Origin: an uncultured Candidatus Binatia bacterium
GTDB lineage: Bacteria; Desulfobacterota; Binatia; UBA9968; JAJDTQ01
Length of the DNA: 64,000 nucleotides
NCBI GenBank assembly: GCA_965242525.1
Contig: OZ251459.1
Coordinates: forward strand, 1,984,001 to 2,048,000
Direction of reading: 5' to 3'
In this document: in pieces, positions 1-64,000 of the stretch
Position numbering within the stretch: position 1 is the first letter of the stretch
Layout of the letters: every line of letters begins with the position of its first letter
Notes under the pieces: generated by a model
Told to the model about the DNA's origin: nothing
What the model saw: only the letters and a program-made list of their open reading frames with translations
The model's database searches: none
Position numbers and translations under genes: made by a program

Positions 1-63
1 AGGGTCCACCGGGAGCGGTCCGCCGCAAACGGCTACGGAACGAACGGCTTACGGAAGCCACGG

Positions 64-1398
64 CTACGGAAGCCGAAAGCCGGGGGAAGCCGGAAGCCGG
101 GGCGACCACGATGGACTTGTATCATCTGCGTTCGAGCCTGTCAATCTTCTCTGGCTCTGCCCGTCACGGCGCATGGTGTAGATCCGGTGCGAACCCGTCC
201 GGTCCGACGTAAAGGCAAGGAACCGTCCGTCCGGGGCCCAGGACGGGTCTTCGTCGTTGTGGCGGTTGGAGGTGATCATCCGCAGGTCCTTGCCGTCGGG
301 CCGGATGGTGAAGATGTTCAGCACCCCGCCGGACCTTCCCGCGAACGCGATCCGGTCCCCGGTGGGCGACCAGTCGGGCGACGTGTTGTAGGGGCCCTCG
401 AACGTCAGCCTCCTGACCGCGCCGGTGGAAAGCTCCAGGACGTAGAGTTGCGGAGAGCCGTGGCGGTCCGACACGAAAGCGATCCGTTTCCCGTCCGGCG
501 ACCATGTGGGGGAAACGTCGATGCTCGGATTCCTCGTGAGGCGCCGCAGGATGGCGCCCGAGGCGTTCAACAGGTAGAGGTCCAGGTTCTGCTTCGGCTC
601 CAGCGCGATGGCGAGGCGCCCTCCGTCCGGCGCCCACCGGCCTCCCAGGTTCAGTCCCTCCCGGGTCGAGATCGGCGTCTCCCGGTTGGTCCGGAGGTCG
701 ATGCCGAGGAAATGGGGCTTGCCCTTCTTGTACGAGGTATAGACGAGCCTCTCGCCGTCCGGCGCCCAGGACGGGAACAGGTTGATGGTGCGGTTGTCCG
801 TCACCTGCCTCTTCTCGGTCCCGTCCAGGTGCGACACGTATATCTCCTTGAACCGTTTGCCGCCGGTGGACACGTAGGCGATCATGGTGTCGAAGACGCC
901 GCGGGCGCCGGTGAGCTTCAGGATGATCTCGTCGACGAACCTGTGGGCCATGCGCCGCGCGTCCCGGCTCTCGCCCTCATAGGTCTTGCCGATGATGTCG
1001 TCCTGCCGGAACACGTCGTACAACCAGAGTTCGAACCGGACCTTCCCGCCTCCGAGGACCTCGAAACCGCCCTTGACGAGCCCTTCGGCGCCGATGGTCG
1101 CCCAGTCGCGGAAGTCGAATCCGCCCGCACGAATGCCCGTTCTCTGGGGGTCTTCGAGGTACGCGGAACGGTCGATGACCTGGAACCAGCCGGACCGGCC
1201 CAGGTCGTCGGCGATGACGTCGGCCATCCTCCCGGACAGGCCCTCGGCGTCCGGCGCGGCGCCCAGGTTCTTGAGGGGCGAGACCGCAAGCCGGTAACGC
1301 TCGGCCCCGGGACCGACGATGAGGCCCTTGACCTGCGCCGGAACCGGCGCCGGAAACAGCCAGCCAAGCACCACCGCGGTGACGACCCATCTCTTCAT
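64..1398 (-). CDS. tolB: Tol-Pal system beta-propeller protein TolB
   Basis: Signal peptide MKRWVVTAVVLG..., TolB_N-like region, repeated PSWSPDG (PD40) motifs; last gene of the tolQRA run. Start set at ATG 1398 inside ORF 64..1683. Confidence 0.93.
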   Translation of the reverse strand: MKRWVVTAVVLGWLFPAPVPAQVKGLIVGPGAERYRLAVSPLKNLGAAPDAEGLSGRMADVIADDLGRSGWFQVIDRSAYLEDPQRTGIRAGGFDFRDWATIGAEGLVKGGFEVLGGGKVRFELWLYDVFRQDDIIGKTYEGESRDARRMAHRFVDEIILKLTGARGVFDTMIAYVSTGGKRFKEIYVSHLDGTEKRQVTDNRTINLFPSWAPDGERLVYTSYKKGKPHFLGIDLRTNRETPISTREGLNLGGRWAPDGGRLAIALEPKQNLDLYLLNASGAILRRLTRNPSIDVSPTWSPDGKRIAFVSDRHGSPQLYVLELSTGAVRRLTFEGPYNTSPDWSPTGDRIAFAGRSGGVLNIFTIRPDGKDLRMITSNRHNDEDPSWAPDGRFLAFTSDRTGSHRIYTMRRDGQSQRRLTGSNADDTSPSWSPRLPASPGFRLP

Positions 1399-1433
1399 CC
1401 TGTGAAACCTCGTGTGTACGACGCTGCGTCCGC

Positions 1434-2567
1434 TTACCCGGAAGGCGTCCCGCCGTCCAGGTCCTTGGGCCGGAAAGTGAACTCGACCTGCTCGAACTCG
1501 TGCGCATGACTCCTGGGCGGCGGCGGCAGGGGAGTGGCCCGCCGGACCGCTCGCACCACCGACTCGTCGAAGGACGCATCCCCCGAACGCTTCAACAACT
1601 CGATGCCGAAGACCTCCCCGTCCGCACGCACTCCGAAACCCACCGTGACCTCCAGGTCGCCGCGACCGTGGGGCCACGTCCAACGTTCCTTTATGCGGCC
1701 GCGCATCTGGTTGACGTAGGCCACGAACTTCATTCCCCTGACCACGCCGCCGCCGTTGCCGTTGCCGGTCCCCGCAACGGCCCCGGAGCCGTTGCCGCCC
1801 CGCGCGCTGTCGGCGGCCAAGCGCATCTGCGCCCGCTCCCTGGCGGTAGCCACGGCCGCGTCGATACGCCTCTGCTTCAACCTCCGAACCAGCTCCGAAT
1901 CTCCCCCGCGGCTACGCTTCGGCTTCGGCTCGGCGGCTTTCTTGGCCTTGGCTACCTTCTTGGGCTTCGCGACTTTCTTCGGCTTCGCGGCCTTCTTCCG
2001 CGCAGCGACCTTCTCCTTCCTGGGCTTGGCAACCTTCTTGGGCTTGGCGACTTTCCGGGGCTCGGCCAGCTTCCTGGGCTTGGCTACTTTCTTCGGTTTT
2101 GCGACCTTCTTCGGTTTTGCGACATCCTTGGGCTTGGCAACCTTCTCGGGTTTTGCGACCTTCTCGGGCTTGGCTACTTTCTTCTCAGGCGCCGGCTCCT
2201 TCTCCTGCGCCTCCACCTTCGGCGGGGGCGGGACCTCCCTGGGAGCTTCAGCCGTTTCCCGCGGCTCGGGCGGCGCCGGCTCGGAAACGGGCTCTTGCGC
2301 CTCCTGCTTCCGCGGCGGTTCGGGCTCGGGGGCGCCCTTGGGTTCCGATGGCGCCGACCCATCCCCGGCAACCAGGTCCACCGTATAGACGGGAACGGCG
2401 AAGTCCCGCCGCGCGGTGCTCGGCGGCGCCGCCAGCAGGGTCAGGATCAACGCCACATGGAGCACCCCCGAGAAGCAGATCCACCACTTGAGACGATGGC
2501 TGCCGGCCTGGCCGGAGCCCGACCCATCGAGAAAGGTCCGCAGCATCGTCGTCAGGTTTTGCAGCAT
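1434..2567 (-). CDS. tolA: TolA / TonB-family energy transducer
   Basis: N-terminal TM with S-x3-H (SGVLHVALIL), Pro/Glu- and Lys/Ala-rich linker, TonB_2-type C-terminus (SGDASFDESVVRAVRRATPLPPPP); lies between tolR and tolB. Start uncertain (2567 ATG or 2588 TTG). Confidence 0.85.
   Translation of the reverse strand: MLQNLTTMLRTFLDGSGSGQAGSHRLKWWICFSGVLHVALILTLLAAPPSTARRDFAVPVYTVDLVAGDGSAPSEPKGAPEPEPPRKQEAQEPVSEPAPPEPRETAEAPREVPPPPKVEAQEKEPAPEKKVAKPEKVAKPEKVAKPKDVAKPKKVAKPKKVAKPRKLAEPRKVAKPKKVAKPRKEKVAARKKAAKPKKVAKPKKVAKAKKAAEPKPKRSRGGDSELVRRLKQRRIDAAVATARERAQMRLAADSARGGNGSGAVAGTGNGNGGGVVRGMKFVAYVNQMRGRIKERWTWPHGRGDLEVTVGFGVRADGEVFGIELLKRSGDASFDESVVRAVRRATPLPPPPRSHAHEFEQVEFTFRPKDLDGGTPSG
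1925..2185 (-). repeat. 18-bp tandem coding repeat (KPKKVA)n in tolA
   Basis: About a dozen degenerate KP[K/E/R]KVA units in the translation. Confidence 0.85.
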
Positions 2568-2641
2568 CGTTTGCAGTCTCACCGCCAAGGTTCGCAGGAT
2601 CGTTCCCGGAATCCGGGGGATCCCCCCTCCCGGAACGCGCT

Positions 2642-3061
2642 CTACCGATCGGCGAGAGGCGCCGCCATCATGCCGAGCCTCTCGATACCCGCGGCCTTGA
2701 TCTCGCCGATGGCGGCCATCACCGACCCGTAGCGCACTTCACGATCCGCCCTCAGGTAAACGGCTTTCCCCGGGTTGAGCCTTCGATTGGCCTCCAGCTT
2801 GCTTCGGAGCTCGTCCGGGGTCATCTCGTTGTCGTTCAGATAGACTTGGCCGTCACGGGAAATGGTCACGATCAACGGATCTTCCCCGTCCTGCACGGGG
2901 CTGGCCTTGGCTTGGGGCAGGTTGACCTCCACACCCTGCTGGATGATGGGCGCCGTCACCATGAATATGACCAGCAACACCAGCATGACGTCCACGAAAG
3001 GAGTGACGTTGATGTTCGATATGGGCGACTTGTCTCGCCCCTGGGGAATATCCGCCGCCAT
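2642..3061 (-). CDS. tolR: TolR / ExbD family protein
   Basis: INVTPFVDVMLVLLVIFMVTAP signature and LRADREVRYG; ATG at 3061. Confidence 0.92.
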   Translation of the reverse strand: MAADIPQGRDKSPISNINVTPFVDVMLVLLVIFMVTAPIIQQGVEVNLPQAKASPVQDGEDPLIVTISRDGQVYLNDNEMTPDELRSKLEANRRLNPGKAVYLRADREVRYGSVMAAIGEIKAAGIERLGMMAAPLADR

Positions 3062-3096
3062 GGCTCGGGTTTCCTCCCTTCCGGCCGCGCAGGACG

Positions 3097-3837
3097 CTAC
3101 GGTTTCCTGGTGAAATGGCGCTCGGCGATGTTGAGGAACTCCTGGGCGAAGTTTTCCATGTCCGCGGTCAGCTCCCGGATCTGCTGCGCGAAGTGGTTGT
3201 AGGCGATGAGCGCAGGGATGGCCGCCATCAGGCCCGCGGCCGTGGCGATCAACGCTTCGGCGATCCCGGGCGCCACCGCCTGGATGGTGGATGACTGGGT
3301 GGTGCTCAGACCGAGGAACGCGTTCATGATGCCCCAGACCGTACCGAAGAGGCCGATGAAAGGGGTCGTGCCGGAGGTGGTCGCCAGGAAGGTCAGCATC
3401 TGTTCGAGCTTGGTCAACTCGACGCTGGTGGCGCGCTTCATGGACCGGGCCACGTTGTCCACGCCGGCCAGCTCGGTGGTGAGGCCCTCCGACTCCGCGG
3501 TGTTCCGGCGCGACAACCGGAGCAGTTCCTCGTATCCCGCGGTGAACACCTGGGCCACCGGGCTCGTTTCCATTTCCCGGCTGGCTTCGCGTATCGAGGC
3601 CAGGTTGCGGCTTTCCCAGAAGAACTCGATGAACCGGTCCGACTGGACCTTGGCCGCCCGCACGTGCCGGAACTTGTACAGGATGATGCCCCAGCTCACC
3701 ACCGAGAACAGGACCAGGATATACAGGACCCCCTGGACCATGGGACCCGATCCCGTCACCAAGTCGAGTATGCCCTGTTGCTGTATTCTCAAATGGTCGG
3801 GCTGGACCGCCAGTTGGTAGATCGAGAAGTACAGCAT
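3097..3837 (-). CDS. tolQ: TolQ / ExbB family protein
   Basis: TPFIGLFGTVWGIM and VAPGIAEALIATAAGL signatures. Confidence 0.93.
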   Translation of the reverse strand: MLYFSIYQLAVQPDHLRIQQQGILDLVTGSGPMVQGVLYILVLFSVVSWGIILYKFRHVRAAKVQSDRFIEFFWESRNLASIREASREMETSPVAQVFTAGYEELLRLSRRNTAESEGLTTELAGVDNVARSMKRATSVELTKLEQMLTFLATTSGTTPFIGLFGTVWGIMNAFLGLSTTQSSTIQAVAPGIAEALIATAAGLMAAIPALIAYNHFAQQIRELTADMENFAQEFLNIAERHFTRKP

Positions 3838-3940
3838 CGAAACCCTGCCACCTTGAAAAGTTATATGTTTCTTTGTACTTAGTCAATCGGGTTCGCCGCG
3901 GCCCCGCGGACCCGCCGCATCCACGAGGACCCACTTGCCC

Positions 3941-5128
3941 ATGCTCCGCAGCGTTTCGGAACTCGACGTGGAGGGAAAGACCGTATTCCTGCGGGTGGAC
4001 TTCAACGTGCCCCTGGACGGGGACGTCATCACCGAGACCCACCGCATCGACAGCGCGCTGCCCACCATCGAACACCTGGTGGAGAACGGCGCCCGGCTCG
4101 TGGTGGCCTCCCACCTGGGCCGGCCCGGCGGCGTCCCCGACCCACGGTGGAGCCTCGCCCCGGTACGGCGTTACCTGGACGGCAAGGCGTCCCGTCCGGT
4201 GGCGCTCGCGCCCGACTGCGTGGGACCCGCGGTCCGGCGGTTGCTCGCGGACCCAGACGGCGCCGGCATCCTGTTGCTGGAGAACCTCCGGTTCCACGCC
4301 GGCGAGGAGGCCAACGACCCGGAGTTCGCCGCGTCGCTTGCAAGCCTGGCCGACGCGTACGTCAACGACGCCTTCGGCGCAGCGCACCGGGCCCATGCGT
4401 CCACGGCCGGCATGGCCCGGCACTTCCGGGACAAGGGGGCGGGCTTCCTGTTCCGGCGGGAACTGGACTACCTGACGCGGGTCCTGGGCGCGCCGGAGCG
4501 CCCGGCCGCGGCCATCCTGGGAGGCGCCAAGGTCTCGGACAAGATCGGCATCCTCAGGAACCTGATCCCCCGGGTGGACCGGATCCTGGTGGGCGGCGCC
4601 ATGGCCTACACCTTCCTGCACGCCCGGGGCGTGGCCGTGGGAAGGTCCCTGCTGGAAAGGGACTCCATCCCGGCGGCCCGGGACATCATGGACCAGGCGG
4701 AAAGGGCCGGGGTCCCTTTGGTCCTTCCCGTGGACCACGTCACCGCCCGGGACGCCGACGACCATCAGCCTTCGGCGACAAGCGGCTCCTCTATCCCCGG
4801 GGACCGGGCAGGACTCGACATCGGCCCGAAGACGGTCTCCCTGTTCACCGACCAGTTGAAGGACGCGGCCGTGGCCCTGTGGAACGGACCCCTCGGACTG
4901 TTCGAGCGGGCGCGGTTCCGTCACGGCACGGTCTCCGTGGCCCGGACCCTTGCGGCGACGCAGGCCGTCACCGTGGTGGCGGGCGGAGACACGGTTGCCG
5001 CGGTGCGCCTCGCCGGCGTTGCCGACCGCATGACCCATCTGTCCACCGGGGGCGGCGCCGCACTGGAGTTCCTGGAGGGCAAGACGCTTCCCGGGGTCCG
5101 GGCCCTGGAGGTCGAGGCCCCCGCCTGA
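3941..5128 (+). CDS. pgk: Phosphoglycerate kinase
   Basis: [34 protein letters not shown] motifs. Confidence 0.97.
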
Positions 5129-5135
5129 TCCCGCC

Positions 5136-5912
5136 ATGGCAAGACGCATGGTCATCGCCAACTGGAAGATGCACGGGACCCGGGAGCAGGCCCGCGCCCT
5201 GGCGCAAGGCGTTCGACGGCTCCTGGGGCGCCGCCGCCGGACCGCCGAGGTCGTGGTCGCGCCCCCCTTTACGGCCCTCGACACCGTGCGGCGGGCCATC
5301 GCGGGAAGCCCGTTGCGCCTGTCCGCGCAGAACCTCCACTGGCAGCCCCGGGGGGCGTTCACCGGCGAGGTGGCGGCCGACATGCTGCGGGACGCAGGCT
5401 GCGCCTACGTGATCGTGGGCCACTCGGAAAGACGCCGACTCTTCGGCGAGACCAGCCGGGACGCGGGGCGGAAGCTCGCGGCCGCCCTGGAGGCGTCCCT
5501 CACGCCGGTGCTCTGCATCGGCGAGACCCTCCAGGAACGCCGCAACGGCCACACCCGGCGGGTCCTCTCCGCGCAGCTTTCCGGCGCGTTGAAGGGCGTC
5601 CCGAAAAGTGCTAATGGGTCCCTGGTGGTGGCGTACGAGCCGGTGTGGGCCATCGGCGCCGGAAGGAACGCGGCCCCGGGCCAGGTGGGCGAGGCCCACC
5701 GCTGGGTCCGGCAGGCCCTCGCCCGCAGGTTCGGAGCGGCAGAGGCCCGGGAAGCGCCCATCCTCTACGGCGGCAGCGTGAACCCGGACAACGCCCGCGA
5801 GTTGGCCGCGGTCCCGGAGGTCGACGGAGTCCTGGTGGGCGGCGCAAGCCTGGACGCGCGGAGCTTCGCCGCCATCGTAAACGCATTCTCGAGCGCCGCA
5901 GAGGACGCATGA
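5136..5912 (+). CDS. tpiA: Triosephosphate isomerase
   Basis: ANWKM, GHSERR, AYEPVWAIG, YGGSV, LVGGASL motifs. Confidence 0.97.
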   Translation: MARRMVIANWKMHGTREQARALAQGVRRLLGRRRRTAEVVVAPPFTALDTVRRAIAGSPLRLSAQNLHWQPRGAFTGEVAADMLRDAGCAYVIVGHSERRRLFGETSRDAGRKLAAALEASLTPVLCIGETLQERRNGHTRRVLSAQLSGALKGVPKSANGSLVVAYEPVWAIGAGRNAAPGQVGEAHRWVRQALARRFGAAEAREAPILYGGSVNPDNARELAAVPEVDGVLVGGASLDARSFAAIVNAFSSAAEDA

Positions 5913-5922
5913 CAGGGGACCC

Positions 5923-6264
5923 ATGATCATCCTGGTCACAACCGTTCATATCCTCGTCTGCCTGGGCCTGATCGTCGTGGTCCTGTTGCAGACCGGCAAG
6001 GGCACCGACATGGGCGCTGCCTTCGGCGGAGGCTCCAGCGCGACGGTCTTCGGCAGCAGCGGCGCGGGCAACTTCCTGACCCGAATGACCACAGGCATGG
6101 CGGTGGTGTTCATGCTCACGTGCCTGACCCTGGGCTATTTTGCCGAGCAGGGACCCGTAACGAGCGTTTTCGACACCGTCACGCCGCAAGCCGAGACCGG
6201 CGCCGCGCCGGCGCCCACGCCCGAGGGCGCCGGGGAGCCCGCCCAACCGCCGGCTTCTCCCTGA
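5923..6264 (+). CDS. secG: Preprotein translocase subunit SecG
   Basis: VLLQTGKGTDMGAAFGGG...FLTRMT; canonical tpiA-secG-tRNA-Leu order. Confidence 0.95.
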   Translation: MIILVTTVHILVCLGLIVVVLLQTGKGTDMGAAFGGGSSATVFGSSGAGNFLTRMTTGMAVVFMLTCLTLGYFAEQGPVTSVFDTVTPQAETGAAPAPTPEGAGEPAQPPASP

Positions 6265-6284
6265 AAGACGTCCACCCGTGATGT

Positions 6285-6371
6285 GCGAGGATGGCGGAAT
6301 AGGCAGACGCGCTAGCTTGAGGGGCTAGTGCCAGCAATGGCGTGGGGGTTCAAGTCCCCCTCCTCGCACCA
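6285..6371 (+). tRNA. tRNA-Leu (GAG)
   Basis: Acceptor stem GCGAGGA/TCCTCGC, discriminator A plus encoded CCA, anticodon arm CTAGC-TTGAGGG-GCTAG, long variable arm, GGTTCAAGTCC T-loop. Confidence 0.95.
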
Positions 6372-6404
6372 CACCCGCTATCATTCCCGCAGACGCCCAC
6401 TCTC

Positions 6405-6431
6405 CGTCATTCCCGCGAAAGCGGGAATCCA
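6405..6431 (+). repeat. CGTC-type REP palindrome (CGTCATTCCCGCGAAAGCGGGAATCCA)
   Basis: Hairpin ATTCCCGC-GAAA-GCGGGAAT; other copies at 27270-27296, about 44581-44629 (with insert), 44697-44723 and 46103-46129. Confidence 0.85.
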
Positions 6432-6452
6432 TCATCGGGACAGGAGGCATGA

Positions 6453-6550
6453 GCGCGTCCTTCGACTCCGCTTCGCTACGCTCAGGACGAACGGAGACAG
6501 ATCTCAGGATGAGGGAATCCATCCCGGAGATCTCGATTGTCCAGATGTCC
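6453..6550 (-). repeat. 42-bp REP-like palindrome with one IS5-like MITE end
   Basis: GCGCGTCCTTCGACTCCGCTTCGCTACGCTCAGGACGAACGG followed by GATGAGGGAATCC...CGATTGTCCAGATGTCC, matching the complete element at 35064-35193. Confidence 0.75.
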
Positions 6551-6611
6551 TAACGGACGGTTCGCGCGAGGCTTGGCGGGTTGACGCAGGCGCATGTGGA
6601 TGCGGTTTCCT

Positions 6612-6911
6612 CTAATGGACGGTTCGCGCGAGGTCGTAGAGCGACGTCACCAGGAAGGCGCGCAGGAACCAGGCGATGACGATGGCCGCCACCGGCGACA
6701 TGTCGATGCCTCCGAAGGCCAGGGGGAGGGCCTGCCTGAGACGGTCGAGGACCGGGTCGGTCAGGTTGCAGAGCGCTCGCACGATGGGGTTGTAGGGGTC
6801 GGCGTTCACCCAGGAAACCACGGTACGCGCCACGATGACCCATACGTAAAGGGTCAGGACCGTGTCCAGGACTCCCGCCACCGCCTCCAGGAAATTGGCT
6901 GCAACGAACAT
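6612..6911 (-). CDS. yggT: YggT family membrane protein
   Basis: SWVNADPYNPIV...TDPVL...GGIDMSP; follows yggS. Confidence 0.9.
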   Translation of the reverse strand: MFVAANFLEAVAGVLDTVLTLYVWVIVARTVVSWVNADPYNPIVRALCNLTDPVLDRLRQALPLAFGGIDMSPVAAIVIAWFLRAFLVTSLYDLARTVH

Positions 6912-6983
6912 GTTTCGCAAGCCTCGATTCTGGCCCCGGCGCCGCGGAGGCGGTCGGTTCCTCCACCGCCGCGGGCCGTTGGC

Positions 6984-7682
6984 CTATCCGGACCGGCTCC
7001 TGGGGCCGAACAGGGCGGTCCCGACCCGCACCAGGGTGGACCCTTCGGCAACCGCTGCCTCGTAATCGTGGGTCATCCCCATGGAAAGCTCGTCCAGGGC
7101 CACGTTGGGAAGGCCGAGCCCGTCGAGGGAATCCCGCAATTCCCGAAGCCTTCGGAAGTAGAGCCGGCTGGCTTCCGGGTCCTCGGAGAACGGCGGCACG
7201 ATCATCAGGCCCCTGACCTTGACGCGCCCCAGACGGGACACGTCCTGCACCAGCGGCTGGAGGTCCTCCACCGCCACCCCCGTCTTGGACCCCTCGCCCG
7301 CGAGGTTGACCTCCACCAGCACCGGGACGTCCCGGCCCCGCTCGCGGCCCTCCCGGTCCAGGGCTTGCGCCAGCCGCAAGCTGTCCAGCGACTGGATGAC
7401 CGCGAACAGGTCCACCGCGGCCCGGGCCTTGTTCCTCTGGAGATGGCCGATCAGGTGCCACTCGGCGCCCTCGCCGACGCCCTCCTTCTTGGCCTGCGCT
7501 TCCTGGACGTAGTTCTCGCCCAGGAGACGCACGCCGGCTTCCACCGCGGCGCGGACCGCGGGCGCGGACCGGGTCTTGGTGGCGGCGAGCAGCTTGACTT
7601 GCCGCGGGTCCCTGCCGTTCCGCTCCGCGGCGCGACCGATGGCCTCCATGACCCGTTTGCAGTTACCCGCGATGTCGATCAT
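6984..7682 (-). CDS. yggS: PLP homeostasis protein YggS
   Basis: LLAATK, GENYVQEA, WHLIGHLQRNK, LSMGMTHDYE, VRVGTALFG. Confidence 0.95.
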   Translation of the reverse strand: MIDIAGNCKRVMEAIGRAAERNGRDPRQVKLLAATKTRSAPAVRAAVEAGVRLLGENYVQEAQAKKEGVGEGAEWHLIGHLQRNKARAAVDLFAVIQSLDSLRLAQALDREGRERGRDVPVLVEVNLAGEGSKTGVAVEDLQPLVQDVSRLGRVKVRGLMIVPPFSEDPEASRLYFRRLRELRDSLDGLGLPNVALDELSMGMTHDYEAAVAEGSTLVRVGTALFGPRSRSG

Positions 7683-7905
7683 CGGACCGCCCCATGCCCG
7701 GCCCCAGCCTCTTCCCACTGCGCCCGGAGCTCCCCTGCCCTTGCAGAACCCGTCTCAATATACCACAGGCATCCGCGGAGTGTATCGAAGCGGTCCGGGC
7801 GCGAGCGAGCCGGCGGCCCGGCCGGCAACCTCGTCCCGCGCCGGCTCCTTACCACGCGGCCCGCGGCTTGTTACAATCGGCGCAAGGCGTCCGGGACACT
7901 GACTG

Positions 7906-9999
7906 ATGGAAAAGCGCATTCATTGGCTCTCGTGGCTCCTTCTGGCGGTGCTGTCGGTGGGTCCCGCCCGGGCTGCGGCGCGGGCTTCGACGGAAGCGGA
8001 GACGGCGTTCGTCCGGGCCTACCGGCATTACGCCGCGGGGGAGCATCCGAGCGCGGAACCCCTCTTCCAACGCGCCCTGTCGGACGCCGACTTCGTCATG
8101 AGGGACTACGCCCTGTATTACCTGGGGAAGATCGCCTCGGACGCGAAACGCCGCGACCAGGCGCGGGACTACTTCACGCGGTTGAAGGACTCCCATCCCC
8201 GGAGCCTCTGGGCCGTGGAATCCCCCTTCGAGATCATCGAACTCGACTTGGCGCAGGAGAGGCACGCCGCCGCGGTCCGCGGGGCGGAAGCGCAACGAAA
8301 GAGGGCGTCCGGAAGAACCGCCCGGTCCAGGGCCGCCTATTACCTGGGCCGGGCCCACGAGGCCGCGGGCAAGGGTCCGCAGGCATACGCCTTCTACCAG
8401 GAAGCCCGCCGGCGCGCGCCCCGCTCCGTGTGGAGCAAACGGGCCCGGGAAAGGGTGCGGGAGTTGCGGCGCAAGCACCCGCAGCGGCTCGGCCTCCGCA
8501 ACCCCGAGCCCATGCTGCGGGAAGCCCGGCTGCTCCGACGGGAACGCGACTACCCGGCGGCCGCGGACCTCTACCGCCGCATCCTGCGGGAAACCGACTT
8601 TCGCCGCCTGTCCCTGGAGGGTCTCGCCGCGGTCTATCGCAAGCTGCGGCAACGGGACGAGGAGGAACGGGTCCTGGGGGAGTTGGTCCGGCGTTATCCG
8701 GGAAACTCCAAGGCCGGTACGGCGCTGATACGGATCGCCACCATCCAGTGGAACCGGGACGACGACGCCGAGGCGTTGGCGACCCTTCGCCGGTACGGCA
8801 AGGAGTATCCCGGCCACCCCGACCGGAACTACGCGCTCTACGTCACCGCCCGGATCCACGAATCCATGGGACGGTGGCAAGAGGCCGTTCGCGGCTACCG
8901 CCGGGCGTCCGCCAAGGACCGCCGCTTCAGCCGGTTCCGCGACGATGCGGCGTGGCGCCTGGCGTGGGTCCATTACCTGAGGTCCGACTACCCCGCGGCC
9001 AAAGCCGTCTTCCGCGAGATCACCCGCAGACCCGGCAACTTCCGCACCGCCGCCTCCTTCTGGGCCGCCCGGATCGCAGAGACGCTGGGGGACCGCGCCG
9101 CGGCCGAGCGAACCTACCGGCGCCTGGTCGAGGACCGGCCGGAGTCCTACTACACGGGCCTCGCGTTGCGGCGGCTGGCCGTCCTCGGCGCCCCCCTGCC
9201 CCATGATACGCCGCCCCCGGAGAGCCGCGCAGGGGAAGGGTCCGGCGAACCGCCCCTAGGAGACCGGGCCAAGTTCCACTTGGCGCGTGCGCGGACGCTG
9301 ACCCGGCTCGGCCTGGACCGGCTGGCCCATCCCGAGCTCGACCGGGTGCGGCGGCACGCCAGGAGGACGCCGGGCCTGAGGCGGTTGCTCATGCGCGAGT
9401 ACGCCCGCGCCAACGCGCACCACCGCAGCCTCTCGCTGGCGCTTCGATCGCCCGCGGTCCCCAAGACGTCGCGGCTCCGCTTCCCCCTCGCCTATTGGGA
9501 CCTGGTCCGGCGGCGCGCCGCGGAGAACGGCGTGGACCCCTACCTGGTGCTGTCGCTCATGCGGAAGGAGAGCCGGTTCGAGCCCGGGGCGGTGTCCCCG
9601 GCCAACGCCCTCGGTCTCATGCAGTTGCTCCACGAGACCGCACGCAGCGAAGCGTCGAAGATGGGACTGCCGGAACCGCGGGAACGGCAACTCCTGGAGC
9701 CCCGGCGCAACATCGAGCTCGGCGTGCACCACCTCAAGGGGCTGCTCGAAACCTACGCCCACAGCCACGCCAAGGCCCTGGCCGCCTACAACGCGGGAAA
9801 GGAGGCGGTGGACCGCTGGAACCGGGACCTCGGGTCCGGGGACGACACCGTGTTCGTGGAGAGGATCTCCTACCGGGAGACGCGCCAGTACGTGAAGGCG
9901 GTGCTGCGGAACTACCGCATCTACAGGAAGCTGTACGGACCCGCTCCGCCCCGGGAGCAACCGGGAGGCTGCCCGGGGTGCGGCGAACCGGAGCCGTAA
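7906..9999 (+). CDS. slt: Soluble lytic murein transglycosylase with TPR repeats
   Basis: Signal peptide, TPR-like helices, C-terminal SLT domain (MRKESRF, ALGLMQL, AAYNAG, ETRQYV). Confidence 0.88.
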   Translation: MEKRIHWLSWLLLAVLSVGPARAAARASTEAETAFVRAYRHYAAGEHPSAEPLFQRALSDADFVMRDYALYYLGKIASDAKRRDQARDYFTRLKDSHPRSLWAVESPFEIIELDLAQERHAAAVRGAEAQRKRASGRTARSRAAYYLGRAHEAAGKGPQAYAFYQEARRRAPRSVWSKRARERVRELRRKHPQRLGLRNPEPMLREARLLRRERDYPAAADLYRRILRETDFRRLSLEGLAAVYRKLRQRDEEERVLGELVRRYPGNSKAGTALIRIATIQWNRDDDAEALATLRRYGKEYPGHPDRNYALYVTARIHESMGRWQEAVRGYRRASAKDRRFSRFRDDAAWRLAWVHYLRSDYPAAKAVFREITRRPGNFRTAASFWAARIAETLGDRAAAERTYRRLVEDRPESYYTGLALRRLAVLGAPLPHDTPPPESRAGEGSGEPPLGDRAKFHLARARTLTRLGLDRLAHPELDRVRRHARRTPGLRRLLMREYARANAHHRSLSLALRSPAVPKTSRLRFPLAYWDLVRRRAAENGVDPYLVLSLMRKESRFEPGAVSPANALGLMQLLHETARSEASKMGLPEPRERQLLEPRRNIELGVHHLKGLLETYAHSHAKALAAYNAGKEAVDRWNRDLGSGDDTVFVERISYRETRQYVKAVLRNYRIYRKLYGPAPPREQPGGCPGCGEPEP

Positions 10000-10070
10000 A
10001 CCCGGCGCCGTCCCGGGTGCGGACGGGCGCCCGGTGGACAAACGCGGGCCGTCCTCTCTATATTGGCGCC

Positions 10071-11096
10071 ATGCCCTTCGAACTGCTTTCGGCCCGCGAC
10101 CGGTCCACCTGGACCGTCGCCGGCCCGGCCATACTGACTCCCCGGGAACGCCAGTCCGACCACGCCGCCGCGGCCATGGCCCGGACCCTGTTCGACCGCC
10201 CCCGCTGGCTGGAACCCCGCCACCTCTACGACGAACGGGGTTCGCTCCTGTTCGAGGAGATCTGCGAGTTGCCCGAGTACTACCCCACCCGCACCGAGGC
10301 GGCGATCCTCGAACGGGAGGCCGACGCGCTCCTGGACCTGGCGCCGGTGGACTGCATCGTGGAGCTCGGCGCGGGCTCCTCGCGGAAGACCGTCCACCTG
10401 CTCCGGGCGCTGCGCAAGAACCGCGGCCGCGGCGCCTTCGCCCCCGTGGACGTGAGCGCCACCGCGCTCATGGCCTCGAAACGCATGGCCGAGGAACTGT
10501 TCCCGGAACTGGCCTTCACCGGTCTCGAAGCCCGCTTCGAGGACGCCATCACGAGCATCACCCGGGACATCCCCAAGCTGGTGGTGTTCCTGGGCAGCAC
10601 CATCGGCAACTTCAGCCCCACCGACATGCTGCACTTCTTCACCCACCTCACCGACCACATGGGAGCGGAGGACTACCTCCTGCTGGGGGTGGACCGGATC
10701 AAGGACCCGGAGATCATCGAGCCTGCCTACGACGACCCCCGCGGCGTCACCGCGGCCTTCATCCTCAACGGCTTCGCCAACGTCAACCGCGTTGCCGGAG
10801 CCAACTTCCAGCCGGAGAAGATCGCCTACCGGAGCGGCTACGACCGCCGGCGGGAACAGGTGGAGATGTACGGGGTCAGCCGGGAGGACCACCGGGTCGA
10901 TTTCCCGCGATTGGGGGCCTCCTTCACGTGGAGGAAAGACGAGAGGATACTGGTGGAGACCAGCCGCAAGTTCGACCCGGACGACCTGGTCACGCAGCTC
11001 CGGTGCTTCGGACTCGAGAACCTGGGCCACTGGACCGACCCCGACCGGTGGTTCTCGCTGCTGCTCTTCCGCCCCGGCCCACGGGAGTCGTCATGA
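10071..11096 (+). CDS. egtD: L-histidine N-alpha-methyltransferase (EgtD, Methyltransf_33)
   Basis: LYDERGSLLFEEICELPEYYPTRTE, VELGAGSSRKT, FLGSTIGNF, AYDDPRGVTAAF, ETSRKF. Confidence 0.88.
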   Translation: MPFELLSARDRSTWTVAGPAILTPRERQSDHAAAAMARTLFDRPRWLEPRHLYDERGSLLFEEICELPEYYPTRTEAAILEREADALLDLAPVDCIVELGAGSSRKTVHLLRALRKNRGRGAFAPVDVSATALMASKRMAEELFPELAFTGLEARFEDAITSITRDIPKLVVFLGSTIGNFSPTDMLHFFTHLTDHMGAEDYLLLGVDRIKDPEIIEPAYDDPRGVTAAFILNGFANVNRVAGANFQPEKIAYRSGYDRRREQVEMYGVSREDHRVDFPRLGASFTWRKDERILVETSRKFDPDDLVTQLRCFGLENLGHWTDPDRWFSLLLFRPGPRESS

Positions 11097-12412
11097 AGAA
11101 GGTCCCCGACGCAGCGCCCGCATACGACCTCACGGACCCCCGGTTCTGGGACGAGAAGGACCTGCGCTCCGAGGTCGAGCGCGTCTTCCACCTCTGCTCC
11201 GAATGCCGGCTGTGCGTGAAGTTCTGCGGCAGCTTCCCGAAGCTGTTCGACGCCATCGACTCCTACTGCACCGAGGAAGAGTTCGCGGAGGTGGACTCCG
11301 GCAAGCTCGAGCCGGACGACGTGGACCAGGTGGTGGACCTCTGCTTCCAGTGCAAGCTCTGCAACATCAACTGCCCCTACACCCCGGGGGACCACGACTG
11401 GGCCATCGACTTCCCCCGGCTCATGGCGCGGGCCAAGGCCCAGCAGGTCAGGAAGCGCGGCGTCTCCCTCGCGGACCGGACCCTGGCCAGCCCGGACCTG
11501 GTGGGCAAGCTCGGCTCGGCTACCGCGCCCCTGGCCAACTGGGGAAACGAGAACCGGGTGCACCGCCTGTTCATGCAGGGGGCCCTGGGGATCCACAAGG
11601 ACAAGAAGCTGCCCCGGTTCGCCTGGAAGACCTTCGCCTCCCGGTACCGCTCCGAGGCCGGGGACCCGGTGGCGGAGCCCGCGGCCAGGGTCGCCTACTT
11701 CGCCACCTGTTTCGTCAACTACAACGAGCCGGGCATCGGCATGGACACCCTGGAGGTCATGGCCCGGAACCGGGTGGACGTGGCGTTGGCGTACCGGGAG
11801 TGCTGCGGCATGCCGTCCTGGCACAACGGCGACATGGACAAGGCCCGGGCCCAGGCGGAGAGGAACGTGGAGTTCCTGGCGCCGTTCGTGGCGGAAGGCC
11901 GGACCATCGTCGCCACCAACCCCACCTGCTCCTTGACCCTGCGGGACGAGTACCCGCGCATGCTGGGCACCGCGGCGGCCCGGGAAGTGGCGGAGCACAC
12001 CACCGACCCCATGGCGTTCCTCGCCTCGCTCCACGCGGAAGGCAAGCTCAACCGGGACTTCCGCACCGGTCCGGGCGCCGTCGCCTACCACATGCCGTGC
12101 CACCTGCGCGCGCAGCGGCTCGGCAACAAGACCGGCGCGCTGCTGTCGCTGCTGCCCGACACGGAGGTCACCGTGGTCCAGGCGTGCTCGGGGCACGACG
12201 GCACCTGGGCCATGAAGCGGGAGAACTTCGAAGCGTCCCTGCGATGGGGGAGGCAGGCGTTCGCGGGCATGGAGGCCGCGGACGCCCGGGTAGGCTGCTC
12301 GGACTGTCCCCTGGCCGCCATCCAGATCGAGCAGGCCACCGGAAAGCACCCGCTCAACCCCTTGCAGATCCTGGCCAGGAGCTACCGGGGGGAAGACGAC
12401 TGGGGTTCGTGA
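11093..12412 (+). CDS. Fe-S oxidoreductase, GlpC/HdrD-like (2x 4Fe-4S plus CCG domains)
   Basis: CSECRLCVKFC and CFQCKLCNINC ferredoxin motifs; ECCGMP, PTC, PCH, CSGHDG and DCP motifs; ATGA overlap with egtD. Confidence 0.8.
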   Translation: MKKVPDAAPAYDLTDPRFWDEKDLRSEVERVFHLCSECRLCVKFCGSFPKLFDAIDSYCTEEEFAEVDSGKLEPDDVDQVVDLCFQCKLCNINCPYTPGDHDWAIDFPRLMARAKAQQVRKRGVSLADRTLASPDLVGKLGSATAPLANWGNENRVHRLFMQGALGIHKDKKLPRFAWKTFASRYRSEAGDPVAEPAARVAYFATCFVNYNEPGIGMDTLEVMARNRVDVALAYRECCGMPSWHNGDMDKARAQAERNVEFLAPFVAEGRTIVATNPTCSLTLRDEYPRMLGTAAAREVAEHTTDPMAFLASLHAEGKLNRDFRTGPGAVAYHMPCHLRAQRLGNKTGALLSLLPDTEVTVVQACSGHDGTWAMKRENFEASLRWGRQAFAGMEAADARVGCSDCPLAAIQIEQATGKHPLNPLQILARSYRGEDDWGS

Positions 12413-12424
12413 CCTGCGACCGTG

Positions 12425-12557
12425 GGAACCGCTGGACCATCGAGATAACCAGGATGGATTCCCCTCGCCCTGACGCTCCCATTCCCGTTCGTCCTGAGCG
12501 TAGCGAAGCGGAGTCGAAGGACGCGCTCATGCCCCTTCCCGATGGTCCGGAGGCTCC
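12425..12557 (+). mobile_element. IS5-like MITE carrying the 42-bp REP, 4-bp TSD CGTG
   Basis: Ends GGAACCGCTGGACCATCG / CGATGGTCCGGAGGCTCC; CGTG at 12421-12424 and 12558-12561; REP at 12485-12526. Confidence 0.75.
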
Positions 12558-12661
12558 CGTGGATTGCAACTTGTGACGGACGTGTGGTTTATGGTGGAAG
12601 GTCCGGGCAGGAGTTGACCGGAGCGATACCCGATCCAGCGACCACGCGGAAAGGAGCGGAC

Positions 12662-13702
12662 ATGACGCGAGCAAGGAACTTGTGGATCACCGCGGCCCTG
12701 TGCCTCACCCTGGGGGCCTCCGACGCCCTGGGGGCGGACTCGGCCGAACTCGAGGCGCTGTACGAGGAAGCCAGGAAGGAAGGCAAGGTGCTCATGGCCG
12801 CGGGCATGCCCCCCAAGGCGCTCAAGGCCCTGCGCAACGGCTTCAACGACCGCTTCCCGGGAGTCAAGGCCAAGGTCATCGCTTCCACGGGATCCAACGC
12901 GGCCAGCCGCATCCTGACCGAGGCCAAGGTCGGCAACGCCACCATCGAGGTGGCCCAGACCACCACGGCTTCGGGCCAGCCCCTGCTGGACGCGGGCCTC
13001 GTGGCGAGCGTGGACTACGGCAAGACCTTCGGGGTGCCCCGGGAAGGCATCCTGTTCGGCAACCGTTTCGTGCCCTGGTTCGACCTGGTGTACGTCATGG
13101 CCTACAACACCAAGAAGCTCTCCCGGGACCAGGTGCCCACCACCTGGGAAGGGATGCTGGCGCCCGAGTGGAAGGGGCGAAAGCTCGTCCTCATCGCCCG
13201 GGGCCACCCGTTCCAGTACCTGCCCAAGGTCTGGGGCGAGGAAAAGGTCATGGACCTGGCGACGAAACTGAAAGCCCAGGAACCCATCATGACCCCCCGG
13301 GGCGGCGCCCAGGTCATCGAGGCCATCGTGTCCGGACAGGCGTTGATCGGCCCCATCCACCTGAACCGGGTGCTCACCGCCAAGCACCTCAAGAAGGCGC
13401 CCATCGACTACGTGTGGCTGGACGTGACCCCGGTGCTCCATTTCTACTCCTACGCGGTCAACAAGGTGGCCAACCCCAAGGCGGCGCAGCTCATGGCGGG
13501 ATGGCTGGCCACCCCGGAAGCCGGGAAGATCATGGAGGAGCACTCCTTCCGGGCGCTGACCAGCCTGGAGTCGCAGAGCGAGACCGGCAAGCTGCTGGCG
13601 GCGTCGAAGACCCGCACCGTGGCCACGGCCCTGGACGTGGAGACCGCCCGGAAGGAAAAGAAGTGGCAGAACCAGTTGCGTAAGATCTTCGTGGGCAAAT
13701 AA
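12662..13702 (+). CDS. ABC transporter substrate-binding protein (Fe3+/AfuA-like)
   Basis: Signal peptide, LYEEARKEGKV start, MAYNT...VPTTWEGML..EWKG; precedes a permease. Confidence 0.78.
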   Translation: MTRARNLWITAALCLTLGASDALGADSAELEALYEEARKEGKVLMAAGMPPKALKALRNGFNDRFPGVKAKVIASTGSNAASRILTEAKVGNATIEVAQTTTASGQPLLDAGLVASVDYGKTFGVPREGILFGNRFVPWFDLVYVMAYNTKKLSRDQVPTTWEGMLAPEWKGRKLVLIARGHPFQYLPKVWGEEKVMDLATKLKAQEPIMTPRGGAQVIEAIVSGQALIGPIHLNRVLTAKHLKKAPIDYVWLDVTPVLHFYSYAVNKVANPKAAQLMAGWLATPEAGKIMEEHSFRALTSLESQSETGKLLAASKTRTVATALDVETARKEKKWQNQLRKIFVGK

Positions 13703-13710
13703 CCCCTCGT

Positions 13711-15465
13711 ATGCCCCCGGACAACGCCGTCGCCGCCAAACCGTGGGGGTGGGAGACCATCGCCCCCCGGTTCAACGAACGCTCCCTGCTGTCGTGGGCC
13801 ACGCTGATCGTGGTGCTGTGGCTGGTGCTGGCCCCGGTGGTCATGGTGGCGGTGACCTCCTTCCAGGCCGAGCCCCTGGCCCACGTCGCCCGCTACACGG
13901 TCGCCAACTATCTGGAAGTCTATCTGGACCCCGGCACCTACGAGCTGCTGTCCAACACCCTGCTGTTCGGCGCCGGCGCCATCGCCGTGGGCTTCTTCTT
14001 CGCGTTCCCGCTGGCGTGGCTGGTGGAACGCACCAACACTCCGGGCCGACAACTCATGTACGGCCTCATCTTGGTCCCCATGGCCATACCGCCCATGATC
14101 TCGGCCCTGGGATGGGAGCGGCTGCTGGACCCGAAGATCGGCCTCGTCAACATGGTCCTGCGGGCGCTGACGGGCATGGAAGGCGAGGAAGGGCCGCTCG
14201 ACATCTTCACCCTGTCCGGCATGTCGTTCGTCATGGGCCTCTCCATGACGCCCACCGTGTTCCTGATCCTCGCCCCGTCCATCCGCAACCTCGACCCTTC
14301 CTTCGAGGACGCCAGCCTGGTCTCGGGCGCAAGCTGGTACGCCACCTTCCGCCGGGTCACCCTGCCCCTGGTCTATCCGGCCTTCTTCGCCGCGCTGATC
14401 TGGTTCTTCATCATCGCCATCGAGGCGTTCGAGATCCCCGGCGTCATCGGGCTCCAGGCCGGCATCCTGGTGTTCAGCACCAAGATATTCTGGGCCGTCC
14501 ATCCACCCACCGGCGACCTCCCGGACTACGGCATCGCCAGCGCCCTGGCCGCGCTGGTGCTGGTGCTGAGCGGCATACTCGTCTATCTCTACCTGAAGGT
14601 CCTGGGCACCGGCGAGAAATACACCACCATCACCGGCCGCGGCTACCGCCCCTCCATCATCGACCTGGGGAGATGGCGCTACGCCGGCGCCATGTTCTTC
14701 GCCGGATACATGGTCCTGGCCATCGTGCTGCCGGTCATCGTGCTCGCCTGGGGCAGCCTGCTGGCCTACTACCAGCCCCCTTCCTGGGAGCTGGTGGAGC
14801 AGTTGTCCCTGGAGAACTACTACACCACGTTCGACGACGAGGACTTCCTCGGCGCGTTCTGGAACACCGGCGTGGTGGTCTTCAGCGCGGCCACGGTCAC
14901 CGCGCTGGTCTGCACGGTGGCGGCGTGGATCGTGGTCCGCTTTCCGGGACGGCTGAGCTCCGTGCTCAACCTCGCCACCTTCACGCCCATCGCGGTCCCC
15001 TCGGTCATCATCGGCCTAGCCCTCATCCTCGTCTATCTGTCCGTGCCGGTGGGCATCTACGGCACCGTCTGGATCATCGCCGTGGCCCACATCACCCGCT
15101 ACCTGTCCTACGGCTCGCGCGCCATGATCGCCGCCCAGGTCCAGATCCACAAGGAGTTGGAGGAAGCCTCCTACACCTGCGGCGCTTCCTTCCGCATGAC
15201 CCTGAGGAAGGTCATCGTGCCGATCCTGCTGCCCGCCCTGGTGAGCCTGTGGTTGTGGGTCGCCCTGCACAGCATCCGGGAGCTGTCGGCCGCGGTGCTG
15301 CTGGCGTCGTCCAACAACACCGTCCTCAGCACCCTCATCTGGACCCAGTACCACGAAGGAGAGGTGGGCGTGGCCTACGCCCTTTCGGTGATCCTGATCG
15401 CGGTATCGTTCGTCATCGCCTTTGCCGGCCGGCGCCTCCTGAGCTGGCACGACCACCTGCGCTGA
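13711..15465 (+). CDS. ABC transporter permease (FbpB/ThiP-type, two BPD_transp_1 domains)
   Basis: LAWLVERTN, two EAA loops (FEDASLVSGAS, LEEASYTCGAS), many TM segments. Confidence 0.88.
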   Translation: MPPDNAVAAKPWGWETIAPRFNERSLLSWATLIVVLWLVLAPVVMVAVTSFQAEPLAHVARYTVANYLEVYLDPGTYELLSNTLLFGAGAIAVGFFFAFPLAWLVERTNTPGRQLMYGLILVPMAIPPMISALGWERLLDPKIGLVNMVLRALTGMEGEEGPLDIFTLSGMSFVMGLSMTPTVFLILAPSIRNLDPSFEDASLVSGASWYATFRRVTLPLVYPAFFAALIWFFIIAIEAFEIPGVIGLQAGILVFSTKIFWAVHPPTGDLPDYGIASALAALVLVLSGILVYLYLKVLGTGEKYTTITGRGYRPSIIDLGRWRYAGAMFFAGYMVLAIVLPVIVLAWGSLLAYYQPPSWELVEQLSLENYYTTFDDEDFLGAFWNTGVVVFSAATVTALVCTVAAWIVVRFPGRLSSVLNLATFTPIAVPSVIIGLALILVYLSVPVGIYGTVWIIAVAHITRYLSYGSRAMIAAQVQIHKELEEASYTCGASFRMTLRKVIVPILLPALVSLWLWVALHSIRELSAAVLLASSNNTVLSTLIWTQYHEGEVGVAYALSVILIAVSFVIAFAGRRLLSWHDHLR

Positions 15466-15501
15466 TCCCGCGCGCGAGGAACCCCACCGCGAGAGACGCC
15501 G

Positions 15502-17475
15502 ATGCACACGACCCTGGTCATCGAGGAACGCACGGACTTTGCCGGCGGCGCCGATTTCGGGGGCGTCGGGCCCTACGAACGGATCAAGGGACGGGTCCGG
15601 TTCGCCATCGACCCGAGCCTGGCCGCCAACGAGCCCATCGTCGATCTGCCGCTTGCGCCGGCCGACCACCGGGGGCTGGCGGCCTATTCCACGGAACTGT
15701 TCATCCTCAAGCCCAGGGACATGGGCCGGGGCAACCGCCGCCTGCTCTACGACGTGGTCAACCGCGGCAACAAGCGCGCGTTGCAGTTCTTCAACGACGC
15801 GCCGCCCGCCCACGACCCGCGCACCGCCCGGGACGCCGGCAACGGCTTCCTCATGCGGCAGGGCTACACGGTGGTCTGGTCCGGCTGGCAGGGCGACCTG
15901 CTTCCGGTGGAAGGGCGCATGACCATGGATCTGCCCACCGCGGGCCGCGCGGTCACGGGGACCGTCCGGGCCGAGTTCATCGTCGAGGATCCCGGGGTCA
16001 CCACCGTGCCGCTGGGGGGGCATGACTACATCCGGCCCTACGAGGCCGCGGCGCCGGACACCGGGGCCGCGGCGCTGACGCGCCGAGCGCGGGAGCAGGA
16101 CCCGCGCCAGCCCGTCCCGGCAAGCGACTGGCGCTTTGCCGCACCGGACGCCCACGGCAGGCTCGCGCCGTCGGCCGCCCATTGCCATGTGCCCGGGGGC
16201 TTCCGGCCCGGCTGGATCCACGAGTTGCTGTACACCGCCCGGGACCCGCTGGTGCTCGGTCTGGGTTTCGCCGGCGTGCGCGACCTCGTGGACTTCCTGC
16301 GCCATGCCGACGAGGACGCCGCGGGACGGGCCAACCCGCTGCGGGAGGGAGGGCGCGGGGTGGAGAAAGCCTACGCCTGGGGGCGCTCCCAGAGCGGCCG
16401 TTTCCTGCGGGAGTTCGTCTATCGCGGGTTCAACGCCTCCGACGCCGGCCGGCGGGTCTTCGACGCCGTGTTCCCGCACGTGGCCGGGGCCGGGCGGCTG
16501 GCCCTGAACTACCGCTTCGCGCAACCCGACCGCTACCCCCGCCAGCACGAAGACCACCTCTACCCGTCGGACGAGTTCCCGTTCGCCTATTGCCGCACCG
16601 AGGACCCTTTCACCAGGGAAGAGGACGCGATCCTGAAACGCCCGGACACCGACCCCCTCGTCATCCACACCCAGACCGCCACCGAGTACTGGCAGCGCCG
16701 GGGATCCCTGGTGCATACGGACGGGCGCGGCAACGACCTGCCGGAGCACGAGCGCGCCCGCATCTACCTGCTCTCCTGCCTCCAGCACAACGACGCGGCC
16801 GCGCCCCTGGAAGGCGGCGCGCCGAGATACCCACAGAACCCGCTGGCGGCCAACCCGGTGCTGCGCGCCCTGCTGCGCGCCCTGGACCAATGGGCCACCG
16901 AGGGCGCGCCACCCCCCGGCAGCCGAGTCCCACGGCGGTCCCACGGCGAACTCGTGACCGGAGACGCTTTTGGGCGCGCTTTCCCGCAACTGCCCGGAAG
17001 CGCCTGCCCAAGCCCCCACCGGCTGCGCCGCCTGGATTACGGAGCGGGTTTCGCCCGCGGCCTCATCTCGCAAGAGCCGCCGCTGGAAGAGGAGGCCCGG
17101 GAGTACCCGGTATTGACGCCGTCGGTGGACCCCGACGGCAACGAGGTCTCCGGCGTCCGGGTCCCGGAAGTGGCCGCGCCCCTCGCCACCTACGCGGGCT
17201 GGAACCTGCGCAAGGACTCCGAGACCCTGGCGGGCATCGTCGGCAGCGCCCTTCGCTTCGCCAACACCGCGGAAGAGCGCGCAGCGCAAGGGGATCCCCG
17301 GCCCTCCATCCGGGAGCGTTACCCGTCCAGGGAAGCGTACCTGGAGGCGGTCCGGGCCGCGGCCGCGGCCCTGGTGGAGCAGCGTCTCCTGCTGGCCGAG
17401 GACGTGGACCGCTGCGTAGCCGCGGCCGCGGGCCGCTGGGACGAATTGGCTGCGGCCCCTTACGGCAACCCCTGA
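15502..17475 (+). CDS. Alpha/beta-hydrolase domain protein (ABhydrolase_10-like)
   Basis: VVNRGNK, GWQGD, nucleophile elbow GRSQSGRFLR, TEYWQRRGSL, GDPRPSIRERY; the stop codon lies in the adjacent MITE end. Confidence 0.75.
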   Translation: MHTTLVIEERTDFAGGADFGGVGPYERIKGRVRFAIDPSLAANEPIVDLPLAPADHRGLAAYSTELFILKPRDMGRGNRRLLYDVVNRGNKRALQFFNDAPPAHDPRTARDAGNGFLMRQGYTVVWSGWQGDLLPVEGRMTMDLPTAGRAVTGTVRAEFIVEDPGVTTVPLGGHDYIRPYEAAAPDTGAAALTRRAREQDPRQPVPASDWRFAAPDAHGRLAPSAAHCHVPGGFRPGWIHELLYTARDPLVLGLGFAGVRDLVDFLRHADEDAAGRANPLREGGRGVEKAYAWGRSQSGRFLREFVYRGFNASDAGRRVFDAVFPHVAGAGRLALNYRFAQPDRYPRQHEDHLYPSDEFPFAYCRTEDPFTREEDAILKRPDTDPLVIHTQTATEYWQRRGSLVHTDGRGNDLPEHERARIYLLSCLQHNDAAAPLEGGAPRYPQNPLAANPVLRALLRALDQWATEGAPPPGSRVPRRSHGELVTGDAFGRAFPQLPGSACPSPHRLRRLDYGAGFARGLISQEPPLEEEAREYPVLTPSVDPDGNEVSGVRVPEVAAPLATYAGWNLRKDSETLAGIVGSALRFANTAEERAAQGDPRPSIRERYPSREAYLEAVRAAAAALVEQRLLLAEDVDRCVAAAAGRWDELAAAPYGNP

Positions 17476-17599
17476 ACAATCGGGACTTCCAGGACGGATT
17501 CCCTTACCCTGACACTCCTATCCCCGTTCGTCCTGAGCGTAGCGAAGCGGAGTCGAAGGACACGCTCATGCCCCTCTCTCCCAATTCAACAGCGGTTCC
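17465..17599 (+). mobile_element. Degenerate IS5-like MITE carrying the 42-bp REP
   Basis: Ends GCAACCCCTGAACAATCG / CAATTCAACAGCGGTTCC, internal GGATTCCCT and REP at 17524-17565; TSD not conserved. Confidence 0.65.
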
Positions 17600-17652
17600 T
17601 GCACGGGTTCGCCGCCGCGGCCACGAGCCCATAGCCCGGTCCCGCGGACGGC

Positions 17653-18435
17653 TCAGTCCATCAGGCCGTTGTCCCGCAGGAACTCCAGCACCAGGGCGTC
17701 GAACCCCGCAGGGTCCTCGATGCAGCACGCGTGGCCCGTGCCCGGCAGCACCTTGTGCACCGCGCCCCGGATCAACTCCGCGGTGCGCCGGCCGCCTTCC
17801 AGCGACAGGTCGTGCTCGCCGTTGACCACCAGCGTCGGGACCTTCATCTCCGACAGGCGCGGGGTCATGTCGGCGCCGGCCCGGGCGCGGAAGATCTGCG
17901 CGATGGACTCGCCGGACAGCCATGGGTTGCGCTCCAGGAAGAGGCCCAACAGGTATCGTCCGAGCTTCGTGTCCGCGAAACCCGGGGCCACCAGCTCCCG
18001 GATGTGCTTCTCGTGGTACGCGGCGGCGTCCTCCGTGTAGCCGCGGATCCGCTCCCCGGTGCGCGCGCCGCCCCCGCTGCTCCCGCCCACGAGGACCACC
18101 CCGCGGAACGTCTCCGGGTGGTCGAGGCCCAGCAGCAACGCGATGCCCGAGCCCACGCTGACGCCCCCCACCACGGCTTCGCCCACGCCTTCGGCCCGGC
18201 ACACCGCGAGCACGTCGTCCGCCATGTCCCGCAGGGAGAACGGCGTGACGGGCTTGTCGGACCGGCCGTAACCCCGGATGTCCAACGCGATGACCCGGAA
18301 CCACGTGGAAAAATGCGCCACCTGGTACAGGAGCAGGTTGTGGTCGAAAGGGTTGGCGTGCACCCACACGAAAGGCCGGCCCTCGCCGGAGACCTCGTAG
18401 TAGATGCGCACCCCATGGGAATCGGCGTAGGGCAT
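17653..18435 (-). CDS. Alpha/beta fold hydrolase (PcaD/MhpC-like)
   Basis: DIRGYGRS, GVSVG nucleophile elbow, GEHD, GTGH; ATG at 18435. Confidence 0.85.
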   Translation of the reverse strand: MPYADSHGVRIYYEVSGEGRPFVWVHANPFDHNLLLYQVAHFSTWFRVIALDIRGYGRSDKPVTPFSLRDMADDVLAVCRAEGVGEAVVGGVSVGSGIALLLGLDHPETFRGVVLVGGSSGGGARTGERIRGYTEDAAAYHEKHIRELVAPGFADTKLGRYLLGLFLERNPWLSGESIAQIFRARAGADMTPRLSEMKVPTLVVNGEHDLSLEGGRRTAELIRGAVHKVLPGTGHACCIEDPAGFDALVLEFLRDNGLMD

Positions 18436-18499
18436 GGAACACCTCACGGACGAAGGGGAGGATACTTGACCTTGACGGCAAATGGAAAGAGAATCCATG

Positions 18500-18526
18500 G
18501 GCTCTTCAGGATTTCGTGTGGGTAAG
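18500..18526 (+). mobile_element. Isolated ISL3-like terminal inverted repeat
   Basis: GGCTCTTCAGGATTTCGTGTGGGTAAG matches the end preceding the ISL3 transposase fragment at 59119. Confidence 0.65.
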
Positions 18527-18591
18527 CTCGAAAGGGTCGAGTTGCGTCTCGAACGGAGGCTCCGCTCGAAAGCGGACGACGGAGAAACAGG

Positions 18592-19740
18592 ATGGCCGGT
18601 AACCTGAAGCTTTCCCGTTTGCGCCTCAAGAACTGGAAGAACTTCCAGGACGTGGATGTCGCCATCGGGGACCGAATGTTTCTCGTCGGCCCCAACGCTT
18701 CGGGCAAGTCCAACCTGCTGGACGCCGTTCGGTTCTTGCACGAACTCGCGTCCTCGGGCGGTTTCGCAGAGGCTGTTCACCGTCGTGGCGGGATGAGCGC
18801 CCTTCGCTGTCTGGCGTCCCGGCGTCATGCGGACGTGGAGATCCACGTGGACCTGAAAGAAGGCAACACCGGCCGTCGATGGACCTATGAACTTTCCTGC
18901 CGTCAGGACAACCATCGTCGGCCCCTGGTGTGCAGGGAACGGGTGCTGCGAGATGCCGCCCCGATCATCGACCGACCGGACGAAGCGGACCGCAACGACG
19001 CCGACCGTCTCACCCAGACCTGCCTGGAGCAGGTAAACGTCAACCTGCCGTTCCGTGGATTGGCCAAGTTCTTTGCGTCCATCCGCTCCCTGTGCCTCGT
19101 GCCACAACTCGTCCGTCAGCCGGAACGGTCGGGAGGGCGGTCCAGCGATCCCTGCGGCAGCGATTTCCTCGATCAGGTAGCCAGGACGACGGAACGGACT
19201 CGGAGGGCGCGACTGGAACTGATCCAGAAAGCCCTTCGGGCCGCGGTCCCGCAACTCGAAGCCATCGCCTTGACGCACGACGGCAGGGGCCTGCCTCACC
19301 TGCAGGGCAGGTACGAACACTGGCGGTCACAGGGAACCTGGCAGACCGAGGAGCAGTTTTCGGACGGCACGCTGCGCCTCATGGGTCTCATCTGGGCAGC
19401 CCTGGAGAACGGGGGGCCGTTGTTGATCGAAGAGCCGGAGTTGTCGCTCCATCCCGACCTCGTGCGGCTGCTTCCCCAGATGTTGGCGCACGCACAACGT
19501 CGAACCGGAAGACAGATATTCCTGAGCACACACTCGCCGGAATTGCTGCGCGACGAGGGAATCGGCCTCGACGAAACCTTCCTTCTCCGTCCCGGAACCG
19601 GAGGAACCCAAGTGACTCCCGCGGCTTCGTTCCCCGACGCCCGCCAATTGCTAGCCGACGGCCTTTCGCTGGCCGACGTGGTGATCCCCAGGACACGGCC
19701 ACAGAACGCCGAGCAACTCGCCCTGCTCACGAAAGCGTAA
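18592..19740 (+). CDS. ABC/SMC-like ATPase (AAA_21 / AAA_15 type)
   Basis: KNWKNF, Walker A GPNASGKS, signature FSDGTLR, Walker B LLIEEPELSLHP, STHS. Confidence 0.88.
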   Translation: MAGNLKLSRLRLKNWKNFQDVDVAIGDRMFLVGPNASGKSNLLDAVRFLHELASSGGFAEAVHRRGGMSALRCLASRRHADVEIHVDLKEGNTGRRWTYELSCRQDNHRRPLVCRERVLRDAAPIIDRPDEADRNDADRLTQTCLEQVNVNLPFRGLAKFFASIRSLCLVPQLVRQPERSGGRSSDPCGSDFLDQVARTTERTRRARLELIQKALRAAVPQLEAIALTHDGRGLPHLQGRYEHWRSQGTWQTEEQFSDGTLRLMGLIWAALENGGPLLIEEPELSLHPDLVRLLPQMLAHAQRRTGRQIFLSTHSPELLRDEGIGLDETFLLRPGTGGTQVTPAASFPDARQLLADGLSLADVVIPRTRPQNAEQLALLTKA

Positions 19741-19743
19741 GGC

Positions 19744-20361
19744 GTGTCCGTTCCGATCATCAAGGCGGCGGTCGAAGGATTGATCGACGAGGCGGTGGTG
19801 CGGAGACTCATCGCCCACGTCGGCGGCGTGGTCGGGGAAGTCCATGGAAGAGACGGCAAGGCCCACCTCCACCAGAGGCTCCAAGGCTACAACCGGGCGG
19901 CCCTCCATGAATCATGGGTCGTACTGGTGGACCTCGATTCCGATGCCGACTGCGCTCCCATGTTGCGAGACGCATGGCTCCCCAGAGCAGCGCCGCGCCT
20001 CTGCTTTCGTATCGTCGTTCGGGAAATCGAAGCCTGGTTGATGGCGGATGCCGCAACGTTGGCGGACTACTTGAGCGTCGCCCGGAGCCGAATCCCCATG
20101 AACGTAGAGGGTCTGGGTTCGCCCAAGACCACCCTGGTAAACTTGGCGCGTGGCTCCCGACGCAGAAACATCCGCACGGACATGGTCCCGCACGAAGGCA
20201 GCGGTCGCCAAGTAGGATCGGTGTACGTATCCCGACTCATCGAATACGTCCAGACCACTTGGCGGCCCGAAGTCGCCTCTCGACGGTCGGAGAGCTTGCA
20301 CAGAGCCATCGTCTGTCTGCGACGCCTGGTTGTGCATAGGGATCCACCCGAGGAACCTTGA
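19744..20361 (+). CDS. TOPRIM-like partner protein (DUF4276-like)
   Basis: AVEGLIDE and VDLD acidic TOPRIM motifs, REIEAWLMAD, terminal SESLHRA; starts 3 bp after the ATPase. Confidence 0.65.
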   Translation: MSVPIIKAAVEGLIDEAVVRRLIAHVGGVVGEVHGRDGKAHLHQRLQGYNRAALHESWVVLVDLDSDADCAPMLRDAWLPRAAPRLCFRIVVREIEAWLMADAATLADYLSVARSRIPMNVEGLGSPKTTLVNLARGSRRRNIRTDMVPHEGSGRQVGSVYVSRLIEYVQTTWRPEVASRRSESLHRAIVCLRRLVVHRDPPEEP

Positions 20362-20411
20362 AACGGAGCCACCGCCAGAAGAGAACTGTCAGGACGCCGC
20401 CGCAGCCCGGG

Positions 20412-20702
20412 TCATGGTCCGCGGCTGCCTCTCCTGACGGTGAGCCGGGTCGTCAGTCCCACCCGAGCGGCCATGTTCACCAGCTTGTCGATGGTAAACT
20501 TGCTGATCCGGTCGTTGATCAACTCGCTCAGACGCGACCGCGGCACACCGAGCCGTCTTGCCGCCTCATCCTGGGTGATGCCTTCGTGGTCGATGTAGTC
20601 CTCGATGGCGTCCATGAGCCGGGACCTGAGCTTCAGGTTGGCCGCCTCATCGGGGCCGTCCGCAACCGCGTCCCAAACGCTCCGATAGGTATGAATCTCC
20701 AT
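20412..20702 (-). CDS. XRE-family HTH antitoxin (HTH_37-like)
   Basis: [37 protein letters not shown]...FTIDKL. Confidence 0.85.
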   Translation of the reverse strand: MEIHTYRSVWDAVADGPDEAANLKLRSRLMDAIEDYIDHEGITQDEAARRLGVPRSRLSELINDRISKFTIDKLVNMAARVGLTTRLTVRRGSRGP

Positions 20703-20704
20703 GG

Positions 20705-20827
20705 GCTACCTCTCCGGCGCAAGCCCTTGCTGGATCCTATGGATCTGGCGGCCCATGTCTTGGCGGCGGCTTTCGGAAGGACACGAAGATCTTCGAGCGA
20801 AGAGCCGACGAACCTCACGTCCTTCAT
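20705..20827 (-). pseudogene. Truncated, frameshifted RelE/Gp49-family toxin
   Basis: MKDVRFVGSSLEDLRVLPKAA, then in a shifted frame RQDMGRQIHRIQQGLAPER*; matches the N-terminus of Gp49-type toxins, rest deleted. Confidence 0.65.
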
Positions 20828-20851
20828 GGGATTCACTGTATCAAATGAGCA

Positions 20852-21115
20852 TCAAACCAGGTCCCTCCGGCAATGGGGGCAGACGTGGGCCTCCTTCTTG
20901 ATCATCTCCTTGCAGTGAGGGCAGGGAACGCGCCCTTCGGACAGGGCCTTCTTCATTTCTCCTTCCGGCGTCCTGCCGACGAGCAGGATGTGGACCAGCG
21001 CCACGGGCCAGATGAGAAAGGCCTAGAGGAACCATCCAAGGCCGCTGCGGCCTTTGGAGTTGGCGATCAGCGCAACGATGACCGGGAGGACTATCCAGAA
21101 TATCAGAAGTTCCAT
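20852..21115 (-). pseudogene. Small membrane zinc-ribbon protein with an in-frame TAG
   Basis: MELLIFWIVLPVIVALIANSKGRSGLGWFL*AFLIWPVALVHILLV...CPHCKEMIKKEAHVCPHCRRDLV; stop at 21025-21023; not in the ORF track. Confidence 0.7.
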
Positions 21116-21142
21116 GAGCCTCCTGCCACGTCCCGCCTCGGG

Positions 21143-22405
21143 TCACCCGCCCGAGGCTTCCATTCCTTCCAGCAGCACGGTGCGGATCAGCGAGACGGCG
21201 TTGAGGCTCATGCGGGTGCGGTCGGGGCCGCCGCGGCCGCCCAGGTTGTAGGTACGGGTGTGGAAGTCCGTTCCGTCAGTGACGGAGATGTACGTCTGCC
21301 CCCGGGCGAGGTTCACCGCGGTGTCTCCGGGGGCTTCCACCGCGTGCAGGGCGAGGCCCAGGTCGCTTCCGGCCTCTTGCCGGACCGTCCAGGCCATCTC
21401 TTCGGTGAGTTGCTCCGGCCGGTCCAGCAGCGCGTCCGCCTGTTCCGGTCGGCGCGACCGGAACAGCAGCCGCCTCGCGGCGCGCTCCCCCGGGGCCACC
21501 CGGCCCTCCAGGAAATGGTCCCGGCTGGCCCGCTGGAGACGCTCGGCCACGAGTCCCGCGGTCATGTCCTCGAAGACCGCGACGGTGCGGTCCTTCTCTC
21601 GCAGCAGCCGGCCCACCGCGTCCTCCATGGTCTCGTCGTCCACCGCGAAGACATGGCTCCCGAGAAGCCCCCGCACTTCGGCTTCCACGGGCGCGATGAG
21701 CTTCATGGCCTCCTCCCGGCTCGACGCCTTGGCGGCGATGCGCACGTCCACCTGGCCCGGGTGCGCCAGCACGCCCACCGTGGGGTTGCTCGACTCGGCG
21801 ATCAGGCGGCCGATCTTGTCGTCCACCGAGCTTTCCCCCATGTCCGTCACCTTCAGCACCCGGTAGGTGAGGGTCTCCGAAAGGTCGAACTTGCGCCGGG
21901 CGTAGGGGACCACCTCGTTCTCGAACAGCCACTTCATCTCGTGGGGCACTCCGGGCAGCGCATAGACCACGCCCTTCTCGTGCTCGACGATGAAGGACGG
22001 CGCGGTGCCGTTGGGGTTCTCCACCGGGATGGCGCCTTCGGGGATGTCGGCCTGGCGCTCGTTGTTGGGGGTCATGATCATGTTGCGCCGGCGGAACCGC
22101 CGGTCGATCTGCTCCAGCAACGCCGGGTCTCGCACGAGCTTGCGGCCGCACACCTCGGCGACGGTCTCCCGGGTGAGGTCGTCCCGGGTGGGACCGAGCC
22201 CGCCGCTGGTGATGACCAGGTCGGCCCGGTCCAGGGCCCGGCCGATGACTTCCTTCATGCGTCCGGGGTTGTCGCCCACGATGGTCTTGAAGAACAGATC
22301 GATCCCCAGGTCGGACAGGCGTTGGGCCATCCACGCGGAGTTGGTGTCCACGATCTGGCCCAGCAACAGTTCCGACCCGATGGCGACGATTTCAGCGTTC
22401 GGCAC
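21143..22405 (-). CDS. cinA: Competence/damage-inducible protein CinA
   Basis: AIGSELLLGQIVDTN, SGGLGPTRDDLT, NPNGTAP, LPGVPHEM; C-terminal PncC-like domain is degenerate. Confidence 0.88.
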   Translation of the reverse strand: MPNAEIVAIGSELLLGQIVDTNSAWMAQRLSDLGIDLFFKTIVGDNPGRMKEVIGRALDRADLVITSGGLGPTRDDLTRETVAEVCGRKLVRDPALLEQIDRRFRRRNMIMTPNNERQADIPEGAIPVENPNGTAPSFIVEHEKGVVYALPGVPHEMKWLFENEVVPYARRKFDLSETLTYRVLKVTDMGESSVDDKIGRLIAESSNPTVGVLAHPGQVDVRIAAKASSREEAMKLIAPVEAEVRGLLGSHVFAVDDETMEDAVGRLLREKDRTVAVFEDMTAGLVAERLQRASRDHFLEGRVAPGERAARRLLFRSRRPEQADALLDRPEQLTEEMAWTVRQEAGSDLGLALHAVEAPGDTAVNLARGQTYISVTDGTDFHTRTYNLGGRGGPDRTRMSLNAVSLIRTVLLEGMEASGG

Positions 22406-22447
22406 GATGGACTCCTCCCGATGTTCGTATGCTCTTCCTGTGGAAAA

Positions 22448-22509
22448 GCGCGTCCTTCGACTTCGCTTCGCTACGCTCAGGACGAACGGAGCAATCGTTC
22501 AGGGTTTCC
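22448..22509 (-). repeat. 42-bp REP plus IS5-like MITE end
   Basis: REP followed by AATCGTTCAGGGTTTCC, same layout as 44246-44308. Confidence 0.7.
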
Positions 22510-22534
22510 TATACCGCATCTCGCCGCGTCCCGG

Positions 22535-25500
22535 TCAATCGACCCCGGGCGCCGCTTCCGGCGCGGGCATCGCGTCCTCGCGCGCGTCTTCCCCGGCCGC
22601 GCCGCGGCGCCAACCCTCGGTCACGTCCAGCCACAGGGAGTACAGGGTCGGGGTGAGCACCAGCGTGAACACCGTGGCGAGGGCGAGCCCGCCCAGCACC
22701 GCGGAGCCCAGGCCGCGGTAGAGTTCCGAACCCGCGCCCCGGGACAGGACCAGGGGCAACATGCCGAACACCGTGGTGGCGGTGGTCATGAAGATCGGGC
22801 GGATCCTCGTGCGCACGCTCGAGAGCAGGGCTTCCTGGGGCGTCTCCCCCGCGCGGACGAAATTGAGGGTCTGGTGCACGATGAGGATGGCGTTGTTCAC
22901 CACGATGCCCGCCAGTATGATGAAACCCAGCATGGTCACCGTGTCCATCTTGATGGTGGGTTCGTTCGCGTGGCCCAGGCTCACCGCCAGCACCCCGCCG
23001 GTGGCCGCCAGCGGCACGCTGAACATGATGATCAGGGGGTAGGTCCAGGACTCGAACAGCGAGCACATGACGAGATAGACCACCACCACGGCCAGGAGGA
23101 ACGTCCACTTGAACGCGTCCCACGCTTCCGCCAGGCTCTGGGCCTGGCCGCTCACGTCGATGGAGTAGCCCAACGGGAGGGTCTGCCGCACGCCCGCCAC
23201 CGCGTCCTCCTCCACCAGCCGCACCGCCTCTTCCAGCGGCAGGGTCTCCTCCATGTTCACGTTCAACTTGATGGCCCGGTCCAGGTCCACATGCTCGACC
23301 TTGGTGGGACCGTCCCCGGGCCGGATCTCGGCGATGTCCGAAAGCTGCACCAGCCGGCCGGAGCCGTTGGAGAGCGTCATGGCGCCCAGGTCCTGGGTGT
23401 GCTCCATCTCCCGGCGCGGCCCCTTGAGTACGATGTCGATCTCCTTGCCGCGCTCCCGGAAACGCCCGGCCGACGTGCCCTCCACCACCGTCTCGACCAC
23501 CTCGCCCACGTCGGACGCCCGCAGGCCCAGGGCCGACACCCGGTCCCGGTCGAGGGTCACGCGGATCTCCGGGTTGCCCCACTCGAAGGACGAGTTGACG
23601 AAGTTCACCCCGGACACGCCGCGGATCCTGCCCTCCAGGTCCCCCGCGATGCGCCGGATGGACTCCAGGTCGTCCCCCTTGACGTCCAGCGCCACGTTGT
23701 TGCCGCCGAAGAAGGAACCGCGCTGGCGGAAGAGCGAGGACTGGGTGACGAACACCGCCTGGGTCCCGGCGATGCCCCCCGCGGCCCCGCGCATGGCCGC
23801 CACCACCTGCCGCATGCCCTGCAGGTCCGTATGGGCCTCCTTCACGATGGCGCCCATGATGGGTGTGTCCACGCGCACCACGGCGAACAGCCGGTCCACC
23901 TGCGGGATGGCCAGGAACCGGGACTCCAGGACCTGGATGATCTCCTCCTTCTGGTCCGTGTTGAAACCGGGCGGGGTCTTCACCACCACGAACACGAGGT
24001 TGCGGTTCCCCCGGGGCAGGTAGTCCAGGGGAGGAGCGAAGGCGTAGGCCAGCGCCACCGATCCCCCCACGATCAGCAGGATCACCGCCAACCGGCGGAG
24101 GGACCCGCGCTGGAGCCACGCAAGCAGTCCCAGCACCAGCCGGGAGAACCCGGCCCCGCCCCTGTCCAGCACGGACATGGGCGCGCGAAGGCGCCGGAAC
24201 CGCACCCGCGTCCGGGCCGGAAGCACGTGGGCGGAAAGCATGGGCACCACGGTGAGGGCCACCACCAGCGAAAGCGCCACCGCCACCGCGATGGCCAGGG
24301 CGATGTCCCGGAACAACTGGCCGGCCTCCTGCCGGATGAACAGGACCGGAACGAACACCGCCACCGTGGTCAGGGTGGAGGCCACGATGGCCCCGCCCAC
24401 TTCCCGGGCCCCGTCGGCCGCGGCCTGCAGGCGTCCCTTGCCCATTTCCCGATGGCGGAAGACGTTCTCGAGCACCACCACCGCGTTGTCCACCACCATG
24501 CCGGTGGCGAAGGCCAGGCCGGCCAGCATGATGACGTTGAGGGAGGAGCCGAGGACGTGGAGGACCACGAAAGTCGTGACGATGGACACCGGGATCGCCA
24601 CCGCCACCACCACGATGCTGGCGACGCTCCGCAGGAACAGGAGCAGGACCAGCACGGCCAGGACCACCGCGAAATAGACGTTCCGGGTCACCAGGCCGAT
24701 GGAGCCGCGGATGTAGCCGCTCTCGTCATAGACCATCTCCAGGCGGACGCCCTTGTCCCGGTATCGTTGCTGGAGCTTGTCCAGGGTCTGCCGGACGCCC
24801 TCCATGACCTCCATGGTGTTGGCGCCGGAGCGGCGCAGCACCCCCAGGCCCAGGGCCGGCCGGCCGTCGATCCGCACCGCGAAGTCCCGGTCCTCGTGCC
24901 CGAACGAGACCGCGGCCACGTCCCGCACGTACACGACGCCCCGGTCGTCGTGCCGCACCGCCACGTCGTCCACGTGGCGCAGCTCGTCGAACTGTCCCAG
25001 GGTCCGCACCAGGTGCCTCCGCTTGCCCTCGCTCAGGTCCCCGCCCTTGACGTTGCGGTTCTCACGGGTGATGGCCTGCCGGACGTCGGAGACGGTGACG
25101 CCCCGGGCCGCCATGGCCCGGGGGTCCAGCGTCACGTGCACCTGCCGGTCCTGGCCGCCGAAGCGCCAGACCGCGCCGACCCCGGGCGTCCGTTCGAGCT
25201 GCGGCACGATGACGTCCTTCACTTCCTCCCATATGCGGTTGAGGTCGCCGTCCGTATCCACGATGATCCAGGAGATGGGCATCTCCTCGTCGGTGTTGAC
25301 CGCGCGGATGCGGGACTCGTCCACGTCCGGCGGCAGGTCGGTGGCGAGGTCGAGCTTCTCGGACACCCCCAACCGCGCCACGTCCTTGTTGGCGCCCCAG
25401 TCGAACTTGAGGACCACCGTGGACTTGCCTTCGATGGAGGTCGAGGAGACCTGCCTGAGCTGCTCGACGCCGTTGAGGTTCTCCTCCAGGCGGTCGGTCA

Positions 25501-25687
25501 CCTCGCGCTCCACTTCCAGAGGCCCGGCGCCCCGGTACTCCGTCTCCACCGTGATCTCGGGCCGGTCCACCGTGGGGATCATCTGGATCGGAAGGCGCAG
25601 CAGGGCGATGGTCCCGAAGAGCACCGCCAGGATGATGCCCACGGTCACGGAGACGGGGTTGCGGACACAGAAATCAACGATGCTCAT
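22535..25687 (-). CDS. RND efflux transporter permease (AcrB family)
   Basis: GMVVDNAVVVLEN, ASTLTTVAVFVP, GIVVNNAILIV, RIRPIFMT; about 1050 aa. Confidence 0.93.
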   Translation of the reverse strand: MSIVDFCVRNPVSVTVGIILAVLFGTIALLRLPIQMIPTVDRPEITVETEYRGAGPLEVEREVTDRLEENLNGVEQLRQVSSTSIEGKSTVVLKFDWGANKDVARLGVSEKLDLATDLPPDVDESRIRAVNTDEEMPISWIIVDTDGDLNRIWEEVKDVIVPQLERTPGVGAVWRFGGQDRQVHVTLDPRAMAARGVTVSDVRQAITRENRNVKGGDLSEGKRRHLVRTLGQFDELRHVDDVAVRHDDRGVVYVRDVAAVSFGHEDRDFAVRIDGRPALGLGVLRRSGANTMEVMEGVRQTLDKLQQRYRDKGVRLEMVYDESGYIRGSIGLVTRNVYFAVVLAVLVLLLFLRSVASIVVVAVAIPVSIVTTFVVLHVLGSSLNVIMLAGLAFATGMVVDNAVVVLENVFRHREMGKGRLQAAADGAREVGGAIVASTLTTVAVFVPVLFIRQEAGQLFRDIALAIAVAVALSLVVALTVVPMLSAHVLPARTRVRFRRLRAPMSVLDRGGAGFSRLVLGLLAWLQRGSLRRLAVILLIVGGSVALAYAFAPPLDYLPRGNRNLVFVVVKTPPGFNTDQKEEIIQVLESRFLAIPQVDRLFAVVRVDTPIMGAIVKEAHTDLQGMRQVVAAMRGAAGGIAGTQAVFVTQSSLFRQRGSFFGGNNVALDVKGDDLESIRRIAGDLEGRIRGVSGVNFVNSSFEWGNPEIRVTLDRDRVSALGLRASDVGEVVETVVEGTSAGRFRERGKEIDIVLKGPRREMEHTQDLGAMTLSNGSGRLVQLSDIAEIRPGDGPTKVEHVDLDRAIKLNVNMEETLPLEEAVRLVEEDAVAGVRQTLPLGYSIDVSGQAQSLAEAWDAFKWTFLLAVVVVYLVMCSLFESWTYPLIIMFSVPLAATGGVLAVSLGHANEPTIKMDTVTMLGFIILAGIVVNNAILIVHQTLNFVRAGETPQEALLSSVRTRIRPIFMTTATTVFGMLPLVLSRGAGSELYRGLGSAVLGGLALATVFTLVLTPTLYSLWLDVTEGWRRGAAGEDAREDAMPAPEAAPGVD

Positions 25688-27014
25688 TGCGCCCCGTTCC
25701 GGCTCTCGTCCCGGCCTTCGCTCCACCCCCGGCTCCGTTCACGAGACGGACCTTTGCGCCGTCGCGCAGCACCTCGTTCCCCAGGGTCACCACCTGCTGG
25801 CCGGGCCGGAGGTCCCCCCCGGAGATCTCCATGAGCGCCCGGTGCCTGCGTCCGGTGTCCACCTTGACGGCCCTGGCCTGGCCGTCGGCCACGACGAAGA
25901 CCACCTGGTCGGCGCCGCGCCGGACCACCGCGTCCTTGGGAACCAGCACGCTCGGACCGCCCCGCGCGACGGAAACCCGGACCCGCGCCAGCATCCCCGC
26001 CTTGAGCCGCCCCCGGGCGTTGGAGAGCCGCACCTTCACCGGGAAGCTGCGGCTGCGGGTGTCCGCCTGGGGAATGACGTGCGCCACCTCCCCGGAGAAG
26101 ACCTCGCCGGGGAACGCGTCCAGCGCCACCGCGGCCGGGAGGCCCGCACGGATGAGCCCGATCTTCCGTTCCCCCACCGGTCCCGCGGCAAAGACGGGAT
26201 CCAGGTCCACCACGTCCGCCACCGGCTCACCGGCGTGCACCCAGTCGCCCACGTCCACGCGCTTCCCGACCACGAACCCGGAGATGGGCGCCAGCAGCGT
26301 GCTCTTCTCGATCTCGTAGGCCACCGCGTCCAGGCGCGCCCGGGCCTCGTCGTGCTCGGCCTCGGCCATGGCGATGTCCTCGGTCCTGGCCCCGGAGCGT
26401 GTGAGCTTCAGAGCGGCGCGGGCGCTGCCGTGCTTCTCGCGCGCGGCGAGGTAGTCGCTCTCGATCTTCTGGAACTCGGCGAGGCTGATGAGCTGGTCCT
26501 CATGGAGCCGCCCGGCGCGCTCGAAGTCCCGTTGGGCGCGCTGCAGGATGGCCTCCTGCTCCTTGGCCCCGGCAAGCCTTTGCGCCACCTCCTCCGAGCG
26601 GGAACCCTCCTTCAACTTCTCCCACTGCTTGCGCGCCCGCGCCACCGCGGCCGCACGCTCCCGCAACGCGATCTCGCGCCCCCCGCGGTCCACCTCCATC
26701 AGCACCGTCTTCCCCGCGACCACCGCGTCGCCTTCACGGAAGTCCGCGGCCGCCACCCGGCCCGACACCACGGAAGCGACGGTGGTGGCCACGTCGGGCT
26801 CGATGGTGCCGATGAAGGAGACCACCTCGGGGATCTCCGCCAACTCCACCTGCACCACCTTCACCGCCACCGGGCGGTCGCCGCCCCACCCCTGGCCGAA
26901 CGCCGCGCCCCCGGCCAGCAGCAACGCCGCCAGCACCCCAACGGCCGCAGGCGCGGCGGCCTTCCCCCGCACGGACGAACGCGGCGCTTCAGGAATTCCT
27001 GTGTGTTGTGACAT
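25674..27014 (-). CDS. RND efflux membrane fusion protein
   Basis: Lipoyl-like halves flanking a coiled coil (LLAPISGFV), beta-barrel (LKAGMLARV, VPKDAV); overlaps the permease start. Start uncertain because a MITE covers the 5' end. Confidence 0.85.
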   Translation of the reverse strand: MSQHTGIPEAPRSSVRGKAAAPAAVGVLAALLLAGGAAFGQGWGGDRPVAVKVVQVELAEIPEVVSFIGTIEPDVATTVASVVSGRVAAADFREGDAVVAGKTVLMEVDRGGREIALRERAAAVARARKQWEKLKEGSRSEEVAQRLAGAKEQEAILQRAQRDFERAGRLHEDQLISLAEFQKIESDYLAAREKHGSARAALKLTRSGARTEDIAMAEAEHDEARARLDAVAYEIEKSTLLAPISGFVVGKRVDVGDWVHAGEPVADVVDLDPVFAAGPVGERKIGLIRAGLPAAVALDAFPGEVFSGEVAHVIPQADTRSRSFPVKVRLSNARGRLKAGMLARVRVSVARGGPSVLVPKDAVVRRGADQVVFVVADGQARAVKVDTGRRHRALMEISGGDLRPGQQVVTLGNEVLRDGAKVRLVNGAGGGAKAGTRAGTGRNEHR

Positions 27015-27153
27015 TCCCCTCCCACGCGATGATGTCCGATTCCCATCTTGCTGTCGTCGGTTCGACATTGCGGAGAACTCCGATTCCCTCCCCCCTTGAG
27101 GGGGAAGGTACGCTCACCCGTCAAACCCTGCCCACTCAAAAGCCGGAAGAGCC
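26983..27153 (-). mobile_element. ISL3-like MITE containing a CCCTCCCCCTTGAGGGGGA palindrome
   Basis: Ends GGCGCTTCAGGAATTCCTGTG and CCCACTCAAAAGCCGGAAGAGCC correspond to both ends of the 44512-44814 element in reverse orientation. Confidence 0.7.
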
Positions 27154-27269
27154 ACGCGATGAGACTTCGATCAGGATAGGGTTTTTGGAAGTCCGGGGCA
27201 AACGACCGCGGCAAGAGGAACCGGGCAGATCGAACGACAGGTGGAAGAGCCGGTTTTCACAAGAATGGA

Positions 27270-27367
27270 TGGATTCCCGCTTTCGCGGGAATGACGGAGT
27301 GGCTTTCGCGGGAATCCAGAACCCTCCGTTCGTCCTGAGCGTAGCGAAGCGAAGTCGAAGGACGCGC
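27270..27367. repeat. REP cluster (CGTC-type at 27270-27296, 42-bp type at 27326-27367)
   Basis: Matches the other copies in the window. Confidence 0.8.
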
Positions 27368-27450
27368 TCCGCTCTGGAAGAGAGTTGGAGAGAGGACGCG
27401 GGCATGTGCAGTGCTTGCATGTCAGGCCGCGCTCGGCAACAAAGTAGGAG

Positions 27451-30400
27451 ATGGCGGCAACGGACCAAAAGCTGACCGCAGCGGTGGAGACCTATTTTGC
27501 CGACCTGAGGCGGGTGCATGCCTCGGGCGGGGCCACCGGGGAGCGATCCAGCTACGGGCCGCTGGCGAACCTGCTGAACGCCGCGGGCGCGGCCCTCAAA
27601 CCCAAGGTGTTCTGCGTCCAGGAGTTGGCCGACCAGGGCGCGGGCCATCCCGACTTCGGCCTCTACGCGGCAAGGCAGGTCCAGCGGGGCCAACCGCGAG
27701 AGGGGCAGACGCCGGAGCGCGGCGTAGTGGAAGTGAAGGCCGCGGACGACGACGCTTGGCTCACCGCGGCAGGCGGTCAGGTAAGCCGCTATTGGGACCG
27801 CTACCGGCTGGTGCTGGTGACCAACACCCGCGATTTCGTGCTGATGGGCGAAGACGCGGCAGGCCATCCGGCGAAGCTCGAAACCTTCCGTCTGGCAGAC
27901 GGCGCGGACGACTTCCGGCGCAAGCTGGAGAAGCCCCGAGCCTTTGCCCGGGAAGTCGGCGCGGGCTTGGGCGAATACCTGTGCCGGGCGCTGTCGCACC
28001 GGGCTGCGTTGGCCGAACCCAAGGACTTGGCGTGGCTGCTGGCCTCCTATGCCCGGGATGGCTTGGCCCGCGTGGAGGCCGCGGGCGACGCGCTGTCGTT
28101 GGAGTTGGTGCGCAAGGCGCTGGAAGAGGCGTTGGGCGTCCGCTTTGAGGGAGAGCGGGGGACGCGCTTCTTCCGTTCGACCCTGGTGCAGACGCTCTTC
28201 TACGGCGTCTTCTCCGCCTGGGTGCTGTGGGCAAGGGTCGGCAGTCCGAACGTCCCTGCCAACGTCTCCCCTGCCAACGCCCCCCCTGGGAACGCGGGCG
28301 TCCCGCCCGCCTCTTTCCACTGGCGCGAAGCGGTCTGGCACCTGCGCGCGCCGGTGCTCCGAGCGTTGTTCCAGCAACTATCCGACCCCGGCCGCCTGCA
28401 ACCGCTGGGCTTGGTGGAAGTCCTGGACTGGACCGCCGCCGCACTGGACCGGGTGGACCACGCGGCCTTCTTCTCCCGCTTCCACGAAGGCGAGGCCGTG
28501 CCCTACTTCTACGAGCCCTTCCTCGAAGCCTTCGACCCCGAACTGCGCAAGCAACTGGGCGTCTGGTACACCCCTTCCGAAGTGGTGCGCTACATGGTGG
28601 CCCGGGTGGACCGGGCCCTGAAGGACGACCTGGGCATCCCGGAAGGGCTGGCTGCGGAGAACGTCTATGTGCTGGACCCGTGCTGCGGCACCGGGGCCTA
28701 CCTGGCAGAGGTCTTGCGCCGCATCGCCTCCAACCTGGAAGGGCAGGGATTGGGAGCGTTGGCCGGGGCGCGGGTGAAGCAGGCGGCCACCGAGCGGGTG
28801 TTCGGCTTCGAGATCATGCCCGCTCCCTTCGTGGTGGCTCACCTGCAAGTGGGACTGACCATGCAGGACTTGGACGCGCCCCTGGCGGATGACGGCGTGG
28901 AACGGCCCGGCGTCTTCCTCACCAACGCTCTCACCGGCTGGGAGCCGCACACCATCAAGCCCCTGCCCTTCCCGGAACTGGAGGAGGAACGGGACCGTGC
29001 GGAGCGGGTGAAGCAGGAGACGCCCATCCTGGTGATCCTGGGCAACCCGCCCTACAACGGCTTTGCCGGCATGGCAGTGGACGAGGAGCGGGAACTGTCG
29101 GAGTCCTACCGAAGGACGAAGCGGGTACGGCGACCGGATGGACAGGGGTTGAACGACCTGTACGTGCGCTTCTTCCGCATGGCGGAACGACGCATTGCGG
29201 AGAAGACCGGCCGGGGCGTGGTGTGCTTCATCTCCAACTACTCGTGGCTCGACGGCCTGTCGTTCACGGGGATGCGGGAACGCTACCTGGAAGCCTTCGA
29301 CGCGGTGCGCATCGACTGCCTGAACGGTGACAAGTACAAGACCGGGAAGGTAGCGCCGGACGGGACGCCGGACCCGAGCATCTTTTCGACGGAAGGGGAC
29401 CCGGTGGGCATACAGGTGGGGACGGCGATAGCGACGCTGGTGCGCAAGGCGGACCATGCGCCGGCGGAAGCGGTGGGTTTCCGCCATCTGTGGGGTCAGG
29501 GGAAGCGGGAGGAGTTGCTGGAAACCGCGGAAGCGGAGCCGGGCGCGGTGTATGCCGAGGTGTCGCCGCTCCTGCCGCTGGGCCTGCCGTTCGTGCAAAC
29601 GGCGGTGAGCGGGGATTGGTTCGATTGGCCGGCGTTGCCCGACCTGTTTCCGGTGTCGTTCCCGGGGGTGCAGACAAAGCGGGACTCGTTCCTGATCGAC
29701 ATTGACCTCGACCGCCTCAAAGCGCGGATTTCTGACTACTTCAACGGGGACCTGAGCCATGAAGAAATCGCCCGGCGATACCCCGGTGCGATGAAAAGCT
29801 CGTCAGGTTTTGTCGTACGCGACGCCCGTGCGGTGCGAGAGGCGCTGCTCGCCCGCGGCGGCCCGAACGAGGACGGCTTCATTCGCTTCGCCTACCGGCC
29901 GTTCGATAACCGGTGGCTGTATTGGGAGTCGGGACATGGCCTGCTTGGCCGTCCTGTACCCGACTACCGGCCTCATGTGTTCCAAGGGAACGAATGGCTG
30001 GTGGCACAGCAGAAACCGCGTCGGGAATGGTCGCCACCACAAGTGCTCTCGCATATTGGCTGCCTCGATCTCATGGACCGCGGTGCAACATGCATTCCCG
30101 CATGGCTCCGTGACGACAGCGAAGATAGCGGCCGCCGCCCCAATCTTTCAGGCGTGGCACAACGCTACCTCAAACGCCTCGACCTTGGGGTCGAGGACCT
30201 ATTCCACCACGTACTCGCCGTGCTTCACGATCCTGCGTACCGGGAGGCCAACACCGAGGTGCTCCGCATGGAATGGCCTCGCATCCCGCTCCCCCGCTGG
30301 TCCGCTCTCGGGAACGCAAGCGTCTCGACAGAATCCGAACAAGGCTCCGTATCCCCGGACAGAGAGACCACTGAAGCGACGGAAATACTCGCCCGATCGG

Positions 30401-30867
30401 CCGCCCGTGGCCGCCAACTGGCGGCTCTGCTCGACCCCGATACGCCGGTCCCCGGGGTAACCACGGGCAGACTGCGCTCGGAGATAGCCGCCATCGCCGT
30501 TCCTGCCACCACGGACGGGCACAACATGACCGGTGACGACTTCGCGTTGACCGCCGGTTGGGGCCACTATGGAACGGGCGGCGCGGTCATGCCCGGCCAG
30601 GGTCTCGTCGAAGAACGCGCCGCTCTCGGCAATGCCTCCCGAACCATTGGCGAAACGACCTTCGACGTGTACTTGAACGGCCGCACCTTTTGGAAAAACG
30701 TTCCGGCCGCGGTCTGGGGCTACGAGCTCGGCGGCTACCAAGTCCTCAAGAAATGGCTCTCTTACCGCGAACGCGACATCCTCGACCGCCCACTACGACC
30801 GGAGGAGGTCCAGCACTTCACAGATACCGCAAGGCGCATCGCGGCGCTATTGATGGAGTCTGGCTGA
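27451..30867 (+). CDS. Single-polypeptide Type IIG / ISP-like restriction-modification enzyme (N6-adenine MTase)
   Basis: N-terminal PDFG...VVEVK nuclease motif, YFYEPFL...GVWYTP, motif I LDPCCGTG, motif IV GNPPY, Type_ISP_C-like tail (AYRPFDNRW, EWPRIP, GGYQVLKKWL); no helicase domain. Confidence 0.85.
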   Translation: MAATDQKLTAAVETYFADLRRVHASGGATGERSSYGPLANLLNAAGAALKPKVFCVQELADQGAGHPDFGLYAARQVQRGQPREGQTPERGVVEVKAADDDAWLTAAGGQVSRYWDRYRLVLVTNTRDFVLMGEDAAGHPAKLETFRLADGADDFRRKLEKPRAFAREVGAGLGEYLCRALSHRAALAEPKDLAWLLASYARDGLARVEAAGDALSLELVRKALEEALGVRFEGERGTRFFRSTLVQTLFYGVFSAWVLWARVGSPNVPANVSPANAPPGNAGVPPASFHWREAVWHLRAPVLRALFQQLSDPGRLQPLGLVEVLDWTAAALDRVDHAAFFSRFHEGEAVPYFYEPFLEAFDPELRKQLGVWYTPSEVVRYMVARVDRALKDDLGIPEGLAAENVYVLDPCCGTGAYLAEVLRRIASNLEGQGLGALAGARVKQAATERVFGFEIMPAPFVVAHLQVGLTMQDLDAPLADDGVERPGVFLTNALTGWEPHTIKPLPFPELEEERDRAERVKQETPILVILGNPPYNGFAGMAVDEERELSESYRRTKRVRRPDGQGLNDLYVRFFRMAERRIAEKTGRGVVCFISNYSWLDGLSFTGMRERYLEAFDAVRIDCLNGDKYKTGKVAPDGTPDPSIFSTEGDPVGIQVGTAIATLVRKADHAPAEAVGFRHLWGQGKREELLETAEAEPGAVYAEVSPLLPLGLPFVQTAVSGDWFDWPALPDLFPVSFPGVQTKRDSFLIDIDLDRLKARISDYFNGDLSHEEIARRYPGAMKSSSGFVVRDARAVREALLARGGPNEDGFIRFAYRPFDNRWLYWESGHGLLGRPVPDYRPHVFQGNEWLVAQQKPRREWSPPQVLSHIGCLDLMDRGATCIPAWLRDDSEDSGRRPNLSGVAQRYLKRLDLGVEDLFHHVLAVLHDPAYREANTEVLRMEWPRIPLPRWSALGNASVSTESEQGSVSPDRETTEATEILARSAARGRQLAALLDPDTPVPGVTTGRLRSEIAAIAVPATTDGHNMTGDDFALTAGWGHYGTGGAVMPGQGLVEERAALGNASRTIGETTFDVYLNGRTFWKNVPAAVWGYELGGYQVLKKWLSYRERDILDRPLRPEEVQHFTDTARRIAALLMESG

Positions 30868-30896
30868 AGCGTGAAATCCTGAAGATCCGTGACTTC

Positions 30897-33023
30897 TTAC
30901 CGTTTGAGCCAGTCGTCGATCTGACGACGATCCTCGCGCTCCTCGCTAGGTGTGTACACCGACCATAGGTCACCATATAGCGACTCGAGGTGACCTGCCG
31001 TCGCCGAATCCGGCTCCTCTGTGCTAGCCACTAGCGACAGTAACTTCAATGCCAAGATTTGATCGGTACGGTTACGCACCTTTGGAGGAAACGCGAGGAT
31101 CGCCATGGCTGTGTGTTCCGCCTCCTTGACCACATCTAGCATAAGCCATAATCGACCCCAACATCGTAATGCTTCCAAATCGACCTGCCTCCCATCGTCG
31201 TAACGCTCCGCCGCGATGCGGGCAAATTCACTCGCTATCACCTCGTCGCAATATGGATATTTCTTGTGTTTGCGATCATTCTTGAGTTTACTCTGGTCAT
31301 ATAGCCCCCATAAGGTACAAGCTTCAACCAAAGGATCACGTGCCTGCTTCAACAACCACGCTTCGCTAGGCTCGCCGAACTCTATGACCAAACGAGCAGC
31401 ATATTCCGCTACAACTGAGGTTTCGGAATGCCTATGGAGGTACTGCCCAGCAAAGCGAAGGTGAGCCCACAGCTTCTCGGCGAGCGTGCGAACCGACTCT
31501 GGGGTTGCCGCGCGGCCGAGATCCTTCATGGGTTCGATCGCGTGGAATGCGATGAGGAACCAGTGTTTCGTAGCCCGATCGGTGGCGATAAACTTCTTGT
31601 AATCCTCCTCCGCGTCCCACACACTCAGCGGCAACGCTCGGCACCGCTCCGAGACCCAAGTCGGCAGATCGAGGTCTTCCCACGACAATGCAAGTGTGAA
31701 GCCGAGGCTGCGCAACCACGCACGGTCCTCCCAGTCATTCCAATTCAGAAACATATTGCCACGTTCCAAGTGCTCGAACATCTGGCTATGTGCATCGAAA
31801 CTCCTTCGAGCTATCTCGACAGCCCGCGCTGGCTCTGCAGAACGTATCTCACGAGCAATATCGGCCAAATGCCGCGTCCAAGTCGGTCGTCGTGCCTGGC
31901 ATAATCCAGCATTGAGTTCAGCGAGTAAATCGTCAGACCACGACAGGCGAACGAGTCGCGCAAGCACCTCTGTACAGGCCTTTTCAAGCTGCTTGACTCG
32001 GCATGGCATCTCACCATCCTCACTCTGATGTAGCATACGGGGGGCATAGCTGAGCAACTCACCAATCCAGCGCGCACATATATTTGCTTTCAGAGCAGCC
32101 AGCCGCTTAGCCAGATCGGTAAGGAGGCTAGCGGCTGCGGTATTGAGATCGTCTTCCGCGGGGCATAATTCAGTCCTCTGTATCTGTTGAGCAGCGTTTC
32201 CGCGATCAAGCAGCCGGATTTCTTCGTCCAATCTGTTGACGGTGTTCAGTGTATGTACAATCGCCAGCGCAACGAGAGCATCGCACGAATCTTTGGTAAC
32301 CCACAGTAGTGTCTCACGGTGGTTTAGACGCCTCATCGAAACGAGTCTGCGATGAGTCGCCCGCGCTTGCATCACTGGATGATCTAGTCTTTCGATCATG
32401 GATTTGAATTGATCGGGCCGCAATTCCACCACGAGTTCTATCAGGTGAGCCGTTGCACGATGCAGCGCCATATGGACGAGATCAAAGCCATGACTGTCGA
32501 GTTGCTGGAAGATCTCCAATGTTCCTTTGCTCGAAGTTATAGCGCCCTTTGGGATCTTAGCATTGGCAGAATTAACCCCTGAAATACGAGATGCGTCAAG
32601 AATCTGATCTCCACCACAGAGTTTCTTCAGTATATCAAGAGTGTGATCCACGAACGAGTCGATTTCCTCGGAGGACCAGCTAGACCGAATGATGTGTACA
32701 GCCGAGTCGGTATCGATCGAACCGACGGCCCAGATTGCCCTTTCGTCGCGGTTGCCCCGAACTCCATCCACAATTAAGGTTGCGACTGACTCGCTCATTT
32801 CAGACTTGAGCCATCGTTGCTTTCCGTCGGACTCGAACCATCCGAGAATCTCATTGATAACTCGACTTGGATCTCTCGAGGAGAAGTAGTGTGTGACGAT
32901 TGGCTCGATCAGTTCATATGTTGATCTGCCCTTCAGAGGCGATTCACCTGAACCGAAGATCCGCCAAGTAACGGCCTTCAAGTCATCGTAAATGGAGGGT
33001 TCGAGTGAAAGGTTTCTGGTCAT
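30897..33023 (-). CDS. Hypothetical protein, predicted largely alpha-helical
   Basis: 708-codon ORF in lower-GC DNA; TAATG stop/start coupling with the upstream gene; no recognised motif. Confidence 0.75.
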   Translation of the reverse strand: MTRNLSLEPSIYDDLKAVTWRIFGSGESPLKGRSTYELIEPIVTHYFSSRDPSRVINEILGWFESDGKQRWLKSEMSESVATLIVDGVRGNRDERAIWAVGSIDTDSAVHIIRSSWSSEEIDSFVDHTLDILKKLCGGDQILDASRISGVNSANAKIPKGAITSSKGTLEIFQQLDSHGFDLVHMALHRATAHLIELVVELRPDQFKSMIERLDHPVMQARATHRRLVSMRRLNHRETLLWVTKDSCDALVALAIVHTLNTVNRLDEEIRLLDRGNAAQQIQRTELCPAEDDLNTAAASLLTDLAKRLAALKANICARWIGELLSYAPRMLHQSEDGEMPCRVKQLEKACTEVLARLVRLSWSDDLLAELNAGLCQARRPTWTRHLADIAREIRSAEPARAVEIARRSFDAHSQMFEHLERGNMFLNWNDWEDRAWLRSLGFTLALSWEDLDLPTWVSERCRALPLSVWDAEEDYKKFIATDRATKHWFLIAFHAIEPMKDLGRAATPESVRTLAEKLWAHLRFAGQYLHRHSETSVVAEYAARLVIEFGEPSEAWLLKQARDPLVEACTLWGLYDQSKLKNDRKHKKYPYCDEVIASEFARIAAERYDDGRQVDLEALRCWGRLWLMLDVVKEAEHTAMAILAFPPKVRNRTDQILALKLLSLVASTEEPDSATAGHLESLYGDLWSVYTPSEEREDRRQIDDWLKR

Positions 33024-34741
33024 TATGTGACCTCTTCAATGAGAAATTCGGTGTTCTCAGAGCCAATTTTCATTGACCATAGCCGTTCGGCGTCAGCGCG
33101 ATACACGTCGTACAGCAGCCTGACGAAGGTGACGCCGTCGGCATGCCAGCCGTTGATAGAATGGGTGATCAGAATCTCTTGTTTCGGCGTTATCAAGTAA
33201 CGATCGTGATGTCCGGTCGTGCGACCAGGGTGCTTGGAGATTATTCGTCGTACTCTGACATGGGCTGTAATCTCCCTGGGATAATCCGACCACCAAAGGG
33301 TCGGCTTGCCTTCCTCTTCTCCTTGTCTTTGACACAGGATCAGTAAGGGAGCGCCGGTAGTGGACGCAAACAGATCAAGACATAGCTTGTGTACTTCGTT
33401 CCCCTTCAGTTGCCCCTTGGAGCAAGGAAAATAGGGGTCAACGAGATAGTTCGGTGCCTTTTGGTCAGAATCTTGACGCAGAATATCTATAAAATACTGG
33501 AAGGCGTCAACGACCTCTGTTGGTTGGAAGCGCCTGAAATTCCCTTCCCGACGCGCGGCGACCTCCCGTTCCCAGAGTCGATGTTCAAGCCCTCGTTGCC
33601 GTATCTCCTTGTCGATTTCGGCGTTCTCGTTATCGGAGCGTACGTTAAACTTGGAGATGGCGCCGGCTGGCTTGACCTTGTGAATCAAAGATTTCCGGCG
33701 GTTACGGAGATGCAATGTCGAGGTGGAATCATACATAAATTGGACGGAAATCTCCATGATCAGAAACGCCTCCATCAAATCAATACACTGTCCATCTGCA
33801 GCACGAAAAATCGCAAAACCTATGTGATCGACCTCAGATTCCAGATTTAACACATGATGCTGGGACGTGAGAAGAAGCTCGCGTCGGAGCACCTCATCTC
33901 CACTGTGGCTGGCCCAGACGGTAGCGCGATAGGCTTCTGATAGCAGATTCTCTGAATCCACATGGAGCCTCAACGTTCGGCCGTAACCTGCTGCCAGATC
34001 GCAGGTGATTGCATCCTCAGCTCCCGCAATCATCAGGTTGCCGACCCGATCCGAGCGACGGTCGAGTGGGAAGCCTAGACGTGAAAGTCGAAGCGACAAG
34101 TCTGCCGAAGACGATCCAAGCATCTCTCGCCAGCTATTGCGCGGCCCCTCCGCGAAGCTCCAGTACTCGACTACCTCAGCGCTGTGCTTCGAGAACGGGC
34201 TGCGCAACGAGGCTTCGGCCAACGGACGCTCATCTCGGTAAACCCAGTGGCGGCGAGGAGCGAGGTTCAAGGCGTAAGCAATTTCGATGCCATCGATCTT
34301 CAATTTACCTGAGTCCAGTATCTGGCCAATCAATGCCTCACAGCGTTCAAATGGTGCGTCGCAAGAAAATAGCCGAAGTCTGTCCCCAAGGTCGTCACAA
34401 GACCAACTCTCGTCCGGTTCACTCGCCCAGGGCCCTAACGCATCCGCCCGTCGGTGACGTATGAGCGTGAACAGGTTTGGCGGTTTTGCCGCCGCATCAT
34501 CCCAAACCAGAACCGTCATGCGAGCCATCCGGCCCTTCCTTGCATCCATCGTCACCGAGGCACGGGTTAGGGCATCAACAGGGAGCCCCCGCTCACACGC
34601 CCAACGGACTGCCTCCGCGTGGTCCACGTACACGCTACGCCCATCCTTCTGTGCTATGAGATGTTTCCGATGAATATGCTGTCGGACGTAGGTCTCGCTC
34701 TTGTCCACAGCACGGGCCAACTCTGCGATTGTGAGATCCAA
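33023..34741 (-). CDS. HTH + VPA1262-like protein with C-terminal PLD/MIT_C-like HDR motif
   Basis: TTG start after a GGAGG RBS; N-terminal excisionase/MerR-like HTH (LTIAELARAVDKSETYVRQHI); C-terminal LVDPYF...HHDRYLI...THSING. Family assignment recalled from motifs, not searched. Confidence 0.6.
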   Translation of the reverse strand: MDLTIAELARAVDKSETYVRQHIHRKHLIAQKDGRSVYVDHAEAVRWACERGLPVDALTRASVTMDARKGRMARMTVLVWDDAAAKPPNLFTLIRHRRADALGPWASEPDESWSCDDLGDRLRLFSCDAPFERCEALIGQILDSGKLKIDGIEIAYALNLAPRRHWVYRDERPLAEASLRSPFSKHSAEVVEYWSFAEGPRNSWREMLGSSSADLSLRLSRLGFPLDRRSDRVGNLMIAGAEDAITCDLAAGYGRTLRLHVDSENLLSEAYRATVWASHSGDEVLRRELLLTSQHHVLNLESEVDHIGFAIFRAADGQCIDLMEAFLIMEISVQFMYDSTSTLHLRNRRKSLIHKVKPAGAISKFNVRSDNENAEIDKEIRQRGLEHRLWEREVAARREGNFRRFQPTEVVDAFQYFIDILRQDSDQKAPNYLVDPYFPCSKGQLKGNEVHKLCLDLFASTTGAPLLILCQRQGEEEGKPTLWWSDYPREITAHVRVRRIISKHPGRTTGHHDRYLITPKQEILITHSINGWHADGVTFVRLLYDVYRADAERLWSMKIGSENTEFLIEEVT

Positions 34742-34764
34742 GACAAATACCCCTCCACTACGGA

Positions 34765-34804
34765 ATGTTACATGTAACATACAATTGTAATTTACGTTTG
34801 TCAA
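34765..34804 (-). promoter_or_regulatory. Sigma70 promoter overlapped by palindromic operators
   Basis: Minus strand TTGACA (34804-34799), 17-bp spacer, TATGTT (34781-34776); perfect palindromes ATGTTACATGTAACAT (34765-34780) and TACAATTGTA (34780-34789). Confidence 0.75.
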
Positions 34805-35063
34805 CCCACTGCAAATCCCTCAGGCCGCCGTTCCTTCGCCACGGTTCATATCGACCCAGAGCGCTTTGGCCGCGACATGGGTCTCGCAGGGCGGGGAAGA
34901 CCTGGAGCCACGTATCACCTTCTCGGGGCAGAAATGGAGGTTCCGTTCAAGACCACGACCATATACCGGACGGACCGAGCTTGCAGCCCGGCCAGCTTTG
35001 TAGTTGAAACAAGGCTGCTCCATACGGTCGTCGGCGCCCGGGAACCTTGGAGTCACGACTTGA

Positions 35064-35193
35064 GGAACATCTGGACAATCGGCGGAACATGAGCGCGTCC
35101 TTCGACTCCGCTTCGCTACGCTCAGGACGAACGGGGATAAGAGGGTCAGGATGAGGGAATCCATCCTGGGTGTCTCGACTGTTCAGAGGTTCC
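35064..35193 (-). mobile_element. IS5-like MITE carrying the 42-bp REP, 4-bp TSD TTGA
   Basis: Ends GGAACATCTGGACAATCG / CGACTGTTCAGAGGTTCC; TTGA on both sides (35060-35063, 35194-35197). Confidence 0.8.
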
Positions 35194-35239
35194 TTGACCG
35201 GACTTGGACCGGCCTGCCGTCGTCCACGCGGGGACCGCA

Positions 35240-36544
35240 ATGAAAACGTCGCAAAACATGGCTTCCGGGCTGATCGTGACCCGGGTCGAAGCCCTCGGCT
35301 TCCGCTCCCTGCGCTACGTCTCGCAGCGACTCGGCCCCTTCCACGTCCTGGTCGGACCCAACGCCAGCGGGAAATCGGCGTTTCTCGACGTGCTGGCCTT
35401 CCTGGGCGACCTGCAACGGGTGGACCTCAAGCACGCGATCATGGGCCACCAGCCGCTCGCGGTACCGGTCCGCGCCACCGATCCGCAGCACATCACCTGG
35501 ATGCGGCGCGGCGCGCCCTTCGAACTGGCCTTGGAGGCAGCCGTTCCCGACGCGCTTCACGGGCACCTGAAGAACGGATCCGCCCGTGTATGCAGGTACG
35601 AGGTCACGGTGGACGTGTCGGAACCCTGCCGCATCGTCCGGGAGAACCTCTGGCTGAAGCCGGACAAGGGCTTCGGAGCCGAACGCATGCGGTCGGAGTT
35701 CCCGGACCCGCCCGAGCCGCCTGGGGAGGTCGTCGTCGATCCAGGGAAGCGGCCCCCCAGGAATTGGAGAAAGGTAGTCTTTCGGGAAAGCGATCCCGAA
35801 CGGGCAACCTTCCATCCCGAAACTTCCGGACGGTCGTTCCAGTTCCGTGTTCCAACCGGCCAATCCGCACTGAACAGCCTGCCTCCGGACGAGGAGCTTT
35901 TTCCGGTCGCCGCTCGATTCAAGCAGATGCTGGCGGCAGGCGTTCAGCGTATCGCCCTGTCGAGCGAGGCCCTTCGCCGGCCCAGTCCACCCGGCCAGTC
36001 CGACACCTATCTCCCCGACGGTTCGAACCTTCCCTACCTCGTGAACAAAGTGGCGAAACACCGCGACCTGTATGGGGACTGGACCATGCACGTCCGCGAG
36101 GCGCTGCCCGACGTGGTTCGGATCGTGCCCCGCATACGATCAGACGACGGACATCGTTACCTGATGGTTCACTACCGCAATGGATTGGAAGCGCCATCCT
36201 GGCTGGTGTCGGACGGCACGCTGCGGTTCCTCGCGTTGACGCTGCTCGCGTACCTCCCCGAACCCACCGGCCCTTACCTGATCGAGGAGCCGGAGAACGG
36301 CGTCCACCCTCTCAACGTGGAAACGGTCCTTCAGTCACTTTCATCGGTCTATGACGCCCAAGTCCTGTTGGCGACCCATTCGCCCGCCATCGTTCGCCTC
36401 GCCAGCCTCGACCAAATGCTCTGCTTCGCTCGTGACGAAGACCGCGGCGCAGACGTCGTCGCCGGCCGCGCACACCCCCTCTTGCGAGATTGGCAAGGAG
36501 TCACCGATCTGGGCGCCCTGCTCGCGAGCGGAGCCCTCGAGTGA
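35240..36544 (+). CDS. AAA_21-type ATPase, MADS MAD3-like
   Basis: GFRSLRY, GPNASGKS, VSDGTLRFLALT, LIEEPENGVHP, ATHSP; coupled to a MAD4-like gene. Confidence 0.75.
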   Translation: MKTSQNMASGLIVTRVEALGFRSLRYVSQRLGPFHVLVGPNASGKSAFLDVLAFLGDLQRVDLKHAIMGHQPLAVPVRATDPQHITWMRRGAPFELALEAAVPDALHGHLKNGSARVCRYEVTVDVSEPCRIVRENLWLKPDKGFGAERMRSEFPDPPEPPGEVVVDPGKRPPRNWRKVVFRESDPERATFHPETSGRSFQFRVPTGQSALNSLPPDEELFPVAARFKQMLAAGVQRIALSSEALRRPSPPGQSDTYLPDGSNLPYLVNKVAKHRDLYGDWTMHVREALPDVVRIVPRIRSDDGHRYLMVHYRNGLEAPSWLVSDGTLRFLALTLLAYLPEPTGPYLIEEPENGVHPLNVETVLQSLSSVYDAQVLLATHSPAIVRLASLDQMLCFARDEDRGADVVAGRAHPLLRDWQGVTDLGALLASGALE

Positions 36545-37173
36545 TGGACCTCGTATGCCTCGTTGCGGACCGCAACATGGAAGCGGCGATATCCGGGTTG
36601 TTGGAGCGGCCGCACGCGCTCGGCATCCGCCCGATTACAAGGGAAGTGCCGGTGCATGAAGAAAGAGATCCGGGATGCTGCCACCATCCGATGAAGGTAC
36701 TCGGTCCGTATCGGAAGAATGCGGAACATGCCTTGATCGTGCTCGATCATGCTTGGGAAGGAGTCCCCGCGGCATCCGGCGCCGAACTCGAATCCTGGAT
36801 CGAAGACAACAGACTGAAGCGTGAGGGCTTGGCGGACTGGACCGTTCCAGTGGTGATCGAGCCGGAGTTGGAGGTCTGGGTGTTCAGTGACTCACCCCAC
36901 GTGGACGAGGTCCTCGGCTGGACGGACCGTAACCCCGGTTTGCGCAAGGCGCTCGAACGGCAAGGTTTATGGAGCCCGGGCGACCCCAAACCAACCGATC
37001 CGAAGGCAGCGTTCGAATGGACCCTCAGAACGGCGAGGAAGCGTCCCATCTCCTCCATGTACTTCCGTGAGCTTGCGCGAAAGGTGAGCACCCGGCGCTG
37101 TCAGGATCGTGCATTTCTAAGGTTCAAGCGAATACTGCAGAACTGGTTTCCCCGGCGCTCGTCGGACCCGTGA
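36544..37173 (+). CDS. MADS MAD4-like protein
   Basis: DLVCLVADRNMEAAISGLLERPHALGIR...HEERDPG, IEPELEVWVF, KPTDPK, CQDRAF resemble the MAD4 family as I recall it. Confidence 0.65.
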   Translation: MDLVCLVADRNMEAAISGLLERPHALGIRPITREVPVHEERDPGCCHHPMKVLGPYRKNAEHALIVLDHAWEGVPAASGAELESWIEDNRLKREGLADWTVPVVIEPELEVWVFSDSPHVDEVLGWTDRNPGLRKALERQGLWSPGDPKPTDPKAAFEWTLRTARKRPISSMYFRELARKVSTRRCQDRAFLRFKRILQNWFPRRSSDP

Positions 37174-37410
37174 ACGACAACCGCGGTTGCTGCTTCGCGG
37201 TCGAAGCCGGTAGACGCCGGCGCCCGCGGCACATCCGCGAACCCGCGGTCCGTCTGGACAAAGGTTGGGGAAGTGCGCTAATCGGTTGGTTCGACGGTTC
37301 CGTTCGGGCCGGCCTGCGCACCGGGCCGGGGTTGACGCCGGGGACGCCGGGGCGATGCGGCGGGGACGGGTCCATGACACGGAGCGTCACTTCACACGGA
37401 GGTCGTCACC

Positions 37411-38433
37411 ATGAAAGCAACTCGCTCGTTCCTGGCCCGGGGCCTCGGCGCCCTCCTGGCCCTGTCGTTTCCGCTGGCCTCCGCGGGAGGCGCCGCGGAC
37501 GGGGTGACGGTCGCCTACTTCCTGGAATGGCCCACGCCGAACATCGCGGCGAAGATCGAGAAGACCTATGACAAGGTCATGGGGGTGGACCTCGCCTGGA
37601 AGTCCTTCGGCACCGGCAACGACATGTCCGCGGCCATGGCTTCGGGGGACGTGCAGATCGCCTACTCCCAGGGGCTGATCCCGTTCATGGTCGCGGTCAG
37701 CCGAGGGTTGCCGCTGGAGGCGGTGGGAGTCGCCGTGGCCTATTCCGACGCCGACAACTGCGTGGCGCACGAAAAGGCCGGCATCGACCGCTCCACCGCC
37801 ATGAACTTCGCCAAGTCCCTCAAGGGCCGGAGGGTCGCCTCGCCCATCGGCAACATCACCCATTACAAACTGCTGAAGACCCTGGCCTACTACGGGCTGT
37901 CGGAGAAGGACGTCTCCATCGTCCCGGTCACCGGGGGCAACGACGCGGCCGCGGCGTTCCTGAGCGAGAGGGTGGATATCGGCTGCGCCTTCGGCGGTCC
38001 GCTGGAACGGATGACCGCCAAGGGCAAGGTGTTGATGACCGGCGCCGAGCAGGAGAACATCGGCATACTCACCTTCGACGTGATCTCCGTGACCCGGGAG
38101 TTCGCCCGGGAGCACCCCGACCGGGTGGTGCAGTTCCTGCAGGTCACCGAGGACGCCAACCGCGCCTTTGCCGCCAACCCCAACGCCCAACTGGCCACCA
38201 TCGCCAAGGCATGGGGGATGAGCCTGGAACAGGTGAAGGGTTATCTCGGCGGCGCCGGCAGCTTCTCGTTCCCGACCCGGGACCAGCAGTTGTCGCCGGC
38301 CTGGATGGGCGGCACGGTGCAGGCCGCGACCAAGGGCGCCGCGGACTTCTTCGTGGAGCAGAAGCAGATGTCCCGGGCCCTGGACGACTACAGCGGCGCC
38401 GTCAACACCCGCTACCTGCAACGGGTGAAGTAG
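37411..38433 (+). CDS. tauA: Taurine ABC transporter substrate-binding protein
   Basis: Signal peptide, VAYFLEWPTPN, MSAAMASGDVQIAYSQG as in alphaproteobacterial-type TauA. Confidence 0.78.
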   Translation: MKATRSFLARGLGALLALSFPLASAGGAADGVTVAYFLEWPTPNIAAKIEKTYDKVMGVDLAWKSFGTGNDMSAAMASGDVQIAYSQGLIPFMVAVSRGLPLEAVGVAVAYSDADNCVAHEKAGIDRSTAMNFAKSLKGRRVASPIGNITHYKLLKTLAYYGLSEKDVSIVPVTGGNDAAAAFLSERVDIGCAFGGPLERMTAKGKVLMTGAEQENIGILTFDVISVTREFAREHPDRVVQFLQVTEDANRAFAANPNAQLATIAKAWGMSLEQVKGYLGGAGSFSFPTRDQQLSPAWMGGTVQAATKGAADFFVEQKQMSRALDDYSGAVNTRYLQRVK

Positions 38434-38470
38434 CGTCCGTCGAGGCGCCGGGAACCCCGGGAGGGCATCC

Positions 38471-39318
<848 letters not shown>

Positions 39319-39322
<4 letters not shown>

Positions 39323-40191
39323 GCCGGGGGACGCCGACGCTCCTGCGCCGGACGCTGGTGCGGCTGGGGCTGCGCAAGGCCGGGGAGGAAGCGCGGAAGA
39401 CCGTGACCTTCGGCGACCCTGCGGCCGCCCGGGGCGGGGTCTTCTGGAGCATCGTCTCCGTGGCCGGGGTGGTGGCGCTGTGGTTCATCGCCACCGAGAA
39501 CCGGTGGACCACGCCCATCTTCCTGCCCCCGCCCGCGGACGTGTGGCGGCAGTTCACACTCACCCTGTTCGACGGGTTCCGCGGCTACAACCTGCTGCAG
39601 CACGTGGGGGTCAGCGTCTATCGCCTGCTGGCGGGTTTCGCCCTCGGCTGCCTGGTGGGCATCCCCATCGGCTTCGCCATGGGGCTGTCGCGCACCATGC
39701 GCGGCCTGTTCGACCCTATCGTGGAGTTCATGCGGCCGATACCGCCCCTCGCCCTGATCCCGCTGATGATCATCTGGGCCGGCATCGACGACAAGCCCAA
39801 GATCATCCTGCTGTTCCTGGCCGCGCTGTGGATCATGGTGCTCGCGGCGCGCGCGGGCGTGCAGAGCATCCGCCTGTCCAAGATCCACGCGGCCTACACC
39901 CTTGGGGCCTCCCGGTCCCAGGTGCTGGTCCGCGTCATCCTGCCCAACTCGCTGCCGGAGATCTTCACCGGCATGCGCGTGGCCATGGGGGTGTGCTGGG
40001 GCACCCTCGTGGCCGCGGAACTGGTGGCCGCGGACGTGGGCATCGGCTTCATGATCGTGGTGGGGGGGAAGTTCCTCGAGACCGGGCTGGTGCTGGTGGG
40101 CGTCATCATCATCGGCGTCATCGGCGCCGCCATCGACGTAGGCATGCGAAAGCTGGAAGCCCGGATGATCCCCTGGAAGGGCAGAGGTTGA
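39319..40191 (+). CDS. tauC: Taurine ABC transporter permease
   Basis: FDPIVEFMRPIPPLA, LPEIFTGMRVAMGVCWGTLVAAELVAA, terminal PWKGRG. Confidence 0.82.
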
Positions 40192-40224
40192 GGCGCCCCG
40201 GCCTCCGGGGCTTTCCATGGGAAA

Positions 40225-40357
40225 GCGCGTCCTTCGACTTCGCTTCGCTACGCTCAGGACGAACGGGGACCTCCACTTGCTACGCTCGGAACGAACGGGA
40301 GTCTCCACTACGCGATCCGATTCCCTCCCTCCTTGAGGGGGAGGGACAGGGAGGGGG
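40225..40357. repeat. REP cluster (42-bp type, partial copy and CCCTCCCTCCTTGAGGGGGAGGG palindrome)
   Basis: Matches other copies; the second palindrome resembles the one inside the 26983 MITE. Confidence 0.7.
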
Positions 40358-40503
40358 GCCGCCCACACCAGCAGACCCATAACGAACGGGGACCGCTGTC
40401 CAGCCTTTCCTTGACACGCCATCGGCAACGGCCTAGGATTCGCAGGACGCACGCATCGACCGCCGACGTTCCATCCACCGCGGACTTTCACGGAGGAAGA
40501 AAA

Positions 40504-41628
40504 ATGGCCAAACAAGGCTTCAAGGCAATGGATTCGGACATGCACGTCTTCGAGCCCGCGGACCTGTGGGAGCGCTACATGGACCCGGAGTTCCGGGACC
40601 GGGCCCCCAAGGGGCTGCAACGGGACTTCCGGGACCTGGGCGTGGAGGTGGAGGGGAAGATCCTCCCCGTTCCCCGGCGGCCCGAGAACCCGGCGCTCCG
40701 GGACTACCGCCTGACCACCCTCAAGGAGAAGTACGGCGACGTGGCCGAGCGCGGTTTCGACGGCGTGAGCCAAGTCATGGCCATGGACAAGGAGGGGCTC
40801 GACCTGGCCTTCCTCTTCCCCACCCGCGGGTTGTTCGTCCTGGGCATCGACGGCCTCGACCCCGAGCTCGCCGCGGCCATATCCCGGGCCTACAACGACT
40901 GGCTCCACGACTTCGCGCAAGCCGCGCCGGACCGGATGCTCTGCGTCGCCATGGTGCCGCCCCAGAACGTGGAAGCAGCGGTGGCGGAGACCCGGCGCAC
41001 CGTAGGCGAGATGGGTTTCCGGGGCATATTCATGAGGCCCAACCAGACCAACGGGCGCTGCTGGAGCGACCCCTACTACGATCCGCTATGGGACGTGTGC
41101 CAGAGCCTCGACGTGCCGGTGGGCTTCCACGAAGCCGGGCGGGTCTATCAGCCGCAACCCGCCATCTCCCAGTTCATCCCCACGTTCTCCATGTTCAACA
41201 CCCTGAGCTTTCCGCTGGCCAACATGTTCGCCTGCTCGGACATGATCTACGGCGGCGTGATGGAACGCTTCCCCAGGCTGCGCGTCGCGTTCCTGGAAGG
41301 GAACTGCTCGTGGCTCCCCTGGCTCCTGTGGCGCATGGGCGACTACATGGAGTCGGTGGGGAAGGCGGAGTACCCGGACTTGACGCTCGAACCCCTGGAG
41401 TACTTCCAGCGCCAGTGTTTCGGCGCGGTCGAATGCGACGAGGTCACCGCAAAGCACATGCCCGAGTACGGCCTGGAGGACAACCTGGTGTTCTCCACCG
41501 ACTACCCGCACCTGGACGTCAAGTACCCCCACTCGCTGGACGCTTTCCTGGAGATGCCGTTCTCCAACGAGTCCAAGCGCAAGTACCTCTGGGACAACTG
41601 TGCGAGGCTGTACAACCTGGGGCAGTGA
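40504..41628 (+). CDS. Amidohydrolase_2 family protein
   Basis: DSDMHVFEP, AYNDWL, VGFHE, LEGNCSWLP, STDYPH, DNCARLY. Confidence 0.88.
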   Translation: MAKQGFKAMDSDMHVFEPADLWERYMDPEFRDRAPKGLQRDFRDLGVEVEGKILPVPRRPENPALRDYRLTTLKEKYGDVAERGFDGVSQVMAMDKEGLDLAFLFPTRGLFVLGIDGLDPELAAAISRAYNDWLHDFAQAAPDRMLCVAMVPPQNVEAAVAETRRTVGEMGFRGIFMRPNQTNGRCWSDPYYDPLWDVCQSLDVPVGFHEAGRVYQPQPAISQFIPTFSMFNTLSFPLANMFACSDMIYGGVMERFPRLRVAFLEGNCSWLPWLLWRMGDYMESVGKAEYPDLTLEPLEYFQRQCFGAVECDEVTAKHMPEYGLEDNLVFSTDYPHLDVKYPHSLDAFLEMPFSNESKRKYLWDNCARLYNLGQ

Positions 41629-41641
41629 CGCCGGGGTTTCC

Positions 41642-42766
41642 GTGCGGACATTCGAGCGACGGGGGATCGTCGAAGGGTTCTTCGGTCCCCCGTGGACCAC
41701 CGCCCACCGCGCCGCCATGTTCGCCTTCGGCGCGGCCCGGGGCATGAACACCTACCTCTACGCCCCCAAGGACGACCCGTACCACCGGGAGCTCTGGCGA
41801 CTGCCCTACCCGGAACCGGAGTGGCGCGAGCTCTGCCGCCTCATCGAGGCGGCCCAGGGTCAAGGCATCGACTTCGTCTATGGCTTCCACCCCGGCAAGG
41901 ACCTCCGCTTCACCGCCCCGGAACCCGTACAGGTCCTGCTCGACAAGGCCGCGAGGCTGTACGACCGGGGCGTGCGGACCTTTGCCGTGCTGTTCGACGA
42001 CATCCCGTCGCACCTCACCCACGCCGAGGACGTGCGCAAGTTCGACCGCAGCCTGGCCAGAGCTGAATCCCTCTGGCTCGAAACCGTGATGGAGCGGCAA
42101 CCCGCCCACTGGCGCGTAGAGTGGTGGTTCTGTCCCTCGTACTACACGGACGACCCGTTGCTGGCCCGGACCTTCGGCGCCTTCGAGTCCGGGTTCCTGG
42201 AGACCGTGGGACGGTGCCTGCCCGCTTCCGTGAGCTGCTTCTGGACCGGGCCGAAGGTGGTGCCCGGGAGCATCGACTTGGCCCACATGGAGGCGGTGGG
42301 CGAACGGGTCGGACACCGGCTGCTGCTCTGGGACAACTATCCGGTCAACGACCTCACCATGAGCGACGAGCTGCACATCGGACCGCTCACCGGCCGGGAC
42401 CCGCGGCTCCCGGAGCGGGTCCACGCGCACTTGGCCAACCCGCTGCTGCAGGAAGAACTCAGCTTCGTTCCCCTGGCCACGTGCTTCGACTATGCCCGGG
42501 ACCCGTCCGCATACGCGCCGGAGGCGAGCTGGGAGGCGGTCGTGGCCGAGCGCTTCGGCCCCGCCAACCTGGACCACTGGCGCGCCCTCAGACGGTTCTG
42601 CGAGAAGGACGCGGGCGCCGCGGCGACGACGGCGCTTTCGGAACCGGAGCGCGCCGCGCTCGAAGCGGCCCACGCCTACCTGCTGGCGCACAGGGACGAA
42701 CGGTGGGGCCGGGAGTTCGCCCCGTGGCAAACCCGGCTGGAGCTCCTGCTCCGGGGAGACCGGTGA
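41642..42766 (+). CDS. GH84 beta-N-acetylglucosaminidase (O-GlcNAcase-like), cytoplasmic
   Basis: RGIVEGFFGPPW, YLYAPKDDPYHR, catalytic LFDDI, WTGPKV, WDNYPVND; no signal peptide. Confidence 0.88.
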   Translation: MRTFERRGIVEGFFGPPWTTAHRAAMFAFGAARGMNTYLYAPKDDPYHRELWRLPYPEPEWRELCRLIEAAQGQGIDFVYGFHPGKDLRFTAPEPVQVLLDKAARLYDRGVRTFAVLFDDIPSHLTHAEDVRKFDRSLARAESLWLETVMERQPAHWRVEWWFCPSYYTDDPLLARTFGAFESGFLETVGRCLPASVSCFWTGPKVVPGSIDLAHMEAVGERVGHRLLLWDNYPVNDLTMSDELHIGPLTGRDPRLPERVHAHLANPLLQEELSFVPLATCFDYARDPSAYAPEASWEAVVAERFGPANLDHWRALRRFCEKDAGAAATTALSEPERAALEAAHAYLLAHRDERWGREFAPWQTRLELLLRGDR

Positions 42767-42918
42767 CGGGCCGCCGCGGCGCCGCGGGAGGGGCCGCCGG
42801 CGGACACCGGGCGGCCGCCGGGCAGGGATCCCCGCACCCCCTGCGAAGCGCCCCGGAAGACGCCTCGGCCGGGCGGACGGCCGCCGGGGGCCGGTCCCTG
42901 CGCCCCGCGGAGGAAGGA

Positions 42919-44211
42919 ATGCCGTCGGCCGACAACCTGCTGGACACCCTGCACGAAGTGCGGTCCCGAACCCTCGCCCTGGTGGAGGACCTCACGGACG
43001 AACAACTGATCGGCCCCAACCTCCCCATCGTCAACCCTCCGCTCTGGGAGATCGGCCACGTGGCCTGGTTCCACGAACGCTGGGCGCTCCGGCGCCTGCG
43101 CGGCCGCGACGCCATCCTCCCGCAAGGCGACGCCCTCTACAATTCTGCAACCGTCCCCCACGATTCCCGCTGGGACCTGGCGCTGCCGTCGCGGGAAGCG
43201 ACCCTCGACTACATGGCGCGCGTTCTCGATCGCATCTCGGAAGCACTGCCCGGCCGCGCGCCCGGACCGGAGGAAACCTACTTCCACCGACTGGGCGTCC
43301 TGCACGAAGACATGCACGCGGAGGCGCTGACCTACACGCGCCAGACCCTGGCCTACCCCGGGCCCTCGTTCCTCCCCCGCGGGCCGGCCTCGGCCGGCGG
43401 CCCCCACCCGGGCGACGCGGAGGTCCCCGGCGGCGAGTTCCTGCTCGGGGCAAGCCCGGACTCCCCCTTCGTCTTCGACAACGAGAAGTGGGGGCACCCG
43501 ATGACCGTGGCGCCCTACTGCATGGCCAAGGCGCCGGTGACCAACGCCGAGTTCGCCGCGTTCGTGGACGACCGGGGCTACGAGGATCCGCGCTGGTGGA
43601 GCGCCGCGGGCTGGGAGTGGCGCCGGACCGGAGGCGGACCCCATCCCGTGTACTGGCGTCGGGAGTCCCCCGGACGCTGGCTGGAGCGGACCTTCGACCG
43701 ATGGCTGCCGCTTGAGGGCCACCTCCCGGTGATCCACGTCAACTGGTACGAGGCCGAGGCATACTGCAACTGGGCCGGACGCCGGTTGCCCACCGAGGCC
43801 GAGTGGGAGATGGCCGCGGCGGTGGACCCCGCGGACCGAGCGGACCCGGAAGCGGCCAAGCGCCGTTTCCCGTGGGGCGGCGCGCCCCCCGACCCGGACC
43901 GCGGCAACCTCGACTGGGCCGGGGGCGGCCGGACGCCGGTGGACGCGCTTCCGGCCGGCGACAGCCCGGTGGGCTGCCGGCAGATGATCGGCAACGTGTG
44001 GGAGTGGACGGCCGACGTCTTCCACCCCTACCCCGGTTTCGTCCGGGACCCCTACGAGGAGTACTCCGAGCCCTGGTTCGGAGACCACCGGGTGCTGCGC
44101 GGCGGCTGCTGGACCACCCGCTCGCACCTCATCCGCAACACGTGGCGCAACTTCTACAAACCGGACCGCCGGGACGTCCTCGCCGGCTTCCGCACCTGCG
44201 CACGGCGATGA
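42919..44211 (+). CDS. senA: Selenoneine synthase SenA (EgtB-family DinB + FGE-sulfatase)
   Basis: PIVNPPLWEIGHVAWF and HEDMHAE iron ligands typical of the SenA clade; FDNEKW, RLPTEAEWE, GNVWEW, GFRTC. An in-frame GTG at 42763 overlaps the GH84 stop. Confidence 0.8.
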   Translation: MPSADNLLDTLHEVRSRTLALVEDLTDEQLIGPNLPIVNPPLWEIGHVAWFHERWALRRLRGRDAILPQGDALYNSATVPHDSRWDLALPSREATLDYMARVLDRISEALPGRAPGPEETYFHRLGVLHEDMHAEALTYTRQTLAYPGPSFLPRGPASAGGPHPGDAEVPGGEFLLGASPDSPFVFDNEKWGHPMTVAPYCMAKAPVTNAEFAAFVDDRGYEDPRWWSAAGWEWRRTGGGPHPVYWRRESPGRWLERTFDRWLPLEGHLPVIHVNWYEAEAYCNWAGRRLPTEAEWEMAAAVDPADRADPEAAKRRFPWGGAPPDPDRGNLDWAGGGRTPVDALPAGDSPVGCRQMIGNVWEWTADVFHPYPGFVRDPYEEYSEPWFGDHRVLRGGCWTTRSHLIRNTWRNFYKPDRRDVLAGFRTCARR

Positions 44212-44216
44212 CCGGA

Positions 44217-44445
44217 GGAACCCCTGAACAATCGAGGCATGGAAAGCGCGTCCTTCGACTTCGCTTCGCTACGCTCAGGACGAACGGGGGTAATCGTTCA
44301 GGGTTTCATGAAGGGAGAGTCTGGACAATTGGGCAGAGGGCATGAGTGCGCCCTTCGACTCCGCTTCGCTACGCTCAGGGCGAACGGGGGTGGAGGGTCA
44401 GGGCAAGGGAATCCACTCTCCATGTCTCGATTGTCCAGCGGTTCC
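44217..44445 (-). mobile_element. Two tandem IS5-like MITEs each carrying the 42-bp REP
   Basis: 44217-44308 (GGAACCCCTGAACAATCG...CGTTCAGGGTTTCA) and 44314-44445 (GGAGAGTCTGGACAAT...ATTGTCCAGCGGTTCC); the second is flanked by TGAAG on both sides. Confidence 0.72.
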
Positions 44446-44511
44446 TGAAGGTCTTGGAGTAGGCGCCATTCGACAAGATGGAAACCAAGACGAAGCGACT
44501 GTAAACAAGGA

Positions 44512-44814
44512 GGCTCTTCCGGCTTTCGTGTGGGTAAGGCAGGAAGGAAAGGGAAGCGACATCACCGCGGAGGCTCACCCCGTCATTCCCGCGAAAGCAT
44601 GTCCTCGCGGAAGCGGGGGCGGGAATCCATCCGCTTTCCTCGCTCTCGTTGTACAAACCTCTCATACAGGGCGCCATGGGGTTTGCTCGCAAGGTCTGGA
44701 TTCCCGCTTTCGCGGGAATGACAAGACGGGGCTTTCGCGGGTATGACGGGATGAAGCTTTCGCGGGTATGACGGGATGGGGAGTGTCGCAATCCACACGA
44801 ATTCCTGAAGCGCC
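44512..44814 (+). mobile_element. ISL3-derived MITE with 8-bp TSD AACAAGGA, filled with CGTC REPs
   Basis: TIRs GGCTCTTCCGGCTTTCGTGTGGGT / ATCCACACGAATTCCTGAAGCGCC; AACAAGGA at 44504-44511 and 44815-44822. Confidence 0.85.
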
Positions 44815-44881
44815 AACAAGGATGGCTCCCGCGCTATCATACGTCCTTATGGTGGCAGCCACTCCAAGATCTTCAATTTCC

Positions 44882-44985
44882 CCGTTCATCCTGAGCGTAA
44901 CGTAGCGAAATCCTCCGTTCGTCCTGAGCGTAGCGAAGCGAAGTCGAAGGACGCGCTCATGCTCCCTCGATCGTCCAGGGGTTCC
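44882..44985 (+). repeat. Partial plus full 42-bp REP and an IS5-like MITE end
   Basis: CCGTTCATCCTGAGCG partial copy, full copy at 44915-44956, then CGATCGTCCAGGGGTTCC. Confidence 0.7.
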
Positions 44986-45093
44986 CGGGATGCCGCGAGG
45001 GAAACGACAGGGTCACAAATGAAGGAACCGAGGGCCGTCGCCGGCCCTCGCAAGGAAAGGACCGCGGAATTGGCAAACGACTCGCTCGAACGC

Positions 45094-46053
45094 ATGGCCG
45101 CCATCGCCCTGGTGACCCCCGCGGGACCCACCCGGCGCACGGGCAACCGCATCTCGGGGGGCCGGTGGGGGCGGATCCTCAGGGCATCGGGCCATCGGGT
45201 CCGGACCCTGGACCGCTACGACAGTGAACACTGCGACCTGCTCATCGCGCTGCACGCCCGCCGCAGCCACGAGTCCGTCCTGCGGTTCCGCCAACTCCAC
45301 CCCCACAGGCCCGTCATCGTGGTGCTGACCGGGACGGACCTGTACCACGACATCCGCGTCAACGAGGACGCCCAGGAGTCCCTCCGGCTGGCGAGCCGCC
45401 TGGTGGTGCTGCAGCAACAGGGGCTCCGGGAACTCTCCCCTGCACTCCAGCGGAAGACCCGGGTCATCTACCAGTCGGCGTCGCCCTGCACCCCTCGCCC
45501 CGGAGACCGGCGCAGGGCCTTCACCGTATCGGTGGCGGGCCACATGCGGACCGAGAAGGACCCGTTCCGCACGGCCATGGCGGTGCGCGGGTTGCCGTCC
45601 TCGTCCCGGATCCGAGTGCTGCACATGGGCGCCGCCCTGAGCGAGGACATGGAGCGGCGCGCCCGGCGGGAGGAAGAGCGGAACCCGCGGTACCGCTGGC
45701 TGGGGGAATTGGCGCACTGGCAGGCGCGGCAGATGCTCGCCAAGGGCCACCTCCTGTCCATTACCTCGCGCATGGAGGGCAGCTCCAACGTCCTGTGCGA
45801 GGCCCTGGCCTCCGGGGTTCCGGTGGCTGCCTCGAAGATCCCGGGACTGGTGGGGACCCTGGGCGAAGACTACCCGGGGTACTTCGAACTCGGTGACACC
45901 GGAGGGCTGCGGCGGCTGTTGCTCAGGGCCGAAGGCGACCCGGAGTTCTACCGGAGCCTGACGCGGCATTGCGCCAAGGCCGCGCCGCTGGTGCTCCCCG
46001 AGCGCGAAGTCCAAGCCTGGCGGCGCCTGGTGGACGAGGTCGCCGCCGGCTGA
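45094..46053 (+). CDS. senB: Selenosugar synthase SenB (TIGR04348-type glycosyltransferase)
   Basis: IALVTPA...TGNRISGGRW, LIALHARRS, VVLTGTDLY, GHMRTEKDPF, SRMEGSSNVLCEA, GTLGEDYPGYF. Confidence 0.85.
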   Translation: MAAIALVTPAGPTRRTGNRISGGRWGRILRASGHRVRTLDRYDSEHCDLLIALHARRSHESVLRFRQLHPHRPVIVVLTGTDLYHDIRVNEDAQESLRLASRLVVLQQQGLRELSPALQRKTRVIYQSASPCTPRPGDRRRAFTVSVAGHMRTEKDPFRTAMAVRGLPSSSRIRVLHMGAALSEDMERRARREEERNPRYRWLGELAHWQARQMLAKGHLLSITSRMEGSSNVLCEALASGVPVAASKIPGLVGTLGEDYPGYFELGDTGGLRRLLLRAEGDPEFYRSLTRHCAKAAPLVLPEREVQAWRRLVDEVAAG

Positions 46054-46168
46054 CTCCACGAGGGGCCGCGCCTGCATGGCGCCGGTGCCGTCGTTCCCGA
46101 GATGGATTCCCGCTTTCGCGGGAATGACGGGGAGTCGGCGTCCGGTTGCCGGCTTGCTGCTTTCCGGC

Positions 46169-47332
46169 TCACTCCGCGCCGGAGAGGACCTCCGTCAGCG
46201 CCTCGGCTACGGTGTCCAGCTCGGCGTGGGTGATGGTGAGGGGGGGCAGCAGCCGCACCACGGTGGCGCCCGCGGGCAAGGCGAGCACGCCTCGCTCCAT
46301 GAGCCGGACCAGGTACGGCTGGGACTTCTCCTTGAGCTCGATGCCGATCATCAGGCCCAGTTGCCGCAGTTCCCTGACCTTGGGCAAATCCCTCGCCTCC
46401 AGGCGCTCCCGCAGGTAGGCGCCCTTTTCCGCGGCTGCCTGGTCGAGCCGTTCCTCGACCATGGCGTCGATGGCCGCAAGGGACGCGGCGCAGGCCAGGG
46501 GGTTGCCGCCGAAGGTGCTGCCGTGCCTGCCCACCGGGGGCGTCACCTTGTCGGAACAGAGCACCGCGCCCATGGGGATGCCCCCGGCCATGGCCTTGGC
46601 CAGGCACAGGATGTCGGGCTCCAGGCCGAAGTGCTCGCAGGCGAACATCTTTCCGGTGCGGCAGAAACCGGTCTGGACCTCGTCGATGACCAGCAGGACG
46701 CCCCGGTCCCGGCACAGCTCGCCCACTTGTGAGAAGAACTCCGCCTTGCCGAGGTTCACCCCCCCTTCCCCCTGGACCACCTCCAGCAGCACGGCCGCGG
46801 TGTCGTCGCCCACCTGCGCTTCCAGCTTGGCGAAGTTGTTGAAGGGCGCGAACCGGAAACCTTCCACCACCGGCACGAAGGGCTCCCGGTACTCGCGCGT
46901 GAAGGTGGCGCTCAGGGCGCCCATGGTGCGGCCGTGGAACCCGCGCATGGCGCACACGAGCTCGTGCTTGCCGGTGGTGAAGCGGGCGAACTTGATGGCC
47001 GCTTCGATGGTCTCGGCGCCCGAGTTGCACAGGTAGGCGCGGGTGAGGCCGCCCGGGGCGATGCCCACCAGCCGCTCCAGCAGCCGCGCCTTGACGTCGT
47101 TGTAGAAGATCCCCGGGCAGGTCAGCAGCCGCCGGGCCTGCTCGGCCACCGCCTCCGCCACCTTCGGGTGGCAGTGGCCCAAGCTGGCCACGCCGTGGCC
47201 GGCCGCGCAGTCGATGTACTCCCGGCCGGCGTCGTCCCACACCCGGGCGCCCTGGCCGCGCACCAGCACCACGTCGCGCTTGGGATAGACGTCGAACTCG
47301 TACCGCCGCTGCAACTCCATCCAGTCGCTCAC
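46169..47332 (-). CDS. lysJ: [LysW]-aminoadipate/glutamate semialdehyde transaminase (LysJ/ArgD)
   Basis: Class III aminotransferase: CNSGAE, FHGRTMGALS, VQGEGG, DEVQTG, LAKAMAGG, HGSTFGGNPLACAA; last gene of the lysW operon. Confidence 0.85.
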   Translation of the reverse strand: MSDWMELQRRYEFDVYPKRDVVLVRGQGARVWDDAGREYIDCAAGHGVASLGHCHPKVAEAVAEQARRLLTCPGIFYNDVKARLLERLVGIAPGGLTRAYLCNSGAETIEAAIKFARFTTGKHELVCAMRGFHGRTMGALSATFTREYREPFVPVVEGFRFAPFNNFAKLEAQVGDDTAAVLLEVVQGEGGVNLGKAEFFSQVGELCRDRGVLLVIDEVQTGFCRTGKMFACEHFGLEPDILCLAKAMAGGIPMGAVLCSDKVTPPVGRHGSTFGGNPLACAASLAAIDAMVEERLDQAAAEKGAYLRERLEARDLPKVRELRQLGLMIGIELKEKSQPYLVRLMERGVLALPAGATVVRLLPPLTITHAELDTVAEALTEVLSGAE

Positions 47333-48120
47333 CGGATCACCGTTCCCTTCCCCGCCAGGGCGTCGCGCACCGGGTGCTCCACCCTGCCGTCGCTCATGAC
47401 GACTCTCTCCGCCCCTTCCTCGAACAGCCGCCGCAACGCCAGCATCTTGCGCTTCATGCGCCCGGCCACCTGGGCCTCCCGCTGCTCCAGCTCGGCCGCG
47501 CGGATGTGCGGGACCACCGTGCCCTCGTCGTCCTTGTCCTCCAGGAACCCGGGGGCTTCGATGAGCTGCAACACCACCTCGGCGTGGAAGGCGGCCTGGA
47601 GCGCGTTCACGATGTCGTCGTTCTCGGAGTTGATGGCGGTTCGGCTCTCGTCGATGATGGGGATGGAGAGCACGGGCCGGTAGCCGTGGTCCAGCAGCAG
47701 CCGCAGCAACTCCTCGTTGACGCTCCGGGGCTTCCCCGAGAAGTCCCGGACGATCAGCGTCTTGCCGTCCTTCCGCACCCGGATGCCCTTGTTGCGCCGG
47801 CCCTGGACGGCCCTGCCATCGATGCCGGAAAGGCCCACGGCGTTGACCCCGTTCCGTTGCAGCAACTCCACGATGCGCTTGTTCTGGAGGCCCGCATACG
47901 CCATCAGGATGGCGTCCATGGCCGCCTCGTCCGAGCGCACGCTGGTGTAGCCCGACACCGACGTCAGCACCTGGGTGGGAGCGCCGAGCTTGGCCGCAAG
48001 CGCGTCGCGCACCGCGTTGGCCCCGTGCACCAACACGAAGGGGTCGGACACCTCGGCTAGGTCCCGGGCGACGCCCGGCAGGTTGATGGCGCTGCCGCCG
48101 CCCACCTTCACCAGGATCAT
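47329..48120 (-). CDS. lysZ: [LysW]-aminoadipate/glutamate kinase
   Basis: MILVKVGGG, LVHGAN, TSVSGYTSVRSD, NAVGLSGIDG, GRMKRK. Confidence 0.85.
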   Translation of the reverse strand: MILVKVGGGSAINLPGVARDLAEVSDPFVLVHGANAVRDALAAKLGAPTQVLTSVSGYTSVRSDEAAMDAILMAYAGLQNKRIVELLQRNGVNAVGLSGIDGRAVQGRRNKGIRVRKDGKTLIVRDFSGKPRSVNEELLRLLLDHGYRPVLSIPIIDESRTAINSENDDIVNALQAAFHAEVVLQLIEAPGFLEDKDDEGTVVPHIRAAELEQREAQVAGRMKRKMLALRRLFEEGAERVVMSDGRVEHPVRDALAGKGTVIR

Positions 48121-48755
48121 CGGCGCCGCTCCACCGTGCGGTTGGGGATGGCGCTCCAGCCCCGCGGGTCCGGCACGGTCTCGGAGCTCACCGTGAAGCC
48201 CCGGTCGCTCCGGCGGGCGCGCAGCCGGAAGTATTCCGGGTCCTCGTTGAACAAGGACCCCACATAGACGTTCTCCCGGTCGGCGATGACCATGTTCATG
48301 GCCCTGACGTACCGGGTCCTGCGGACGATTACGTCCATGCCCTTCCTCATGGCCGCGGCCATGTCGCCCTTGTCGAAGCGCTTGACGTAGTTGAACACCT
48401 TCTCCGCGCCGATGCGGCCGGCCTCGGATATGCGCACGCCCCGGAGCTCGCCGTTGAACGCGAACGCGTATTTGCCGTCGCAGAACGGCATGTTGTTCTC
48501 CACCGCGATGCCCTCGTCCCGGAAAGCGCTGCGCGCGTGGCCCAACAGCAGGGTGGAAGCGCCGAACTGCCCCAGGTCGTCCTCCCAGATGGGCCGGACG
48601 TTGCGATAGACCTTCCACTCGCCGTCCGCCAGGTAGGCGCAACCCCAGCCGTGGCCCTGGTATTCCGGGCTGTTCCGGGCGACCTGGGCGAGGTGCGACA
48701 GACGCTCGCCGATGTCGAACGGTTCCGACTCCTTGACGCAAAGCAGGCGGCACAT
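48117..48755 (-). CDS. Class II glutamine amidotransferase-like Ntn hydrolase (EgtC/YafJ-like)
   Basis: Cys at position 2 (MCRLL), HGWG, GHARSA, ENNMPF, FNG; ATGA overlap with lysZ. Confidence 0.8.
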   Translation of the reverse strand: MCRLLCVKESEPFDIGERLSHLAQVARNSPEYQGHGWGCAYLADGEWKVYRNVRPIWEDDLGQFGASTLLLGHARSAFRDEGIAVENNMPFCDGKYAFAFNGELRGVRISEAGRIGAEKVFNYVKRFDKGDMAAAMRKGMDVIVRRTRYVRAMNMVIADRENVYVGSLFNEDPEYFRLRARRSDRGFTVSSETVPDPRGWSAIPNRTVERRR

Positions 48756-48785
48756 GGACGAAGGACCCCCGATGACCCCCGGTTC

Positions 48786-49838
48786 CTACCCTCCGGGATG
48801 CAGCCCGGGAAACTCCAGACCCAAGGTCTCGTCGAAGCCGTTCATTAGGTTGAAGGCCTGGACCGCCTGTCCCGCGGCCCCCTTCATGAGGTTGTCCAAG
48901 GCGCTGAGCACCACCAGCCGATCCGACCCTTTCTCCTTCTGGAAGCCGATGTCGCAGTAGTTGGCGCCGCTCAGCAGCTTGGGCTCCGGGTAGCGGTAGA
49001 TGCCGTCGGCCTCCTTGACCATGCGGATGAAGGGTTCGCCGCGGTACGCCTCCCGGTAGATCTTCCACACGTCCTTCTCTTCCAAGGGCTCGCGCAGGAA
49101 CAGGTGCGCGGTGGCCAGCACGCCCCGCACCATCTCGATGGAGGTGGCCGAGAAATAGACGCGGATCCGTTGGCCGAAGCTCAACTCCTGCACGATCTCC
49201 GCGCTGTGGCGGTGCAGCGTGGGCATGAACGAGCGCACCGCGCCGCTTCGCTCCGGGTGGTGGGACGCCTCGCTGGCGGCGTTGCCTCCTTCGCTGGAGC
49301 CCACCTTGACCTCCACCACCGTGCGGTCCGGTTCCACCAGCCCTTTCCTGAACAACGGGTACAGGCCGAGGATCGTAGCGGTGGCGTTGCAGCCCGCGCC
49401 GGTGACCAGGCTCGCCCCCCGGATCTCGTCCCGGTGCAGCTCCGGGACGCCATAGACGAACTCCTTCAGGAGTTCCGGGCGCAGGTGGGGCTTGCCGTAC
49501 CAGCGCCGGTACTCGTCCGGGTCGTCGAGCCGGAAGTCCGCGCTCAGGTCCACGAGCCTGGGGGCCAGCCCCCGGAAATGGTCGATGCGCTCCATGGCTT
49601 GGCCGTGGGGCAGGCAGAGGAACAGCAGGTCGCAAGAGCCGAGTTCGTCCATGCGGCGGAACCGGAGCTGGGTGCGCTTCCGCAGGTTTGGGTGGGCTTT
49701 GGACGCGAACTTCCCCGCGTAGCGCTCCGAGGTGACCTCGCACACCTCCACCCCGGGATGCCACAGGAGCAGCCGCAGGAGCTCGCCGCCCGTGTAACCC
49801 GACGCCCCCGCGATGGAGACCTTCAGCTTCTCGCCCAC
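48786..49838 (-). CDS. lysY: [LysW]-aminoadipyl/glutamyl-phosphate reductase (LysY/ArgC)
   Basis: GASGYTGGELLRLL, HPNLRK, DLSADFRL, AGCNAT, SHHPERSG, DNLMKGAAG; GTG start at 49838. Confidence 0.88.
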   Translation of the reverse strand: MGEKLKVSIAGASGYTGGELLRLLLWHPGVEVCEVTSERYAGKFASKAHPNLRKRTQLRFRRMDELGSCDLLFLCLPHGQAMERIDHFRGLAPRLVDLSADFRLDDPDEYRRWYGKPHLRPELLKEFVYGVPELHRDEIRGASLVTGAGCNATATILGLYPLFRKGLVEPDRTVVEVKVGSSEGGNAASEASHHPERSGAVRSFMPTLHRHSAEIVQELSFGQRIRVYFSATSIEMVRGVLATAHLFLREPLEEKDVWKIYREAYRGEPFIRMVKEADGIYRYPEPKLLSGANYCDIGFQKEKGSDRLVVLSALDNLMKGAAGQAVQAFNLMNGFDETLGLEFPGLHPGG

Positions 49839-49953
49839 GGTCCGAGCCTCCCCCTCCCATGCGACATCGGAGCAACCTTCCCCGTTCGTCCGCGGCGATG
49901 CCGGCGGCCATGGACGCGGATGCAGCCCCCATGCGAGACCGGAACGACCTTCC

Positions 49954-49995
49954 CCGTTCGTCCTGAGCGTAGCGAAGCGAAGTCGAAGGACGCGC
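49954..49995 (+). repeat. 42-bp REP between lysX and lysY
   Basis: Full copy, preceded by a duplicated flank with about 72-bp period (CCCATGCGA...ACCTTCCCCGTTCGTCC at 49856 and 49928). Confidence 0.8.
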
Positions 49996-50052
49996 TTTCC
50001 CAAGGGAGAACCGCATCGTTCCGACGTTCCCCATGCGTCTTTGCGGCCCGGG

Positions 50053-50949
50053 TCACGACGCCCCCGGCCCCGGCCGGTCCGCGCCGTCCTTCCGGTCCCG
50101 TTCCTCCCGGGCCGCGGCGAGCACGTGCTCGACGATGAGCCCGGGGATGTTCACCCCGGTGGTGTCGATGCTGTTGCGGAACTCCATGGTGTAGTTGACC
50201 TCGTTGACCAGCAGCCCCTCCGGGGTCTCGAACAGGTCCGCGGCCACGATGCCGCCCCCCACCGCCCTGGCCGCGCGGACCGAGAGGTCCCGCAATTCGT
50301 CCGTCACCGGACAGTTCTCGGCGCGTCCGCCCCGGGCCGTGTTGGTGATCCAGTGGCCGCTGTAGCGGTAGATGGCGGCAACGCATTCGTCCCCGATGAC
50401 GAAACTGCGGATGTCCCGCCCGGACTTCTCCACGTACTGCTGGATGTAGAATATGGAGTGGTGGTAGGTGCCCAGAGTCGCCTTGTGCTCCAGGATCGAC
50501 TCCGCGGCGTCCCGGTCGTTGACCTTTGCCAGGAGCCTGCCCCAGGAACCCACCGCGGGCTTGAGCACCACCGGATAGCCCATCTCCTCGATGGCCTCCA
50601 GGGTGGACTGCTCGGTGAACGCGATGCGCACTTCGGGCTGGGGCACCCCGTGCTCCCGGAGATGCACCGACGTGAGGATCTTGTCGCCGCACACCCCGGC
50701 CACCAGCGACGAGTTGACGCAGCGCACGCCCGCGCTCTCGAACAGGCGCAGGCCATGCAGGGCCCGGGAATGGTTGATGCACCGCTCCAGCAGCACGTGG
50801 AGGTCGAAGCGGTCCCGGCCCAGGTTGAAGGAGAGCTTGCGGTCGTCGATCATCCTGAGATCGACCCCGGCCCGCTGGCGAAACTCCCGGATCAGGAGTT
50901 TCTCCTCGGGCCGCACCAGCGAATGCAGCAAACCGACCTTGAGGCTCAT
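50053..50949 (-). CDS. lysX: ATP-grasp LysW ligase (LysX/ArgX)
   Basis: [60 protein letters not shown]. Confidence 0.92.
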
Positions 50950-51110
50950 TCTCCCCAGTCTTCCTCTTCCTGAGGCGCCTCGGTGACCTCCGGCGGGTCG
51001 AGGCTCGTGACCTCCAACTCCGTGCCGCAGTCGGCGCAGGCGATCAACTCGCCCTCCACTGCGTCGTCCTCCAGTTCCCACTCGGCTCCGCACACCGGAC
51101 ATTCGACCAT
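50946..51110 (-). CDS. lysW: Amino-group carrier protein LysW
   Basis: 54 aa, [10 protein letters not shown]...[10 protein letters not shown]...PQEEEDWGE: zinc finger plus the diagnostic EDWGE terminus; too short for the ORF track. Confidence 0.95.
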
Positions 51111-51156
51111 GGACGGTCACCTCCTCGTGCAGCTTTCCCTTTCCGGCTCTTGCGGT

Positions 51157-52548
51157 CTAGCGGGGGGAGCCGTCTGCCGCCACCGCGGCGATGGCGTCCC
51201 GCAAGACGGCGACCATCTCGTCGATCTGCTCCCGGGTGACCACCAGCGGCGGACACAACGCGAGGGTGTCGCCCGGGCACACCCGCAGCAGGAGGCCGTT
51301 GGCCAGCGCCTCTTCCAGGACCCTTCGCCCCACCTGCTCTTCCGGGGGAAATGGCTCCCGGGTGGCCTTGTCCTTCACCAGCTCCACCGCGGCCATGAGT
51401 CCCCGGCCGCGCACGTGGCCGACCGTGGGCAGGTCCGACAGGGTGGCCACCCGCTCCTGCAGGTAAGGACCCAACTCCGCGGCCCGCTCCACCAGGCGCT
51501 CCCGTTGGATGATGTCGAGGTTGGCCAGGGCCGCGGCGCACGCCACCGGGTGGCCGGTGTAGGTGTAGCCGTGGAAGAACGCGTCGTCGCCCTTGGCCAG
51601 GAGGGTCTGGAACAGATCCTCCTTGAACAGCATGGCGCCCAGCGGGAGATAGCCGCTGGTGATGCCCTTGGCGGTGATGAGCACATCCGGCGTCACGCCC
51701 TCCCCGGCGCACGCGAACAGGCTGCCGGTGCGCCCGAAGCCCGTGATCACCTCGTCGCAGACCATCAGGACGCCGTGCCGGTCACAGATCTCCCGGATGC
51801 GGGCAAGCCACCCCCGGGGCGGCACGACCACCCCGCCCCCGCCCTGGACGGGCTCGGCCACGAAGGCCGCCACCGCGTCCATGCCCTCCTGCTCGACGAT
51901 CCTTTCGAGCTCGTCGGCGCAGGCCAGCTCGCAGCCCGGCCAGGTCTTCCCCAACTCACAGCGGTAGCAGTGGGGCCGCGCCATGTGTTGCACTCCCGGC
52001 AGGCCCGGCTCCATCTGCCGGTTGAAGACCGGTATCCCCGTGAGCATGGCTGCGCCGCTGGAGGAGCCGTGGTAGCCGTGGTTCAAGGTGACGAACCGGG
52101 TGCGCCGGGGCTCCCCCCTGGCCTTCCAGTAGGCCCGCACCAGGCGGATCATGCTTTCGTTGGCCTCGGAGCCGCCGGAGGTGAACACCACCCGGGTGAG
52201 ACCCTCCGGAGCCATCTCCGCCAACCGGGACGCCAGCCGGACGGTGGGTTCCGAGGTGGGACCCACGAGGGTGGGCGCGAAGGCGAGCCGGTCCATCTGT
52301 TCGGCCGCCGCCCGGGTGATCTCGGTCCGCCCGTGGCCCACGTGCACGTTCCAGAGGGTGGAGAGGCCGTCGATGTAACGCTTGCCCAGGGCGTCCCAGA
52401 GATGGACCCCCTCGGCCCGGACGAATACCGGCAGGGTGCCGGACTGGTGCCGGGACAACGGCACGAAGCCGTGGACCAGGTGGTCCCGGTCCGCCCGGCT
52501 CAAGGCCGCAGCCCGCTCCAGGTCAACGGGAATCGGGACAGGGGGCAT
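51157..52548 (-). CDS. Class III (omega) aminotransferase
   Basis: GLSTLWNVHVGHGR, SGGSEANE, GYHGS, AEPVQGGGG, DEVITGFGRTG, AKGITSGYLP, HGYTYTGHP. Confidence 0.9.
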   Translation of the reverse strand: MPPVPIPVDLERAAALSRADRDHLVHGFVPLSRHQSGTLPVFVRAEGVHLWDALGKRYIDGLSTLWNVHVGHGRTEITRAAAEQMDRLAFAPTLVGPTSEPTVRLASRLAEMAPEGLTRVVFTSGGSEANESMIRLVRAYWKARGEPRRTRFVTLNHGYHGSSSGAAMLTGIPVFNRQMEPGLPGVQHMARPHCYRCELGKTWPGCELACADELERIVEQEGMDAVAAFVAEPVQGGGGVVVPPRGWLARIREICDRHGVLMVCDEVITGFGRTGSLFACAGEGVTPDVLITAKGITSGYLPLGAMLFKEDLFQTLLAKGDDAFFHGYTYTGHPVACAAALANLDIIQRERLVERAAELGPYLQERVATLSDLPTVGHVRGRGLMAAVELVKDKATREPFPPEEQVGRRVLEEALANGLLLRVCPGDTLALCPPLVVTREQIDEMVAVLRDAIAAVAADGSPR

Positions 52549-52551
52549 GGC

Positions 52552-53583
52552 TCACAGCCGGTAGTAGCGCCTGGGGTTGTCGCACAGGATCTTCTTGCGG
52601 AGGTCGGGGGCCAGGTCCTCGCGGGCGAAGAAGTCCGGCAGGTCGTGGAAGAACTCCGAGCGCGCCCGCTCGTGGGGGTAGTCCGAGGCCCACAGCACCT
52701 GGTCCCCTCCCAGCCGGTCCAGCACGTAGGGCAGGCTCTTCTCGTCCACCTCGCAGGTGAAGAAGATGTTGCCGCCCCGTATGATGTCGCTGGGGCGCTG
52801 CTGCACCGCCAGGGCGTGGCCGCGGCGCTCCCAGTTCTCGTCCAGTGCGTCCATCATGAACGGCACCCAGCCGGTGCCGCATTCGAGGTAGGCCACCCGC
52901 AATTTGGGGAAGCGGTCGAAGACGCCGCTGTTCACCATGCTCATGATCTGCATCATCTGCGGCATGGTGTGCTCCAGGGGGCGCGCTTCCGCCAAGCTCT
53001 CGAAGATGTCCAGGCCCAGGCCGGTGACCGGCCCGCCGTGGACCCCCAAAGGGCAGTCCAGCCGTTCCGCTTCGGCGTAGAGGGGGTCGAACTGGCTCCC
53101 TCCCAGGCCCACCAGCGGGGCCATGACCGACGGGATCACCCCCGACACCATGCCCAGTTCCTCGACGCAGCGGCGCAACTCCGCGACCGCGGCGCCGATG
53201 TCCTGCACCGGCAGCAGGGCCACGCCCTTGAGCCGATCCGACCGGCGCCCGAAGCAGTCGTGGAGCCAGTCGTTGTAGGCCCGGGCCACCGCGACGGCCC
53301 AGCCCTTGTTGCGGATCTGGCCGTGGAACAGGGCGTTGCTGGGGTAGAGGACCGTCTGTTCGATGTTCGACTCTTCCAGGAAGCCCAGCCAGTTGTCCGC
53401 GTCCGGCACCTCGGCCTTGTGGCGGGAGGACATGCCCCGCATCCAGCCGTCGGTGAGGGGAAAGAAATAGTATTCCCGGGTCCAGTCCTTGTCGCACCAG
53501 GGTTCCGGCAGGTAGCGGCGCAGGTCCTTGTCCTGGTCCACCACGTGGCCGTCCGCGTCGATGATCCCGTAGTCGAGTTCCAT
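52552..53583 (-). CDS. Amidohydrolase_2 family protein
   Basis: IDADGHV, AYNDWL, GVHG, LECGTGWVP, ASDYPH, DNPRRYY. Confidence 0.88.
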   Translation of the reverse strand: MELDYGIIDADGHVVDQDKDLRRYLPEPWCDKDWTREYYFFPLTDGWMRGMSSRHKAEVPDADNWLGFLEESNIEQTVLYPSNALFHGQIRNKGWAVAVARAYNDWLHDCFGRRSDRLKGVALLPVQDIGAAVAELRRCVEELGMVSGVIPSVMAPLVGLGGSQFDPLYAEAERLDCPLGVHGGPVTGLGLDIFESLAEARPLEHTMPQMMQIMSMVNSGVFDRFPKLRVAYLECGTGWVPFMMDALDENWERRGHALAVQQRPSDIIRGGNIFFTCEVDEKSLPYVLDRLGGDQVLWASDYPHERARSEFFHDLPDFFAREDLAPDLRKKILCDNPRRYYRL

Positions 53584-53615
53584 AGGGAAAAACCTCCGTA
53601 TGCGCTTCGGCGTAC

Positions 53616-55085
53616 TCAGCGTATCATCGAGCGGCCGGACTCGCCCGAATAGTTGACGAACACGGTCTTGAGCTCGGTGAAGAAGTTGATGCCTTCCTCG
53701 GACATCTCCCGCTCCCCCACCCCGGTGGCCTTGATGCCGCCGAAGGGAAGCTGGGCCTCGCCGCCGATGGTGGGTTCGTTCACGTGGACCATGCCGGTCT
53801 CCACTTCCTCCACGAAACGCATGACCGTCTGCACGTCCCGGGTGAAGATGGACGTGGTGAGGCCGAACTCCACCGAGTTGGCGAAGGCGATGGCCTGGTC
53901 CAGGTCCCCGGCCGCGGCCACCGAAAGCACCGGACCGAAGATCTCCTCGCGGAAGATGCGCATGTCGGGGGTCACGTCGTCGAACACCGTGGGCTCCACG
54001 TAGTAGCCGTGGTCCAGCCCCGGGGGCCGGCCGCCCCCGGCCACCAGCCGGGCCCCTTCCTGCTTGCCCACCTCGATGTACTCCAGGTCGGTCTTCCACT
54101 GGCTCTCGTCCACCGCGGGCCCCATGTCCACGTCGCCGTCCAGGCCCGGCCCCACGCGGATCTTCCGGGCGTGGTCCTCCAGCCGGGCCACCAGTTCGTC
54201 CTTGGCGGCGCCGATGGCGATGACCCGGGAGGTGGCGGTGCAGCGCTGGCCGGTGGAGCCGAAGGCCCCGTCCCGGATGGCCACCGCGGCCTTGTCCAGG
54301 TCGCAGTCGGGCATGACGATGACCGCGTTCTTGCCGCCCATCTCGCAAGTCACCTTGGCGCCCCGGGATGCGGCCTTCACGTAGAGGTCGCTGCCGATCT
54401 GGTTGGAGCCGGTGAACGACACCACCGGGATGCGCGCGGAACCCACCATGGTCTCGCCCACGTCCGACCCCGACCCCACCACCACGTTGAAGACCCCCGG
54501 CGGAAGGCCCGCTTCCTCATAGACCTCCGCCAGCAGGCCCGCGGTGGCGGGAGTCAGTGAGGCGGGCTTCAGCACCACCGAGTTGCCCGCCACCAGCGCC
54601 GGGGCCGACTTCCACACCGGTATGGCCCAGGGAAAGTTCCACGGCGCGATCAACCCCACCACCCCCATGGGCTGCCGGATGGTGTAGGTGAAGGTGTCCC
54701 GGGCCTCGGACGGAAGGGTCTTGCCGCCGATGCGGTAACCGGCCCCGGCGTTGTACTCCAGCAGCGAGACCCCCTTGAGCACCTCGCCCCGGGCCTCCTT
54801 GAATATCTTCCCCTCCTCGCGGGTCATGGTCTCGGCGATCTCGTCCGCGCGCCGGCGCGCGATGTCCGCGGCCCGCCAGAGCACCCGCCCCCGCTCCGGC
54901 CCCGGGGTCTTCCTCCACCCCCGGAAAGCGGCCGCCGCGGCGTCGATGGCCCCCTCGGTGTCCGCAGCCGTGGCCATGGGGAACTCGGCGATCACGTCCC
55001 GTGTGTCCGCGGGGTTGACGTTGCGCACCCGCCTGTCGGAATCGGGCTGGCGCCACTCGCCGTTGATGTAGGAACCGGTATGCAT
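53616..55085 (-). CDS. Aldehyde dehydrogenase (KGSADH-like)
   Basis: PWNFP, FTGS, EMGGKN, GQRCTA, EEIFGPV, PFGG. Confidence 0.92.
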
Positions 55086-55207
55086 GCGCGTCTCCTTGGG
55101 GTTTCCTTGGCGTCTCCTTGGGATCGTGCACCGTGCGTTGACGTGAGTGCGATTAAAAAAGACTAACCGTGCCGTGTCAAGCGTTGGCGGGCCGTACCCG
55201 CCTTGAT

Positions 55208-55277
55208 CCGTTCGTCCTGAGCGTAGCGAAGCGAAGTCGAAGGACGCGCTCTTCCCCCGGGATTGTCCAGAGGTTCC
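55208..55277 (+). repeat. 42-bp REP plus IS5-like MITE end
   Basis: REP at 55208-55249, then GATTGTCCAGAGGTTCC. Confidence 0.72.
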
Positions 55278-55316
55278 TTGAAACCCCGAGCAGGATTTGC
55301 CATGGTTCCCGCCACC

Positions 55317-58300
55317 ATGAGACCCTCGCCTCTCCTTCAACCCTCGCCCTTCCTTCGCGCCGCGGTCCTCGCAGCCGGACTCCTGCTGGTTCCGTCCGCG
55401 GCCTGGAGCAAATCGGCCAAGGAAGTGTTCCAGCAAGCCGCCCCCTCGGTAGTCGTGGTGCTGGCCCTGGGCAGGAACGGCGCCACCACCGGCCAAGGCA
55501 GCGGCGTGGTGGTGGGCCGCACGGAAGTGGTCACCAACTGCCACGTGGTGGAAGACGCCGCGGGCATCGCGGTGCGCCAAGCCTCGGACCACACGGGCGA
55601 AACGACTTGGCGCATGGAGGCGTCCGTGCTGGCCCGGAACGACGAACGCGACCTGTGCCTGTTGTACGTGGACCAGTTGTCGGACCCGCCGGCACCCTCC
55701 ACGGCGCGCCTCGGTTCGGCCAAGACCTTGTCAGTGGGCGAGGAAGTCTATGCCATCGGCGCCCCCCGGGGCCTGGAACTGTCCCTGTCCCGCGGCATCG
55801 TGTCCCAACTGCGCGGCGTCCTGGGCAAGCGCCGTGGCCCCTTGATCCAGACCGACGCCGCCATCTCCCCCGGCTCGTCCGGCGGCGGCCTCTTCAACGC
55901 CAACGGCGAACTCGTCGGGATCACCACCTTCAAGCGGAGAGGCGAGAACCTGAACTTCGCCCTTCCCGCGGATTGGGTACGGGAGTTGCGGGAGCAGGGC
56001 CGGTCGGCGTTGGAGGCGGCGAAACTGCAGGCGGAGTGTGAGGAGAATCCGGATTTCGACTGTCTTGTGGCGCTGGCTGTGATGGATGCGGGGATGGAGG
56101 ATGCTGGTTTGCGAAGGCTTACCTTGTGGAACATCGCGGAGGCGCTACGTAACATCACAGAAATGCAAACCAAAGCAGGAAACGTGACTGATGCACTTCA
56201 AACCGCGCAGAAAATCGACGATGCTGGTTTCCGTGCAACGGTATTGAAAGGTATCAAAATCGCACACAGAGACATTCTAGCCGCACAAGCGAAAGCGGGA
56301 AACGTGACTGGTGCACTCAATACTGCGCAAAAAATCGACGACGCCGAGTGGCGTACAGAGATATTGGCTAAGATCGCAGTCACACAAGCGAAAGCGGGAA
56401 ACGTAGCTGACGCATTCGAAACCACGCAGACAATCGACGACCCGGAGTGGCATGCACGAACATTGGGTAGCATCGCATACGCACAAGTCGAAGCGGGAAA
56501 CGTGCCTGCTGCACTCAATACTGCGCAAAAAATCGATCGTGCAAAGGAGCGTGCAGCGATATTGACACTCATTGCACTCGCACAAGTCGAAGCAGGAGAA
56601 TCACAAGCGGCCAGAAAGACGCTAGCTAATGTAATCAATACCGCACAGACAATGGACGACCCGGAGTGGCGTGCACAGACATGGAGCTTCATCGCAGCTA
56701 TACAAATGGAGATGGGAAACGTGCCTGGTGCGCTCAATGCCGCGCAAAAAATCGACGACGCCGAGTCGGGTGCATATCTATTGAGCGAAATCGCAGTCAC
56801 ACAAGCGAAAGCGGGAAACGTGGCTGACGCACTCAAAACCATGCAGAGAATCAGCGACGCGGAGTGGCGTGCAACGGCATTAAGAGCCATTGCAGCCGCA
56901 CAAGCGAAAGCGAGAGAACCACAAGCAGCCAGAAAGACGTTGGCTAATGCAATCAATGCCGCACAGACAATCGACAATGCGTACAGGCGTGCAAGGGCAT
57001 TGGAAGATATTAAAACCGCACACAGAGATATTGCAACTGCACAAGCGAAAGCGGGAAACGTGGCTGACGCACTCGAAACCACGCAGAGAATCGACGACCC
57101 AGACTGGCGTGCACGAACGTTGACCGGCATCGCAGCCGCACAAATGGAAACGGGAGAGCGGCGATCAGCCAGAAATACATTCGCTGAGGCAATCAATGCC
57201 GCACAGACAATCGACAAGGCGTGGGCCCGTTCGTCGAGATTGACAGAAGTTGCAGCCGCACAAGCAAAAGCAGGGGAGCAGCAAGCAGCCAGAAATACAT
57301 TCACTAAGGCAATCAATGCCACGCAGAGAATCGACGACCCGGAGGGGCGTGCAGGAACATTGACTGGCATCGCAGCCGCACAAGCGAAAGCGGGAGAGTG
57401 GCAAGCGGCCAGCAATACATTCACTGAGGCAATCAATGTCGCACAGACAATCGACAATGCGTACCTGCGTGCATTGGGATTGAAGAAGATCGCAACTGCA
57501 CAAGCGAAAGCAGGAAACGTGGCTGACGCACTCGAAACCACGCAGAGAATCCACGACCCGGACTCACGTGCACAAACGTTGACCGGCATCGCAGCCGCAC
57601 AAATGGAAACGGGAGAGCGGCGATCAGCCAGCAATACATTCGCTGAGGCAATCAATGCCGCACAGACAATCGACAAGGCGTGGGCCCGTTCGTCGAGATT
57701 GACAGAAGTCGCAGCCGCACAAGCAAAAGCAGGGGAGCAGCAAGCAGCCAGAAATACATTCACTGAGGCAATCAATGCCACGCAGAGAATCGACGACCCG
57801 GAGCGGCGTGCACAAACATTGACTGGCATCGCAGCCGCACAAATGGAAACGGGAGAGCGGCGATCAGCCAGAAATACATTCACTGAGGCAATCAATGCCG
57901 CACAGAGAATCCATAGTGCAAAGCCCCGCTCGTCGAGATTGGAGGAAATCGCAACCGCACAAGCGAAAGCGGGAGAGCAGCAAGCGGCCAATCGGACGTT
58001 GACTGCTGCTTTCGATGCGGCACAGTATCTCAATACGCCCTACGATCGCCTTACGACCTCTGCAAGAATCTTGTCCACCCAGGCGAAAACAGGAAATGTC
58101 AATGACGCGATGGAAGCCTTCAAGAAGACATTCAAGGCCCGGGAGACACATCTTTCGGAAGCGGCGTTGAGGCTGGATCGCTCAGATCGAGTCCTGGTCC
58201 AGCGTGGTCTCGCGTCGTTGGGCAAGGACGTGGGGGCTGCCGACGGAGTTTTCGGACAACGGACCCGGGCGGCGGTGCGTTCGTGGCAAGTGGATGCAGG

Positions 58301-58448
58301 GTTCAAGGCCACCGGCCACCTGACACGAGAGCAGGCGGCCAGACTGATCGCCGCCGGTCGTCGTGCTGCCGCCGCGGCGACGGAAACACAACGGCTGAAG
58401 GAGTTTTGCGCTGAAGTCCCACAGTCCGAGCTTTGCCGTGACCTTTGA
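55317..58448 (+). CDS. Secreted trypsin-like (S1C) protease with TPR-like repeats and C-terminal peptidoglycan-binding domain
   Basis: Signal peptide; triad motifs TNCHV, DLCLL, ISPGSSGG; many IAxAQAKAG helical repeats; VQRGLASLG...ADGVFGQRTRAAVRSWQ...TG (PG_binding_1). Confidence 0.85.
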   Translation: MRPSPLLQPSPFLRAAVLAAGLLLVPSAAWSKSAKEVFQQAAPSVVVVLALGRNGATTGQGSGVVVGRTEVVTNCHVVEDAAGIAVRQASDHTGETTWRMEASVLARNDERDLCLLYVDQLSDPPAPSTARLGSAKTLSVGEEVYAIGAPRGLELSLSRGIVSQLRGVLGKRRGPLIQTDAAISPGSSGGGLFNANGELVGITTFKRRGENLNFALPADWVRELREQGRSALEAAKLQAECEENPDFDCLVALAVMDAGMEDAGLRRLTLWNIAEALRNITEMQTKAGNVTDALQTAQKIDDAGFRATVLKGIKIAHRDILAAQAKAGNVTGALNTAQKIDDAEWRTEILAKIAVTQAKAGNVADAFETTQTIDDPEWHARTLGSIAYAQVEAGNVPAALNTAQKIDRAKERAAILTLIALAQVEAGESQAARKTLANVINTAQTMDDPEWRAQTWSFIAAIQMEMGNVPGALNAAQKIDDAESGAYLLSEIAVTQAKAGNVADALKTMQRISDAEWRATALRAIAAAQAKAREPQAARKTLANAINAAQTIDNAYRRARALEDIKTAHRDIATAQAKAGNVADALETTQRIDDPDWRARTLTGIAAAQMETGERRSARNTFAEAINAAQTIDKAWARSSRLTEVAAAQAKAGEQQAARNTFTKAINATQRIDDPEGRAGTLTGIAAAQAKAGEWQAASNTFTEAINVAQTIDNAYLRALGLKKIATAQAKAGNVADALETTQRIHDPDSRAQTLTGIAAAQMETGERRSASNTFAEAINAAQTIDKAWARSSRLTEVAAAQAKAGEQQAARNTFTEAINATQRIDDPERRAQTLTGIAAAQMETGERRSARNTFTEAINAAQRIHSAKPRSSRLEEIATAQAKAGEQQAANRTLTAAFDAAQYLNTPYDRLTTSARILSTQAKTGNVNDAMEAFKKTFKARETHLSEAALRLDRSDRVLVQRGLASLGKDVGAADGVFGQRTRAAVRSWQVDAGFKATGHLTREQAARLIAAGRRAAAAATETQRLKEFCAEVPQSELCRDL
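57035..57845 (+). repeat. Near-identical 459-bp tandem duplication in the repeat region
   Basis: TGACCGGCATCGCAGCCGCACAAATGGAAACG occurs at 57121 and 57580 (offset 459 bp = 153 codons), with long flanking identity. Confidence 0.8.
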
Positions 58449-58590
58449 GCACCCTCGAAGGCACGGCGGAAAAGCGCGCTTGTCCTTCGACTTGGCCGAA
58501 GGCGCCGTGCTCGTACTTAGGCTGCCTTCCTTCACCTTGAGTTTCGCTTTGCAGAGGAACCCCTGAGCATCGGGGGAACCGGCCATCCCC

Positions 58591-59088
58591 ATGTCCTCAT
58601 CCGCCAACTTGAAGCACGTCACCATCTACACGGACGGAGCCTGCCTCGGGAACCCGGGGCCGGGGGGCTACGGCGTCGTCCTCCTATACAACGGCAAACG
58701 GCGGGAGATCAGCCACGGCTACCGCAAGACCACCAACAACCGCATGGAGATCATGGCCGTCTTGGCGGGCCTCCGGTCCCTGAAGGAGCCGTGCCGGGTG
58801 ACCCTTTACAGCGACTCCCGGTACGTGGTGGACGCCATGTCCAAGGGATGGGCCAAGCGGTGGCGGGAACGGAACTGGAAGAGGAACGCCAGGGAGTCCG
58901 CCCGGAACCCCGACCTATGGGCCGAGTTGCTCGACCTGTCCGACCGGCACCGGGTGGACTACCGCTGGATCAAGGGACACGCGGGCGATCCGCTAAACGA
59001 GCGTTGCGACGATCTCGCAGTGGCCGCCGCCCATGACCCGGATAGGAGCGTCGATGCAGCCTACGAGAACCAAACGGGGATGTCCTGA
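58591..59088 (+). CDS. rnhA: Ribonuclease HI
   Basis: YTDGACLGNPGPGG, TTNNRME, SDSRYV, WIKGHAG, NERCD. Confidence 0.96.
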   Translation: MSSSANLKHVTIYTDGACLGNPGPGGYGVVLLYNGKRREISHGYRKTTNNRMEIMAVLAGLRSLKEPCRVTLYSDSRYVVDAMSKGWAKRWRERNWKRNARESARNPDLWAELLDLSDRHRVDYRWIKGHAGDPLNERCDDLAVAAAHDPDRSVDAAYENQTGMS

Positions 59089-59118
59089 TTCACGGGAAGG
59101 CGTCGACACGAATTTTCC

Positions 59119-59316
59119 GGCTCTTCCGGCTTTTGTGTGGGTAAGGTAGGAGGGGAAAGGTGCGACAGGGTTCAAGGACCGACCATGGAGGAAGCGATGC
59201 CAGACCGGGAGTTGTACGCGAGGCTACTGGGGATCGAAGCGCCGTGGCGAGTGGAGGGAGTGGAGTTGAGGCTGGAAGAGGGAAAGGTGGTGGTACAGGT
59301 TGGACACGGGAGGTAG
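59119..59316 (+). mobile_element. ISL3-family IS remnant (left end plus 39-codon transposase stub)
   Basis: GGCTCTTCCGGCTTTTGTGTGGGTAAG end; ORF 59197-59316 MPDRELYARLLGIEAPWRVEGVELRLEEGKVVVQVGH resembles ISL3 transposase N-termini. Confidence 0.75.
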
Positions 59317-59371
59317 GGAGTAAAGTTATCCAGAGTGTGACCACGAGGCATCAGTCGATATCTCCGCTATT

Positions 59372-61966
59372 TCATTCGCTCGATAGAAAGTCTACTACCA
59401 GGCGAGAGCGGAGCTTTGTATTCAAACTCGATGCGTCAAGCCCGCTTTGTCGAAACTTTGTCGCCGCGGTTGCACGCCACACTAAATCTTCGCCTGGAGC
59501 AATGAATGTTATTCGCAATTCACGAATAATGGCTATTGCTTTAGTCGCCCAATCCTGAAACTCATCCAGAGGCCATAAGGCTACCTTTTTGAGGTGTGGA
59601 GCTGCAGCCTTTTTGAATTTCTTTACCGGTGTGATCAAGACAGGAAGAATTTCAGCTTGGGCAGTAGCTTTGACATTTTCACGTATCCATTCCGGGTGCG
59701 TGGCCACCTGTCTCGCTTTTTTTATATCCAACGCCGAAGTTTCTTGTGCGCCTGCATGGTCCTCAAAAACAAAACATATACTGCCGGCAATCCACCATGG
59801 GTCCGGTGAGCCATCCTGTTCGACATTATCTGCCTCAAATCCGAGCATATCACCAAGCAGCTTATGGGCGTGCTCAAACGGTCCCTTCTCCTTCGAGTGC
59901 AAACCGTTCAAAATTTCTTTTTCATGTTTGGCAAATTTCCCGTCATGAAACATTCCGAGGTTGGCTAAAACTTTCTCGACTCGCTCTATTTGTTCCATGA
60001 GAATCGGGTTTTCTTCGGGCGATGAGCCATCTTCAGCTCTAGGTTGTGCTAATTGGACCAACCAACGAATACCAGGAGCGGCTTTCTTTGCTTCTGAAAA
60101 ATGTGCTTGGGCCTTCATGGTTAGACTTGGAATACCTGCATTGGCTCCAAGCGTTGCAGCACTTCCAGCAAGATAATGCCACAATGCTCGGTAGCCACGT
60201 AGTTCCGGATTGTTAAGCTTGCCCAATACATTGCCAGCAGAGGCAAGTGCGGCTTCATGGTCTCCTTGCCAGAGTCGTTTTTGGAACTCAACTTCGCCTG
60301 AAACTACAGACTCTAACTCATCTATAGCGGGAAAGCTTTCTTGAGTAGCACCGTTGCGAATGCGGAGTATTTCTTGATTAGCTTCCTCCCAATCTTCGCC
60401 ATTTTCTATGAAGATCTGGAAGTTCTCTACAAGGTTGTTCAAGGTTACCTCTTGTGATTGTTTTACACCGAAAGCAATCTCAGCTTGAAGTTCAGGATGG
60501 AAGTGCTTTCGACGCTTGTTATCGACAAGATAGCCGGTTAACTCCTCACCTGAAACTACAATAGCGGAGTAGTCTTCCAAGGATCTGGTGCAACGACCAA
60601 TCGCCTGGAAAATACGAGTTTGAATACGTTCGCTCAAGAGCAGGCTAGCCCCCATTCGAGTCATAATGAATCGCTCCTGCAAGTTGGTAGCCTTCGGCAA
60701 TCCATCAATGAATAAAAGTCGGCATTCCTGCCCTGGAAAATCAATACCGTCATACCTATTCGCTACAACAGTTACCGCTTGGGGTGCAGAGATAAACGGT
60801 TCCTTGGAAGTTTCTATGTCCTTGGCCTTAAAGATAGGGAAACGGAGATTGTCTTCAATATCCTTGACAATCTCCTCGCACATCTGTTCAGTTGGCACCA
60901 AAACGAGACTTCGTTCTCCATGACGCATGAGTTCTCGGCGTAACTCAGTAGTTTCTTCAGACCTCAGAGACATGTCGGGAAAAATGAAGAAACGGCGCCC
61001 AACACCTTGACGATCCCAACCTTCAGGGATAAAGAGACGCTGAATGCTTTTTCGGCCCATTTGACGTTCCAAATCACCACCAGTGCCAAGGGTTGCCGAC
61101 ATATAGATACGCTGACGAGGATCAGCGAACGGCCGATGCTCCCATGTTGGTGAGATAAGGGGGCGAATTAGAATATCCTGCGAGGAAAGATAAACATGAC
61201 AGGCGTAGATGTGGTCTCGAATCATCGACCATGTATACTTAAGATCATTTTGCTGGACATGTTGATCGAGAATTGCAGTCATATTTTCTGCAATTTGCAT
61301 GAAGTCAGGGGTGGAAATTTTCTCTACCCATGTAAGATCAGCAAGACTGTTTACTTGACCAGAAAGACGGGCAAAGTCAGTAGCTTGAAGCAGTGGTCTG
61401 ATAAGGTTCTGTAAGGCAATGTGGAGTGTCGTGTGTTCTGGCTTGTTCCGCTCTACCTGTAGCGACCAAAGTGGTGAGATATAGTTTTCAGCCACGTGAG
61501 CGTCATCAAGAATAAGTCCATCCGCATCATCGAAAAATGGATTAGTATTGAAAAGACTGCTATAGGTAGTAATCGCCATTGAGTCAGCATTGCGATAATG
61601 AGCTTTCGCTCTTTGATCGTACCCTTGAGCACTTCCTGTGAAGCCAAGAACTGTCAACCCATATTTCCCTCTGGCCTGTTCGACTACTTGATTCACCAAT
61701 TGTCGAGTGGGACAAAGATAGACAATGCGCTCTTGATATTTGCGTCGTCGCCATTCCCCAATGAGTAATCCCACCAGGGTTTTGCCGCTGCCCGTAGGAA
61801 GTTGCAATGCTACGTCCGGTGCATCCATGCTCTTTGACGCATAGATGCTCATAATATCTTTTTGGTGCGGCATGACGTCAGGGATCTTACGTCGTGACAG
61901 TAAACGAAAGAGTTCTTCAGGACTGTCCGGAGGGGCAGTAGGCGGGGAAAGTCTTCTGAATGCCAT
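59372..61966 (-). CDS. SF2 (DinG-like) helicase with putative C-terminal PD-(D/E)xK nuclease, Hna-like
   Basis: LPTGSGKT, LILDDAH, MSATLG, NRYDGIDFP, QAIGRCTR; C-terminal SPDPWW...FEDH; markedly lower GC. Confidence 0.75.
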   Translation of the reverse strand: MAFRRLSPPTAPPDSPEELFRLLSRRKIPDVMPHQKDIMSIYASKSMDAPDVALQLPTGSGKTLVGLLIGEWRRRKYQERIVYLCPTRQLVNQVVEQARGKYGLTVLGFTGSAQGYDQRAKAHYRNADSMAITTYSSLFNTNPFFDDADGLILDDAHVAENYISPLWSLQVERNKPEHTTLHIALQNLIRPLLQATDFARLSGQVNSLADLTWVEKISTPDFMQIAENMTAILDQHVQQNDLKYTWSMIRDHIYACHVYLSSQDILIRPLISPTWEHRPFADPRQRIYMSATLGTGGDLERQMGRKSIQRLFIPEGWDRQGVGRRFFIFPDMSLRSEETTELRRELMRHGERSLVLVPTEQMCEEIVKDIEDNLRFPIFKAKDIETSKEPFISAPQAVTVVANRYDGIDFPGQECRLLFIDGLPKATNLQERFIMTRMGASLLLSERIQTRIFQAIGRCTRSLEDYSAIVVSGEELTGYLVDNKRRKHFHPELQAEIAFGVKQSQEVTLNNLVENFQIFIENGEDWEEANQEILRIRNGATQESFPAIDELESVVSGEVEFQKRLWQGDHEAALASAGNVLGKLNNPELRGYRALWHYLAGSAATLGANAGIPSLTMKAQAHFSEAKKAAPGIRWLVQLAQPRAEDGSSPEENPILMEQIERVEKVLANLGMFHDGKFAKHEKEILNGLHSKEKGPFEHAHKLLGDMLGFEADNVEQDGSPDPWWIAGSICFVFEDHAGAQETSALDIKKARQVATHPEWIRENVKATAQAEILPVLITPVKKFKKAAAPHLKKVALWPLDEFQDWATKAIAIIRELRITFIAPGEDLVWRATAATKFRQSGLDASSLNTKLRSRLVVDFLSSE

Positions 61967-62076
61967 TGAACACCTTCCTTCTTAGTCGATCCCTATAGAT
62001 GGGACGTCAATGCTAGACTGGCGTGACGGGGCGGCGGACCGTAAGGCCGGCCGAGGCTAGCCGTACACCATTCTCA

Positions 62077-62366
62077 TTATGCTGCTGGCGAAAACCGTTC
62101 CACCCTGATGCCCTTCGCTTTCTTCATGGCGCAGGCCAGTTCGTAGGCGGCCTGAAGCCGATACCAGGTCTCCGCTCCACCGCCGAAGGCCTTGTCAAGA
62201 CGGATCGCCATCTCGGGCGAGATACCGGAACGGCAATTCACGATGTCCGAAAGCCGCTTGCGGCTGACGCCCAGCCTCCGAGCCGCCTCCGTCACGCTGA
62301 GCCCAAGGGTTCCAGGCAATCGTAGCGCACGGACAGTCCCGGATGGGGAGGATCCTTCATCGCCAT
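62077..62366 (-). pseudogene. higA: HigA antitoxin with a 1-bp frameshift
   Basis: ATG 62366 gives [24 protein letters not shown]; the HTH ([23 protein letters not shown]...ISPEMAIRL) continues in another frame from about 62305. Confidence 0.78.
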
Positions 62367-62378
62367 TTCTCCGTCCTC

Positions 62379-62657
62379 CTAATGATAGTCGATCAAGTCC
62401 ACGTCCCTGACATCCCGCCCCTCGAAACGAAAGACGACGCGCCAGTTGCCAGACACGGCGACGGCCCAATAGTCCGCAAGGTCCCCCCTCAACGGATGCA
62501 ACCGAAACCCTGGCAGGTTCATATCCCCAGGTTCTGCTGCTTCGTCGAGACGGGCCAGTACACGTTCGATCTTGGCCATCAACTCAGGCGACACCCGCCG
62601 TCGGTCTCCCTTCCTGAACAGACGTTCCAAGCCCTTGTGTCGAAAGCCGAGGATCAT
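62379..62657 (-). CDS. higB: HigB toxin (RelE/ParE superfamily)
   Basis: [14 protein letters not shown]...[11 protein letters not shown]...[11 protein letters not shown]...DYH; appears intact. Confidence 0.9.
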
Positions 62658-62658
62658 C

Positions 62659-62684
62659 TGTAACCTGTCACCGAACAGTTTACA
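62659..62684. promoter_or_regulatory. Probable HigA operator
   Basis: Imperfect inverted repeat TGTAACCTGT-N6-ACAGTTTACA immediately upstream of the higB ATG. Confidence 0.55.
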
Positions 62685-63032
62685 ACTCGACAGGAAAGCA
62701 GTCGTTCCGCGTGATGTTCCGGTTGATGGTCGCAGCCCGACTCGGGCTGCCCGTCGGGGTGATTCCCTGTCCGGTCGGCTGACCGCCAAGGAATCGAATG
62801 GATTAGGCTGAGTTACCCTGATCGCTCACCCAAGGGTCTCAACGGATTGAGACCCCTGCTGAACCGTGCCTACCATGCGGCGTGTTCGATGGCAAGGCGC
62901 CGCCGGCGCGCTGGCTTGCACGACTGCGAGGCTGCATGGTCGAGGCGGCCACTGCCGAACTCACGGCCGGTCGGAAGGCTCGGACCCTCGTCGCCCCTAT
63001 GAATAATCCCGCCCCCTGCTACATTGGGGTGC

Positions 63033-64000
63033 ATGAAAGTCGGCATCACGGGGTTTCCCCGGGCGGGGAAGACCACCCTCTACAACGCCCTTACGGGGCT
63101 CAGCGCCGAGGTGGGGGGCTTCCATAGCGGGCGCGAGCCGGCCATGGCCGTGGTCAAGGTGCCGGACCCGCGGGTGGACGCGCTGAGCGAGATCGTCCAT
63201 CCCAGGGAGAAGAAGTACGCGGAGATCGACTTCCTGGACTTCCCGCCGTCACAGGAACGGAAGGCCGCCCTGGAAACCCGGTCGCTGGCGCAGATGCGCG
63301 AGGTGGACGCCCTGGCCCAGGTGGTCACGGCCTTTGCCGACCCCATGGCCGACGAGCCCCCGGCGCCCCTGCGGGACCTCAAGGCGTTCCAGGCCGAGTT
63401 GATCTTGGCCGACCTCGCGGTGGTCGAGAAGCGGTTGGAGCGGATCCGCAAGGAGACCGGCAAGGACCACAAGCGGGAGTCGGACCTGCTGGCGCGCTGT
63501 CAACGGACCCTGGAGGACGAACGCCCCCTGCGGAACCTGGAGTTCCTGCCGGAGGAAGAGGGGCTGCTCTCGGGCTTCGCGTTCCTGAGCGCCAAGCCCC
63601 TGCTGGTGGTCCACAACGCCGACGAGACCGCGCTGCAGGAGCCGGTCCCCGAAGACGTCCGGGAATACGCCCGGACGGAGGACCTGACTGTAGTCCCCGT
63701 CTGCGGCAAGCTGGAGATGGAGGTCGCGCAACTGGACCCCGAGGAGCGCGCCGAGTTCCTTTCGGAGCTCGGGCTTGCCGAGACCGCGCGCGACCGCTTC
63801 ATCCGCCAAGCCTATGAACACCTGCGGCTCATGAGCTTCTTCACCGCAGGCCCCACCGAGGTCCGCGCCTGGACCATCCCCCGCGGCACCGCCGCGGTAA
63901 AGGCCGCGGGCAAGATCCACTCGGACATCGAACGCGGCTTCATCCGCGCCGAGGTCATTTCCTACGGGGACTACGTGGAGCACCGGGGAGAGGCCGGCTG
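63033..64000 (+). CDS. ychF: Obg-like ATPase YchF (runs off window end)
   Basis: MKVGITGFPRAGKTTLYNALTG, VKVPDPRVD, FLSAKP, FFTAGPTEVRAWTI, AAGKIHSDIERGFIRAEV. Confidence 0.93.
   Translation, partial: MKVGITGFPRAGKTTLYNALTGLSAEVGGFHSGREPAMAVVKVPDPRVDALSEIVHPREKKYAEIDFLDFPPSQERKAALETRSLAQMREVDALAQVVTAFADPMADEPPAPLRDLKAFQAELILADLAVVEKRLERIRKETGKDHKRESDLLARCQRTLEDERPLRNLEFLPEEEGLLSGFAFLSAKPLLVVHNADETALQEPVPEDVREYARTEDLTVVPVCGKLEMEVAQLDPEERAEFLSELGLAETARDRFIRQAYEHLRLMSFFTAGPTEVRAWTIPRGTAAVKAAGKIHSDIERGFIRAEVISYGDYVEHRGEAG

Follow-up and report, generated by a model that had tools for sequence, protein, structure and literature searches.

A GH84 glycoside hydrolase linked to senA and senB as a putative accessory enzyme of selenoneine biosynthesis in Candidatus Binatia

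We found that a gene for a predicted GH84 beta-N-acetylglucosaminidase directly precedes the selenoneine genes senA and senB in a Candidatus Binatia bacterium, and that the linkage of this GH84 clade to sen genes exceeds chance. The enzyme most probably belongs to the selenoneine pathway as an accessory. More tentatively, we propose that it is a putative Se-glycosidase that frees selenoneine from hercynyl-SeGlcNAc. Selenoneine biosynthesis was described in 2022 as the work of three enzymes, after which an elimination occurs spontaneously.

Results

GH84, senA and senB are consecutive genes of the same strand

We analyzed a stretch of 64,000 nucleotides (the window), in which profile searches over the model cut-offs confirmed the order GH84, senA, senB of a preliminary description, with all three genes on the + strand. 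The GH84 gene (41642..42766, +; PF07555, E 3.3e-82) encodes a predicted cytoplasmic enzyme of 374 aa from the sen-linked clade. Its ORF, 41600/41642-42766, scores 276.6 bits against PF07555 (cut-off 25) and covers profile positions 1-291 of 295. The start, GTG 41642, lies 13 nt past the stop of an Amidohydro_2 gene directly 5' of it (40504..41628, +; PF04909, 117 bits), for which we infer a start at ATG 40504; relatives align from ORF residue 56-57. This neighbor is conserved beside GH84 only in the window's own genus (L006-L008, L091, L110, L111, L115 and L116). A promoter-like site at 40411-40439 is a consensus match only.

SenA, a selenoneine synthase of 430 aa (42919..44211, +), reached 514.4 bits against NF041186 (cut-off 420), compared with 341 against the EgtB model, which is under that model's own cut-off of 360. 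An in-frame GTG overlapping the GH84 stop had been pointed out previously. This codon is indeed present in the senA frame (GTG 42763-42765 overlaps TGA 42764-42766), but senA probably does not begin there. Judged from sequence, the likely start is ATG 42919, where the NF041186 model aligns from position 2 and a GGAGG conserved in L116 and L115 stands 5 nt upstream. Furthermore, a stop codon in frame intervenes between the GH84 stop and the senA start in L116, L091, L009, L010, L017, L019, L021 and L235.

SenB, a selenosugar synthase of 319 aa (45094..46053, +), scored 390.5 bits against TIGR04348 (cut-off 300). Its open frame begins at 44959; because the TIGR04348 model starts at ORF residue 49, ATG 45094 is the most likely predicted start. 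The spacer between senA and senB (44212..45093) measures 882 bp, versus 8-200 bp in close relatives, and holds interspersed, partly inverted repeat copies. A blastn search of the spacer against the window showed that the repeat recurs at at least 9 other intergenic sites, with 78-100% identity (near 6440, 12480, 17520, 22450, 27320, 35100, 40240, 49970 and 55240).

The enzyme has an intact GH84 active site within a remodeled face

The predicted structure (pLDDT 95.2) is a (beta/alpha)8 barrel followed by a helical bundle. All 50 PDB matches listed by Foldseek were GH84 by title or entry code, the best being 5diy_B (E 8.5e-34, TM 0.90); by sequence, the protein matched 5DIY with an E value of 7.6e-66 and about 32% identity. 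The preliminary description had called the protein free of a signal peptide and its catalytic pair intact, and the model and alignments agree on both counts. In the model (pLDDT 95), the barrel's first strand starts at residue 6, which leaves no space for a signal peptide. The pair D119-D120, in the motif LFDDIP (numbering from GTG 41642), aligns with D119/N120 of 5DIY, which carries the mutation D120N, and with the corresponding DD in CpOGA; it is invariant in 33/33 aligned sequences and is preceded in the model by barrel strand 4 (113-117). With 202.7 bits, the protein fell short of the 1000-bit cut-off of the beta-N-acetylglucosaminidase equivalog NF041654; of the 732 positions of that model, the match covered the catalytic part alone. 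In one metagenome-assembled genome (L247), the GH84 gene is split across two reading frames.

The sugar-binding residues are retained, and the catalytic face around them is remodeled. Invariant positions in the 33-row alignment are K43, D119, D120, Y168, W230, D231, N232, P234, V235, N236, D237 and N266, and a separate residue comparison of clade and outgroup agrees, with Y233 conserved there in at least 90% of sequences. K43, Y168, W230, N232, D237 and N266 align with conserved CpOGA residues, and we take them to be the -1 subsite for GlcNAc. Position 14 is Phe in 25/25 clade GH84s and Tyr in 59/60 outgroup sequences, and further clade-specific changes include F82, H83, W161, W162 and S166. 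According to the secondary structure of the model, these clade-specific residues sit at or just past barrel strands. Additionally, the catalytic-site Tyr168 is followed by an inserted helix of 9 residues.

The GH84 clade is linked to sen genes

Co-occurrence of the clade with senAB had been set beforehand as a test, and the outcome was positive; the counterclaim, that in other genomes the orthologues show no linkage to senAB, does not hold. Twelve of the 17 genome loci with a GH84 at least 54% identical carry GH84, senA and senB consecutively on the same strand, and another three are truncated where their contigs end (L012, L015 and L020, the rest of the L020 cluster being on L093). Neither senA nor senB was found at more distant GH84 loci (0/63). 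Clade GH84s occur in 19 of 151 sampled genomes of the class, all from one order. SenB is present in 18 of these 19, and the remaining genome (G380) carries GH84 together with SenA at the end of a contig. GH84 and senB share a contig and strand in 17 genomes, where the gaps do not exceed 4.1 kb. On metagenome contigs, senA lies downstream in 20/26 clade loci with at least 1500 nt of downstream sequence, and egtD lies upstream in 7/14 clade loci with at least 4500 nt of upstream sequence. SenA scored over its cut-off in every tested genome with a clade or sister GH84.

The arrangement varies among relatives. Some loci have inserts of 1-2.7 kb between GH84 and senA that carry glyoxalase-like and alpha/beta-hydrolase genes. 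GH84 is paired with senB in G338 and G396, with senA 1.4 Mb away or on another contig; G442 has GH84, senA and senB at three separate loci; and no sen genes lie within 8 kb of GH84 on L303 and L304. Among senB loci of other lineages, 41/43 are without GH84 within 9 kb, and six SenB-positive genomes from other orders of the same class are without the clade GH84. Since the synteny comes mostly from one order, it represents few independent events.

The window GH84 belongs to a 25-row clade (SH-aLRT 99). Beta-proteobacterial GH84s nest at two places within the order's GH84 clade (p-AU 0.034), and the SenBs of those beta-proteobacteria group with other Burkholderiales SenBs. From these trees, GH84 was apparently transferred alone into Burkholderiales with native sen genes. 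On L299, a contig of the beta type, GH84 and a hydroxylase gene stand facing senB and an ArsR-rhodanese gene; on L299/L300, the distance between GH84 and a true SenB (373.5 bits) is 2.3 kb, and no senA occurs in 17 kb. SenB is common in Burkholderiales (75/201), and co-occurrence there is therefore weak evidence.

Genes for selenophosphate and hercynine supply lie outside the cluster

The absence of selD and senC from the window, noted previously, is confirmed: all three TIGR00476 matches of the genome lie outside it. The true selD, at C1:3604834-3605757, is about 1.58 Mb off and encodes the only SelD over cut-off in the genome, which is of the selenocysteine type (in-frame TGA in KAAGUAAKL). 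The window does contain egtD, which had gone unmentioned. This gene for the histidine N-alpha-methyltransferase that makes hercynine (10173..11066, +, the matched part of ORF 9495-11096; TIGR03438, 293.2 / 291.1 bits, cut-off 290.9) lies 31 kb upstream of GH84, as opposed to 2-4 kb upstream in many relatives. Apart from SenA, a profile search of the genome found no EgtB over its own cut-off. The earlier suggestion that ergothioneine might be made via a thiosugar is without support, given that no EgtB stands besides SenA and that the thioglucose adduct remains a stable sulfoxide, as stated in the part of the preprint that treats it (bioRxiv 10.1101/2022.04.13.486033).

Discussion

In the described route, the selenoxide eliminates spontaneously (Kayrouz et al.; bioRxiv 10.1101/2022.04.13.486033), and the parts of that account that cover this step include no glycosidase, as the preliminary description had also said. 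We propose that GH84 is transcribed with senA, and in relatives also with senB. SenB would produce SeGlcNAc, which SenA would join to hercynine to give the hercynyl-SeGlcNAc selenoxide. In the reducing cytoplasm, part of this selenoxide would be converted to a stable selenoether incapable of elimination. GH84 would then hydrolyze the anomeric C1-Se bond of the selenoether conjugate, and possibly of the selenoxide too, by the substrate-assisted mechanism of its family, setting free GlcNAc along with selenoneine or the selenenic acid of selenoneine. This would rescue a dead-end product and regain an intact, reusable sugar.

Cleavage of a Se-GlcNAc bond by GH84 is chemically plausible. Consistent with it, the selenoether is reported under DTT in the same preprint (bioRxiv 10.1101/2022.04.13.486033), and O-GlcNAcase cleaves thioglycosides without general acid catalysis, according to the title of the study by Macauley, Stubbs and Vocadlo (JACS 2005). 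Against it, human OGA is described as unable to hydrolyze alkyl S-GlcNAc, and the preprint describes the selenoneine pathway running in vitro without a glycosidase. Because GH84 is in addition absent from most senB loci of other lineages, we consider it dispensable for selenoneine synthesis. A larger claim, that the clade is the first natural selenoglycosidase, evolved for the C1-Se bond of hercynyl-SeGlcNAc, so that the last selenoneine step is enzyme-catalyzed and its gene a module spread by transfer, is possible but somewhat doubtful.

It is unlikely that this protein is an ordinary cytoplasmic beta-GlcNAcase for GlcNAc-conjugate turnover or protein O-GlcNAc removal, placed beside sen genes by shared ancestry in one order and without a role in selenoneine synthesis. 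The largely one-order synteny is compatible with this explanation, as are the nearest solved relatives, which are O-GlcNAcases (5DIY and CpOGA). Related GH84s with the same 9-residue insert are core Marinobacter genes regardless of senB (20/20 SenB-negative genomes), and 8/22 genomes with insert-type GH84s show no SenB. Furthermore, human Y69F O-GlcNAcase keeps its activity in a published study; peptide substrates are therefore not excluded by F14 alone, which is weak evidence by itself. However, among the genomes tested, the clade was found only in those with senA/senB, and its adjacency to sen genes is kept through at least three gene orders while the flanking genes differ. The apparent separate move of GH84 into sen-bearing Burkholderiales, near a native senB on L299, also argues against it. 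Within the genome, a profile search identified this GH84 as the only one, and a PF13844 search for a GT41 OGT (E <= 1e-5) found none in the assembly, which is 98.96% complete, with control genomes matching. Finally, profile searches found no GlcNAc-catabolic genes in the operon.

A different substrate within the pathway would be free SeGlcNAc (or the reduced diselenide), hydrolyzed to GlcNAc and selenide. We regard this activity as quite unlikely, and just as improbable the purpose it could serve, namely to control a reactive selenosugar pool and, under a shortage of hercynine or SenA, to give selenium back to the one SelD, which depends on selenocysteine. Split clusters retain GH84 beside senB and not senA (G338, G396 and L299/L300), and SeGlcNAc thus fits as the substrate at least as well as the conjugate does. 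An ovsA mutant is described in one paper, in the portion dealing with that strain, as accumulating SeGlcNAc, so a surplus pool can arise; the clusters lack a senC of their own, and the sole SelD is a selenoprotein. If transcribed together with senB, however, GH84 would set up a futile cycle at the expense of UDP-GlcNAc and selenophosphate. A substrate without an aglycone does not require the many aromatic changes that the clade shows close to the catalytic face, and senA is present in every tested clade genome.

Salvage of a sugar by-product, in which GH84 would hydrate 2-acetamidoglucal, or convert other GlcNAc-derived by-products, to GlcNAc, shares the pathway linkage, the conserved GlcNAc-shaped -1 pocket of GH84 and the elimination route, which is the accepted one and, being described as a Cope elimination, leads us to expect this unsaturated sugar, but it is very improbable: N-acetyl-glycals are tight-binding hexosaminidase inhibitors and are not known to be substrates, GH84 enzymes have no enzymic nucleophile for glycal hydration, and a literature search did not find 2-acetamidoglucal in the papers listed.

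Whether it releases selenoneine from the reduced conjugate, controls the selenosugar pool or recycles sugar, the GH84 that travels with senA and senB is a cloneable candidate for an in vivo step missing from the described pathway. If it does cleave the Se-glycosidic bond of hercynyl-SeGlcNAc, as we favor, this would be enzymology new to GH84 and would account for cells not losing flux to the reduced selenoether. It would also offer a practical tool to raise selenoneine yields in engineered producers, and horizontal spread into sen-bearing Burkholderiales would mark GH84 as a portable, yield-boosting module.

Comparison with known systems

The locus resembles the senA-senB-senC cluster of Variovorax paradoxus in having SenA and SenB equivalogs, with EgtD and a selenophosphate synthetase in the genome. 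It differs in that GH84 precedes senA, the cluster has no senC, and the only SelD is distant and of the selenocysteine type.

With the bacterial O-GlcNAcases (Thermobaculum terrenum 5DIY, Clostridium perfringens NagJ/CpOGA and Oceanicola OgOGA), the window GH84 shares the fold, the Asp-Asp pair and the sugar-pocket residues; like 5DIY, it is short and cytoplasmic, with a catalytic barrel and a helical bundle. In contrast to these enzymes, its clade has Phe14 in place of the Tyr that stacks on the glycopeptide (hOGA Tyr69 / CpOGA Tyr189), a 9-residue helix after Tyr168, several added Trp residues and a small-molecule pathway setting. Compared with protein O-GlcNAc cycling by OGA and OGT, no GT41 partner was found in this genome, and the clade does not keep the Tyr platform.

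Human O-GlcNAcase provides a precedent for a GH84 that breaks a C1-chalcogen bond with a good leaving group, although with artificial aryl thioglycosides as substrates. The literature searched describes no natural S- or Se-glycoside substrate of GH84, and none of the papers searched names both selenoneine and GH84. The EgtC and EgtE enzymes of ergothioneine biosynthesis, an amidohydrolase and a PLP C-S lyase, are unrelated to a glycoside hydrolase in fold and chemistry; their analogy to the proposed reaction is functional only, in that each step frees the thione or selone by removing a chalcogen carrier after C-S/C-Se coupling.

A GH84 gene upstream of senA and senB

The putative β-N-acetylglucosaminidase gene lies on the forward strand at 41642-42766 (PF07555, Pfam E 3.3e-82). 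It is followed on the same strand by senA (open frame 42121-44211), whose product reaches 514.4 bits against an NCBIfam equivalog cut-off of 420, and senB (open frame 44959-46053; 390.5 bits, cut-off 300). Under the NCBIfam EgtB model the senA product scores 341 bits, below the cut-off of 360. An Amidohydro_2 gene (40504-41628, forward strand) ends 13 nt upstream of GH84. It is kept at that position only within the window's genus, and the lysJ flank is likewise confined to that genus. A promoter-like site, found as a consensus match at 40411-40439, precedes this gene.

The preliminary description noted an in-frame GTG overlapping the GH84 stop. This GTG, at 42763, indeed shares bases with the stop (GTGA) and reads in the senA frame, but ATG 42919 is the better start, because a GGAGG lies 5 nt upstream of it and is also kept in the two nearest relatives, and because in eight relatives the stretch from the GH84 stop to the start of senA contains an in-frame stop. 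The gap between GH84 and senA is therefore 152 nt in the window; among relatives, the spacing varies between an overlap and about 300 nt. The senB gene probably starts at 45094, leaving a spacer of 882 bp (44212-45093), compared with 8-200 bp in close relatives. This spacer consists of several copies of an interspersed, partly inverted repeat (about 50-135 bp, 78-100% identical) that recurs at at least nine other intergenic sites in the window, near 6440, 12480, 17520, 22450, 27320, 35100, 40240, 49970 and 55240. Within the cluster, the repeat may split or regulate the operon.

Elsewhere in the window, two stretches of lower G+C (30000-34000 and 56000-62000; 0.47-0.59 versus about 0.68) may be acquired islands. 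The second encodes a 1061-aa trypsin-like/TPR/peptidoglycan-binding protein, an RNase H and a DEAD-type helicase, and has an AT skew of 0.39 at 56001-58000. Among public runs containing 35-42% of the sampled words of 41642-46053, five, from two studies, carry the label sponge metagenome, which is not habitat evidence.

One GH84 clade is tied to the sen genes

Co-occurrence of this GH84 clade with senAB, raised in the preliminary description as a check, is borne out. Of the 80 genome loci compared, all with relatives of GH84, 17 share 54% or more identity with the window's GH84 and 63 are distant. GH84, senA and senB are consecutive on one strand at 12 of the 17 close loci, and sen genes were found at none of the 63 distant ones. 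Contig ends truncate three further close loci (L012, L015 and L020, with the remaining L020 cluster on contig L093). The last two, L013 and L016, have no sen gene nearby, and SenA and SenB are encoded elsewhere in their genomes. L016 and its genome, G444, are unpublished, and what is said of L016 here, as well as its rows in our trees, depends on G444.

Across the class, the clade GH84 is present in 19 of 151 sampled genomes, which are every sampled member of one order. SenB accompanies it in 18 of these, with both genes on one contig and strand in 17 of the 19; in the nineteenth genome (G380), GH84 and SenA are found at the end of a contig. The clade GH84 is missing from six SenB genomes belonging to other orders of the class, and no GH84 was found within 9 kb of senB at 41 of 43 loci from many phyla. 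The 25 sequences from sen genomes group as a single clade in an 88-sequence GH84 tree (SH-aLRT 99, stem length 0.89). Metagenome contigs added 48 clade-type loci, some of which duplicate genome records (L306 and L011, for example): where a locus extends 1500 nt or more downstream, senA lies on that side in 20 of 26 cases, and where it extends 4500 nt or more upstream, egtD lies on that side in 7 of 14.

The association persists while gene order changes. In G338 and G396 the GH84-senB pair is retained, with senA 1.4 Mb off or on another contig. All three genes are unlinked in G442, and sen genes are absent within 8 kb of GH84 at L303 and L304. One family of the order (L011, L098, L099, L315, L317, L333 and L016, the last from the unpublished genome) has an enlarged cluster, in which glyoxalase-like, NMT1-type binding-protein and α/β-hydrolase genes lie between GH84 and senA. 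On the upstream side, divergent from GH84, are egtD, a desaturase-like membrane gene, LysE and a secreted FGE-sulfatase-like gene whose 270-aa product shares about 30-36% identity with the SenA C-domain. These extra genes may provide further tailoring or export steps. At L247 (the same as L026), the clade GH84 of a long-read MAG is split across two reading frames near residue 190 (9010-10135), a break that reflects either misassembly or decay of the gene.

GH84 appears to have moved alone into Burkholderiales

Clade GH84s also occur in β-proteobacterial MAGs and contigs, namely L013 and a group comprising L015, L170, L299 and L303. These sequences nest at two places within the order's GH84 clade. 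Constraining the order's GH84s to one clade costs 42.3 log-likelihood units (AU test on a 38-row tree, LG+G4), with a p-AU of 0.034 that should be taken cautiously because the constrained group was defined after the tree was seen. The SenBs of the β-proteobacterial carriers fall within a SenB clade of Burkholderiales that also includes SenBs from MAGs where no GH84 was found. Because the GH84 and SenB trees differ, GH84 appears to have been transferred alone, into hosts that already had sen genes. At L299 (and L300), a true native SenB (373.5 bits) is encoded 2.3 kb from GH84. The L299 cassette (4699-9143) has senB and an ArsR-rhodanese regulator facing a fatty-acid-hydroxylase-like gene, small ORFs and GH84; senA is not present in the 17 kb examined. 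In a sample of 201 Burkholderiales genomes, SenB is above cut-off in 75 (one being the unpublished G666) and GH84 is found in 2, both SenB-positive and one of them the centre genome itself. We rejected this co-occurrence as a strong test, since a rare GH84 and a common SenB give it little power.

A nine-residue insert marks a broader group

A 9-residue insert after 'CPSYY' is common to the clade, its sister group and a group of roughly 350-aa GH84s from Marinobacter, Caulobacteraceae and others. A first survey found SenB in 14 of 22 genomes with insert-type GH84s versus 0 of 20 controls, and the sister group has SenB in all five of its genomes, one match being partial. Among 151 Marinobacter genomes, however, 149 have GH84 and 131 have SenB, and none of the 20 genomes without SenB lacks GH84. 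The insert-type GH84 is a core gene in Marinobacter. The insert is therefore not sen-specific; we rejected a sen association for all insert-bearing GH84s, and the link to sen holds only for the narrower clade. Neighbors of the Marinobacter and sister-group genes, which by sequence appearance are a TRAP transporter, a macro domain and leuCD, gave no functional hint. In the sister-group genome G457, the SenB match (C84, 17994-18923) has one in-frame TGA and is adjoined by two SenA-type genes (18946-20232 and 20348-21661).

The sugar pocket is conserved and its surroundings are altered

The window's GH84 is the only one in its genome. Its closest solved structure is the Thermobaculum O-GlcNAcase (OGA) 5DIY, by sequence (E 7.6e-66) and by fold (TM 0.90). 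In a model with a pLDDT of 95.2, the protein starts 5 residues ahead of the first barrel strand, and the enzyme is therefore predicted to be cytoplasmic. The catalytic pair is D119-D120. Both residues are invariant in a 33-row alignment, along with K43, Y168, W230, D231, N232, P234, V235, N236, D237 and N266, and Y233 is conserved in at least 90%; the invariant residues belong to the sugar pocket and catalysis.

The changes fixed in the clade, relative to a set of 60 other GH84s, are F14 (59 of the 60 have Tyr), F82, H83, F90 and F185, a set of tryptophans (W61, W145, W157, W161, W162, W313 and W355), E142 and S166. Secondary structure in the model places F14, F82, H83, W161, W162, S166 and an inserted helix (172-178) at or just past barrel strands 1, 3 and 5, suggesting that they are on the catalytic face of the TIM barrel. 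The OGA literature describes the Tyr at the F14 position as stacking on the glycopeptide backbone in the Clostridium perfringens and human enzymes, where it may also hydrogen-bond the catalytic Asp, and reports that human Y69F remains active. The conserved sugar pocket and the clade-specific changes, with no GT41 O-GlcNAc transferase found in the window's genome, argue for a putative GlcNAc-specific hydrolase with an altered aglycone site, not a protein O-GlcNAcase. Structure prediction gave a SenB-GH84 complex no support (score 0.00, mark 0.32), which is evidence neither for nor against.

The genome encodes the rest of the pathway

The window contains egtD (10173-11066). The selD gene missing from the window was located 1.58 Mb away: the sole SelD above cut-off (locus L001, G000:C1:3604834-3605757) has an in-frame TGA in 'KAAGUAAKL' and is predicted to be a selenocysteine-containing selenophosphate synthetase. 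By this reading, one SelD must serve both selenoprotein and selenoneine synthesis. We found no EgtB besides SenA in the genome. With egtD, SelD, SenB and SenA, the genome therefore covers the whole selenoneine route, with no senC dedicated to it.

A candidate substrate for the clade enzyme

According to the preprint on the Variovorax paradoxus pathway (bioRxiv 10.1101/2022.04.13.486033), the SenA product is a hercynyl-SeGlcNAc selenoxide that undergoes spontaneous elimination, DTT led to a reduced selenoether, and the authors considered an EgtE-like step not needed. Its text has no glycosidase or hydrolase terms, and later papers restate the spontaneous-elimination scheme. We infer that the reduced selenoether, hercynyl-SeGlcNAc, is the most sensible GH84 substrate. 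It would carry an excellent leaving group, and its hydrolysis would rescue flux and return GlcNAc. For sulfur analogs, human OGA is reported not to hydrolyze Cys-S-GlcNAc, whereas the title of one cited paper has OGA cleaving thioglycosides without general acid catalysis.

The main rival to selenoether hydrolysis is that GH84 hydrolyzes SeGlcNAc, the reading favored by the GH84-senB pairs, although such a reaction would make a futile cycle. Weaker proposals are salvage of the sugar by-product and a housekeeping function unrelated to the pathway; 2-acetamidoglucal did not occur in the papers searched.

None of the papers searched combines 'selenoneine' with 'GH84' or links SenB or a selenosugar with a GlcNAcase, though the supplementary gene-neighborhood tables of the publications from 2022 and 2024 may list this GH84. 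Compared with the known sen cluster, the one described here appears to bear an added accessory enzyme of putative function.

Follow-up and report, generated by a model that had tools for sequence, protein, structure and literature searches.

In Thermus and archaea, the release step of the LysW pathway is carried out by the M20 metallopeptidase LysK, a protein of about 350 amino acids in the ArgE/DapE family (NF003367, TIGR01902). LysK-type operons have the gene order W-X-Y-Z-J-K, the last gene being the [LysW]-lysine hydrolase (NF003367 scores of 364.3 and 392.5 vs a cut-off of 363). EgtC, a stand-alone Ntn hydrolase of the class-II amidotransferase type, hydrolyzes a gamma-glutamyl amide, as described in PMC9103826. 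According to PMC8599861, Dop removes a gamma-linked partner from the C-terminal Glu of a small protein and deamidates the Gln-ended form to the ligation-competent Glu. The small protein in question, Pup, marks its targets for degradation; LysW, in contrast, is the carrier of an intermediate in biosynthesis. Here we analyze a LysW operon that lacks lysK. Sequence comparison suggests that in many bacterial phyla without LysK a small cysteine hydrolase encoded within the LysW operon probably takes over the final, product-releasing step, which would close a gap in the textbook pathway. We found no publication on this hydrolase family in the literature.

The window, a stretch of 64,000 nucleotides (C1:1984001-2048000), carries on its minus strand an operon with the gene order lysW-lysX-lysY-orf-lysZ-lysJ (positions 46169-51110), as determined from open reading frames and family scans. 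Besides the carrier and the hydrolase, the operon encodes four enzymes out of the five known to depend on LysW. The features of the locus are as follows, with family scores given against the respective cut-off:

53616-55085, minus strand: aldehyde dehydrogenase gene, upstream of lysW and co-directional, called by reading the translation
52552-53583, minus strand: Amidohydro_2 gene, upstream of lysW and co-directional (ORF and family scan)
51157-52548, minus strand: class-III aminotransferase gene, upstream of lysW and co-directional (ORF and family scan)
50946-51110, minus strand: lysW, amino-group carrier of 54 residues with a zinc ribbon and the C-terminus EEEDWGE (PF21344, 67.2 bits; TIGR01206, 65.8 vs 53.2)
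50053-50949, minus strand: lysX, carrier-loading ATP-grasp ligase (TIGR02144, 345.4 vs 275.6; Pfam RimK and LysX_preATP_grasp domains)
49939-50000, no strand: copy of an intergenic repeat element of ~60 nt within the lysX-lysY spacer (repeat families D2, I2 and I4)
48786-49838, minus strand: lysY, ArgC-type reductase, with the start placed by inference at the GTG at 49838 (TIGR01850, 390.5 vs 233.6)
48117-48755, minus strand: Ntn hydrolase ORF, 212 residues with a Met-Cys start, candidate LysW gamma-amide hydrolase and putative LysK replacement
47329-48120, minus strand: lysZ, [LysW]-aminoadipate kinase (NF010659, 251.7 vs 223)
46169-47332, minus strand: lysJ, class-III aminotransferase and final gene of the operon (TIGR00707, 428.7 vs 410.05)
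44959-46053, convergent to the operon: senB (TIGR04348, 390.5 vs 300)
42919-44211: senA (NF041186, 516.5 vs 420)

A first-pass annotation made from the letters alone had given this gene order and the overlaps of lysW with lysX, of the ORF with lysZ and of lysZ with lysJ, all of which we confirmed; the first two are ATGA overlaps and the third is GTGA. The lysX-lysY gap measures 214 nt, with the repeat element inside, and the gap between lysY and the hydrolase ORF 30 nt. Further copies of the repeat are located at 44217-44303, 44335-44403, 44901-44985 and 55194-55257. The operon ends against the convergent senB, as also annotated, at a distance of 115 nt. lysW is present as a single copy in the whole genome. 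lysJ scored 460.9 against the LysJ equivalog NF042418, below its cut-off of 700. The three upstream genes (51157-55085) may be co-transcribed with the LysW operon; they adjoin it in Binatia only (loci L022-L039), not in other phyla.

The extra ORF, which is also single-copy in the genome, had been annotated as a Cys-nucleophile Ntn hydrolase. Its structure model has a pLDDT of 95.3. In a Foldseek search the best solved match was EgtC (PDB 4zfj, 4zfk and 4zfl) with a TM of 0.79-0.84 and an identity of 17-19%, and the match probability to EgtC, PurF and GlmS was 1.00. This fold match, based on the model, and the conserved Cys2 bear out the annotated enzyme class. No Pfam family reached its gathering score (GATase_4, 14.7 vs 23; GATase_6, 18.6 vs 27), and neither Pfam nor NCBIfam gave an M20 match. 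Some relatives carry a precomputed PF13230 assignment. The sole NCBIfam match was EgtC (TIGR03442), with a score of 43.6 vs a cut-off of 218.65 (28.7 in a six-frame search).

Conservation was analyzed in an alignment of 30 family members. C2, R75, N101, G102 and G116 are invariant or nearly so, and 28 of the 30 proteins start with Met-Cys, the remaining two rows being without the first four residues. The active site was compared with EgtC-like proteins and the GlmS of this genome in a MAFFT alignment at ~20% identity (alignment A4). The hydrolase family shows the motif (I/T)-G-(A/S)-(E/K/Q) at the place of T-D-S/T-E in these proteins, and Gly116, which is invariant in the family, falls in the alignment column that holds the Asp in GlmS and in three EgtC-like proteins. 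In the model, helix 116-125 begins at Gly116. The residue roles proposed for the hydrolase active site follow those of GlmS Arg73, Asn98, Gly99 and Asp123; the Asp of the T-D-S-E motif presumably binds the free alpha-amino group of the substrate in GlmS and PurF. The glutaminase domains of these two enzymes resemble the hydrolase in fold and likewise possess an N-terminal Cys, the Arg and an Asn-Gly oxyanion motif. In contrast to them, the hydrolase is without a synthase domain and without the glutamine alpha-amino-binding Asp, and falls below the GATase_4 and GATase_6 gathering scores.

EgtC resembles the hydrolase in being a stand-alone enzyme of similar size with Cys2, but has an insert of ~15 residues after the Asn-Gly motif that is missing in the hydrolase, in addition to the Asp at the place of Gly116. 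The label 'EgtC-like' in the first-pass annotation applies to the fold but not beyond it: judged from the model, the protein is a class-II amidotransferase-type Ntn hydrolase in fold, but not an EgtC. The same annotation had offered as its alternative a function as EgtC in ergothioneine metabolism. Such a role, in ergothioneine or selenoneine metabolism with the adjoining senA and senB, would agree with EgtC being the nearest solved fold and the sole NCBIfam match, and with the adjacency of both sen genes to the operon in Binatia. However, senA and senB are convergent and not co-transcribed with the operon, and outside Binatia they are absent near it; no EgtC above cut-off was found anywhere in the genome, and in all 79 loci the hydrolase has LysW genes, not egt genes, as its genomic partners. 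Together with the low TIGR03442 score and the missing Asp, these observations make the EgtC function hardly tenable.

The first-pass annotation had described an operon variant lacking lysK. The absence of lysK holds, but the variant is not peculiar to the window: LysW operons with a member of the hydrolase family occur in at least eight phyla. The 79 related loci come from Binatia, Calditrichota, Gemmatimonadota, Ignavibacteria/Melioribacter, KSB1, Gammaproteobacteria, Acidobacteriota, Planctomycetota and others. A LysW-pathway gene lies on the same strand within 500 nt of the hydrolase gene in every one of them, a recurrence that places the arrangement far beyond chance. Among the 72 loci whose flank is long enough, 65 have lysY immediately upstream; lysZ follows immediately downstream in 71 of 76, and the complete five-gene set is present in 51 of 58. 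The family is distinct, and the hydrolase operon is a widespread type. In two acidobacterial operons (L137 and L142), a divergent family member is found 3' of lysJ, the usual place of LysK. Rare fused gene models were also seen, four of hydrolase with amino-acid kinase and two of semialdehyde dehydrogenase with hydrolase, each forming one cluster; these may be frameshift artefacts.

A search of the genome for lysK and a profiling of mutual exclusivity between the family and lysK had both been suggested with the first-pass annotation. The genome is 98.96% complete and contains no LysK: the best of eight TIGR01902 matches scored 47.1 bits vs a cut-off of 163.1. All eight are located outside the window, in agreement with the annotated absence of an M20 peptidase from it. 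None of the eight M20 paralogues of the genome reached the LysK, ArgE or DapE equivalog cut-off, and the best NF003367 score among them was 76.7 vs 363. Across genomes, LysK above the family cut-off was found in 0 of 74 hydrolase-bearing genomes and the hydrolase in 0 of 36 LysK-bearing genomes, with both together in 0 of 110; this exclusivity is statistically weaker than the raw counts, because it goes back to roughly one or two events in evolution. LysW was detected in 16 of 401 Bacteroidota, 23 of 251 Acidobacteriota and 25 of 301 Planctomycetota genomes. Of these 64 LysW-positive genomes, 26 had the hydrolase only, 34 LysK only, none both and four neither, the compared genomes being mostly MAGs with completeness not stated. 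The four with neither enzyme were G507, G761, G928 and G616, the last with a LysK-like fragment (143 bits). In a tree built from LysX+Y+Z of 62 operons, a single branch (SH-aLRT 88, one change) set the hydrolase type apart from the rest, and L142, on a long unresolved branch, is a possible second event. With the hydrolase/LysK split amounting to about one branch of the operon tree, the Fisher values overstate independence. At the level of sequence, both computational tests that were run support the annotated reading of the ORF as a replacement for LysK.

An M20 enzyme or another amidohydrolase encoded elsewhere might nevertheless act as LysK, the Ntn protein being a glutaminase, an amidotransferase subunit or a protein with a role unrelated to the LysW C-terminus. 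M20 paralogues are present in most hydrolase-bearing genomes, and one of the eight in this genome, or a hydrolase from another family, could release the product; the class-II amidotransferase fold of the ORF would also fit. However, no TIGR01902 match was obtained in 6 of 50 hydrolase genomes at 1e-5 and in 5 of 13 at 1e-10, i.e. in 11 of 63 at the thresholds used. None of the steps from aminoadipate to lysine consumes ammonia, and the operon retains the aminotransferase LysJ. The Asp that would bind the alpha-amino group of free glutamine is an invariant Gly in the family. Considering also that the hydrolase gene exists in one copy and accompanies the operon in all 79 loci, we regard this explanation as quite improbable.

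We next consider the C-terminus of the carrier. LysW genes ending in EDWGQ-stop occur in 22 of 85 hydrolase-type operons vs 0 of 34 LysK-type operons (Fisher p = 4e-4), and the operon tree implies no fewer than 10 switches between Glu and Gln. On established chemistry, an ATP-grasp ligase has no means of activating a gamma-carboxamide. Gln-ended LysW would therefore need a gamma-amide hydrolase before its use by LysX. These genes point straight to the need for a deamidase, and the hydrolase might only service the carrier, by deamidating Gln-ended LysW or proofreading misloaded LysW, while another enzyme releases the product; the eight M20 paralogues of this genome are uncharacterized. Yet LysW is Glu-ended in the other 63 of the 85 operons and the hydrolase gene is kept all the same. 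A role restricted to servicing would leave the release step without an enzyme in 74 of 74 genomes, some of them without any TIGR01902 match. In L137 and L142, family members also take the very place of LysK. Moreover, a gamma-amide hydrolase acting on a terminal Gln would be chemically equipped for a gamma-isopeptide, as Dop is for Pup (PMC8599861). We therefore consider a service function alone rather unlikely.

We infer a substrate and two activities from the make-up of the operon, the fold of the protein, its conserved residues, its occurrence relative to LysK and the Gln-ended LysW genes: it is likely that the hydrolase cleaves gamma-amides on the terminal residue of LysW, an activity that would both free lysine or ornithine and deamidate LysW ending in Gln. 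The enzyme would be a metal-independent N-terminal-cysteine (Ntn) amidohydrolase, with the gamma-carboxamide or isopeptide at the LysW C-terminal residue as its substrate. Upon removal of Met1, Cys2 would attack the gamma-carbonyl of the terminal glutamyl residue, with Asn101 and Gly102 forming the oxyanion hole and Arg75 holding the free alpha-carboxylate of that residue. Gly116 would replace the Asp that in related enzymes binds the free alpha-amino group of the substrate, thus leaving room for the LysW peptide chain. LysW-gamma-lysine or LysW-gamma-ornithine would be hydrolyzed to the free amino acid, regenerating LysW-Glu, and the same chemistry would deamidate Gln-ended LysW to a form usable by LysX.

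In its proposed reaction, cleavage of the gamma-glutamyl isopeptide at the LysW C-terminus, and in its place in the pathway, the hydrolase would match LysK, as does the gene position after lysJ of the divergent family members. The two proteins are not homologous, however: the hydrolase is an Ntn-fold protein that has a cysteine nucleophile and lacks a metal site. The logic proposed for the hydrolase is the same as that of Dop, and LysW, too, ends in Gln in some lineages and in Glu in others; Dop is glutamine-synthetase-like and unrelated in fold and mechanism, and the dual activity of the hydrolase is a presumed one. The chances appear evenly balanced that the hydrolase is a dual-function enzyme of a second widespread carrier pathway, freeing lysine or ornithine in each cycle and maturing a Gln-ended 'pro-LysW'. 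If true, the logic of Dop and Pup would have arisen anew in amino-acid biosynthesis, on the basis of an Ntn fold.

Modeling of the hydrolase together with LysW, likewise suggested earlier, gave a complex score of 0.52 (0.52, 0.49 and 0.54 in three runs), compared to 0.01 for the best of three controls. The runs agreed in at least 98% of contacts, with a partner pLDDT of at least 84. Of 80 solved complexes, 58 attained the mark for this score, as did 2 of 110 mismatched pairs; at values up to 0.60, however, it was attained by just 7 of the 80 solved complexes and by both passing mismatches. The prediction thus weakly favors a hydrolase-LysW pairing.

The product of the LysW operon in this genome may be either lysine or ornithine. 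The genome encodes lysA (524.1 bits) and ArgJ (425.5 bits). No dedicated homocitrate synthase or homoaconitase was found in it: the best TIGR02146 match scored 271.8 vs 413.55, and the best genes in a tblastn search for the two enzymes were 28-32% identical and located in an apparent leucine cluster. lysA was above cut-off in 22 of 36 LysW-bearing genomes tested, suggesting that LysW is often not the sole lysine route. In other phyla, such genes for aminoadipate supply are located inside the LysW operon, with scores of 324.9 and 336.9 that are likewise below the cut-off of 413.55. One acidobacterial operon contains, in order, lysW, a homocitrate-synthase-like gene, HacA, HacB, a HICDH-like gene, lysX, lysY, the hydrolase gene, lysZ and lysJ.

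The window carries a LysW operon of six head-to-tail genes on the minus strand (46169-51110), five of which exceeded curated family cut-offs or had clear domain models. Open reading frames, family scans and coordinates bore out the gene order, overlaps and convergent senB described in the first-pass annotation. The start and stop codons of lysW/lysX and of orf/lysZ overlap as ATGA, those of lysZ/lysJ as GTGA. The features of the region, in the direction of operon transcription, are as follows.

51157-55085, same strand as the operon: genes for a class-III aminotransferase, an Amidohydro_2 protein and an aldehyde dehydrogenase, directly upstream of lysW
50946-51110, minus strand: lysW (TIGR01206, 65.8 versus cut-off 53.2)
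50053-50949, minus strand: lysX (TIGR02144, 345.4 versus cut-off 275.6)
48786-49838, minus strand: lysY (TIGR01850, 390.5 versus cut-off 233.6)
48117-48755, minus strand: orf, the hydrolase gene, 212 codons
47329-48120, minus strand: lysZ (NF010659, 251.7 versus cut-off 223)
46169-47332, minus strand: lysJ (TIGR00707, 428.7 versus cut-off 410.05)
44959-46053, convergent with the LysW operon: selenoneine gene senB (TIGR04348, 390.5 versus 300), 115 nt beyond the operon end
42919-44211, convergent with the LysW operon: senA (NF041186, 516.5 versus 420), past senB

The spacer between lysX and lysY measures 214 nt and contains a repeat element. Among the loci compared, the three upstream genes and senA/senB adjoin the operon in Binatia only; the upstream genes might supply or process the substrate of the carrier. 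The sole Rfam match in the window is a tRNA (6285-6368); neither a riboswitch nor any other RNA family was detected close to the operon.

LysK is the M20 metallopeptidase that releases lysine or ornithine from LysW. The genome is 98.96% complete, with one lysW and one copy of the hydrolase gene, and a genome-wide search found no LysK above cut-off. TIGR01902 retrieved eight M20 paralogues (best score 47.1 bits versus a cut-off of 163.1), all of them outside the window, in agreement with the earlier claim that the window is devoid of an M20 peptidase. Scanned singly, none of the eight reached any LysK, ArgE or DapE equivalog cut-off. With the [LysW]-lysine hydrolase model NF003367, the best of them scored 76.7 versus 363. 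A cryptic M20 enzyme may still be encoded in this genome.

We analyzed the distribution of the hydrolase against LysK in other genomes. Among 50 hydrolase genomes reached through the loci of relatives, none had LysK above cut-off (best 106.5 bits), and six gave no match to the LysK model TIGR01902 at 1e-5. In Bacteroidota, LysW was found in 16 of 401 sampled genomes; all 13 newly examined genomes of these 16 encode the hydrolase ~3 kb from lysW and none encodes LysK, with five showing no LysK-model match at 1e-10. In Acidobacteriota, 23 of 251 genomes had LysW above cut-off and 15 had LysK. Of 27 acidobacterial genomes tested for the hydrolase, 10 contained it, none of them together with LysK; conversely, it occurred in 0 of the 15 LysK genomes, and two genomes had neither enzyme (G616, with a 143-bit LysK-like fragment, and G507). 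LysW was present in 25 of 301 Planctomycetota, 21 of these with LysK, two with the hydrolase and no LysK, and two with neither. Note that six of the LysK-containing Planctomycetota gave only weak partial matches, at 38.7-44.3 bits, to amidotransferase-like genes of other kinds; true members of the family scored at least 138.8 bits in this search.

Taken together, the 64 LysW-positive genomes of the three phylum samples comprised 26 with the hydrolase only, 34 with LysK only, none with both and four with neither (Fisher 4.6e-14, a value to be read with the two operon types lying on two sides of one tree branch). Overall, none of the 74 hydrolase genomes had LysK above cut-off, and none of the 36 LysK genomes had the hydrolase. 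The mutual exclusivity expected from the first-pass annotation was thus observed. In a tree of LysX, LysY and LysZ from 62 operons, hydrolase-type and LysK-type operons fell on opposite sides of a single branch (SH-aLRT 88), indicating essentially one ancient replacement rather than many. A second event is possible for locus L142, which lies on the LysK side on a long branch of uncertain position. The order of LysK-type operons is W-X-Y-Z-J-K, with a bona fide [LysW]-lysine hydrolase as the last gene. The hydrolase type appears to be standard in Bacteroidota (Ignavibacteria and others), where all 16 of the LysW-positive genomes sampled have it; it is also frequent among Binatia, Calditrichota, Gemmatimonadota, Acidobacteriota and some of the Gammaproteobacteria. 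Cultured carriers of the operon include Caldithrix abyssi and Melioribacter roseus, the latter represented by L096, a MAG labelled as such.

The operon context of the hydrolase is conserved across phyla. A scan of one genome per species yielded 546 relatives, and the best 79 of the 546 loci were retained; these derive from Binatia, Calditrichota, Gemmatimonadota, Ignavibacteria/Melioribacter, KSB1, several gammaproteobacterial orders, Acidobacteriota, Planctomycetota, Rhodothermaceae and others. In this best-scoring set, all 79 loci had a LysW-pathway gene on the same strand no more than 500 nt away. The gene immediately upstream of the hydrolase gene was lysY in 65 of the 72 loci whose flank was long enough, the one immediately downstream was lysZ in 71 of 76, and the five pathway genes were all present in 51 of 58. 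A homocitrate-synthase-like gene is found between lysW and lysX in many lineages. In the acidobacterial operon L134 this position is occupied by homocitrate-synthase-like, HacA, HacB and HICDH-like genes, so that the whole aminoadipate route is contained in one operon with the hydrolase as its only hydrolase. Loci L142 and L137 carry a divergent family member directly after lysJ.

Several loci deviate from the basic arrangement. A second LysX paralogue, 61-64% identical to the LysX of the window, is inserted between lysY and the hydrolase gene in two of them (L050:3497-4327 and L060:9146-9982), reminiscent of the LysX/ArgX pairs found in archaea that use LysW for arginine as well as lysine. 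One Binatia genome contains a second, partly truncated lysY-hydrolase-lysZ-lysJ block ~1 kb downstream of the first (L025:13595-16991). We also noted six predicted fusions of the hydrolase, four with a LysZ-type kinase and two with a LysY-type reductase (P0272, P0273, P0274, P0177, P0276 and P0277). Each is a single cluster, and P0273 spans 99% of the hydrolase and sits on a 3.2-Mb contig; the fusions may be real or frameshift artefacts of overlapping genes.

The hydrolase begins with Met-Cys. It matched no Pfam family at gathering score (GATase_6, 18.6 versus 27; GATase_4, 14.7 versus 23), and its sole NCBIfam match was EgtC, at 43.6 bits versus a cut-off of 218.65. A structure model built from a 30-row alignment (pLDDT 95.3, pTM 0.91) was closest to the solved structures of EgtC (4zfj, 4zfk and 4zfl; TM 0.79-0.84, 17-19% identity), followed by uncharacterised class-II amidotransferase-like proteins, PurF and GlmS. 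The start residues and the predicted fold agree with the initial assignment of the orf as an Ntn hydrolase with a cysteine nucleophile. At the level of sequence, the hydrolase represents a discrete family, comprising 3062 clusters at the 90% identity level, with lengths mostly between 207 and 224 residues, and 373 representatives at 50% identity (E up to 0.001). Database names are generic only ('class II glutamine amidotransferase family protein' and 'hypothetical protein' in the ESM Atlas). No EgtC above cut-off was detected in 50 genomes, the top scores being 202.7, 195.5 and 125.1 bits.

Invariant or nearly invariant residues of the hydrolase include C2, R3, H73, R75, N88, P90, N101, G102, G113 and G116. 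An hhalign comparison of the family with the glutaminase domain of the GlmS encoded in this genome produced nothing usable (probability 0.56, 17 columns); the active site was instead compared in a MAFFT alignment that includes this GlmS and three EgtC-like proteins scoring 125-203 bits to TIGR03442. Alignments from PDB sequence searches ended at the Asn-Gly motif, short of the region of interest. The H-x-R, N-x-x-P and N-G motifs are common to the hydrolase, the EgtC-like proteins and GlmS. In contrast, ~15 residues following N-G are missing in the hydrolase family, which has (I/T)-G-(A/S)-(E/K/Q) where EgtC-like proteins and GlmS have T-D-S/T-E. The invariant G116 is the first residue of helix 116-125 in the structure model. 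GlmS and PurF hold glutamine with this Asp at its free alpha-amino group and with the Arg at its alpha-carboxylate. As far as this low-identity alignment can tell, retention of the Arg with loss of the Asp would fit a glutamyl substrate with a free carboxylate and an acylated amino group, i.e. the C-terminal residue of a protein. Such an activity would be the first known to us for a class-II amidotransferase-type Ntn hydrolase on a protein C-terminal residue.

Inspection of the LysW alignment revealed copies ending in ...EDWGQ, with the stop codon immediately following. Such Gln-ended LysW occurred in 22 of 85 hydrolase-type operons (14 of the 63 first loci and, among additional operons, 6 of 8 in Acidobacteriota, 1 of 1 in Planctomycetota and 1 of 13 in Bacteroidota), compared to 0 of 34 LysK-type operons (Fisher p 4e-4), with at least 10 Glu/Gln switches on the operon tree. 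The operons of L062, L068 and L134 are examples. LysX uses ATP to activate the gamma-carboxylate of LysW, and a gamma-carboxamide would therefore need prior hydrolysis. The obvious candidate for this proposed activity would be a glutaminase-type Ntn hydrolase. The Gln ends would thus tie the hydrolase to the gamma-position of the last LysW residue, separately from the argument based on LysK. The pattern of Gln-ended LysW and hydrolase mirrors the Pup system, in which Dop deamidates Gln-ended Pup to the Glu form needed for ligation and also removes the gamma-linked partner (PMC8599861).

A further position in LysW differs between the operon types. Residue 44 (window 50979-50981), which precedes the Ala-Pro in the tail, is Glu in each of 27 hydrolase-type LysW sequences, whereas LysK-type sequences have mostly Leu, Pro, Val or Arg, with Glu in 2 of 34 (read by eye). 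Glu44 could contribute to recognition, or it may just mark the lineage.

Prediction of a complex between the hydrolase and LysW resulted in a score of 0.52 (runs 0.52, 0.49 and 0.54; best control 0.01), for which calibration is to be considered: 58 of 80 solved complexes passed the mark, as did 2 of 110 mismatched pairs, and only 7 of the 80 but both of these mismatches did so with scores up to 0.60. Contacts agreed to at least 98% between runs, and the partner pLDDT was at least 84. The model weakly supports the predicted hydrolase-LysW pairing. The additional expectation of a basic docking patch gained nothing from whole-protein pI, an uninformative proxy for such a surface with values of 5.3-10.0 among family members.

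Regarding the product, the genome also contains lysA (524.1 bits), ArgJ (425.5 bits) and ArgC-like and ArgD-like paralogues. We found no dedicated homocitrate synthase or homoaconitase in the genome, nor a dedicated aminoadipate-forming gene set. The only nearby homocitrate-synthase-like, aconitase-family and isopropylmalate-dehydrogenase-like genes are located ~18 kb before the window (contig C1:1960510-1966784), in what looks like a leucine cluster. The Binatia operon could produce either ornithine or, with aminoadipate coming from the upstream genes or from leucine enzymes in shared use, lysine; in both cases the role proposed for the hydrolase stays the same. Of 36 LysW genomes, spanning both operon types, 22 had lysA above cut-off, a mixed result that decides nothing on a sole lysine route. 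In 7 of 26 hydrolase-type genomes tested, lysA was absent at 1e-40, and the LysW route may be their only lysine route.

Every available computational test supported the reading of the orf as a LysK replacement, its probable predicted function. We consider it fairly likely that the hydrolase is a new, non-homologous candidate enzyme for the last step of the known amino-group carrier pathway; the Gln-ended carrier is also new. No prior description of the hydrolase in the LysW pathway was found in the searchable literature, i.e. outside subscription journals and supplementary files. A 2025 paper on this route still assigns the hydrolysis to LysK, and the word amidotransferase appears nowhere in it (PMC12998189). 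If correct, the assignment would provide a second, unrelated enzyme for the last step of LysW-dependent lysine/ornithine synthesis, account for the Gln ends in a quarter of hydrolase-type LysW genes, and offer a metal-free tool to release cargo from gamma-linked carrier proteins. Metabolic reconstructions requiring LysK would miscall the pathway as incomplete in hydrolase-type organisms, for example Caldithrix abyssi, whose genome paper describes LysWXZYJ and Hcs in one eight-gene locus (Cabys_3146-3153), with some of its genes left unnamed, and mentions no LysK (PMC5317091).

A GC-rich intergenic repeat of ~60-74 nt, which looks like a REP- or MITE-type element and is translated in ORF lists as ...SFDFASLRSGRT..., occurs in both orientations at 44217-44303, 44335-44403, 44901-44985, 49939-50000 and 55194-55257; one of the copies falls between lysX and lysY, a second one upstream of the gene for aldehyde dehydrogenase. 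A hairpin-forming repeat of ~25 nt is present in three tandem copies near 44.7 kb (44697-44780) and in one copy in the 115-nt gap between lysJ and senB (46103-46136), where it could act as a terminator. Three tandem 99-nt repeats (56159-56476) border a stretch of markedly lower G+C content (56001-62000; 0.47-0.57 versus ~0.68) with strong AT skew, which may be foreign DNA.
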